Positions 1 to 64,000 are shown, counted from the stretch's first letter. The stretch is DNA of 64,000 nt from Magallana gigas (GCF_963853765.1 NC_088859.1:37820001-37884000), one strand, 5' to 3'. Notes: generated by a model from the sequence alone, not told the origin. Program-made: numbers and translations.

Positions 1-10
1 TATATTTCAG

Positions 11-1964
11 GAATCACCTATGTTGGCTTGACCTTTCAAATAGGTAAATTATTTGGACCGATAGTACAGGTTTCCCATCCAAGCAAGTCTTTTCTTGTAC
101 TACTGCGGGATAATAGAGAATTATCTGTGACAATTCCACCAAAGTCATTTCTAACCAACGTGTGGGTAAGAATTAACCAAATCTTTTTCAGATCACTGAT
201 GACAAATGATAACCATAATATTTCAAAAAGCCTTTTGCCTCCAAACCTCAAACAATTTTCAAATTGTGTTCATAAATACATCTTCCACACATATATTTTG
301 CTACAGAAGAAAATCAGCGCTAAGTAACGCATTCTCTCCCTCACATGTTTATTCCAGAAATGTAGCCAGACTTTGGGTTTCAGTGGAGATCTAGTGGACA
401 GTGATTGTGATGGGAGTGCAGACGAAGACAGGGATATCACAACAGGTAAGGAAACTCAGGAAGTGAGTATATTTCAACATTTTATCAATACCCTTATTGA
501 AAAAGTGTCAATACACTGCAATATTCATTTGAGGATAACCCGTGATTCTTTTTTACTGTAGGATCTGAGCCCTATGACTTGGCAGGGTACACGCAAGGTA
601 TTAATTTATCATTTTAGTTAACTGCAATTACATTAATTAAGAATTTGATTGATAAATACACAGTCATATAAACTTTAATAAAATATTTTAATGTTATTTT
701 CAGGATTAAAACCTGCAGGCGAAATCCGTTTTGCAAATTGTATTGCAAAATCAAACAATGATTGGGATGATGGTGGACCAACCATTCCTTTTATTGATGA
801 AAATGGGTTAGTGTAAAAGTTAAATGCTTTACAGACACATTATGAACTCAAGTCGAGGAATTTACTCGCATTGAGAGGACTGGGTGGTGGTGGCCATTTT
901 AATACTATGTTGATCCCCTGGGAAAGAAGAGCTTTGTACAAAGATATTCGAGAATACTCAAATTTATGGAATTTTTCTGTACTAGAATATAGTTAATAGC
1001 TAAATATGTCATTAGGTAGATCTAATGGTTATTTAGTGGCCACCCAGCCTCCATACGCTCTTTTATGTCGTATCTTATTTACTTGACAGGTGCCCAGTGG
1101 ACAGTGAACTGTTCTCTATAAATGCAACCTTCTCCGAAATAACTGCAAACAGACTGCATTATCCGAGACTCTTTTCATCCGGGTATCTAGAGAGCGCTAG
1201 ATTTTCCGGAAGTACTGATGTGTACTTTCAATGTCAAGTTCTTCTCTGCTACGATTACACAGGAAAATGTTTTGAGGTAAATGTTAGTCCAAATATATAT
1301 TTACGGTCAAATATGTGTACATATACTAGTATCTTTTATATTTTCACTAAATGACAAGTTTAAGAATGCTTTTCTATGTAGAATGCATGTGGAGTTGGTT
1401 CTGGATATATCGGGAACAAATATGACCGGATGTACGTAGAACAGAAGTTGAAAGTGTTATATAGCACGGAAAAACCCCTCCGTCGTAAACGTGAAGGTGA
1501 GATATCGACGTAAGAACTAAAATTATGTAAGTGGAAAGGGGTGTTAACTAAAGACTGACGAGTAGTGACGAAGTAGCAATATGTAGTTAATAGCGCTTTA
1601 TATCTTACTGGTAACCTGGAAAGGAAACAAAAATAAATACTTTCATGAAAACCGTAGAAAAATAACTAAAAGCTTAATAAGATAAGAATAATGGTGATCA
1701 AGGAAAAGCATGTGTCTTTTAACTCCAATGGTTAACTTCACCCACGATTTTTAAGACGCTGTTATTCTTGCAGACACCAGCAGCAGTGGACCGGAAACAA
1801 GCACGGATACATACGTCATCATATGTGTGACGTCCTTCATTCCCCTGGTGCTGTCTTTGGCCGTCACGCTGGTTCTCTACAGAAAATTTCTTTTCCTGAT
1901 TGATGAAACGATGAGTCATTCCTCTCGTGGACTGCAGCTGGGATCAAACAGCAATAGGCTCTAA
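11..1964 (+). CDS. 3' part of a multi-exon gene for a single-pass membrane protein with a DxDCDGxxDE motif, ZP-C (zona pellucida C-terminal) domain, furin site and TM helix; 5' end lies outside the window
   Basis: Phase-consistent AG/GT exons 11-165, 358-445, 562-597, 704-806, 1090-1276, 1382-1496, 1774-1964 (TAA 1962-1964). Translation includes DSDCDGSADED, IRFANCIA...PFIDENGCPVD, ARFSGSTDVYFQCQVLLC (ZP-C signature), RRKR (furin site typical of ZP proteins) and the hydrophobic segment YVIICVTSFIPLVLSLAVTLVLY. Confidence 0.85.
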
Positions 1965-3244
1965 GCAAAAAATGACATCAGAGGGAAGCTCACCACAAGA
2001 TGTCACTAAGCGGCCCGTCCATCGAGTCCACGGGGGGACAACTGTTTGATCACAATGAAGAACACGAATCGTAATGTCTAAAAGACTTTATTTATTTGAA
2101 AAGGGTCTATAGGCGATGGTTCATATGAATCGATACCACGATCGTAGTTTTGAATTTGTCAGGTCTTTTTATGTACATAGTGCTTATTTGGTTGTGGATT
2201 CACTATGCTTCCAGATACATTGAATGTTAGGAGGATGTTTCTGTTATTGTTACAAACATGGCAACTATAATTTATTTGTATGTACATTTTTGTTGATGTG
2301 TGTTGATTGTGTACACAATAAAGCTCATTAGTCATTAGGTTGCCTTGTTCTCCAGTTCTTTGACCATCCAATTAAAACCTATTAGAAACCATGAAGAGTT
2401 GGCGACTTAAGAATATCGCTGTTTAGATCAGCTCATCAGAGATTTATATTAAATCTGTTTTAAAGTAGCTTTGCAAGAATCTGTGACCTTGGAGGAAAAC
2501 GAGCACAGAACTCTCTTTATAATCGTATTCATATAGGATCGGTTTAAGCTGCGTGTACTTCATTAATTCTTGAAGAACGAAAAAACGAACACGTATGCAT
2601 ATAAGATGGAGTAAGTATGCAAGTACCTTGATTTAAAATAAAAGTTACATACATGAAATAATTTTTTGTTCATTTTTCCACCCTCTGTAGATAAGAAGGT
2701 TCGATAAACATGTACATGTATAAAGATATTTTCATTGCTTGATAGGCCTCGGTTTTCTGATTACATCTACATCTGAATATTAAAGAGCATTAGATTTCTT
2801 GCAATGCATAAAAGCACAGTAATGACATCTTCTTTATTTGTATGCATTCCTTTTCAACGTGTAAAAATAATGACATTTGATGAGATGTTACATATATTAG
2901 TATACACTGATTTACAACATTTATGCGGGTGGGTGTCGCTAAGAAAAAAAATGTGAGACATTCTTTAGAAACATTAAGCACTGTGTTTAAATTGGTCTGC
3001 CTCCAAATCGATCTTCTCTCAGTCCTCAAGAAAATGAAATTTAAATACCAGATTCATTTCGTGGGTAAATAATTATTTGAACTTGAAGCTTATCGTTCAG
3101 AACGAGAAGAAATGAGTTGGAGTACATCCACTTGAACTTAGGTTTTTAATAATAATAAGTATAAAAACAAATCTTGACATTGCGAAACATATCCACCATC
3201 AAAGAATAACAGACTGAGCGCTAAGATAAATCAAAACGAAAACA

Positions 3245-4369
3245 TTAAGGTAGTTCTATCTCTTCCTCGTCCTTTTCGAATTTTTCTTGTTCATAGAGAA
3301 TTTCCTCTAAATTGTACACTCTTATAATATTTCTGTCACTTCCAGTAAAGTTATGAGACACTATCAGTGTTTTTTCTAATGGTTGGGTACAGATATGGAA
3401 AGGAAGTTTTCCTTCGTCAGACACCAAAGTTCCAACGTCCATTCCATCTTTTGTAATCATGTGTATCTTGGCATATCCAATACTAACCACAAACAATAGA
3501 TTGTCACATTCAGCAATTCCCCCGACGGACGCAGGGACGGGACACTCCCAAATCACCTCACCCGTAAAAGACACGCTCAGAAGTTTGGTTCCGTTTACAT
3601 AGTCTCTGTCTGAGATGTAGAAACGGTCAAGATCCGAGTCTAAAAGCAGCGTAAAGCCAGGAGTTATGGCTCTGTTTGCGATAGTTTTCAAGTCGATCGC
3701 TTGCATTTCGTCACACGAAAGGTGGAAAATCTGAACTTGATGATCGGAACTCATGAGAACCCCGATGTATTTGCCATTTGAGTGAACTGCAAAACCCGTA
3801 TGGTTAATTTCCACTTCTTCCTCCATCTTTGGAACAATGGTTTCATCTTCGTTGGTCTCTACGTCCCAGTACTGGAGTTTTTTCCCTGCTATCGTGGCGA
3901 AAGATTTCTCGGACACCACTGTGACTCCAACACAATCTCGAGTTACGGGTACTGTCCATTTCAGCTCTAGATTATTGTCAAACAGCTTCAACATCCTGTT
4001 TTCCACATCTGCCACCAGGGTACTGACCTCGTTTGTGAACGCTGACAACCCTGTGACCTTGCAGTCCTTTTCCTCTGGTAGTTTCACCGAAACTTCCTTC
4101 AGTAGAAGCGTGGACATTTTGATAGCGTCTTTATCAGCCTTGTTCTCCTCGTCGTCGCTATCCTCATACGTGTAGTCGCTATCTTCTTCTTTCGTGGGTT
4201 CCTGCTTCACTAAGCTTGAAAAATTTCGATGGCCTAACTGTCCTTTATGTTTTTCGGAACAAGCATCGCACATTGGTATACGGCAGTCATTGCACATGAG
4301 ACTGGCGGTCTGTCTAACTCGCCTAGTCCAACAACTTTCACAATTGTGCGTAATGATATACGAAGACAT
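3245..4369 (-). CDS. B-box zinc finger + acidic linker + NHL-like beta-propeller protein (TRIM-NHL-related), copy 1; intronless CDS
   Basis: 374-aa ORF. N-terminal CESC...CNDCRIPMCDACSEKH...GH is a B-box pattern. It is followed by a D/E-rich linker and propeller-like repeats (VTGLSAF...LVADVENRMLKLFD, FYISDRD...LLSVSFTGEVIWE). Candidate 5'UTR intron 4472-4887 (acceptor tctccacag, donor ccag|gtatgg on - strand). Confidence 0.8.
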   Translation of the reverse strand: MSSYIITHNCESCWTRRVRQTASLMCNDCRIPMCDACSEKHKGQLGHRNFSSLVKQEPTKEEDSDYTYEDSDDEENKADKDAIKMSTLLLKEVSVKLPEEKDCKVTGLSAFTNEVSTLVADVENRMLKLFDNNLELKWTVPVTRDCVGVTVVSEKSFATIAGKKLQYWDVETNEDETIVPKMEEEVEINHTGFAVHSNGKYIGVLMSSDHQVQIFHLSCDEMQAIDLKTIANRAITPGFTLLLDSDLDRFYISDRDYVNGTKLLSVSFTGEVIWECPVPASVGGIAECDNLLFVVSIGYAKIHMITKDGMDVGTLVSDEGKLPFHICTQPLEKTLIVSHNFTGSDRNIIRVYNLEEILYEQEKFEKDEEEIELP

Positions 4370-6240
4370 TGTAAAGGATAGGGATTATACACACCACTTT
4401 CAATGTCTTGATAGATTAGGTTTCTATTTGATTAGGCCTGTTTTATTTAAACATCATTTATTCTTTTGTACCTGTGGAGATAAATAGGTAAACGTGTTTA
4501 GGCCTTGTTACCTAGCTATACTTACATAACGAAATTCAATATCTTTCCTATCTGAAATTGAATTTAAATCCGCGAGGATTTTAAAAACTTTTGACAGTAA
4601 ATGATAAGAACGAAATTAATTTCAAATTTTAACCCAAGAACTATGAAAATATGCCGGTAGTTTATGAATGTGAAACTTTAAACTTCAGAGCATATTAATA
4701 AGTTAGGTGATTTAAACATTTATTTCTTACCAAGAATAGAGCCTTCATGCACATTCTTGAACGTTCCACCGGGTTTTGTTTTTCGATGGTTGGTTTGTTT
4801 TCAGCTGTCATCGTTGATTGTTATGTTGAGTAATAAACAAGGACACCTGGTTTGCATGTAAGAGTGAATGGCTAGAACTGGCCATACCTGGATACAATGC
4901 GGGGTGCAGTAAGTTTTGGAGGGATTACAACACACGACCCCGGATTGCACATAAACAGTTTAAATGGAAACAATAGAAATCATTAGACACAAATGGTTTG
5001 TTTGTAAGCTTAGGTAAACCTTCGTTAATCCTTTTCGCTAGATCAGGTTTTATTTTCTTAGGACTTATAATGAAAAAAATCAATTTCATATTTATAATAT
5101 AGTCCCAATGAACTTCGATATGACCAGATGAATCTTATTAAATTACTTTCATCAGGACAGTAAACATTTTAAGAATAAATGTAATTCACATAGATTTCTT
5201 AATTTCATTATATAAACGTTATCGGACAATTTCAGTATAAAAAAAAACCCCACACTTTTAAAATCCATCCATAGATAGTTCAACGTATTTTGTCTCTTAC
5301 ATTGAATATGCTACACACTCAACGTCAGTGCGGGTAGATGTCATTAGATATGCAATGACTGTGTCCTATTATTGATAAACATCAAATACGGTTTTAACAT
5401 TAATCTGGCTCCAATCTGCTCTTATCCTTCAGAAAATGAAATTAAATAACAGTTTAATTTTGTTGATAATTAGTTATAATATACCGCCAGGGAGCGACAG
5501 CTTAAATACTAATTGACAGTATTACACAGAGGTGTGTTTCTATCGGGTGTAACATGTTTTTAAAGATAAAAAAAACTAAGAAATTATAACCATAACATGA
5601 AAACTAGTGTTCCTATACAATAATAAATAGAAGGCGACATATTCAGCATAAAAACTAAAACAAAATTTATTAGGCGATTTTCTTCAGAAATGTAATTATT
5701 TCCGACCCTTTGATCGTGTTAAATTTTAATCAGATGCAGCAGATCATACAAGGAATTAAACTTAACGCGTATAGTTCTGGTTTGTAATTTATTGTTAAGC
5801 ATACCGCAATATTATTGTCGAACACATTGTGATAGCGATAATCTAGATGTTTGTATTTTTAAAATTTTGTTCGAGTTTACGTCTCTTAAATGTTTTTAAC
5901 ATGTATATAAATAATAAAGTCTTTATATTGTTCTGTCTATCTATAAGTTTTGGGAGGAAATCACTTTATTTATATGTCCGAGCGATGAATTACCATGAAG
6001 AGGTTTACACTGCTATAAATAGAGTTGCTATTAACGTCACATAATGTTCATTTCAATATTCTTTATGTTAAATCCACCTTTATTTTGAGTAAGATAAAGT
6101 GGCTGCGCTATTCTAAAGACGCTTGCATCCATTTGAATTTCGCGAAAGAAAAAAAGTCAGAGGACATCCACTTGATTTTCTATTTTGATTAACACTGAGT
6201 ATATATAAACATATTTTGAGATTGAAGCACACACCCACCA

Positions 6241-7122
6241 TTAAAGAATGGCCCCTTGTTCCATCATCCCACTGAGCTCTTCATATTTTTTATGCAGGTA
6301 GAGACTTTCCTCTAAATTGTACACTCTTATAATATTTCTGTCACTTCCAGTAAAGTTATAAGACACAAACAATGTTTTTTCAAGTGGTTGAGTACAGATA
6401 TGGAAAGGAAGTTGTCCTTCGTCAGTTACCAAATTTCCAATGTCCATCCCATCTTTTGTAATAATGTGTATCTTGGCATATCCGATGCTAACTACAAACA
6501 GCAGATTGTCACATTCAGCAATTCCCCCGACGGACGCAGGCACGGGACACTCCCAAATCACCTCACCCGTAAAAGACACGCTCAGAAGTTTGGTTCCTTT
6601 ATCATAGTCTCTGTCTGAGATGTAGAAACGGTCAAGATCCGAGTCTAATAGCAGCGTAAAGCCAGGAGTTATGGTTCTGTTTGCGATAGTTTTCAAGTCA
6701 ATCGCTTGCATCTTGTCACACGAAAGGTGGAAAATCTGAACTTGATGATCGGAACTCATGAGAACCCCGATGTATTTGCCATTTGAGTGAACTGCAAAAC
6801 CCGTGTGTTTTAATTGTACTTCTTCCTCTATCTTCGGAACAATGGTTCCATCTTCGTTGGTTTCTATGCCCCAATACTGGAGTTTTTTTCTCGCTATGGT
6901 GGCGAAAGATTTTTCAGACACCACTGTGACTCCCATGCAATCTCGAGACACATGAACTTTCCATTTAAACTCATATTTATTGTCAAACAGCTTCAACATG
7001 TTGTTTTCCACATCTGCCACAAGGGTACTAATCTCGTTTGTGAACGCTGACAACCCTGTGACTTTGCAATCCTTTTCCTCTGGTAGTTTCACCGAAACTT
7101 CCTTTAGCAGAACTGTGGACAT
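6241..7122 (-). CDS. Tandem paralogue (copy 2): beta-propeller-only ORF lacking the B-box
   Basis: 293-aa ORF collinear with copy 1 from MSTLLLKEV onward, with long identical blocks (LDSDLDRFYISDRDY, FTGEVIWECPVPASVGGIAECDNLLFVVSIGYAKIH). ATG context is atcaaaATG and there are no internal disablements. Confidence 0.7.
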   Translation of the reverse strand: MSTVLLKEVSVKLPEEKDCKVTGLSAFTNEISTLVADVENNMLKLFDNKYEFKWKVHVSRDCMGVTVVSEKSFATIARKKLQYWGIETNEDGTIVPKIEEEVQLKHTGFAVHSNGKYIGVLMSSDHQVQIFHLSCDKMQAIDLKTIANRTITPGFTLLLDSDLDRFYISDRDYDKGTKLLSVSFTGEVIWECPVPASVGGIAECDNLLFVVSIGYAKIHIITKDGMDIGNLVTDEGQLPFHICTQPLEKTLFVSYNFTGSDRNIIRVYNLEESLYLHKKYEELSGMMEQGAIL

Positions 7123-7352
7123 TTTGATGGCCCTCTTATTTGTCTGGCTATTTTTGACGTCGTTATCCTCTTTTGTGTTGTCTGTATTTCCTCTTTCGTT
7201 GTAATTCCTGCTTCACATAGCTCCAAAAATATTGCAGACCTAACTGTCCTTTATCTTTTTAGACTAAGCATCGCCAGTAAGTATACAGCAGTCGTTAAAT
7301 GAGGAACGTATCCAACAACTTTCACAATCGTGCATATAATATAGGTAAACAT
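7123..7352 (-). pseudogene. Decayed B-box/linker segment of copy 2
   Basis: Aligns to the copy 1 5' CDS. It has the ancestral ATG at 7352, a 1-nt deletion after codon 5, a ~18-nt deletion in the B-box, GAT GCT TGT changed to GAT GCT TAG, and further stops and frameshift before ATG 7122. Confidence 0.8.
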
Positions 7353-7363
7353 TATGAAGGATA

Positions 7364-8426
7364 TGTATGGCAGGCCAAATTCACAAAAATAAGCTAAACA
7401 TAGTTTCACTGAAAGTTGATAAACTATGTTTATCGACTGTAATCTATTATATACTAAAAGTTAAAGGATCGTTGTACTAAGCTGTAGATAACAAGGTTCA
7501 TATATTATTCCAAATTGTAACCATGGCAAGACAATAATCTGTAACTCATACCAAAACAATTTTGCAACTGTAAACCATAAGTTTTTCTGATACAGCTTTA
7601 CAATTTGTGCAATATGGTTTTTTACTTCTAACTAAAATTAATTAACAAATGTTAATTAAAGTTTACAATTTGTAAATTATAGCTATAGTTATTATCGATA
7701 TTGATATAAAGATAAGATAAATTATAGTTTTACATTTGAAAAACACAGTTTAAGACGGGATATCTGGTTTTGTATCAGAGATGCACGATTGCTTGGGTGA
7801 CTGTTTCACGACTCTAACCTATAGTTTACAAAATCATGTTTCATAATAGCTTTGTTCCTAAATAATAGATAGGTTCCTCAGGCGTTTAATTAAAAAATCA
7901 AAATTCACTAGTTTTTAGATTCATAAACTTTATGTAAAACGGTTATTAACTATAGGTACTAATGGGAACTCTAGTTTGTGGAAACAAACTATGATTAACA
8001 AATGTAATTCATAGTTTATATCTTAAAACTATATTTTACGATATAACGTTTGTTTGTGTTTGTTAGTAAAACTAACAGCTAGCTTTAATTTACGATCGAT
8101 GATTATAATTAACGAATTTAAAACATAATTGATCTGATAGATACTGTGTGATTAACAACGGATTACCATAGTTAACGGATATAGATAATAGTTACATGTA
8201 ACATCAGATGTGAATGTATATTTATCTACCAGGAACGTTTATTGTTAACGTTTATTTATAGGAGGAAAAACTTGAATTATTTTGTTTGCTACCGTCAGCT
8301 ATACTTTTTTGTCCAAATTATTATATAGTTAGCAATCTGTTAATGTTAGTTTTTACGGTTTGGAAAACTTGTTATGTAATTGTGCAGCTATTTAAGCTCA
8401 ATTTTGTTAATTTTGCGCTCCATACA
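7364..8426. mobile_element. ~1.06-kb non-autonomous DNA transposon (imperfect TIRs, TA target duplication) in the 5'UTR of B-box copy 2
   Basis: Left end TGTATGGCAGGCCAAATTCACAAAAATAAGCTA; right end reverse complement TGTATGGAGCGCAAAATTAACAAAATTGAGCTT. TA at 7362-7363 and 8427-8428. The block is absent from copy 1, whose 4437-4870 matches 8490-8870. Confidence 0.7.
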
Positions 8427-10166
8427 TAATGCTTATACACAAACCATCCGGTGTTCCACTTTACATGTAGATAGATCAATTGATGTCAGTTTTATTTAAA
8501 CATCATTTATTCTTTTGTACCTGTTGAGATAAATACCGGTTCCTGTTTAGACCTTGTTACCCAGCATATTGCATAACGAAATTCAATATCTTTACTGTCT
8601 GAAATAGTATTTAAAGCCTTGGCTAACTTTTGACAGTTAGATCAATTCAATTTTAACTAAAGAACTAGGAAGATACACAGGTAGTTCTACACCAGGAAAA
8701 TTAAACTTCGAAAGACGTACACCAGTAGTTTGGATTAAAGACCTATTTCAAGCACTAATGGAGTCATCATGCATATTCTTGATAGTTTCTCCAGGTTTTG
8801 TGTTTCTTTATAATTTGTTTGTTGACAGTTGTCATCTTGCATTGTTTTATTGAGTTATTGGAAGTGAGACTGAATTGATAGAGTAGTTCGATCTCATATT
8901 TCTATTACTGTCACAATGGTCTTAGTAAGTTCAGTCTATGTTTACAAATATGTTTTACTAATTAACAATTTTTATTGTCAATGAGTCTATGACTAATTAG
9001 TTATGGACTCATTGACAATTAAAAATTGTTAATTAGTAAAGGAAAAGAATAAGAAAATCATAATAAAAAGTTTCATATGTTTAAATATATTTCGCGTTGA
9101 TATCTTATTTTCAAAATACTAGTACATATAGATATGATCAAATTTCAATACAAGGGCAATCACTTTTTAAGATATAGGGAGACAGTGTTTTGTTCAATTT
9201 TGTACGGTGTTTAAAAAATGTACAAAAATTGATATATTTCTAGAGCATGGCAGACTTTTTTTTAAACGTTAAAGCATGCATAGATCTTGTAAGTTTTTGT
9301 CGTGTTTTTAATTACGTAAAAAGTCAATGTCACTGCTTTCTTGGTCATTGCCACTGCTTTCATAGAAATAAGTATGGCTGCAGGCACTCGATATGGTGGA
9401 GGCTGTCCTCTCCTTGCAGAGACATTTTTTTATGTTTTTATCTGTAAAATTTCAAGCACGGTGCTCTAGGGGTATTTCGAAGTGATAAATGAGATTTCGA
9501 GAAGAAAATAACTGTCTTGGTTTTTTGTCAAGACTTACAGAATATGTTTTTCCCTCCCCTACATCCTACCCACTTTAAAAAAAACACGATACTTTGAGCC
9601 GGGGTTTCATGTATAAAAGAGACTGTCACCATTCACTATGCCGTGTACATAAGTTAGTCTAGCCTTACGTAAATTCATTTTATTTTATCTAAGTTGAGGT
9701 CGTATATTTATGTTAATGTCAAAGCGTTATTGAGTTTTAAATGACAATGATATTACAATTCCTGGAAACATTTCTGTTTGAAATGTCGATGACAATGAAA
9801 GGGTTTTAAAAACTATTCCGACGAGTCCTTAATTGTTTGGATTTTAGTTGAGGTTCAGCAATACTTTTTCCCTTCAAAAGACATTCATTTTTTTTGTCAT
9901 AACAAGTTTTGAGCTTTGACTCCAAAAATATAGGTTTTTGTAAATACAAAAGGAAAACCAGTAATTTGTTATGAAAGAAATATATCAAACCTGTTTATCG
10001 GCGTCAAGTTATCCCTTTAGCAATGCATGTTTGAAAAATGAAATAACTGACTTCTTTGCAAATAGATTAACGTTAATCCTTAAAGTGTTACGCAGTACAT
10101 GTAAAATTAAATGTACATCTTGGATTTCGTCAAAATTCTTCAGCGTTTTCTTTTGTTAGCTATTAT

Positions 10167-10170
<4 letters not shown>

Positions 10171-10246
<76 letters not shown>
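10171..10246. repeat. Compound microsatellite (CT)22(GT)16
   Basis: Directly visible. Confidence 0.95.
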
Positions 10247-10247
<1 letters not shown>

Positions 10248-10468
10248 CTAGTGTCCCAGGGCTTGGTCTAGTTGATGAATAATGGCCTTGAATAAAAAAA
10301 TACTTCAAAAGGAAGAAATGAAATCCCCCTCCCGGGGACGAACGACGCTCAAGCGACAGTGCATCAGCATTCAGTCTAGGATCACGGATTTGTGATAAAC
10401 AGATAAGGTATTGTTTATAATTGTCCTTTACCCAAAAAATGAATTTCATTAGGAAAATTTTGATTTAT

Positions 10469-10611
10469 NNNNNNNNNNNNNNNNNNNNNNNNNNNNNNNN
10501 NNNNNNNNNNNNNNNNNNNNNNNNNNNNNNNNNNNNNNNNNNNNNNNNNNNNNNNNNNNNNNNNNNNNNNNNNNNNNNNNNNNNNNNNNNNNNNNNNNNN
10601 NNNNNNNNNNN
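10469..10611. other. Assembly gap (143 N)
   Basis: Run of n. Confidence 1.
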
Positions 10612-10754
10612 AGAACAATATTTAATTGTTTATTTCTGGAATATTTTAAGGTAAAATATTTTTTATCTTTACATAGTATTTGCGTCCAAGATCCTACCAT
10701 TTTCAGAAGGCCTGAAGTGTTTCATCACTATTGATTGCTAAACTTGTTTTTCAG

Positions 10755-12077
10755 ATGAATTTCAAAATTTTGCAATGCGGTGTTCTGTCCACTTTGTGTC
10801 TTATTCTATGTCCAAGTACAGTCCAATCACTGGAACCCATCGATAGGCCTCCCTTTTACCTCAATGAACGAGAGTGCATGGACATGTTTCCAGAATCTTT
10901 CAAAAAAGACGCCACCAATGCAAAGCTAAGGAAATCTGAAGAACCGTTCGATCTCTCTCTCGACAGGAAAGAATATAACCCAGATGCGTCTGTCACAGGT
11001 GACAAAGCTATAGTAAAATAATAAAGTACAAATACGTGCAGTATATTACGCTAGTATATGTAACATGTCAAATGAAGTAACTAGGTTCGTGTTGTCCTCA
11101 TCCTCTTTCATCTATGGCAAATATTTTGAAGCTTTGTGTTAGGAATTCAAACTAAATTTTATTTCAGTTAAAGTCTTTACAAAGGAGAGTTTCTTTCCTG
11201 AACAATCTATCTTTGGGATATTGCTGCAAGCCAGGGTGGCGAAGTGTGAGGGCAAGGATAATCAGAAAGCCATCGGAATATTTCAACGGACAGAACAACA
11301 GACAGACTTGGAGACTGTCAAGTGTGACAATTCACTTGCCAACGTAAGTCAAAGTCTCATACAAATACGTGCTTTTTTTTTTTTGAAAAATAACGTATTT
11401 ACATGATGTTTTTCCATGAGGAGTTGTGAACGACGAATATGGCATTATATAAAGATTCAGTTATAAAAAAGGGAAATAATAATCTGAGCAAAAATGATCA
11501 GTTTAAATCGATTTAATACTAGTATATGATTGTATATTGAACGTTTACCTTACATGTAGCTTTATTGCATTGATATTTGAATTAAATATATATCTTATAT
11601 TTTGTGGCAGGGGGTTGCTTTTAACGTCTTTGAAAAAGGTTTAGAAGAAGTGTCCATTAGCTGGACCCCACCTTCTGCATCGGAAACTCGGACTCTTTAT
11701 TTTGTGTAAGAACTTCAACAATGCTATAAATATAATAACAAAACTATCTGAAATACAGACTTTTGCAAAAGAAACTTTGTCGTTTTAACTTTAATTATGA
11801 TTTGTTAAAACATCATTCATATATATATATATATATATATATATAACATTAACTAACTTGTTTCTTGTATAGAGCAACAGTACTGGGAGTCAATGAAACC
11901 TTCTACACGAACATAGCAAATGGCTTCATTGTCCATCACTCTAGTAACCACTCGCTTGAACCCAAGATGTGTCCACTTCGAAGTTTCTTCCATGAGAGTG
12001 GGTCCATATGTCTCAGGGGGTCCGAGCACCTGGTCTCAGCTCTTCTGTCTGTGTTGCTGCTTCTATTCAGATCATGA
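10755..12077 (+). CDS. Secreted Reeler-domain protein (~239 aa) with signal peptide and probable C-terminal GPI signal
   Basis: Exons 10755-10998, 11168-11343, 11611-11705, 11873-12077 (720 nt, phase-consistent, GT/AG). N-terminal hydrophobic MNFKILQCGVLSTLCLILCPSTVQS. Reeler motifs IFGILLQAR, AIGIF, VSISWTPPS, LYFVATVL. C-terminal LVSALLSVLLLLFRS*. Confidence 0.85.
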
Positions 12078-12210
12078 AACTACGTGTTTCAATGCGAGAG
12101 ATGTGCAAAGATGGTCTTGCTACATATGAAATGTCTCTGGATTTATAACGCTGGGCCTCCAATTTATTCTTAGAACACTTTTATTATGTATTCATGGTAT
12201 AAAACTACAA

Positions 12211-13231
12211 TTTTATGAGTCATTAAGATGACCTAATGCAATTGGTGTTCGTCCGTCTGCGTGCGTTGTGCGTTAATAATTGAACATTCTTACTTCATTT
12301 TGAAAACCGCATCGCCAGTTTCAGTTGTGATTGTATGCATCGGGGGGGGGGGGGGGGGGGGTGTGTACGAGGAACATAATTGTAAATATTATGACTCTTG
12401 CTCAATATGGACCATACGGGCATGCACAGGCACGTGTTTCTGAAATCTACTCCATAGTATGCATGCTGTAGGATGAATTTGACAACAAAAACAAACGCCT
12501 GTGGGGTCATGACTAAAATTGCCAAAATCTGACCTTTTAAAAAAAGGCTTCTCTACTATAACAAATCCGATTTTTAAAAAAATGATTTTATTGTTGTATA
12601 GACCAAGAAGGCCTCTACCGTTAATGTAAACATGCCCCTCCCCCCCTCCACGTTGAGTAGGGGTTTTGACTATAACCGGTGGGCATGTAGGGTCAAAAAG
12701 GTCGTATAGGACTTGTATGATTGCATATTATGTTTAAAAATCTTCTTTTGAGTTACTGGCAATAAAAACTTACTGGAAGGCATAGTTAGGAAGATCGTAA
12801 AACCGTCTACCAAAAATTGTAAATTTCACGACCGCTAGGTTTGGATGTATAGTACATGTATGTACATGTATATAGTCACTATATATGTAATGTTCAAAGT
12901 CTTCTTCTTTTGTTCTGCTGTAAAATATATAAATATTCTAATATGAATATGATAAATACACATTTAGAGGAGATAATGAAGCTGTCTATCAAAAGTCAGG
13001 ATATCATGATATCCATTAATTGCGGTAAGAGTTCAGTCTCAAAAGTGGATTGAAAGGGTGTATGGGTATTACATTCATATGAAGAAAGATATTAAATTTG
13101 TACATCCAAATGTATAGATTTCACAGATACTTTTTCTCATATTTTAGATTTGATTTATATGGGATTTCCTGTCAGGTTTATGAATGAGCTATGGTACTCA
13201 GGTGACCGTTCAGGCCTGTGGGCCTCTCATT
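12211..13231 (+). mobile_element. ~1-kb non-autonomous Helentron-associated (HINE / CvA-pearl-type) repeat
   Basis: T-rich insertion site, degenerate 5' gagtca...gatgacc followed by a gtcc/gtgcg microsatellite-like tract, and a 3' end ctcaggtgaccgttcaggcctgtgggcctct with a short AGGCC/GGCCT hairpin. This layout matches bivalve HINEs; the family is recognised from memory, not searched. Confidence 0.55.
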
Positions 13232-13604
13232 TAAAAATGTTATGTCGCTTAAATATATTAATTGTGTATTCACGTTTAATGATTTAAAGTAAAGAAAGTC
13301 TACTTGCATATACTAGTATCCATTTTCATTTACCAATATAGGTAATAATATCAGACCGCATGACAAACGGAGCATTAATGTCATTTATGTACAGTATGTA
13401 CATGTATTATTGAATTGGGGTTGTATTGAATAAATACTGTAGTTGTTTTGACATTAAATTATGATTTTCGCAAACCCCTTGTCTCTGTTTTTTTTTGGTT
13501 GCAAGTAACAAAATAATAATATGCAATTATTATAATAGCCACATGAGCATATCAAGAAAAATATTTAAGTGGTATACCAAATACTTATAGATTTCTTAAT
13601 TCTT

Positions 13605-13756
13605 TTTTGGAATGACGAAGGGGGGGGGGGGGGTACCATATGTTTAAATTATCGCCCATAGAATATAGCTAGAAGATTCCTTTTGGAATGACGAAGGGGG
13701 GGGGGGGGGTACCATATGTTTAAATTATCGCCCATAGAATATAGCTAGAAGATTCC
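13605..13756. repeat. Perfect 76-bp tandem duplication containing a G14 run
   Basis: 13605-13680 is identical to 13681-13756. Confidence 0.9.
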
Positions 13757-15598
13757 CTGACAGATCTATGTACGTGCTATATGGTAGTAAGATGATCATT
13801 CTGTTTTGTGAGCCGCTTATTTAAAATTGCTATATTGCTTAAAGTATATAAATTGAAATAACACTTTAAATGATTTCGAGCATAGAAAGTTTACTTGCAT
13901 AGAAACATTTTTTATTGACAAGAACTGAATGAACATTTATGTACGATATATTAAAAAACTCCTCTGTTTTGTTTATTGTGTTGTTGTTTTTGTTTTTCAG
14001 GCACGTAGCATCGTTTTTGAAAGTGGAGGGGGCAGGCAGACTCATCCAAAAAATCTTGAAAAGCGAAAAAAAAAAGGAAATTAGGAATTCCCCAAAATCT
14101 TCAAAATCCTAATCCGGGGTGGGGGGCTGGCGTACTATAATATAATATTATAACTTCAATTTCAATCCTAATTTCCTGATTTTCATATCAATTTGATTTT
14201 CATATCCCCCCTGCCCCCCCCCCCCCCCATTTTTGTGATAAATTAATTCTAGCGGCTAAAACGCTGGAAAGAAAGATAACCCCAAAAGGGAAGCTTTTTA
14301 TCACCTTTTTTTCTTTAATTGTAGAATATCTAATTTAAAATTTAATGATTGAAATTCACTTCTGTAATGAACACTGCAAATATTGAAATTATTATTATTG
14401 TTATTTCTGGATATGACTTTTTAAGATCATTACCCAATGTTTCGGAACTTACAAAAAGAAGGTCTGAAATGACAAAGAGACAGATATATATACCTGCAAA
14501 CAGACAAAATCATCAAGAACCCTTTATATAGTTTCATCCCCTGGACACACTTGACAAATGAAACGGATATAAATTGTATGCTTATTTAATTCAGCCATAT
14601 TATTCTACATTTTATATAGGCATTACAAATGTACTGACACAAATAACAAGTTAATTTTCGTTAATTTTACTTGAAATAAATGTTATCATTATAAGCAGTG
14701 GTATGTGTTAGACATAGGTTATAGTTTTATCACATCGGGTTTGATGTACAGAAAATAAAAACTCCTACAGTAGCGCCAATATTGAAAATAGAGGGAAAAC
14801 GCGTTCCATTGGAAACGGTAATATTTTCTAACTTGCCTTAAGTTTTGACTTTTTATCAATATATATGTTATTTTCTCTTATTAAAACACATAAAAGTCAT
14901 ATCCTCTCAATGAGTTAGCTGTAGTATAATTTGTTATACCATACATAGGTCATTAAGATGTCTGGTTATTGGGAATTGAGACAAAAAGCATGAAGGGCAA
15001 ACATTTCGGGGCGAAGGAACACACATTCTGTCGAACTTGTATTTCAATAATCTTTGATAAAGTTGGTTTGGGTGATTGGCATTAGGACCTTGGCATATAA
15101 TTCTGGAGAAGTTAGTAAAAAGTTATATGAAATGTGGCATATACGGTAGATAGGGATGCAAAGGATAAAAAAGAGTTGGTATGGCAAATTGTCTTAATTT
15201 TGGCCAGGTTGCGGAAGTTCAAAGGTAGAGAGTCTCACCAGAAATGTAGGGTACCATTCTGTACAGAATTTTTTTGTTAAAGAGAAGGAGTTTTAATTTT
15301 AGTGGATTATATATAAAGCAAAGACTACCTGAAGAGTCTTGCAATTGATTAAGGGGTATATATATATATATATTTTTAAATCCAGATGCATGATATGATC
15401 ATCTCCTCCCTGGGAAAATATATTTTCTTGAGTATATGTGTTGATGTGAAATGTATTTTAAACATAACAGCGCACAATGCTTCATATGATTTTTAAGATG
15501 GTTCATAATTTACTTCCATCATGTTCCATAATTAACTTTGTTTTGATTTGTAGTTCCTCCCTATGAATGTAATCTACTGAAGGAAAGAAACATAAGAT

Positions 15599-18500
15599 AT
15601 GACAACTAGAATGAAAACATTACGAAAGAGAAAGAATGGTGATTTGGAGGAAAGCAATAAAAACCAGTAAGGATTGATTACATCAATACCCGACAACATT
15701 TTTCTGCCCTACATATACATGTTATAGTCTGTCCCAAGATATTTATGCAGCACATTTGGGCGATTTTTAATAAAAATACACTTACCTGTGAAAGAAGTGC
15801 AATTGAAATAGTTGAAAGGGATATTTTCCAAGATAATTTCATTGACACATTATCATCTTTCACTCGGAAAAATTCACAGGAACGAAAACAGATTCCTTAC
15901 GGAGATTTATAATGGGGAATGTTTACAGCTTTTCTCTATTCGGAATACACTCGGAATACATCGCGCAATATTTCAACGTTATCATCCGGGCTTGCTGCAA
16001 TACAAAATCTCCGTGGACATCACATTTTTTAGCATTGTATTGAAACCTGATAAGCTAAGAGGGGCGTTTTGACTGAGAAATCTTGGAAATTTTTCATACT
16101 TTTGAATGAACATCGTTTGAATCCTGAGGTATTTATAAATATCAAGCAATTAAGCCAAATGTGAATCCAAAATATCTTGAGACAGAGTATAGCTAAGTAA
16201 TTTAAAGCAGACAGTATTTTGAGGGTTTATGTTTTTTGCTATAATTGACCCTTGAAATAGTTTTATAAAAGAACCTTTATGACTTCAGATAACAAAATCA
16301 TTTTTTTTTATGACTTTAATTACATAAATCAGATTTTTTTAAACTAATGAAAATTAAGAAATATTGTATAAAACCTATGATGAAATTAAAATTTAAAATA
16401 TTTTGTCCTGCAGGTATGATTTTAATTTTGAGGAGGTTGAAAATACTCCACCCAAGAAAAAAAGACTTTCAGAAAATACCTGTAAGCTGTCCGTGACTGC
16501 AACAGTTGATAGTCCAGTTACATCGCAATCCGACACAGAGGTGGAAGAGGAAATAGCTGTGAAATCCTTCTATGGAAAAAGGGAGAAAAAATCTTTTCCA
16601 CACTCACCCAAAAGACGCCAAGCAGCAAAGAAGGTGTTGAAAAAACTTTCAGATGAAGAAAATGTCTCACAGGGTGAAAGTCAGACAACTGATAGCGAAC
16701 CGGAGGCAAAGAATAAAGAGAAGACAGATCTGGGACCAAGGTAAATTCACCTATAACATGTAGCATCTATTTATACGCAATGCTTGCTTAATACTTTGAA
16801 AATTGTATTAAGAAATTTGAAATAAAATTTAATTTAATTAATTAAAAAATCTTCAGCTTGTTTTAAAGGGGATGGACAATTCTTCAAAAATACTAAAGCA
16901 GGTTTTGATATTTTTATGGCATGTTTGTAATTTGTAGGACCAGGAAAGGTGTTAAACCTGCAACCCCATCCATTCAGAAAAATGAGACATCAAAAACTAA
17001 CTCACCTAGAACACCAACAGTTCAGACTAAGTCACCAAGAACACCTATTATCCGGAACAAGACAAACTCACCATTAAAACCATCAACACCTGGCACTGGA
17101 GAGAGACGGTTCTTTAAACACAGATGTCCTGGATCTGCCGAGAAATACATCCCTGGTGTGGTCATACGCAAAGGATTTGACTTAAAATTTACACCTAACC
17201 GAAAGGAGATTGTGTTGGGAAAGCAAAAGAAGGGCAGTGATAAGACCAAAGCCAAAAAGACAGCATGGCCTCTTACACCATTTCCTAAAGTTGAAGCTAA
17301 AAACTCTAGGAAGGCAGGGTTAACTGTTAAAAACAATGTAAGGCATTCTTATCCAATAGCTGCTTGTCAGAGAAAGACTTCTCAAGAAAGTAGTCCCACA
17401 TTAAGCCAAGAAGAAAGTGAAGATTCCAACAAAACCAGTTCTCCAAACTCTGTGTCTTCATCCCAGTCTGTTGTAGATTCTGTTCATTCTGGGCCATCCA
17501 TTCGCATCAGGACCAAAACTCAGACATTAGAGCCAGCATCTCAGCCAATGAATTCCGAGCTGGACATCAAAACAAACTCCAGTATTACCACAGAGGACAA
17601 AATCTCACTTAGCACAGACAATATATCTTCTAATGGAGACGCAACTTCTGATGTAATGGAGGGCATTCAACCTATTGAAACTGTGGACAGTGAAGGTGAG
17701 GGTTCACCCAAGAAACCCAATGACATTACCAATACCCCACAGGAAGAGACCCGGTCCAGTAGTTCTACAGGGAGTCCTACGGCATCCTCTACAGCATCGC
17801 CCCAGCAAAAGCTGTTCCCAATATTTAACAAGGTCACACCCAGTCCAAAGTCCAGGCTACGGACACTCAGAGACACACGAAGCAGGTAAAACTAGTCTCA
17901 TCAAATCCATTGCATTATAAAATTTGTTGTATTATTGTGTGTTAATATTATGTTTAGCAGAGGGGATGAACTTATGTTCTTTAGTTATGAATAAGTTGAA
18001 ATTATTAAATTTTACTGTTACAGTATTTGACTGCTGAATCCCTGAAGTGTAAAAAATTATTGTTAAAAATTTAAATAAATCATTTAAGACATCCATTCAT
18101 TTATTGTATTGCTTTTCTCTTTTAAAGTTTAATTATGTTCTTTAGTTATGAATAAGTTGAAATTATTAAATTTTACTGTTACAGTATTTGACTGCTAAAT
18201 CTCTGAAGTGTAAAAAATAATTGTTAAAAATTTAAATAAATCATTTAAGACATCCATTCATTTATTGTATTGCTTTTCTCTTTTAAAGTTTAATGCAGTT
18301 ATAAACTACATTTATGGCAGAAAAATTCTTAAAGTTTAATGCAGTTATAAACTACATTTATGGCAGAAAAAAACGAATTTATGACGATTGAGTAAACTTC
18401 TTTGTATAAAAGTTCACATGATTTGTTTGAAATTCTGTTGATTTGTAGAATTTATTTTCAGATCTGTTTCTAAATCCCCAAAGCTGAGATTTATTGAAAA

Positions 18501-21500
18501 TAAAGATGATCAAATGACTTTGGTAAGAATGGATTTAAGGAATACTAATCAACAAATTAACAACAATTATTCACTGATAATACACATATGCTGTAATGTT
18601 CTTGTTTGACACTATTTTTCTTTTGACTATATAAGGATGCTGGTCAGAAGAAGTTTGGAGCCACGCAGTGTGATACCTGTGGAATGATTTACTCCCAAGC
18701 AGAACCTACTGATGAAACCACTCATGCAAAATTCCACCAGAGCATCCTGAATGCCCTCAAATTTCCTGTCAGTGAATATTCAATGGGTTTATCTTTTGCA
18801 TGTCCATCCATTAGAAACTTATTTATATTGTTCTGCCAAAAAAATTTTAATGTCAAATATTGAAAGTTAATCAAAATTATGAAACCTGGTTATTGGTTCC
18901 ATATTATAATAAGTGCATTAAGAAATTGTTGTGATATAATGATGTTAATTTTTCTTAAAAAGTTAAAGATTGTGTTTTTGTGTTAAATATCATTTTCCAC
19001 CCTTTTAGATAAAGTTCTACTTTCAATTTATCCTAACAGGGTTGGAAGAAAGAGAGAGTGGTACAGGAGTTTGATGACGGTAGTCGGATCATCATGGTGA
19101 CTTATGAAGATCCCAAATACGCTCACAAAAAGGTAAAGCAAAGGTGACAAGTTATTTAACATCATCCTTGATCAATATTACTAGATCAACTACAAACCAT
19201 GTAACGATTATATCTTACCAACTGCCTTTGTATAAATGGCAAATAATGAAAAATAACAATTAATAGTTATGCTTTATAAGATAATTTGGGTAAAAAAAAC
19301 ATGACGTCATAACACTGTAAGAAGTCTTAATGCTCAAAGGGAGTATTACTAAAACCGATTTGGTTTGACTTTAACGATCGCGTCGCGTTCAACTCTTTCA
19401 GCTACGTCATACATAAACAATACCCGCACCTTAACCACAATTTTTTTATTGGTGGATTCAGTTTACCGCTGATTGGCTGCTGGTTAACTAAGACTAAATT
19501 ATGCACGGACAGAACAACAACATATCTGAGAATGAAAAATTCACATGGGTACTCGTGACTGTCGAAATTGGGCTATTTTTCGAAAGTGTACACTTGTGAT
19601 AAAACAATACATACGGTACATAACATATATAGCTGTAGCTCTATGTATAAATTTTGGGTTAGAAAATATAAAGCTACAGTGCATACAATACTTACATGTA
19701 CAAAAAAACTTTACGGCAATTTGCCGCATATAAAAATAACGCTATTTTTGAAAAAAATAATAATTCTTCATTTAGTTTACTACTGTTAATAATTGTATTT
19801 TACTTGCCCCAAACTTTCTCCTATTAAACAACCTTCTTCCGTACTCGGAAGGCGGATCAAGAACTGTATTTTTTATGTATGTAAACAAACCATTGTTCAT
19901 GTATGGAGCTGGTGATCGGCGGCTCAGAGACATGTAAAATAAGGAAATCTGCAGTAAATGGTTTGTGGATATTTTAGTATATATATATTACACCGAAAGT
20001 GATAGGGCAACAGAAGAGAAACGAATCGGACACTTGTCTAATGAAGATGCACATGTACAAACCCCCTTGCACTCTCCACTTCCGTCTCGTTCTTTCACAC
20101 CATCGTTCAATTCTTTTATTGACTGTCGATTGCCGATCGAAAGGTGTAGAAATCGAGGAATTCATATCTATCACTTGGACTGGCAAGTTAGTAGGTAATA
20201 CATGTGCATATTACACATTTACGGTATTTACATGAATTGAACGCTTAGCACATGCAACTTCTAAATATTATATTTTTTATAACGCCGTACTCTGGACCGT
20301 AGCTTGAGTTGAGGCTATGGTTTAACGCCCGTTTACAGAGAGAGAGAGAGTTTTGCACAGAATTTAAACATAGGGGATAGTCGATTTTGAATGAATAATA
20401 TTGGGGGGAAATGAACTGTTCTGAGAAATCCTTCAGCTCTGGCATTGCATAAGCATGTACTGATAACTCCGCCTAACTCAACCAATCATAAAGTTTTCAC
20501 AACGGCGGCGTGTATAATTTATGCATGACGTAGCTGACAGAAATGATCGTGACGCTATAGGAAAAGTCAAACCAAATCGGTTTTGATAATAATATTTTGT
20601 ACTGACTATACATAGTCTCAACATGACTGCTGTAAGCCAATAATTTTCTTAGAATTCAGCAGGAGGTAAGATATATAGGACTGTCCATTGCTAAAGCAAT
20701 TCAGAAGTACATGCATCTTAGGCTGTATAATTTTATTAGATTTATAAAGGCAATCGCTAAACGTTCCCAAAAAAGCAAATGAAAACAATAATTGAATGAT
20801 TGGAGATTATTTTTAAAAGAGTATTTGACACTTTTTCCTTTCAGATTATTTTTACAAATTTTTCCTATGAATTTTATTAGGTTGAAGAGATCAATAAAAT
20901 TATGGGAGCTGAGCTTGGATTTCCAGAGAGCACTTTAATTTTCAGAACGGATTATAAGGTAACTGAAAGAAGAAGAAAAAATATTACTTTTAGACCCTTT
21001 AAATTGATATATTTGTTCTTTGTTACATTATTAAATTTTTGTAGGTTTTTCTAATGATTTCTGATGAGAAGAAGATTATTGGATGCTGTATTGCCGAGAA
21101 TATTACACAGGTAAATAAACATGGTATTTGTGATTTAAAAAAAAAACACCAAAGTTTGCAATGTTGGTTTTTTCCATGTTTCCATGTTCCTTCACAATTA
21201 TAGGAATTGCTTGTTTGCCTGTTCACACTAGCAGTCTTTTATACATGTACTGTCATTTAAAGCTAAACTGAAATGCATGGGTAGTAAAGGTAGCAAATTT
21301 TCTATGCAAATGTTCTATGGACACCATTTATTATTTTGAATACAGTTTAGGTATCAACAAAAACTGACAAAATCTGAATGGTTATTTAGTAAAGATAGTT
21401 TCTCCTCTGATGTTGTTACTTTATAAACTAATATTCAAGTTTTAGAAAAAATAAATGTTTTTTTAAATGAATTCTGATAGTGAAGGAAAATCCTTTGTGT

Positions 21501-23061
21501 ATTTTAGGGTCATCGAGTGATTGCAGATTCACAGTCCAGTCAAGAGTCTGGTTCCAGGCCCTGGTACTGTGACTCGGAACCAGAACCAGCTTCTGTAGGA
21601 ATCAGCAAAATCTGGGTTCATAAGCTGCACAGGAGAACCGGAGTAGCCTGCAAACTACTGGACTGTGTTAGGTCAGTGTTGTGTGACATCTTAGAATGTT
21701 CGTATAGTCATGGTCTTACACCATTGAAATCTAGTTTTTCAATATTATACAATTATTGTCTAGATATAAGGGGGAAGGAAGGCTGAGAGCAGCATTTTTG
21801 TCTGAATGTCCAACAAACGATATTGCCCAAATCCCAGTCAATAACTGTTTTGTTATACTTTTCACTACATATACGAGCATAAATTTGTTTCAAGGGGCAT
21901 GGTCACGATTTTGGTCAAATTTCATTTTTCTGCTTTTATTATTTACAATGCTTTAGGAATGCATTTCTAATGATCAAATGAAATTTGGGTGACAGTCGAT
22001 GAGCTTTAAGCAGGATACAGGGCTCACAATTCTTCGTTACGTAAACAAGGCTCGTGCCCTGTTTTTGTTTACATAGGTTCAATATACCAGTAAAAATCTT
22101 TTCAAGCTGATTTTTCTATCTTCTTATTCATTTTAAGCATAAATAAACAGTTCCTAACGATTAACACATTTATTTGAGGTCTAAAACTGGTATTTTCACT
22201 TCACCATTCAAAATGTAAACAAACGCTTTGTTTACATAGCGAAGAATTGTAAGCTCTGTAACTCACTTATAACTCAACAAATGACACTAAAATTTTGGTT
22301 TCCTATTAAAAATGCCTTACTAAAGCATTGTAAACATTAAAATCGAAAGAAAAAAATTTGACCAAAATCGTGACCATGCCCCTTTAAGAGTATGGCAATT
22401 TCCATTTAGCCAACTTTTAATGAATATTATTTAATTCAACACCTAATTTGTTAGAGCGACTGAATAAAATTAGTTTTAAACATTTTTGGGTGAAATTTAG
22501 AAATGGATATTTTATAAGGACATAACAAAAGATTTTGATGCAGATATTAAAGTTATCAGATAATTTTTGTAATATTCTTATTGTTAAGGTTGAGAGAATA
22601 TTATATTTTCTGAATCTGAGAACATGGTAATTTTTGTAGCATTATGGTATAATATTTACATTTGCAAATACATTTCCTTATATGAACCTATAGAATAGCG
22701 AAAACGTTCAATTCTGTATGAACTTTTTTTGTGACGTCACAATGTACACAGCACGCGCTTATCGCTTGGATTAATGCAAACATAAAATCTCGGTAATTAT
22801 ATCAGTTCTGATCGATTTGTCTTTTTCAAATGTAAATATAAGTAATAAACAGCAATTAACAGGATATTTTTTTTTTTTTTTGATGAAATGTTTATTAATA
22901 AGCCAACTGCTTCTACATACATCACGTACATACATCACAAATTTTCAAGGACACAAAGTATGTTTAGGAAAGCAACGAAAACAATTACATCAATAATGCA
23001 TATATAATGAACGTTTACTAAGAGAGAAAAAACAAAATACATATTGAGCACCTTTTTTATT

Positions 23062-23093
<32 letters not shown>

Positions 23094-26000
23094 GGGGGAG
23101 AGAGAGAGAGAGAGCACTCTAGAGTGAGTTAATCACAGGGGTCCAAATTTCCCAGTCTGTATTGAACTTATCCATTTCACTTCTTTCTTTTGCACAGAAT
23201 TGGAATACTTTATATAACTGTTTTAAATCATTCATAAGGGCATTTACTGTTAATTGGTTTTTCTGGCATCTACTTCTGTATATGTATTTTTTTATCAATA
23301 TGAGTACAATATTGAACGCTTTTGACTTCACATCATCTAAGACACCAAAAATAAAAGTTTTATTATCAAGGACTATTCTAATTCCTTTAGAGTTGCAAAC
23401 TCTAACAAATTCTGCTAATAAATGTTGTACCCTTGGACATTCCCATAATAAGTGATATATTGTTTCCTCAGCATCTTCACAAAAGATACATAGATTAGTA
23501 TCCACTTTACCAATTTTATACATAAAACTGTTTGTAGTTAATATATAATGGTTTATTCTGTACTGCAACCATTGAAATTTAGAGTCTGAGGTAATAATAA
23601 AAGGTAAATGAAATATTGAAACCCATTGTTTTTCTGTAAAAACCAAATGTCTACTCCATTTTTCTTTTCCCACTGGTGTTACATTTGTCTGATTTAATAT
23701 ATCATACATTGGCTTTGAACCTTTTTTTTGTTAATACAAAGGTTTTAATATTAAATGGTATAAAAGGTTTGAAAACTTCATTTCTAATGAAGTTGTATTT
23801 CCTTAGATCTGAAAGTACAGCTTGTCTTACTCCCATATATGTTAAATAATTCATTTGAATATTAAATTTTCTTTTCAACATTTCAAAATCTAAAAAGTTT
23901 TCATTTTCATCAAACAAGTCAATTACACATCTTACCCCTTTAGCATACCATGATTTATAAAAAAAAGACTGATTTCCTATCTTAAATTTATTATTGTTCC
24001 ACAATGGCTGGCAACAATAATCCTGCCATGATTTTTCATTTAAGTTATCTTGGATTTCTTTAAAAGCTATGGTAACTTCCTTCCAAAAATCATTTTTTAA
24101 CGATTCTTGCATTTGCATAATTTAATCTGAACCTGTATTTAATAGCTTTTCTAAATTAATAGAATTCTCCAGCAGTGTTTTCCATTTTGAATTATTATCC
24201 TTAATTAATCTCCTAATCCAAGTAGACTTTAATCCTTTAATATAGGAATTTATATCAACCATCCTTAACCCACCATGTTCATACTTCTGAGTACATACTT
24301 GTCTTTTAATTTTATCACATTTTGAATTCCAAATAAAATTGAATAGAATATTGTTTAATTCTTTTAATGTTTTACTCTGAGGGTTTGGTAAGGCTATAAA
24401 TAAGTGGTTTAATTGTGAAATTAAAAGAGACTTAACCAGTGTTATCCTTCCAGTTGGAGTCAAGTGTCGTTTGCTCCATTGTTCTATTACAGATTTTATC
24501 CTAACAAGTTTCTTGTCATAATTAAGTTTTACAATTTTATCTAAATCTACATCATAATATATGCCCAAAAGTTTGAATTGAGTTGTCCATTGAAAATTCA
24601 TTTCTGAACAGATTTTTTCTTCAGAATATTTTTTACTTCCTATCCACACAATCTGAGTTTTTTCTTGGTTTATTTTAAGACCAGATAATTTATAATAGTC
24701 ATCTATTTCTTTCATGGTTGCCCTTAATGATTTCTCAGTTCCATCAAGGATTATTGATGTATCATCTGCATATTGTGATATTAAATATTGGGTGTTATTA
24801 ATTTTGATTCCTGTAATATCTTCATTATTTTTTATTTTAATTGACAATATTTCCGCACATAATAAAAAAATGTAAGGCGATATTGGATCACCTTGTCTGC
24901 AGCCTCGTCCAAGTTTAAAAAAGTTTGATAAAATGCCTGCCTGGGACACACAGGACATAACATTACATTGAAAAGTTTTAATCCAGTTACAGATAAATGG
25001 GCCAAAATTAAAATAATTGAGTGTATTTTGTATAAATTCCCAAGCAACAGAATCAAATGCTTTCTCAAAATCAATCATAACTAATACCCCTGGAATATAA
25101 TTATTTTCTGTATAGTTCATCAGATCATAAATCAATCTAATATTTTCCCCTATATATCTTCCAGAGATGAAGCCAGTTTGGTCATTACTGATAATTTTAT
25201 TTAGAACAGTTTTTATCCTGCTTGCTATACAACCTGACCCAATTTTGTATATAACATTGAGCAATGAGATAGGTCTCCAGTTACCAAGGGAGAATTTACT
25301 CTTTCCCTCCTTGGGTATACAAGTTATAATTCCTTGTTTCTGAGTAGATGATAATTCTCCTACTTTATATCCATAATTTAAAGATCTAACAACAAAGGAG
25401 CCTATTTTATTCCAAAACATTTTTAAAAATTCAACTGTGAACCCATCACTGCCTGGACTTTTATTGTTTGACATACTATTTAAAACCGAAGAAGCTTCCT
25501 TATATGTTATATATCCTTCAATTGATTTTCTTTCATTGTCAGATAATTTAGGGACAGAATAATCTTTTAGAATGTCACTTAGTGAAATATCTGTACTTTC
25601 TGTTATCATCAAATTATTTGCATACAAGTTTTTATAAAAAATTTCCAGTTCATTTAAAATCTCCTCTTGTTTAACTATTTCTATCTGTTCATTATTTTCT
25701 GTTATTATTATCTTTGGAATAATTTTACTAGTATAGTGATGATTTTCTAAATTTAGAAAATAATTAGTTGGTTTTTCTCCCTCATTTATCCATTTAGAGC
25801 GTGAACACACCAAACTACCCATGACCTTATAGTTTCTTATATTTTCTAATTCTTTTTTCTTTTCATTTATTTTATCTATATATTTTTCATATTCCTTTTC
25901 CAATTCTAAAAGCTCTTCTAGTAACCCCTTTTCCTTTTCTGTCCTTTGCTTTTTTAAATAGCTTGCATATGAGATAGTTTTTGATCTAATTTCCATCAAC

Positions 26001-27662
26001 AGTGTCTCCAGAAAAAGTTGGTCGTTAATTGTAAATTGGATTTCAGAATCTGGAATATCTAGAATAGACTCTGGAACTGCATATTGGATTTTAATTTGAT
26101 TAATATGACAGTTAATACTTTGCACCTACTCTAAATCTTTTAAAAGGGAGTTGTTAAATTTCCAAAGGCCACTACCATGTTTAAAATCATTAAACTTTAA
26201 AGAGATAAAAACAGGAGAATGATCTGATCTATAGCTTATCATGATATCACTATTTCTAACTTCTTTTATAAGTGAAGCTGAAATAAGAAAAAAGTCTAGA
26301 CGTGCTTGTTCAGAGGTGTAGGTTTTCTCCAAGTATACCTCTTGTCATATGGATGAAATTCTCTATATATATCTACTAAACTGTAAGACATCATATGCTC
26401 TAAGACCGTTTCCCATTTCCCTCGCTTTCGGATTATTAACATGTAAGTTATTATAATAATCTTGACTTGTATCTAATACCAAATTAAAATCTCCAACAGT
26501 ACTGTAGATTCCTTATTTTACGCGAGTACTTAATTCCGCGATTCAACGATTTACCATCAAATCGCGAGAACATAAAATCGCGAATGCCGAAATTTTATCT
26601 TACTTTCATGTTGTTTACCTGTTTCCCAAAATTAAAAGCGAGATTTTAAAATTTGCGAGACGGACTTCTCGCGATTTTACGCGGATATTAATTCCTCGCG
26701 TTTAATTAGGAATTTACAGTAATCATCTCATCGTTTTGTAATTTGTTAACAATATTGCTCAAATTCTGGTAAAATTCTGGAGAATCCTCATTAGGTCCAT
26801 ACAAACATACTAAGCTTAACTTTCTATTCTCTATTGAGATACTAAGTGCCAATAAATTCCCTGTATTCTCTTCTTTGATTTGCTCATGTATTTTGAAATC
26901 AAAATTGTTATTAAAGAGAATAGCAACTCCTCTCGATTTCGAAGAAAAGGAATTAAAACAAGCCTCATAACCCCATTCGTTTCTAATATCTTGTTCCATC
27001 TCCTCAGTAAAATGTGTGTCTACTAAACATAGGATATTACATTTTTGTTGTCTATAGAATTGAAAAATATCTTTTCTTTTCTTAACATCATTTAATCCTT
27101 GAAATTGTAAATGGGATTTATGAATTTACTTTATAACTTTATTTTATACAATATTTCTTGATTTTAATACCTACAATTAAGAAATAAACAGTAATTTAAA
27201 AAGTTCACCGGAATATGAAGTTAGTTGGTACGTGATCAAATCTATTGAGAAGCCCTTCAGGCTTCACAGGATTTGATCACGTGACCAACCAACTTCATAT
27301 TCCGGTGAACTTTTTAAATTACTGTTTATTTCTTAATTGTAGGTATTAAAATCAAGAAATTTTGTATAAAATAAAGTTATAAAGTAGATTCATAAATCCC
27401 ATTTACAATTTTAAGAAAAACATCACTTTATCTATTGTATGATGTACTGCTCAACTGTTAGTCAACGTTTGCTGGTCTTTGTGTAGTAAATTAGTAATAC
27501 AATTTAGTTACAAATTTAATTGTTGATTGCAGGCAACACTTTCATTATGGAACATTTATTCCAAAAAAACGAATAGCATTCTCGGATCCAACACCAGATG
27601 GGAAGAAGTTGGCCACAAAATACACAGGAACCAGTTCATTCTTAGTGTACAAGTTTGGTTAG
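15599..27662 (+). CDS. ESCO2: N-acetyltransferase ESCO (Eco1/ESCO1/ESCO2 family; establishment of sister-chromatid cohesion), ~688 aa
   Basis: Exons 15599-15666, 16414-16740, 16938-17885, 18462-18522, 18636-18767, 19040-19132, 20881-20958, 21045-21110, 21508-21671, 27533-27662 (2067 nt, in frame, all GT/AG). Motifs: PIP-box-like QMTLDAGQKKFG, zinc finger CDTCGMIY...H...H, GNAT core GISKIWV...RRTGVACKLLD, C-terminal IAFSDPTPDGK. The N-terminus is S/T/P/K-rich. Exon 1 is the least certain, and ESCO1 vs ESCO2 orthology cannot be resolved by eye. Confidence 0.92.
17972..18372. repeat. Intronic tandem duplications: 2 x 161 bp followed by 2 x ~45 bp
   Basis: 17972-18132 is near-identical to 18133-18293. 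ttaaagtttaatgcagttataaactacatttatggcagaaaaa then occurs twice. Confidence 0.85.
19344..20591. mobile_element. ~1.25-kb non-autonomous DNA transposon with ~85-bp imperfect TIRs in ESCO intron 6
   Basis: Left TATTACTAAAACCGATTTGGTTTGACTTT...TCAGCTACGTCATACATAAA; right reverse complement TATTATCAAAACCGATTTGGTTTGACTTT...TCAGCTACGTCATGCATAAA. No transposase ORF, and the TSD is unresolved. Confidence 0.75.
21893..22383. mobile_element. 491-bp MITE with 30-bp perfect TIRs and TTAA-type target site (Kolobok-like)
   Basis: TIR AGGGGCATGGTCACGATTTTGGTCAAATTT at both ends, flanked by TTCA (left) and TTAA (right). Purine-purine termini with a TTAA target fit Kolobok rather than piggyBac. Confidence 0.85.
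22653..22857. repeat. Left portion of a dispersed hairpin-ended repeat (homologous to 43969-44174), cut by the LINE tail
   Basis: Shared blocks tttacatttgcaaata, tagcgaaa(a/g)cgttcaattctgt(a/g)tgaactttt, gacgtcaca, ttttcaaatgtaaata(t/c)aagtaataaacagcaat. Confidence 0.7.
22867..27101 (-). mobile_element. Decayed non-LTR retrotransposon (L1/Tx1-type ORF2: APE endonuclease, RT, C-terminal Cys/His domain), antisense in the last ESCO intron; no ORF1
   Basis: EN motifs QGLND, CLVDTH, GDFN, RLDFF, SDH. RT motifs KSPGSDGF, WRPISLLNV, GCRQGDPISP, QYADD. C-terminal CIFC...ETIYHLLWEC. A15 tail at 22867-22881 with AATAAA at 22891-22896 and a GA-rich tract after the stop. Disablements: TAG at 26126-26128, TAA at 24122-24124, an A8 frameshift near 23725, EN frameshifts and a MITE insertion. 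Confidence 0.93.
26502..26719. mobile_element. 218-bp Tc1/mariner-type MITE nested in the LINE endonuclease
   Basis: TIRs CTGTAGATTCCTTATTTTACGCGAG / CTGTAAATTCCTAATTAAACGCGAG, with TA at 26500-26501 and 26720-26721. Removing the element plus one TA restores the LINE reading EMITVGDFN. Confidence 0.9.
27098..27415. repeat. ~320-bp near-perfect palindrome (arms ~140 bp, loop ~27 nt) at the LINE 5' junction
   Basis: Left arm aattgtaaatgggattt...ggtacgtgatcaaatc is the reverse complement of gatttgatcacgtgacc...aaatcccatttacaatt with few mismatches. The core is shared with 44160-44315. Confidence 0.92.
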
Positions 27663-28226
27663 AATCAAATTGATTGGAAGTTTGCTTACTGATCTTTCTT
27701 TTATTTTCATTAAGAAGCACACCTGTTTGATATGTACATGTATACCTGAAACAATTTGCATTCTTTTATGTTAGTATGATTATGTTTTATACTCCTAGTC
27801 AAGTGATCTTGTTTTAAGGAATGAACTTTTTAAGGAAATATACATTGTCCATCAAATGTTATTGATTTTGACTAATTTTGTCCATTAAATCATAATAGGA
27901 AATAAAATTCATTGAAGACAAAACATGAGTATTATTTTTTGTAAGCATGATTAAAGAATAAATGATAAACCATAGTTTTCAGATGCTCAGAGGTAAAATA
28001 TTTTGGAGCAGATGCCCTTTTGATGGTCACATCTAAGTTATTACTGGTCAAATCTACTAAACCTAATTTGGATGGAACATCTTGTGATAATGTTCTTGAC
28101 AGGCTTGGATGTTGAAAATGAGTTTTTTTGGATTTTTTGTTAGATGAAGTTACATATTATACCCCATGCAATGAAGTTGCGAGGGGCATAATATTTGTCC
28201 TTCAGTCAGTTCGTTTTGTAAGCAAG

Positions 28227-28507
28227 AAAAGCAGGAACGACAATGAAGATGTATTTAACCCCAGTAACAGCGTTTTGAGGGTTTTGGTCACCATGAACGG
28301 TTTAGTTTGAATGAGATGTTTGCTGCCATCGTCGTTTCGCACAGTAATAAGTAAACCCAAGTTGGACATGGCTGCCCATTGCTCTACCTTGTTACAATAC
28401 AAATTCAGCACTCTGCTTTCTAAGTCAGGCTTCGTGGCCGCCAGTCCAGCCAAACAATGAGCGCCACTTCCTCCTCCACAAGTTAAAACCACAACTCTTT
28501 CAGCCAT
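28227..28507 (-). pseudogene. 5' fragment of an opine dehydrogenase gene (Rossmann-fold part only)
   Basis: MAERVVVLTCGGGSGAHCLAGLAA...QTKPFMVTK, then a 1-nt deletion near 28282. The shifted frame gives (D)PQNAVTGVKYIFIVVPAF and homology then stops. It has the same cag|tgATG acceptor/start arrangement as the gene at 45425-46648. Confidence 0.9.
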
Positions 28508-28724
28508 CACTGAGCGTTACGTAGAAATCTATTCCTCAAGTATGATTAATATGAACACTTCCTGAGGTAAACATAATCACAATGTAAAAATTGGTTATTT
28601 AGAGTTATAATCGACGACGCAAATTTGTTATTGATACCCAATGGCATGACTTTTTAGATTCACGTTTTATTGAATATTTAGGTATGTAATTCAAAAATAC
28701 CACAAAAAAGTAAATTTTGTTCTG

Positions 28725-29800
28725 TTTTTAGCTCACCTGAACCGAATGTTCAAGTGAGCTTATCTGATCACATGTTGTCAGTCGTCCGTCCTTCTACCTG
28801 TCCGTCTGTCTGTAAATTACATTTTTGACTTCTTCTCTGGAACCACCTGACAAAATTTAACTTTATTAAGTACAAAGCAGCTTCATGGAAAGGGGGTTCT
28901 AAATTCTAAAAAAAAAATTAATGAAGGCCGAAACCCTTTTTTAAAAGGGAGATAATTGCGAAACAGTTAACATAGGGTGCATGTCTTTAAAAATCTTCTC
29001 AAGAGCCACTACACCATAAATGTCAATATTTACATTTAAGCTTGCACCTGTAATCAATATTTAAAATTCTTTAAATAGTGGCCCCCGGATTAAAATTGGG
29101 GCCCCAAGAGGGTTCAAATACTAGTATTAACATAAAAATAAGTAGTGAAAATGTCTAAAAATCTTCTTCTCAATAACTACAATGCTACAGTTTGTGAGAT
29201 TACTATGCAAGCATCCTTAAATAATGTAGATTCTAAATTTTTTAAACCGTGACCCCTGACAAATACTGGGGTCCTAAGACGGGTTCAAAGTTTGAAAATA
29301 TGAAGGGATACTATTAAAAAATCTTCTTTTCAAGACCCACATTGCTACAATTCGTGAGATTACAATGCAAGCATCCCTATAAAATTTAGATTATAAATTG
29401 TTAAAATAGTGACCCCAGGACTAATACTGGGGTCCAAAGAGGGGACTAATACTGGGGTCCAAAGAGGGATTCAAAGTATAACATAGAAATATATAGGGAA
29501 ATGTTTTAAAATCTTCTCAAGAGCTGCAATGCTAAAGTTTGTGAAATAACAACGCAAGCATCCTCAAATAAAGAAGATTCTAATTTGTTACAATCGTGAT
29601 CGCTGCACTAATACTGGGGCACACGAAGGGAGCTCAAAGGTTTGAAAAAGAGATGTATAGGGGTGATATATAAAAATCGTCTCAAGAACCACCCTGCTAC
29701 AATTTATGAGATTACAATGCAGGCATTCTCAAATAATGTAGATCATAAATTGTTGAAATTGTGACCCCCGGATTAATATATTTGGCCCTAAAAGTGTTTA
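28725..29800 (+). mobile_element. HINE / CvA-pearl-type element carrying ~5 tandem ~160-190-bp satellite-like monomers; 3' end not found
   Basis: 5' ttttagctcacctgaaccgaatgttcaagtgagctt (self-complementary), then a gtcc/gtct tetranucleotide tract, then monomers anchored at atc(t/g)tc at 28993, 29161, 29321, 29511 and 29676. Confidence 0.7.
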
Positions 29801-31439
29801 AAACGTTTTAAGCTATCGTGTTTTCTTTTATAATTTCTATCTATAAATCACCGAGCACTGTGCATTTTATTTAGAATCTCATTTTGCTGCAAAAACCTGT
29901 TATATAATTACAATTCTTCAAAAAACTCATCATTTATGATAAATTTATATAAGACTAAATCATTAAATTTTATTATAAGGAAGATTTCTCTACTAAGGAA
30001 TAAAAAGTATATTGCAAAACATTTTCGTAGAAGACAACAATTATTTTGTACCTTTATTTCAATATGACTAAAAATGTATAAACCATTTTTAATGTCATTT
30101 TACAATTGCATTGCGCTTTTAATTGCATATTACAAGGACATGGAAATTGCAGCTCATATTGCTTTGAGTTTTAAAGTATGAAGTGTTAACAGCATAGTGG
30201 CTGTTTGGTAGAAGCAAGGTGATTTGTTCCATGAACCCCGTTATTCGGGACCAATTGAGCGATGACAGTCACATTATAAAGTATGTCACTGGCTTGTCTT
30301 AATAAATGTACAATGTGTACGTCAACACTTCAGTCTGTTGAACAATTCACTATTGTATTTGGGTTTGTTTTTTTTACCAGTATTTGGTACTTCCTTTTTA
30401 AAACATTCGATCGGAGGGAGACTGTATAATTCTATATTCCGTTCTTCACAAAAAATTGAAAGATTAAAATGATTTGAAACACTCCTCTTTCCACGGTTGA
30501 CTATTTACTGAAATTCACAGAAATAACAAATTAGTAAAATTATTCATTAGACTGAAATATGATTGTTTTGTTATTTTTTTTTCTTGTAAGTAATGTATAT
30601 ACATGTATGTATTGACTTCACTACCACAAGGAAAGTACAAGTATGCCAGTTTGATTAACTGTATACATGTACAGGCACGGTCCCTTGGTTTTCTCTGTAT
30701 TCATCTTGTGTATATACTGTGGCATACCAAACTTCTTTCTATACTGATACATCTTGAGTATTGCATTGTATTCGATGTAATTTTGTACATTTTCATTCCA
30801 CGAGACTGTTTACGACAATTGTAAAAATAAAAGACATTTTTCAGTATGTATTTTAAAAATAATTGATATAGTGTTTAAAATCATGCATGCCTTTAGAGGG
30901 ACATACAAGCATGTTGATGAATGTACAATAATCATACAAAACATAGGAAAATTTTAATATCACATCTATGATTCTCAGACCGCAATGAAATTAAGTACGA
31001 CTTTTCAATGATGTTGCATGATATCCTCCTCGGTCTCGAGATGTTGTTTAACTGAAGTTAAACTTAAGAGATTCGATTTTTACCAATAAGGATATCTATA
31101 TTTACATTGGGATAATATTGTTTAGTAAGGCAAGCATTTTGGAAAGTTGTAACTTTTTTACTTGTGGCATCGCTTGTATTTCAATAGGCCATTTTTTTCC
31201 GGAGGAAGATCAGGTCAAACGTATTTCCTTTCCCTCAGGATACAAATATTTATAGCAACTACCTCCATTTCAAAATAGAATATGTTTATCTGAAAAAAAA
31301 AACCCAAAAGAAGATAATACCACAAGATTTGAAAATACTTTCAAAATTAGATGAAATTATTTAACTAAAATAAAAATTAACTTGACAAGATTTTACTTAG
31401 ACTGCTTAAATAACTAGTAAATGAATCTCGTGGCATGAA

Positions 31440-32006
31440 AACATGAAACACGCGCGCAAACAAAAGCTATTTGGCGGGAAATCATAATATCTACAATACT
31501 AGTATTAGATTGTCTCTATCGCCGTCAACAACTCAAATTATAGTATGTAAAAGCATTTCATATTTGCTGGAGACGTGTAGGTCTTCATGTATATGTGAAA
31601 ATCTTTGATAACGCATAATTCATCAAAGATACCCTGATAGTATGGGAAGCCAAAGGGTTCAACATTTTATCGATATAATTGTGCTTTTGTCGAATGTGTT
31701 TTCTAAATGCCTTATTCAATGAATGTATATATAGAAGAGTTCAATGTTAACTCTGTTTTTTGGTTCTCGGACATTGTGAATAACCATTTTCAAATCATCA
31801 TTTGTAAGATTTATCAAATTTTAGAAAAATATTGACTCATAATTCTGAAATGTGATTGTGTCATTCGTAATTTGTATTGTAAGATTTGTAAAGTAATGCA
31901 CATATGTACCATTATGACGACAGACGTCGAATATTATGTGAAAGGGCTATTAGAACCCTAGGTATCCTACGATAACTTATACCTTATAGATCATATTGTG
32001 TGTGTG

Positions 32007-32048
<42 letters not shown>

Positions 32049-32900
32049 ATGTGTATGCTTACTTAATGATATCTCGCGCAAGCGCAGGAAATGAATAGAG
32101 CATGGCCAGGAATGCAAATCTTTACTAAAATTGATAACATTATAATATGAGGTCTAAATTCTTTTTTGTTGCATCTGGCTGGAAAATTACAAACTTTTTC
32201 GGCATGTGACTGATGACTGTTTGTTCCGTATGTAATTTATTTTTTGCAATTGAAATTACTCTCAATTCTTGCATTATCTATTATCTGTTAAATGTCAACC
32301 CTAAATCTCACACATACATGCCCAGTGACTTTTATTTTAAAACGGGGAGGGAGATGTAGTGAGTCGTATCTCTTTTCTAAATTTTATTCTGAAAATCAAA
32401 CTATTAAAAAAAATAGAGGAGGAGGATTACACCACCACCTCCTAAAGGAACGTCCCCGTTTTATGCGTATATATTGAACTCGCCCTACATTATCCACAAA
32501 GTCGTTAATTAGTCAACCAGCGTTCTTACTTACCCCGTTCTGGATAGTTCTTTCCATCAGAACTAAAATCGCCCATTCAAGTAACGAATTGGCTCATTTT
32601 AATTTTTCCAAAATTTGTCAAGTCTTAATTTCTATGATTACTCTAATTAAATTGTCGCTAATCATATTCACTCTTTACATATTATTCAATTTTATTTCAT
32701 TGCCAGTATATATTTTGATACAAACTCCCACTGACATGATAAGCCAAAGCGTGTCTATCACTGCTATTTCGGCCTAGTTTATCGAAAATGAAAGTAGGTT
32801 TTTAATTAATTTCACATTAATGACTTATCAGGTATAATTCAATTATAGTTTACGGACATCATCTCACACTTGTTGAAATATTAAAGGTGTTAGTAGTTAC
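31440..32900. repeat. Non-coding duplicated block, copy A (paralogous to 35110-37490)
   Basis: Collinear shared blocks, e.g. aacaaaagctatttggcgggaaat, ttagtcaaccagc...taccccgttc, gatacaaactcccactgacatgata, gacttatcaggtataattcaattatagtttacggaca. Confidence 0.8.
31997..32048. repeat. Microsatellite (TG)5(TATC)10
   Basis: Directly visible. Confidence 0.9.
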
Positions 32901-33893
32901 TTCTGAGATTGCATTTTGTAGATTTTGGAAAAATTTCATCATTTATAAGTAAAAAAACCTCAGCACATATTGGCAATTTTTCATGTGTCATTATTAAGAC
33001 AAGCCTGATTGAATTATATTTTTAAAAGAATGTCTTGCGTGGATCTGTCATGCGCATATCTTGATTTTAGGGTGGGTGGGAATAAGGGGGTTCTTGTCCC
33101 TCCAGAATTATATACATGTACTTATGAATTTTATAAAGTAAAGTGACAGAAAATAGACCTTGGATTTCCCAACCTCTGTTTCTCAGACCCTACCCATTAA
33201 AAAAAAAGAAATTATTGACCCGTGTATGTTGAAATTAATATTTTGAGTATCTCAGGATGACAGTTTGTTTATTGGGCAACTTTAATTTGCGAAAAATCTA
33301 ATATGAGAATAATTGAAACTTCACAATGTAAATATCATTAGCCCATAGCTACACGATGAGTCAGGTTTCATCCGAGTGATAGAAGCAATTCAAAGTCGTA
33401 ATATATGATATGTTTCCAAAGTGTCTGCGACGTTTAATTGGGGCGTCATAGTTAATATGCTTTATTCTTGTGAGATATTGTGGAATTCGACCTTGATAAT
33501 TCAAAGTTTATAATTCGTTCTAAATATGTCAAAGGGGTCACTTTAAAGAGAATATCGTCGTTATTTTATTGCCAATTTTCAGCCAATTTTATTTAACACT
33601 ACAATTATGGGAATATATCGCGACACGAGGCGGTATTACATTTGTGTAAATAAGCCCTCAGCAAATTCAGACAAGGAAAGTAAATTAAAACAAATACACA
33701 GTCATGAGATGTAGGTCAAGCCGATCTGTCCTGTATACGACATGCACATAATCATTTTTGCTCAATGTTGCTTTTGTGTTCGGTTATCGTTGTTAGTACA
33801 GAGGATAGTTTTATGGCATAGAAGACATTTGTGATTTATGCATGTGTAAACCCAGCTAGTAAATGTAACTGATATTTCCATTGAAAATACAAA

Positions 33894-34763
33894 ATGATGA
33901 ATATATCTCTACGTGCTACCGACAACATAAATGATAATGCGAGCACAAGTATCCAGAAAGGATTTGGAAATGATTCAACTCCAGAAGGATTTATTTTGCA
34001 ACTCACGTATAGAGAAACGACTTTCGAAATAACATTCACTTGTGTGATTTTAACTATTGCGTTCTTTGGGTGCATTGGGAACCTTGCCACAATAGGTAAA
34101 ATCGTATACGATCCGAAATACCACAAACCGACATTTGCTGTTATCGGGCAGTTGGCTTTGGCAGATTTTCTTTCAGTCACAGTTTTAACTTTTGACAATA
34201 TGACAAACTTTTCGAAGTTTTTGCCAGAATTTACAGTCTTCAGGGATATTTTTCAATTAAGTTCATTTTTTCACGTGTGTTTACTTTCCGCTGTAAGATA
34301 TTTGATCACCGTTCATCCCCTACAAAGCAGACAACATCTAACTGTAAAGTCGATGTGTTTGTGTTCACTCACAATATGGATTTCAAGCGGTGTTGTCATA
34401 ATTGGTTTAATATATACTGCCGAGGCAGTACCTAAGATATATGTGTTGACGATTTATCTCATCTTCAATGTTTTAATATTGTTAATAGTCTGTTCTGTAG
34501 TGGCCCTATTGCATGTTAAAAAGATAAGAACATTACAGAATTCTTTGTCTGTAACAGAACAATCACAAAGAAGAATGAATATTGTTGTCACTGTGATCAT
34601 TAGTATATTTGTATTATATCAATTGTTTATTGTTGCAGGAAAAATAATATTTACCTTTTCAGATCAATTAATTGGCTATTACTTAATGTATGGATTTGTT
34701 ATCATTGGAAGTTTAAACTTTTCTTGCAACCCGTACATATTATTTCTTTCTCAAATCATATAA
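33894..34763 (+). CDS. Intronless class A (rhodopsin-like) GPCR, orphan, 289 aa
   Basis: Seven hydrophobic segments: TM1 GCIGN, TM2 QLALADF, TM3 SAVRYLITVHP (DRY equivalent), TM4 IWISS, TM7 NFSCNPYILF. N-terminal sequons NIS, NAS, NDS. Confidence 0.85.
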   Translation: MMNISLRATDNINDNASTSIQKGFGNDSTPEGFILQLTYRETTFEITFTCVILTIAFFGCIGNLATIGKIVYDPKYHKPTFAVIGQLALADFLSVTVLTFDNMTNFSKFLPEFTVFRDIFQLSSFFHVCLLSAVRYLITVHPLQSRQHLTVKSMCLCSLTIWISSGVVIIGLIYTAEAVPKIYVLTIYLIFNVLILLIVCSVVALLHVKKIRTLQNSLSVTEQSQRRMNIVVTVIISIFVLYQLFIVAGKIIFTFSDQLIGYYLMYGFVIIGSLNFSCNPYILFLSQII

Positions 34764-35109
34764 GGTGTTGCATGCGTTTAACGATTTGATATTGTATACA
34801 TTAATGAATATCCAATTTACTATATCCATGGTCATGTACCCTATTATATGTTGTTATTATTCTTGAATCGCAGCTCATGTATATAGTCATGTTGAAAATA
34901 AACTCAACATAAGAAACTCAATCCAATAAAATACTCATCCTTGCCTTTTTGGGCTTTTTTTGTATAGTAAGAATAAAACGTAATATGCTAGCTATCACCA
35001 TTTTACTGATTTGAATCATGCAACTTTTGTTAGTTTACTAGTAGATGAATCTTATAGCACAAAAATACATGCCGCAGTTTGCACGAGGAAGGGGGAGGGG
35101 CACATCCAA

Positions 35110-46648: not shown

Positions 46649-48688
46649 CACTGTAATTTAAAAAAATATATATACATTTTTTTTTACTGAATGTAATCTG
46701 ATAAATGAATTATGTTAAAAATATTCTACTGTAGAAGTTATGCATACCACACAATTTATGTGTTAATCTGACTTATGTTTCCTGTTTACACACAAAGATT
46801 TGTTGGGAGATTTTTTTATAACACTGCATATTTGTTCTGCCTGCTCAGCGTTGTCATGTACACACGTAGTGACTGGAGTAGACAGACTGATATTATCTCT
46901 CAGGTCCTGGGGTTCATGGCCCTCAAATGTCCAGACGATTAAAGGATCGAATAACATGTAGCTATATACATGTACATGTGCGGCGAACTGAACTTTCAAT
47001 TAAGATAATTAGTTAACATTCCAGCCATCAAACCAAAGCTAATGTAATAAGTGGTGTATATATCTATGAGCCTTTTATATATGATTTTTAATTACCACTA
47101 CACGAACAGATATCTGAATTATCGCTTAAACCAAAAAAAAAACAACAACAAAAAAACAACGTGTGTTTAAATGCCGGACACTAAGCACGTATATCCCACA
47201 CACACACACACGGAAGACCTTGAGCATCCATGTCGAGTATTGATTGGCGTCCGCTCCAAGGTCAGGCTGAATGAAAGTACATGTACCTGTGTAATTGCAT
47301 ATTTATAACAAAAACACATGCAAAAAATACTACAATATTTATATAAGTTGGATTTTCCCCCTGAACTATGTCACACCCAAAACTGCGTCGTTTAAATACT
47401 CGAACACCCTATATTTAGATAACCTGCCTGTTACGCAAGCAGAACCATGTACTGAGATTCGATGCAAGTATAATATTTAAGGTACCTGATTTCAGCAATA
47501 CACTCTCGGACTCAGTGGTAAAGGAATTTCTTTTGAGGACAAGTCTATAGCAGCCGGAGCACAGCACAAACAGAACCGGCGCTAGGTAATAAATCTCGAC
47601 ATCAATGGATCATCTGCTTTGCAAATAGAGTTACCGCTCTTTGTTATTTTGTCCTAAAATCTGCGACGGCAGACGTAATATTTCCGTCAAGTTGACTTGA
47701 CGAAAGTGATGTTGGGATTGCTGCGACGGGAGGAATAATATTCATGATATAATGTCAAATCTTTATTATTTGCTTAGACTTTGTTTTTATGTACTTAAAC
47801 TTCATTCATATAAACTAATATGAATGAAAAGTAGTTTTGTAAAATATACATTTATCTTTACATTAAGACAAAATTTTGGCATCAATATCATATCAGCCAA
47901 AAAAGTATTCATTTTCATTTAATGGTACCAAGTGATTTTTTTCTGATAAAACACAGATATCGATAAATAAACTGAGAAAAAAGCAATCAATAGAGAGAAA
48001 TGCATGCGCCTGTAAATCTACTACAAATCTTTGTGTAAAAAATTCCTTTTTCAGCATGCACTAATTTACTCACCCCGTCGGAAATCGAGGACCAGTTTTG
48101 AATCGTCGAAAACCCACGGTCAGTCTTGTATGCTTATTGATGGTCAGTTAGCGTATGCGAGACTGGCCAAATTTTAATTTAGGAAAAAAACATAGTTACA
48201 AGACTTTAATATAGTTAAACAATTAGAAGTTGCAAACCAGTTTTATTTACAAATGATAGGCAATTGTTGAAATGGTTATTATTAATTGAAGCTTAATCAA
48301 TGAACACCGATTTTAATTTATCTAATTATACTTACTTGGGCCCAAATCTGACTCTGAAAATTCAAAAGCATGCAGGCACATTTAATCTTCTTCGTATCAG
48401 AACTAGTTACTGATAACCTGTCATGATAATGTTTGACTAATACATGAAGCCTAATAGTAAATGTCCTCTTTTATTATGAAATAAAATTATAGTTGTTTGA
48501 AAATAATTTTACATTTATTTAAATAGAAATACAAGTACATATCTAACTGCACAACAAAATCGACGTGGTAATAAAAGACTAGATAAATGATCATGTTAAA
48601 CTTAAAAGCCTCAGTAATAAGCATTTTCATAAGCAATGTCGTTATGGCTCTAACATACAAATACTGATTTGCATGCTTTGTAGTCTAC

Positions 48689-49903
48689 TTAAACATCAAA
48701 TAGCTGCTGTACGCTCTTAAATCCGAATCTCTGTGGTGCCCTGGTCTTTGACACGTCCTTTCCCGAGAGCTGCGAGCCCATCATGTATTCTTGTTGAAGC
48801 TTGCCTTGAGCCCACGTTATGATCTCGTCCATCACAGGAGTCGCTACCCCAGCCAGTTCCCCGATTCCCTTCATTACGACTAAACCGAACGGTACGTCTT
48901 CTGCCGTGTATCTGTAGCTAAAGTCTGGCACAAACTGGCCATTTTCCACTTCCTTCATTGGATGAAGTAAGCCGTCGTATGCCTTGTTTGTCTGCATGGC
49001 CGTCATCAAATTTGTCTTGTCTGTAATCTGGTCCGCGTAGTAGGCGAGGTACCAGTCAAATATATGGATGACCTCTGACATGTCTATTCCCGGAATCTGC
49101 TTCTCTATTGCTTTCCCGATGGCAATGCATTCGTCGCTTACCCCAGACAATAACTTTGCCTGCTTTTCGTCGACTCCTTGATAAAACAATGGTTTTTCTT
49201 TGAGCGGAGTTCCATCATATGACGACCATTTCCCGTACATTAGCGGCGGGTGAATGATAGACTTGGCCATCAGATTCACGGCGATGTAGTTCTGGATCTC
49301 CCTCAGGACGGGTTTTGGCCCCAAGACTTTCTGAACGGTATCAAAAGGAGACCCTTTAACATTTGATTGACTTCCTTGTAGTTTTGAAACTCCTAGAGTT
49401 TCTTTAAAGCCCAGAATTTGAACCAGACGACCAAATTCCAAAATTCTGCATGCCCAAGGTAGAGATTCAGCAGACATGACGATGCAAGTTTTTGCTTTTT
49501 CTCCAAGCATGTACAGGCATTGAAACTCAAACCCAGCCTGGCCCGGGAGACCAACTATTAACGTGTTGTCCCCGACAAAAGGCGAGATCTCTCTGAAGTA
49601 CTGTTCATGTGCAAACGCTGGGACTACTAGGAATATGACGTCAGCACCCGACGCGGCTTCTTTGGGATCCTTAGTTACCAATGTTGGTTTGGATTTAATT
49701 TCTCTAGAGGAGCCATCACTGTTGACCATAGTTACGATTAAATCATTGTCCTGGAGTATTTTGGACCAGCGTTCTGCTTCGTCAGCGAACAAAGTTAAAA
49801 CACGTGTTTCAACATCCGGGTTACTGGCCGATAATCCCGCCAAACAATGAGCTCCGTTTCCTCCTCCGCAAACTAAAACTTTCAGTTTGTTTTCTGTTCC
49901 CAT
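48689..49903 (-). CDS. Opine dehydrogenase ODH-4, 404 aa, most divergent member (likely the ancestral-type copy), intronless CDS
   Basis: KVLVCGGGNGAH, RVLTLFADEAERW, AESLPWACR, MAKSIIHPP, YRYTAEDVPFG. Acceptor ttttcctctag| lies 18 nt upstream of the ATG (exon starts at 49921). Confidence 0.95.
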   Translation of the reverse strand: MGTENKLKVLVCGGGNGAHCLAGLSASNPDVETRVLTLFADEAERWSKILQDNDLIVTMVNSDGSSREIKSKPTLVTKDPKEAASGADVIFLVVPAFAHEQYFREISPFVGDNTLIVGLPGQAGFEFQCLYMLGEKAKTCIVMSAESLPWACRILEFGRLVQILGFKETLGVSKLQGSQSNVKGSPFDTVQKVLGPKPVLREIQNYIAVNLMAKSIIHPPLMYGKWSSYDGTPLKEKPLFYQGVDEKQAKLLSGVSDECIAIGKAIEKQIPGIDMSEVIHIFDWYLAYYADQITDKTNLMTAMQTNKAYDGLLHPMKEVENGQFVPDFSYRYTAEDVPFGLVVMKGIGELAGVATPVMDEIITWAQGKLQQEYMMGSQLSGKDVSKTRAPQRFGFKSVQQLFDV

Positions 49904-49953
49904 TTTTGTTGTTCACTGCACCTAGAGGAAAATTTAAGAACTTATGCAATGGG

Positions 49954-50786
49954 TATGGTGGCATATCTCTGCCCCTTGTGTGCTAGTTATTTTTCTATTA
50001 ATTATGTCGACATGCAAGATAAAGATGTTGACATGCAAGATAGTTATGTCAACATGCAACATAACTATGTTGACATGCTAGAAAACTGCAATCAAATAAA
50101 AGTTATAAAAATTTCGAATATCGCCAACATGTGACATCCAAGATGCTAGATATGCTACCTATTGATGTTAACATGCAACTTATTTATGTTAACATACAAC
50201 TTCTTTATGTCGACATGCAACTTATTTATGTCGACATGCAACTTAGTTATGTAAACATGCAAGAAAAATATGTTGACATGCAACATATTTATGTCGACAT
50301 GCAACTTAGTTATGTTGACATATAACTTATAAGTTGCATGTCAACATATTTATCTTGCAGGTAAACATAACTAAGTTGCATGTCAACATACTTATCTTGC
50401 ATGTCAACATAAGTAAGTTGCATGTTGGCATAAATAAGTTGCATGTCGACATAAATAAGTTGCATGTCGACATAAATAAGTTGCATGTCGACATAAATAA
50501 GTTGCATGTTGACATAAATAAGTTGCATGTCAGCATATTTATCTAGCATGTTAACATAAATAAGTTCCATGTCGACATAAAAAGGTACCATCTAGCCTCT
50601 AGGCTGTTACAGGTGGGCGATATTTGAGATTTTGTATAATTCTTATCTGATTGCAATTTTCTTGCATGTCAACAGTTATTTTGCATGTTGACATAATTAT
50701 GTTGCATGTCAACATATTTATCTTGGATGTCGACATATTTGATAGGAAAATAACTTGCACACATGGGGCAGAGATATGCCACCATA
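49954..50786. mobile_element. 833-bp fold-back non-autonomous DNA transposon with internal 21-bp tandem repeats and 6-bp TSD (IS3EU-like termini)
   Basis: TIRs TATGGTGGCATATCTCTGCCCC(T/A)TGTGTGC(T/A)AGTTATTTT. TSD AATGGG at 49948-49953 and 50787-50792. Arrays of ATGCAACTTATTTATGTCGAC lie in opposite orientation either side of ~50325. TAT...ATA termini with a 6-bp TSD match the IS3EU description as recalled. Confidence 0.85.
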
Positions 50787-51774
50787 AATGGGGGACTAAA
50801 TTAAAAGCAAATCAAGAATGATATAATATATTTATTTATTACCTTTGCAAAAAGTTTGAAAATAATATGCGAATGTTCTATACACAGAGTACAGTCATGT
50901 TTTCTATTTAAGTACTAGGATTAACTTTCGGACAGAAAGATTCGTAGATTTTCTTAAAAAATGTAAATAATGATAATAATGAACTATCACAATTCACTGT
51001 TTGTTTATCCAGTTTTTTTATTTTAGTATTTTTCTAATCATTTGCAGGGAAGAAGGGGGTAGTTATGACAGATGAGGGAACTTTAATTAAGTTTGACGGC
51101 ACAGAGGTGGAACCAACAGCACATTATCATTAATTCCAATGTAATAAATTTAAAGAAATTGCTGTAAACATACATGTAGCAAAAGTCAAAGGGCGAACTA
51201 AGAAAAAATCAATATAAAATCAACATCAGGACTTGAATCCCAAGAAACAAGAATTTGTTTAACAAAAGATAATTATGTAATAACAAAGCCAAGCAGGTCT
51301 ACATGTGACTGAGAATTTGTATCTTTAAAAAGATGTCTGGCTGAAGGAAAACCTCAAGAAATTGAGAAATCAATAACAATTTTTAACTTAAAGTACTCTT
51401 AATTTAGTTTCACTATTTTAACCAGTTTAACATTTAAAATTTGTCGGAGTCGAATGAAAACGGCCCGCACCACTTTCTGTTCACAATTCAAGCAATTGGC
51501 GCTACGAAGTCCTTCTTGTCAAAGTGCGAGTCTGTCGCAAGAACTAATCCTATTATCTACCGATTCAATGCAGAAATCATGATCAATTTCATAATTCAAG
51601 TTCATCTTTTGAATGTATGATTTACTAACAGCAACAGATGGTATTTATATTAATCTGAAAGACAATTCCTCGACAAATGATTCCATGTAATACACAGCTC
51701 ATGGATATCTATATATGTTAGTCAGACGAATGTGTAAGTGGTCAAAATATCTGTTGTTTTTGTAATTATTTCTT

Positions 51775-51777
<3 letters not shown>

Positions 51778-51849
<72 letters not shown>
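51778..51849. repeat. Microsatellite (GA)36
   Basis: Directly visible. Confidence 0.95.
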
Positions 51850-51852
<3 letters not shown>

Positions 51853-53332
51853 ATTATTTTCATGCCCTTGTACTTTCAGTAGGACGTAACTATCTATTCT
51901 GTTGGATAGTGGAGTTCTTTATTATTTGTTCCTAAGGACAAAAATGATTAAAATTAGTAATCTTAAGTGTATTTTTGTGTATTACATAGTCACTGAAAAC
52001 CCCTGTTTCAGTCATGTTTTAAAGGTTAAAAGGATAGAAGGGACAGCGAAGGTCTTCAAGCTGGGCGGAGGAGGGGGGAAGCTAAATTACTAATTTTGTT
52101 AATAACAATTGATTAAAACTTGGTAATATCATAAATTACGGTTGCCAAAGGGTGGGGTATAATCGCACACAGAATTACATGAGTGACTATATCAGCGAAG
52201 TTCATCATGAGCTACGTGTTCATTGTATGTACACCGCGCGTCTAGTACTGTACAGTACTAGCACAGAGCACTGAAATGAATAGCTGGCATTATCTCAGAC
52301 GGCGGGAGATGCAGGTACACATAAAATACATGACCATGTACATGCGAAGTGTGGATACAGTACTCATTGCTGTACAAATACTGGTTCCTCGTCGACGAAA
52401 AACAGATTTATGGGTATAAAACGGTGATAGAGGCAAGCTGGTTTTGTCCAACCTTTCAATTTTATTTCCCTTGATTGGAAATTTTAAGAGATCGATGGAC
52501 CAAATATATTGGGGCTTTACACTACTAATACTCTGACATTTTGAAAATCTAACATTGACAAATACCTTTCCTTCTAATTTCAAATTTTAAATTACGCATA
52601 ACATTTAAAGAGAGAAAACCGATTAAATTTCGATGCAGATAAATAGTTCATTTTAGACAGGTTTCGTGATATTGATCAATCTCTTTTTTACCACATACAT
52701 CGCAATTTTTCCTATATTTCGTGAACTATTCCTAGTACATAGGGTACAAAACAATAGAACCAATACAGACTGTTATTCGTCTGTTGCTTGACTTTTTTCT
52801 TTATTAGAAATAAATGAAAAAAGAAATGAAAATGAATTTTATTTTTTATGTACTAGTAGCCTGCAAACTATTCTTTATTCACACGACATTTTTGCAAGAT
52901 CATATTCGACAGTATTTTTTTACGCCAAATATTTTCTTTAAGATTAAAACAAATTAATAGGTTAAAATCAAAACAGTTTGAAAAATCATATCGAATACAA
53001 ATTTTGAATTTGAATTGACTGAATATCTAAATTTTTACAACTTATATTCTGGAATAAATTACGTATTATATTATTATATCTAACTAAAGTCATTTTTCTC
53101 TATATTTTCTGATATTTAAAAAAAAATCGATCAAACTTGAATAGAAAGCACTCGGACAAACACAACATAAAGCTTATGTAATAAATGAAAAAGTTTTATT
53201 TAAAACGGAGAGGGAAACAAATGTTTGATAGATCTTGCACGCTTGAAAATTTCCAAACTATTAATTAAAAGAAATGCAAGTTACAAATGAAATGAAATGC
53301 ATGTGAAAGTGACGATGAATACATGTTCTTAC

Positions 53333-53529
53333 CTTGCAGATAAAAGTTGCAGGACCTCTGAGCAGATACGATTCTGATTTGCCGTATCAGCTGACACAGA
53401 CGATGATTTTGGCAGAAGATGGCGCTTGTGCCGCGTCCAATTAATTGTCCTGGCTGTATTGGCAGCATTGTACCTTGGTGAAGGTCAAGGCGTGAACCCC
53501 ACAGATTGACATTACTAAGACAACTTACC
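53333..53529 (-). other. Candidate upstream exon region of the ODH array with two strong donors; the longer form carries a 45-codon Arg-rich, acid-free leader
   Basis: Donors gaagg|gtaagt (exon end 53529) and gcaag|gtaaga (exon end 53333). ATG 53468 reads MLPIQPGQLIGRGTSAIFCQNHRLCQLIRQIRIVSAQRSCNFYLQ and ends in phase 1. Confidence 0.35.
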
Positions 53530-56500
53530 CTTCGTAATACACCAATGATTACGAAACCTTTCAGTTCTGCGGAGAGCTTCTGGGAATGGCAAATTGTTTG
53601 ATTCAAGTTCAGTGTTGTTTTTCATTTTTGGACACTTGTTTGTCGTCTACGATTCACTGGGTAATATCATATCTCAATTCATCTAACAAGTGTACAAATT
53701 GTATTTTATTTTAGATATTCAATAAATACCAATTTTTCGAGTGATCATTGATGGAGAGATTTCGGTTTTAAATCTTATTGAGTATATTTTACTGATGGAG
53801 AAATGAGATAATATCTAGATAAAGAAAAAAAACTAAAACAATATATTATATCTTGTATTGATTAATATAAAATTCAATCAGTACACTAATTTTTTTCATC
53901 GTTAGAATGGATGAACTTAAGTATAAAATGCCTAGTCTATCTAGTTGCAGTACTGAAATCAGAATTGAAAAAATGGATTAAGTTTTATAATATTATTCCA
54001 TCTACTACATGCAGTTCGATATTTTTTCTGTGGTCATTATCATTTTATTGGCATGACTGGAATTCAATATTATTGTGCTCTTTGCATATTGTTTGTGTAT
54101 ATACATGCTTTTATAGCATGTCATCTGTGCTTCAGTGTGAATTCAAGGTGAAAGAAATGATCAATTTACAACATTTGGTAATTTTTCAGGTGCATCAAAT
54201 CGATAACCATCTAAAATCTATACCGTAGCCTTATATTTCTTAATTACATAATCCGTTACATCATCCATGTGCTGACCAGGGCAGTGTTGGTAGTGAGATA
54301 TATGGAGCATGTGTTTGTGATACTCGGGGAAGTAATAACTGTCTATTTACTTATAAACAGAATGAAAAGGTATGGTGGTTTCCATCATTATCCGAGCTGA
54401 TGAGAATATTTCCTTGTACTATAACAAGTATTCTTGTTGCTACGAGTATCGTGTTCCTCAAATAAATGTACTTAAATCAAAGTATTGAAACTACGTAAGG
54501 GGGTGTCTGGCCAACCTGTACATTTGAAGATTAAAATGTTTCTTGAAGTGGCTTGTTTCTGTCCCACAATGACCAAAACTGTTGTCAAAAGAAAAAAAAT
54601 CAATCATTATGAAGTTTTACATTTGTTTTGTATGCAAATTACGCACACAACAACAAAACAATTCCTTTTTAACACTAAGAACTACGCAGGTACATGTACG
54701 AACTTAAATTGAAAATTTAAAATTCTAAATAAATGTAAAAGGGGGTCATTGATATCCACTCTAAAACCATTTGTTGAGAAAATGGTCAAGACTTGCCCAT
54801 TCCATTCATGTTGTAGCTAACTAGCTTTGTCTCAAAATAGGGTACCTTGTTCTTAAAATGGGTCCCACAAAACTATCAATCGGTTCGAGATATAATTGTC
54901 TGCGTCTATGGAGGTACATTGCAGTTATATTTTTCATTGAAAAATATGATAATGTATATATATTTTTAAGGCAATTCGAATTCCCTACCCCAATTCTGAA
55001 AAGAATTTACTGTAATTTATACATATAGAACTGGAAAAAAACCCAATATCGCACTAAAGTTCTACAGCTGTTCTAAGTGATTAAAAGGCATTTTCCTGCA
55101 CTTGTGTGCACCTTTTACATATATATATTGCATTTTTATCTTTTGACAACAGTTTTGATCCGTTTTTGGTATAAATAAGTCAGTTCAAGAAATCTTTACA
55201 TTATGATCCACATGTACATATACAAGATGGCCGAACACCCACTTTGAATAAAATCTTTTTTGTGCAATTCATTACTGTAAAGCCGCTATGCATGTATATG
55301 TACAATTATTGCTGTTTCATTAGTTATTGTTACAAATATTAAATTAATCTCAAGGACAGGGATTTACAAAGGTAACATCTAGAATAAGGAATTAGTGTAC
55401 TGTACCGAGCTAGTAAAGCGGTTAGGACCTCTGTTTACTGAGTAAATGTTATATAGCAATGACAACCAGCCCTCTATTCTCCTTTCAAACTCTGAACACC
55501 CACATTTAGCAACAATTGTCAATATTTTCTGTTACCAGCTGACACATAATTTATACTGTTGTCACTGTGTAGAAACAGACTAGGGTAACGCATTTTACCC
55601 TAGCCCAAGATGGCGAAAGGGAAGCACGCTTCGATTATCTTACAATAAATTTACGCAATTATCGGGGAAATATGGCGAAATAAATGAAATAATTTACACG
55701 ATTCCAAGTGTATGAAAACTTTTGTCGATCCAGAACAAATTTGTTTCCTTCACTTGTATATTTAGACCGCAAAAACAGCACCCCTCTAAGCTAACCTAAT
55801 TTGTTTAGCAATTTATATCTGCAATATATAAGAAAAGTTATTAGTAAGTGATACAAACTTCAAAAGAATTTGGGATAATATAATAGTATATTTATAGTGA
55901 ACGTGTATATTTTGTTAGAAAACCCAAAAACATGTTCTTTTGGATATTTTGCGACCCCCCCATCCCCCCTCAAAAGACCCCCCCCCCCAAAAAAAAAACA
56001 CCAAAATACCAAACACAAAAAAAAAAACAATCCTTGATAAGTACGCATGCGTATTGGTAAAAAAAAAAAAGATAATGAAAAATCCGCTTACTACGGATCC
56101 GAATGTGTGGTTGAGTGCATTTTCTAGACATTATTTGCATAAAGAATTTTGAAGCATTGTTAACGTCGATTTCAACACATGAGCTGTTTAATCTTATTAG
56201 TTATAGCTATTATTAAAACGTCTCTATCTTCTTCGTGGTTTGTGGGAGTTTAGAAACTTTTTTTATTACTATCGCTTCACCTGCTAATTAATCAAATAAT
56301 AAAAAAGGCTCGATCATAACTATTTGCCCCATCTATACAGGATCTAATATTTCATGCGTAACATCAATATGATATTGATTAATACTGAAATTTCACAGCA
56401 AGTGTCCTTCAATCTATTAATATTTCAGTGCAAGAAGATCTTTTAGCAATAGAGAGCGATTTTAAGGTGACTATAGAGTTTTGTTAGGATATTTCCCTGA

Positions 56501-56857
56501 TGTTTCGTTGTACGGTGTTATGCCTGTGAACACCATCACAGGTACACACAGGTAACTCTGTATTGTTAATTCACCTTCATATCCTGTTGATGCATTTTTC
56601 AAAATTTAAATCTCACACATTGTAATGGCATTAAATCATGCGGAAACTTTTAACGAATGTAAAGAAGCCTCCTCCACAGATTTTCACCTGACAACACCCA
56701 CTCAGGTGTGTTTGTAAATGCATTTCTGCACTGCGTAACCGGTCATATATACGGTTTACGTACATCTCCTATGTTTATGTAATGGGACATTCCAACAAAG
56801 TTGTTTGACAAACTTTTGTAATGTCAAATATCATTTACGAACTCCGTCAGACTACAA

Positions 56858-57427
56858 ATGGCTGGACTTAACGTCACACTGAATGCGACTACCAACGTTA
56901 GTTGTGTCAACGGTACCGAGACCAGGGAGGGTGTGGTTCCCCCTTACGATGCGGAGGGAGCCCTCAAGTTTACGGTGGCCGTAGTTGTGGTGTATGGGGT
57001 GGCAGTGATGGGGGTGTTTGTCATGGGGTACTTCGGCAGGATACGACGGTACAACGCCGAGCTTGACCAACAGGCCAACAATTTTCTCAGAAATCTGGAG
57101 CAAGCTAGGAATAGGATTGAAAAGGAGAAACAGGTCGGAAACGTGAGGAGTTTTATTCGGTCCTACAGACGGAGCGCGAGTACGGACGGCCCGCCGGATG
57201 TACGGACTACTGTGAGGACCTCGTTATTTATAGAGAGTGAACCGACCAGCGAGTCTTCTCTCGTGTCGAACTCTTCTAGATTATACATTCACTCGCCGGA
57301 AGAATTAACGCCTTTAAAGGAGGGACCGGAAGAGGAAGAGGATGACAATGTGTTCATGACAGAGGAAGAGAGACAGCGGTTCGGTGTTGATATGTACATG
57401 AACGTCAGGGAATCCGACATATGTTGA
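56858..57427 (+). CDS. Single-exon, single-pass type III membrane protein (189 aa) with KCNE/MinK-like topology; uncharacterised
   Basis: GC-richer, coding-like ORF preceded by acceptor ccgtcag|actacaaATG. Four N-glycosylation sequons in residues 5-20 and no signal peptide. TM FTVAVVVVYGVAVMGVFVMGYF, then basic RIRR, a short coiled-coil-like segment and an S/E-rich tail. Confidence 0.8.
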   Translation: MAGLNVTLNATTNVSCVNGTETREGVVPPYDAEGALKFTVAVVVVYGVAVMGVFVMGYFGRIRRYNAELDQQANNFLRNLEQARNRIEKEKQVGNVRSFIRSYRRSASTDGPPDVRTTVRTSLFIESEPTSESSLVSNSSRLYIHSPEELTPLKEGPEEEEDDNVFMTEEERQRFGVDMYMNVRESDIC

Positions 57428-60336
57428 GGGCTAGAGCTTGATGCGTCACTCACCGCTTTGGACACCATGTCTACTTTCCCGCGTACAGACTCACGTCGCT
57501 CTATTGCAAGAATCGAACCACGAGGAATGCCAACGTTTGTACCACAGATCAAATATAAACGGCGGTGTTGCTAAACGTAAAATAAGACAAAGTGAAAGTA
57601 AAAGAGAACTGAATTGGAGAGTAACTCGCCATAGTGGTCTCATTCGCTGAGAATAAAAACGGAGCTAGCTGGTCTGTGCATGCCATATATTTGTATGAAC
57701 CTGCACGTAAACGAGCTATTTATTTGATTTTATTTATTTATCGTATGGTATACTATCATGCTGTTATGAAATCCATCCAACAAATCACAGATTAAAATTT
57801 TCTATTTTCTATTAGGACGTGTCTTTATCTTTTCATTCGTAAAATATTCTGAGAACGGACATGGATTCAAAATCCAAGTCCTTAAGTTTCTTGTTTGGTC
57901 CCTTCCGAATAAAGCCTGCATTTCAACATACTCGGTTTATTTACTTCCTATCTTGATATTCAAAAGGAATGTGTATCTAAGAGTCTGACATTTACAAAAA
58001 AAGTTTACATTTTAATGCATTGTAAATTTTAAATTAAATCAAAACGCAAATAAATTGAAGCTCGATTGAAAACCGTGATTTAAATTGTTTGTCCTCACTA
58101 TTTGTACTGAACGATACCGAGAGTAATATGGGATTCTAAGTTGGAATTTGTCAGCTAAATGTCAGAAAAGAAAATCAAAAGAGCATAGAACCGCAATTAT
58201 TTATTATATACCATACCAATAAATTAATATGCATTTTAAGAACCAACGAAAATTTTGAATAAAATTATTTGTTAAAAACCGCATGAGTCTACTAGAAGCT
58301 ATGATTAGGGGAAAACAACTCGAGTATGTATCTGTACAATTTTAAATATTTTTTATTTTGTACCTCAAGAACAATTTATATGGCTTGAGACAATTAATAT
58401 ACAAACAAACTAGAGACATGAGTTACAGTGGTAAATTAATATTTATTGTTTAGGTATTAAGATAAAAATCAAATCAGATTGTAGCTTTTCATTTAAACCG
58501 AGAGAGCAATTATGTAATTCAATAAAATTATGCAATATGGAGATTCCCTGCATGTTAAAAATCTCTTGGACGAATTTAGAATCAATTGTGTGCAGTAGTT
58601 CAATTGCCCTATTTTATTTTACAGGATTATTTGTGTTTCGTTGTTCATCCGTCCATGTTTATTCCATGCAATTTTTTTTACGAGTTATTTTACTCCTAAA
58701 AACACTAACAAACAATTTTGATGACGAGTGTCCTTTTATAACTAGTACATGTATATGTATATGTACATGTATATATATTTACTACATTAGTTCATTTGTA
58801 CAAGTAAATCGGAATGTGATCAAACAACAGAGATTAAACAGGTGAATAATTTAAACTTATGCTTTCGTATACTTTTTGTACATTCAAATGAATCACTCCA
58901 TTTGACAGATATTTGTAGAGTAACGACAGTTTTTGTTGGGTTTCAATAAACCGGAATTTTTACAACTATTCCTGATAATCTTCACGTTTAATAAATAGTC
59001 ATATCTTTAAATATTGGCACAAGTGTGATTAAGAAGCCTTTGCATAGACGGCTTATTCTGGTATTAAATATTTGATGTCTAATAGTCATAATGAGCAATA
59101 TGATGTCAAAATAGAAAAATATTTTGCATTCATCCAAGCTCAAAATAGATACATTGTTTTAGAAACAGAGGACTTTGATCAAACTAGTTTCTTTTTTAAA
59201 AGAATCATCAAAATCCAAGCACCCTTGAATCAAAATTTTCTTACTTCAATCAATCGCTTTCCAACACCGTGGCAGTGGCTGGATCAAGATATGTAATTGT
59301 ACTTTTTCTAGGACTTAAGAGTATCTTAATATATTAACGTCAGTAAACAATTTCGAAAAAACATATGAAAATACCAGTAGTTGTTGAGAAATGATAAATT
59401 CATGCAATGTATAGCGAACTTTAATTTATACCCCATTTTGATGCATTCAAAGGAATAAATGTACAGATTGCGTATGTTTTAATATCAAAACAAATAAAAT
59501 ACCTTCTTATGCTACGATTTAACTTTCCTGCAAGGAATGAATTTTACAAATTACACAAGTCGGTATCGTGTCCCGTTTATTGATTTCCGACTCTTTCCAA
59601 AATTGATCACGTGATTCTATGTTAAATTTTCAACATGACTGGAGAGGACGGGTTAATACATACAAGGATATTAATTAAATTGCAGCAAAAAAGTGAGAGC
59701 AAGTAACATAAAAAGAAATTACGAGAAAAGTATCAGATGTTCAAATGTAGACACAAGCCAAGCCCCCCCCCCCCCCCCACACACACACACACCTCTTATA
59801 CGCAATAGTGTTGAAAAAATATGGTCTCGTTTAAAAATATTTAACAACACGAACATTTATGTAGGTAAATACTTTGGCAATAGGCATTTATCGAAGCCCT
59901 TACTCGGTGAAAAATCGAAGAAATTGCGGAAAGAAACAATATAGTCTACTAAAAAAGTGTATAGCATCAAATTGTTTTAAACAGGTATCAAAATCATTGC
60001 GAAGAAAAAAAATGAAGGTAAAAAGGGTAAGGAAGTCAAAAACTATAACATGATATAACAGATTTTTAAAATGTTTGAAAAAACTTTTGAGGTTATACAG
60101 TAAGCTTACATGAAATTTACTGTGATATGTTAAACGCTTTCATCGCATTATCCCATTTTATTGCTTTGATGGCGGATGGTTGACCAAAACATGCAAATAA
60201 AGGACTGATGCATATCGACTGTGCAGTCATGATAGCTATCTCCTGATGTTGCAACTGCATGTTTATTAAATTGATTCTTTGGTAATCAGTTTAACATACC
60301 TGTGAGGTATCCACAGCGGATGGTCGCGTCTGACAC

Positions 60337-60451
60337 TATAAATAGGAGCGGTGACACAGTGGTCGTGACCTCCGTGTAGCCTTATCACAACTTCATCAAC
60401 TCTCCTCTCCATAGCAACCAAACCAAACACCGGAATATTACCAGTGTAAGT
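60337..60451 (+). promoter_or_regulatory. Candidate TATA-box promoter and non-coding first exon of a + strand gene continuing to the right
   Basis: TATAAATA at 60337-60344 in a locally CpG-rich patch, followed by a C/A-rich UTR-like tract and donor ccagt|gtaagt at 60445/60446. No downstream coding exon was identified. Confidence 0.35.
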
Positions 60452-63400
60452 GATCTCGTATCCTAGTTTTTCAAAAAGGTTAAGTTTCCCCCCAGATTCA
60501 CTGAGGTGATATACTGTAATGCGTAGTGTACCTATAGCTTCAGTTCTATAGTTAATTTCCTTTCTTTTACTCTTTAACTTCAATTTTTTACATACTTCCA
60601 AAAAAGTAAGAGGGGCAACTCCATGTTAATTCATTTTTATAAGTAAGTTTAAGAAAAAGATTTAATGGGAGAAAAAGGGGGGGGGGCTCCATCCCCCCTC
60701 CCCCCCCAATGCTACTTGCCGACTAAACAACTCTGTGCTTTATATATACATGAACTTTCTGAGACTGAATGACATCCACAACCCCATTCTTTGGTCAAAG
60801 TATAATTCTGGGACGGAACAACTGTTCATCAAAAGGGACTTTATCTTCTTTCATTCTAGTACTTTTGAAATAAACTTTCTGTGAACTTTTCGAAACCAAG
60901 CATTTTTAGTAAATGAACAACACAGAAAACAACGGGAAGCACTTACCTATTGTCAGTCTCTTTGGTATTCTATTGAAAGGGTTTTGTGTAAATTTTCCCA
61001 CCAAGCAGAGATGAAATAATATTGCCGATGATAATGAATAAGTGTTCCGACCAAAACCATCGATTTATTTGTTCCTCAAATTTATCCTAAAAATCTAGGG
61101 GAAAACATCGGGATTTCTCTGAGGAAATGAGGCCGATGCATTCAAGAAAAACAAATCAACAAAGAATCGTACTATCGTGTCACAATATTTATTTTGATTT
61201 ACAGATGTTTAATACACCAACATGTATTGACCGACTTTGATGACAAGATTAAGTTTAATGACTCTCGAGACAGCAGCTATACATGTGTCCCGAAGTTCAT
61301 TTGTGGTTAACATTATTTACATATTTATGTTGCTGGAAAACGTTTTCGAGTTATCCCACTTTGAATGCTATATAGTGGTTTTTTTTGGGGGGGGGGGGTC
61401 AAATTTTAAAAAATTGTATCCGTTTGTATCTTGTACTGTGATTGTCCTGTAAAATAAAAATGTCAGATGAAGATTTTATTTTGATAATTTCTTCGAAACA
61501 AGAATAAAATATATATTTTATTTATAATATTTACATGTATATAGAAGTGGTAAATTACTTCAAGAGTTATAGTTTTGCATGGCTCGGTATAGCATGTTTG
61601 GTATAAAATGATTTCAAGATAAATATGAGGAAAAACAGATTTGACGAAAGCGATATCCAAAGGGCAATGTTAACTTGTAAATGTATGCATTTTTGTATTA
61701 TCAATGAAAGAGGAAAATCTGAAAAGAAATATCTGACACATTGATAAAGAAATTAAGTTACTACATGTATAATATAAACAGAAAAGTCGTTTGATCATAT
61801 GGAGTTGTCTTTCTTTTCATTCACTGAACATGTCCCCCCTTTTCAAAGACCGAATGCCGCCAAACAAAACTTTAAAAAATATATATAATTCAAGCTTAAT
61901 GCCCTTTATTAAAACCATAAATCAGCAAATATATTGTAGTTTTTGCATCTGAACCAACTTAAAAATATATTTTATCGGTTACAAATATTGACAATGCATT
62001 CACCTTTTAAGGTCGGGATTCCATCCATGAGTACTAGAAAATTTTGAAAAATGACTGGTTTAATGTTATCTTACTTAATACTGGTTCGAACCATGTTTTA
62101 GTCAAGTAAATGTGAATATTAAAGTAAATATAACACCGAGGGGTGTATATGTACATGATAAGTTCTTAGTATTACAGCTTTACATGTATTTATGTAAGTC
62201 TTTGTACAGTTATTTTCATTTTACAGGCAATTTGAACCTATGCTAATAATCGTGTCATGCTAATTGCTTGTTAGTGTTTATCTGTTGACTACTTTTTTAC
62301 CGCAGGGAAATCGCTATTAAGAAATCTAAACTCAATAACAGGGACAGAACATATTGAATATCCTTCTCTGGATCTTTTGATTAAAAGATATGGAAATTGA
62401 TTTTTATTTTTACCCCTGTCAGATATCATTTTAATATAAGTACTTTACATATCTACAGTGTATATTGATGTGTGTTTTGTCTCCTTGCAAATTTACACAT
62501 GTAGCTCCACTTTGAGTCAAAATCCCTAAATTTTTGATTTGAAATAAAATAATATTTTGATACAATCTAAATAATCTGGGACTTCGTTATAAGCGTGTTT
62601 TACTGTAATCTATTTTATAAACTTTATGTCAAAATTTATGATCATTGAATAACGTAATGGGATAACACAATGTATGTAATTACTTTCCATTTGAATGGGT
62701 TCATGTCAAGCATTCCTCAAATTGATGAGAGGACGGACATTTTATATGCATGTATGTTTTGTTCTACGATGGTAGACAAAAACTAAATTACACCCTAATA
62801 CCTGCTGAAGTCCAATAAGATATTCATAATTTATTGCAGGCACCAAAGTAGTTAAATTTGTTACAAATTTAAATCTGAATGCAAATGCCTCTAAAATGAC
62901 TTTTGATGTTGCAGGGAATACGGGCACCTGCAAACCGGCCATGGTTTTCGTCATTGTGCACGCCTCTGTCTGGTGGTGTCGCCAAATCGAGCCTTCAGTG
63001 ACCCGCGTCCTGACACTAATCTTAATACCTATTCTTAATTTTGTTTTCATTATTTTTTTCATCAAAATTTGAAACAAAAAATGATTTATATTTATATTTA
63101 TTATTATTTTCGGAAATATTTCAATGTATTGATGTAATTTTTTTTGTAACTGTTTATGCTGGCGTCCGCCAAAGGGCATTCAGGAAAAAAGCTTAATTTT
63201 ATATACATACTTCCTGTCAACAGAATAGTCTGTCCACAATTAATTCCACATATCAAAATTACTTGTAAAAAATAATGAGCAATAAAAATAGAAAGAATGC
63301 TTCGGTTACAAGTCACCTTGGGACTATTTGGAGGCACAGACCGTCCGAATAAAATATACATAGTCATCTTACTTTTTTCAGAAGACAAATATGTTACTTG

Positions 63401-64000
63401 CAAACAATATGACTATTTGGTAAAGTCAAAAATAAAAAAATTAAGATTATCAAAAAGCACAATAAACCACCCTTTGATAATTATTATAGTAAAATACAAT
63501 GTTATTTCAGGATGTTTTATATTATTTTAGGAATTTTGGAAATAGTGCACGCATTGTGAAGAGAGTGTGTATTTCTGATTCTCGTTTATCAACTATCTAA
63601 AACGTAAGTATTTATAAGATACAAAACTAGAAATGAAAGCGACTACTTGTTCAAGCTTCCATGGTAACCAATGAATCTTAATTCCTTTGACAGTTTTACT
63701 CCTTTGGTTGACCTGACGGATTTCAAAATTGTCATTATTTTTAAAATTTTATTTCAATTTGTTGAATAATTAAAAATCTGGCTTATACTTCAACCTAGTA
63801 GTTTTATACTTTTGAAACCAACCTTAAAAGATTTTTTTTTTAAATTTTCGTTGGGCAGTCGACTTTGATCATAATTTCAATACCATCAAGGAATAGATTA
63901 TGCATATGGTGTATAGATATTTCAAAAACACAATTAAATCATGCAAATTACACCAAAATTCAATTAATTTCTATTGAGACATGAACATGGTTAAACATCT

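Follow-up and report, generated by a model that had tools for sequence, protein, structure and literature searches.

Opine dehydrogenases (OpDHs) keep shellfish glycolysis going without oxygen, and opine formation regenerates NAD+ during shell closure or emersion. Alanopine and strombine were reportedly first described from the Pacific oyster by Fields and co-workers in 1980–81; to our knowledge, the genes behind these oyster activities were never sorted out. For the Pecten maximus octopine dehydrogenase (OcDH; EC 1.5.1.11; 3C7A, 3C7C, 3C7D, 3IQD), an arginine-specific enzyme, the catalytic roles of a His212-Asp329 dyad, the NADH sensor Arg324, and Trp278 have been described (PMC2924402, PMC10787698). 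Substrate is hard to predict from OpDH sequence, since sequences group by taxon and not by what they act on (PMC11084901). Among oysters, two C. gigas alanopine dehydrogenase (EC 1.5.1.17) cDNAs are deposited as database entries without genomic context, and a strombine dehydrogenase (EC 1.5.1.22) is named in Ostrea edulis. A search of the open literature in full text found no paper on an oyster OpDH cluster, on the kinetics of the named cDNAs or on their intron status.

Here we analyzed a 64,000-nucleotide stretch of the Magallana (Crassostrea) gigas genome (GCF_963853765.1, NC_088859.1:37820001-37884000), hereafter the window, and determined the gene structure, family membership, catalytic residues, orthology, synteny, transcription, and evolutionary rates of its OpDH genes. 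This is probably the main oyster OpDH locus, an S-type/A-type tandem in which the A-type gene was copied and two of the copies, ODH-1 and ODH-2, would be derived enzymes with altered substrate preference or kinetics.

Layout of the locus

Four intact OpDH genes lie at positions 38351-49903 of the window, forming an array of 11.55 kb with strand order -,+,-,- (Table 1). The first-pass annotation of this DNA had described four intact paralogues of 404–408 amino acids in that order within about 11.5 kb, and the ORFs were found where it had placed them. It had also set ODH-4 apart as the more distant copy, in agreement with identities of 61–65% between ODH-4 and ODH-1/2/3 vs 79–83% among the latter three. 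DNA likeness among the paralogues is confined to the coding sequence, and the flanks are unrelated between copies. The GTG start listed earlier for ODH-3 (ORF 45425-46651) proved to be an artefact; the true ATG is preceded, 5 nt upstream, by a splice acceptor. The novelty implied for the locus is likewise reduced, as it is already annotated and two of its genes already carry names.

Table 1 Features of the opine dehydrogenase locus (positions counted from the first nucleotide of the window).
Feature	Position	Strand	Details
ESCO-like acetyltransferase gene, last coding exon	27515..27658	+	other exons ~20884-21692
Truncated OpDH pseudogene (5′ stub)	28227..28510	-	matches CDS nt 1-282 only (aa 1-94)
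ODH-1 CDS	38351..39568	-	405 aa, one coding exon
ODH-2 CDS	41629..42855	+	408 aa, one coding exon
ODH-3 CDS	45425..46648	-	407 aa counted from ATG at 46648, one coding exon
ODH-3 exon 2	46653 down to ~45100	-	spliced contigs
ODH-3 5′UTR intron	46654..47485	-	GT-AG ends; four spliced contigs, at least 3 runs
ODH-3 non-coding exon 1	~47486-47635	-	spliced contigs
ODH-4 CDS	48689..49903	-	404 aa, one coding exon
833-bp foldback (MITE-like) element, ODH-4 5′UTR	49954..50786		50 nt upstream of ATG

The pseudogene reported alongside the array is real. Besides matching only the start of the coding sequence, the stub is frameshifted by a 1-nt deletion and reads GGGSG in place of GGGNG. It is closest to ODH-2 (75% DNA identity), and some 570 bp separate it from where the ESCO-like gene ends on its 3′ side.

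We rejected the intronless state as a mark of retroposition or gene transfer, since ODH-3 has a 5′UTR intron; a coding intron at aa 66 in Lottia and a small upstream coding exon in Pecten are further reasons not to regard intronlessness as special. An 833-nt “intron” upstream of ODH-4 was also rejected. This segment lacks GT-AG ends and is instead a foldback element of a dispersed repeat family. Its terminal inverted repeats are long, CCCATT is duplicated on either side of it, and neither the transcript-like contigs nor C. angulata contain it.

Family membership and proposed catalytic mechanism

All four ORFs match PF02317, the Octopine_DH helical domain of the marine-invertebrate OpDHs, EC 1.5.1.x (E 1e-28 to 2e-32; 100–113 bits, above the Pfam gathering cut-off of 30 bits). 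The NADH-binding Rossmann motif CGGGNGAHC occurs in four of four genes, and alignment to Pecten maximus 3C7A shows that His212, Asp329, Arg324, and Trp278 (Pecten numbering) are kept in each, bearing out the intact GGGNG motif and catalytic His, Arg, and Asp noted earlier. As one part of the favored reading as a whole, each gene probably encodes a two-domain NADH enzyme predicted to form an opine from pyruvate and an amino acid. The proposed steps are borrowed from the Pecten enzyme (PMC2924402). NADH would be bound by the Rossmann domain and its pyrophosphate sensed by Arg324, and the amino acid would dock on the helix-kink-helix with which domain II begins, after which the domains would close. 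Pyruvate would then go into a Schiff base, with reduction aided by the His212-Asp329 relay.

Elsewhere in the genome, 8 Mb away, there is a conserved “octopine dehydrogenase-like” paralogue that lacks the catalytic residues.

Synteny and duplication history

In Ostrea edulis and in Saccostrea echinata, the syntenic site has only two OpDH genes in tandem, an S-type one and then an A-type one, beside an ESCO-like gene. The latter serves as a synteny anchor, adjoining the A-type OpDH in Ostrea and Saccostrea, and the same ESCO exons are present in the window. In M. gigas and C. angulata the place of the A-type gene is taken by three copies plus the stub, and the four genes have identical order and orientation in the independent C. 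angulata assembly. In the gene tree, ODH-1/2/3 fall in an oyster “A” clade (100/100) and ODH-4 in an oyster “S” clade (100/100), the two clades being sisters (support 90/87 and 92/82). The local duplication proposed in the first-pass annotation is thus supported by both synteny and the tree, the A-type gene being the one that was tripled.

At the ancestral oyster locus, a strombine-DH-like S-type gene, represented here by ODH-4, would have preceded an alanopine-DH-like gene of the A type. Local copying of the latter in the Magallana lineage would have given ODH-3, ODH-2, ODH-1, and the 5′ stub, with inversion of one copy and, probably, gene conversion after copying. Along the coding sequence, dS declines from 0.9–1.75 at the 5′ end to 0.35–0.6 at the 3′ end, a gradient that points to gene conversion and makes any dating of the triplication unsafe. 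Taken at face value, a mean dS of 0.8, vs more than 2 between genera, would suggest that the triplication arose in the Magallana lineage. In the protein tree it is a polytomy, and an AU test of whether the A copies of M. gigas and C. angulata are monophyletic gave p = 0.059, which is not a rejection. ODH-1 and ODH-2 appear as sisters in the protein tree with 95–99% support, but the dS values contradict this. We therefore did not adopt their sisterhood and treat the history as a mosaic.

Correspondence to named oyster enzymes

Three of the four genes could be tied to existing names. ODH-3 is “alanopine dehydrogenase 1” (CAH18004/I7HP94), with 406 of 407 residues identical, and ODH-2 is “alanopine dehydrogenase 2” (CAI52505/B5D5P4), with 401 of 408 residues (98% identity); these C. 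gigas cDNAs come from the same genes. ODH-4 has its orthologue in the O. edulis “strombine dehydrogenase” (CAH17651/B5D5P3, 84% identity), with which it shares a 90%-identity cluster neighborhood, a clade (100/100), and synteny. The Ostrea gene is the first of its tandem, as is ODH-4, but it belongs to another genus and its locus has two genes only.

The alanopine and strombine names are depositors’ labels, not traced to enzyme assays, and we infer the substrates from sequence. Orthology does not fix specificity, given that limpet enzymes 96% identical differ in substrate (PMC11084901). The earlier suggestion that the cluster may encode the separate isoenzymes fits the public names of ODH-2, ODH-3, and the ODH-4 orthologue. 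Within the favored reading, ODH-4 and ODH-3 would probably be conserved enzymes with good expression that act on glycine and alanine.

A population-genomics paper on C. gigas lists, among its outliers, a SNP upstream of a transcript called “opine dehydrogenase”, which may or may not come from this locus.

Transcription

All four genes have RNA support. At ODH-1, transcript-like contigs from RNA runs cover 38052-39752 and are colinear with the genome; at ODH-2 they cover 41665-43531, and the intergenic segment 39773-41545 between these two genes has zero RNA coverage. Stranded reads at both map to the sense strand of each gene. The ODH-3 contigs are spliced, and those of ODH-4 are transcript-sized with a common 3′ end near 48120. 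The concern that some copies might be unexpressed was thus not borne out, with RNA contigs on ODH-1 to ODH-4. Raw-read depth is low on ODH-1 and ODH-2, and very low on ODH-1. The corresponding 90%-identity clusters in transcript collections number 483, 59, 20, and 8 members, which is a rough proxy for expression only.

Divergence of ODH-1 and ODH-2

Purifying selection acts on the genes overall, with omega of 0.135–0.143 among paralogues vs 0.03–0.06 among orthologues. At 319 sites that are invariant in the A genes of other oysters, ODH-3 has 16 changes, ODH-1 has 46, and ODH-2 has 49. ODH-1 and ODH-2 therefore evolve about three times faster, and ODH-3 is the slow copy. A similar pattern is seen at the 106 columns that are at least 90% conserved across 37 mollusc OpDHs, where ODH-3 has no violations, ODH-4 one, ODH-1 three, and ODH-2 five. 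The five in ODH-2 affect Pecten positions 117, 118, 146, 147, and 214.

The ancestral pocket motif MAKSI[VI]HPP is retained in ODH-3 (MAKSIVHPP) and ODH-4 (MAKSIIHPP) and is altered only in ODH-1 and ODH-2. In ODH-1 it reads MADSTVHPP (K208D, I210T), the change from Lys208 to Asp requiring two nucleotides and reversing the charge. In ODH-2 it reads MAKFIVHPS, and the cleft as a whole carries G117S, Q118H, W146F, A147V, S209F, and P214S. Taking this motif together with Gln118 and Trp146 as a comparative criterion of our own for a small-amino-acid pocket, for which there is no established definition, ODH-3 fits and ODH-2 differs. ODH-1 and ODH-2 are thus most likely derived copies with predicted changes in substrate preference or kinetics, and the pocket substitutions make new opine specificities for both plausible. 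ODH-1 is also weakly expressed and, being frameshifted in C. angulata, may be decaying towards loss.

The copies may instead be dosage or expression isozymes that make the same alanopine/strombine mix and differ in regulation by tissue, stage, or stress, a reading that we regard as possible but doubtful. The catalytic residues are identical in ODH-1 to ODH-4, the unrelated flanking DNA means that each copy has its own regulatory DNA, the 5′ structures differ between the spliced ODH-3 and the genome-colinear ODH-1, and the transcript clusters are unequal in size, as far as that rough proxy goes. However, the changes in ODH-1 and ODH-2 are non-random, hitting the helix-kink-helix that binds the amino acid as well as cleft positions that hardly vary. 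The same spots are altered in A2, an independent duplicate in C. virginica, with 6 shared changed sites vs 2.6 expected (p = 0.026, post hoc test).

It is similarly unlikely, though worth weighing, that ODH-1, perhaps along with ODH-2, is redundant and on the way to becoming a pseudogene, with the pocket changes as noise under relaxed constraint. Against its C. angulata orthologue, ODH-1 has a dN/dS of 0.57, based on 16 non-synonymous and 8 synonymous differences. In C. angulata this gene has a 1-nt deletion causing a frameshift, a 3-nt deletion, and no gene call. For ODH-2 the same comparison gives a dN/dS of 0.32. The low read depth on both genes and the stub, a copy at the locus that is already dead, are also consistent with drift. 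Yet both ORFs remain intact over more than 400 codons despite a dS of about 0.8–0.9 since duplication, with an overall omega of about 0.14, and both genes are transcribed in the sense direction. For ODH-2, moreover, the gene is unbroken in both species and a cDNA is known. The ODH-1 frameshift in C. angulata could be an assembly error.

Returning to ODH-1 and ODH-2 as derived enzymes, a more specific form of this reading would make ODH-1 a cryptic basic-amino-acid opine dehydrogenase of the octopine/lysopine type, with ODH-2 using some other amino acid or 2-oxo acid. Its grounds are Asp208 in ODH-1, as in the named cephalopod OcDHs, and the five near-invariant cleft residues altered in ODH-2, Gln118His and Trp146Phe among them. 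We consider this rather improbable. The oyster is said to lack octopine dehydrogenase activity. If true, an alanopine-type gene would have given rise to an octopine/lysopine-type enzyme, and together with the C. virginica duplicate this would be a case of repeated neofunctionalization.

The first-pass annotation had raised the doubt that some copies might be allelic haplotigs. An array created in assembly from haplotigs, whether collapsed or uncollapsed, is highly improbable, and nothing was found in its favor. The copies differ by 17–39% in protein and their flanks are unrelated, order and orientation are the same in the independent C. angulata assembly, and two of the copies are known as separate cDNAs.

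Comparison with known opine dehydrogenases

This work maps the OpDH family in the M. gigas genome, with four active-looking genes, one stub, and one paralogue without catalytic residues. Residues 208, 117/118, 146/147, and 209–214 stand out as inexpensive mutagenesis targets for opine specificity. The map should help those who study the physiology of hypoxia and emersion in this major aquaculture species, as well as users of OpDHs as reductive-amination biocatalysts; the understanding of the family itself is unchanged by the locus.

The Pecten OcDH aligns with ODH-3 end to end (E 1e-133, ~55–60% identity). The Pecten and oyster enzymes have in common GGGNGA, His212-Asp329, Arg324, Trp278, Glu142, Cys148, and two domains. 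They differ in the pocket helix, which in Pecten has Tyr208 and reads MSYSFVHPA vs MAKSI[VI]HPP in ODH-3 and ODH-4, and unlike the arginine-specific Pecten enzyme the oyster genes fall in oyster-specific clades.

Position 208 is Lys in alanopine, strombine, and tauropine enzymes and Asp in ODH-1 and the named cephalopod OcDHs (Sepia officinalis Q9BHK4, Loligo vulgaris Q9BHU3, Doryteuthis opalescens Q9GNX6; names taken from cluster membership). The likeness is limited to this residue. ODH-1 has LMADSTVHPP where the cephalopod enzymes have LLAD[SA]VVHPP, the cephalopod motifs GLPSQPGFQ and DWYKL have no counterpart in ODH-1, and ODH-1, unlike the cephalopod OcDHs, descends from an alanopine-type gene.

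OpDH families of other molluscs also consist of lineage-specific duplicates, some of them chromosomally adjacent, with substrates that cannot be predicted from phylogeny (PMC11084901). Examples are the five CfOpDH genes of Chlamys farreri and the tauropine and beta-alanopine dehydrogenases of Cellana grata, which are 96% identical (PMC11084901). Compared with these families, the oyster array represents a separate expansion and has pocket substitutions of its own.

Gene array and family membership

In this window of the Magallana (Crassostrea) gigas genome, we found four intact opine dehydrogenase (OpDH, PF02317) genes, ODH-1 to ODH-4, and a broken fifth copy, here called the stub. All four ORFs matched the Octopine_DH domain at 100-113 bits (cut-off 30), and the crystal structure sequence of Pecten maximus octopine dehydrogenase aligned with ODH-3 from end to end (E 1e-133). 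Mapping through the Pecten alignment (3C7A numbering throughout) showed that the four copies share the GGGNGA Rossmann motif, the His212-Asp329 dyad, Arg324, Trp278, Glu142, and Cys148. The roles of these residues, including Arg324 as NADH sensor, have been described (PMC2924402, PMC10787698). ODH-1, ODH-2, and ODH-3 are 79-83% identical to one another, and ODH-4 is 61-65% identical to these three.

Features of the OpDH locus and the distant fifth paralogue
Feature	Position	Strand	Remarks
ESCO-like exons	~20884-21692 and 27515-27658	+	match Ostrea and Saccostrea
LINE-like reverse-transcriptase ORFs	23119-26125	-	RVT_1 E 3e-36 and zf-RVT; within ESCO-like intron
OpDH stub	28227-28510	-	matches CDS nucleotides 1-282 only; 1-nt deletion; GGGSG
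ODH-1 ORF	38351-39568	-	intact, Octopine_DH domain
ODH-2 ORF	41629-42855	+	intact, Octopine_DH domain
ODH-3 ORF	45425-46651	-	intact, Octopine_DH domain
ODH-3 GT-AG intron	47485-46654	-	next exon begins 5 nt before ATG
ODH-3 non-coding exon	~47486-47635	-	spliced contigs
ODH-4 ORF	48689-49903	-	intact, Octopine_DH domain
Foldback (MITE-like) element, 833 bp	49954-50786		in ODH-4 5'UTR, 50 nt before ATG
Fifth intact OpDH paralogue, 408 aa	G000:C7:29795376-29796581 (L005:1480-2706)	-	~8 Mb from window, 38% identity

The first-pass annotation had described four intact paralogues plus a pseudogene, with the GGGNG motif and catalytic residues preserved in all four and ODH-4 as the most distant; since the ORFs, domain hits, mapped residues, identities, and stub were all found, this observation was correct in every detail. 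Its concern that copies could be allelic haplotigs is excluded by the divergence of the paralogues, by similarity that ends at the CDS borders, and by the presence of the same four genes in unchanged order in C. angulata. The locus is real, well-formed, and largely ordinary, with tandem copies of a known enzyme family that expanded in one lineage.

Databases already have it annotated and in part named. ODH-1 and ODH-4 have letter-for-letter matches in M. gigas records, and ODH-2 and ODH-3 match RefSeq and GenBank proteins of C. gigas at 98-99% identity. The cDNA-derived “alanopine dehydrogenase 1” (CAH18004, I7HP94) is ODH-3 at 406 of 407 residues, “alanopine dehydrogenase 2” (CAI52505, B5D5P4) is ODH-2 at 401 of 408, and one near relative of ODH-4 is “strombine dehydrogenase” from Ostrea edulis (CAH17651, B5D5P3; 84% identity). 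ODH-1 is named only “opine dehydrogenase-like” or “y4xO”. As we found no paper in the open literature on the oyster OpDH cluster or on the kinetics behind the alanopine and strombine names, these names serve as leads rather than as proof of substrate.

Origin of the array

The syntenic site in O. edulis and Saccostrea echinata holds only two OpDH genes, an ODH-4-type and then an ODH-3-type gene on one strand, followed tail to tail by a conserved ESCO-like acetyltransferase gene. Gene trees gave 100/100 support both to a strombine dehydrogenase-like oyster S clade (ODH-4 with C. virginica and Saccostrea sequences and the O. edulis strombine dehydrogenase) and to an alanopine dehydrogenase-like oyster A clade (ODH-1/2/3 with the A genes of other oysters). 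The larger trees place the two as sisters (90/87 and 92/82), which a smaller tree does not resolve. C. virginica has its own A1/A2 pair. From the two-gene sites, the trees, and the gene sets of C. angulata and C. virginica, oysters ancestrally had one S and one A gene, of which A multiplied locally, probably within the Magallana lineage. The local duplication proposed from the sequence alone is thus upheld by synteny and trees together.

Mean dS among ODH-1/2/3 is 0.77-0.91, compared with more than 2 between genera. We read the three as old duplicates that were probably homogenised in part by gene conversion, because dS is 0.9-1.75 in the 5' third but only 0.35-0.6 in the 3' third and because the protein tree pairs ODH-1 with ODH-2 while dS does not. 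An AU test did not reject monophyly of the M. gigas/C. angulata A copies (p 0.059). The stub lies ~570 bp from the ESCO-like 3' end, the expected place of the ancestral A gene, and at 25-29% divergence it could have arisen in the duplication burst that gave the A copies.

Transcription and an insertion in the ODH-4 5'UTR

At least three runs contributed the four spliced contigs that cover ODH-3. For ODH-4, contigs of five runs have common 5' ends (50886 or 50980), two of them sharing a 3' end at 48120; the 483 members of its 90% cluster mostly come from contigs of 1.4-2.5 kb. ODH-1 and ODH-2 are covered (38052-39752 and 41665-43531) by contigs of two RNA-type runs, each from a different study, with zero coverage of the 1.8 kb between them in the same runs. 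A stranded poly(A) run gave few reads per gene, with opposite first-mate strands for ODH-1 and ODH-2 that each match the sense strand of the gene. Raw-read depth for these two was very low in the sampled runs (18 and 2 reads in ~13 million each). Based on the spliced or transcript-like contigs and the stranded reads, all four genes are transcribed, which speaks against the possibility that some copies are unexpressed.

Long terminal inverted repeats bound the 833-bp element in the ODH-4 5'UTR, CCCATT is duplicated at its flanks, and the genome contains at least 40 full-length relatives. Neither the transcript-like contigs of five runs nor the orthologous site in C. angulata contain the element. 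We considered it as an intron of ODH-4 and rejected this reading; the foldback repeats, the dispersed family, and its absence from the contigs and C. angulata indicate a young insertion, probably polymorphic, which could affect translation of this ODH-4 allele. Two ODH-4 contigs (L013, L014) run past 48120 through ODH-3 exon 1 (47486-47635) to ~47130, which could be ODH-4 to ODH-3 read-through or DNA from an individual lacking the insertion.

A fifth paralogue and neighboring sequences

In the distant fifth paralogue the Rossmann motif is degenerate (GGDNNT), His212 is replaced by Arg, and both Arg324 and Arg149 are missing. The C. virginica, Saccostrea, and Ostrea orthologues (auto-named “octopine dehydrogenase-like”; 77-87% identity) show the same losses, as do Pinctada and Mytilus relatives. 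The trees place this group of 13 sequences in a clade of its own (100/100), separate from every canonical mollusc OpDH. Its C. gigas 90% cluster has 339 members on transcript-sized contigs. From its sequence it looks like a conserved, expressed, pseudoenzyme-like OpDH derivative without catalytic residues, and it may bear on the reported lack of octopine dehydrogenase activity in oysters.

A 289-aa single-exon ORF (33894-34763, +) lies in the 10 kb that separate the stub from ODH-1 and is predicted to encode a protein with a full rhodopsin-type 7TM domain (PF00001, E 2e-13). A Lottia OpDH gene also adjoins a 7tm_1 gene, probably by coincidence. On either side of this ORF, segments 32096-32951 and 36130-37537 are 77-82% identical to each other and are probably repeat elements. 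Elsewhere, ORFs 3245-4369 (-) and 6241-7122 (-) lie in a tandem duplicated block (3294-4380 and 6299-7363, 86% DNA identity); given a weak B-box zinc-finger match in the first, they may be a TRIM-like pair.

Constraint and the substrate pocket

The dN/dS ratios relative to C. angulata are 0.06 (ODH-3), 0.14 (ODH-4), 0.32 (ODH-2), and 0.57 (ODH-1). The ODH-1 orthologue in C. angulata (L007:19728-20938), where no gene is called, carries two deletions, one of 1 nt at codon 77 and one of 3 nt, reflecting either real pseudogenisation in the sister taxon or assembly error. The A genes of four other oysters have 319 invariant sites, and at these ODH-3 has 16 changes, ODH-1 46, and ODH-2 49. Across 37 other mollusc OpDHs, 106 columns are conserved at 90% or more; violations of these number 0 in ODH-3, 1 in ODH-4, 3 in ODH-1, and 5 in ODH-2. 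The S and A clades are separated by 42 fixed differences, at most of which S keeps the outgroup state; several flank catalytic residues (positions 150/151, 204, 211, 215, and 326).

The five ODH-2 violations (G117S, Q118H, W146F, A147V, and P214S) all fall in cleft-lining loops and the helix beside Cys148, Arg149, and His212. In Pecten, the helix-kink-helix binds the amino-acid substrate through backbone contacts of Met206, Ser207, and Tyr208 (PMC2924402). Outside the octopine dehydrogenases, nearly every mollusc enzyme has MAKSI[VI]HPP in this helix, ODH-3 and ODH-4 among them, compared with MAKFIVHPS in ODH-2 and MADSTVHPP in ODH-1, where Lys208Asp required two nucleotide changes (AAG to GAT).

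OpDH enzymes group by taxon, and limpet enzymes at 96% identity use different substrates, so sequence cannot settle substrates in this family (PMC11084901). The best-supported view is that ODH-4 (S type) and ODH-3 (A type) would be the conserved enzymes behind oyster strombine and alanopine formation, with ODH-2 a derivative that is constrained but altered in its pocket. ODH-1, also altered in the pocket and weakly expressed, may have a new specificity or be in the process of loss. The pocket residues of two copies offer a specific, cheaply testable hypothesis.

Like ODH-1, the named octopine dehydrogenases from Sepia, Loligo, and Doryteuthis have Asp208, and their motif reads LLAD[SA]VVHPP. 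In C. virginica A2, an independent duplicate, the motif is also altered (MAN--IHPP) and A147V is shared with ODH-2. A2 has 13 changes at sites otherwise invariant in the A clade, and 6 of these sites are changed in ODH-1 or ODH-2 as well, compared with 2.6 expected (p 0.026 in a weak, post hoc test).
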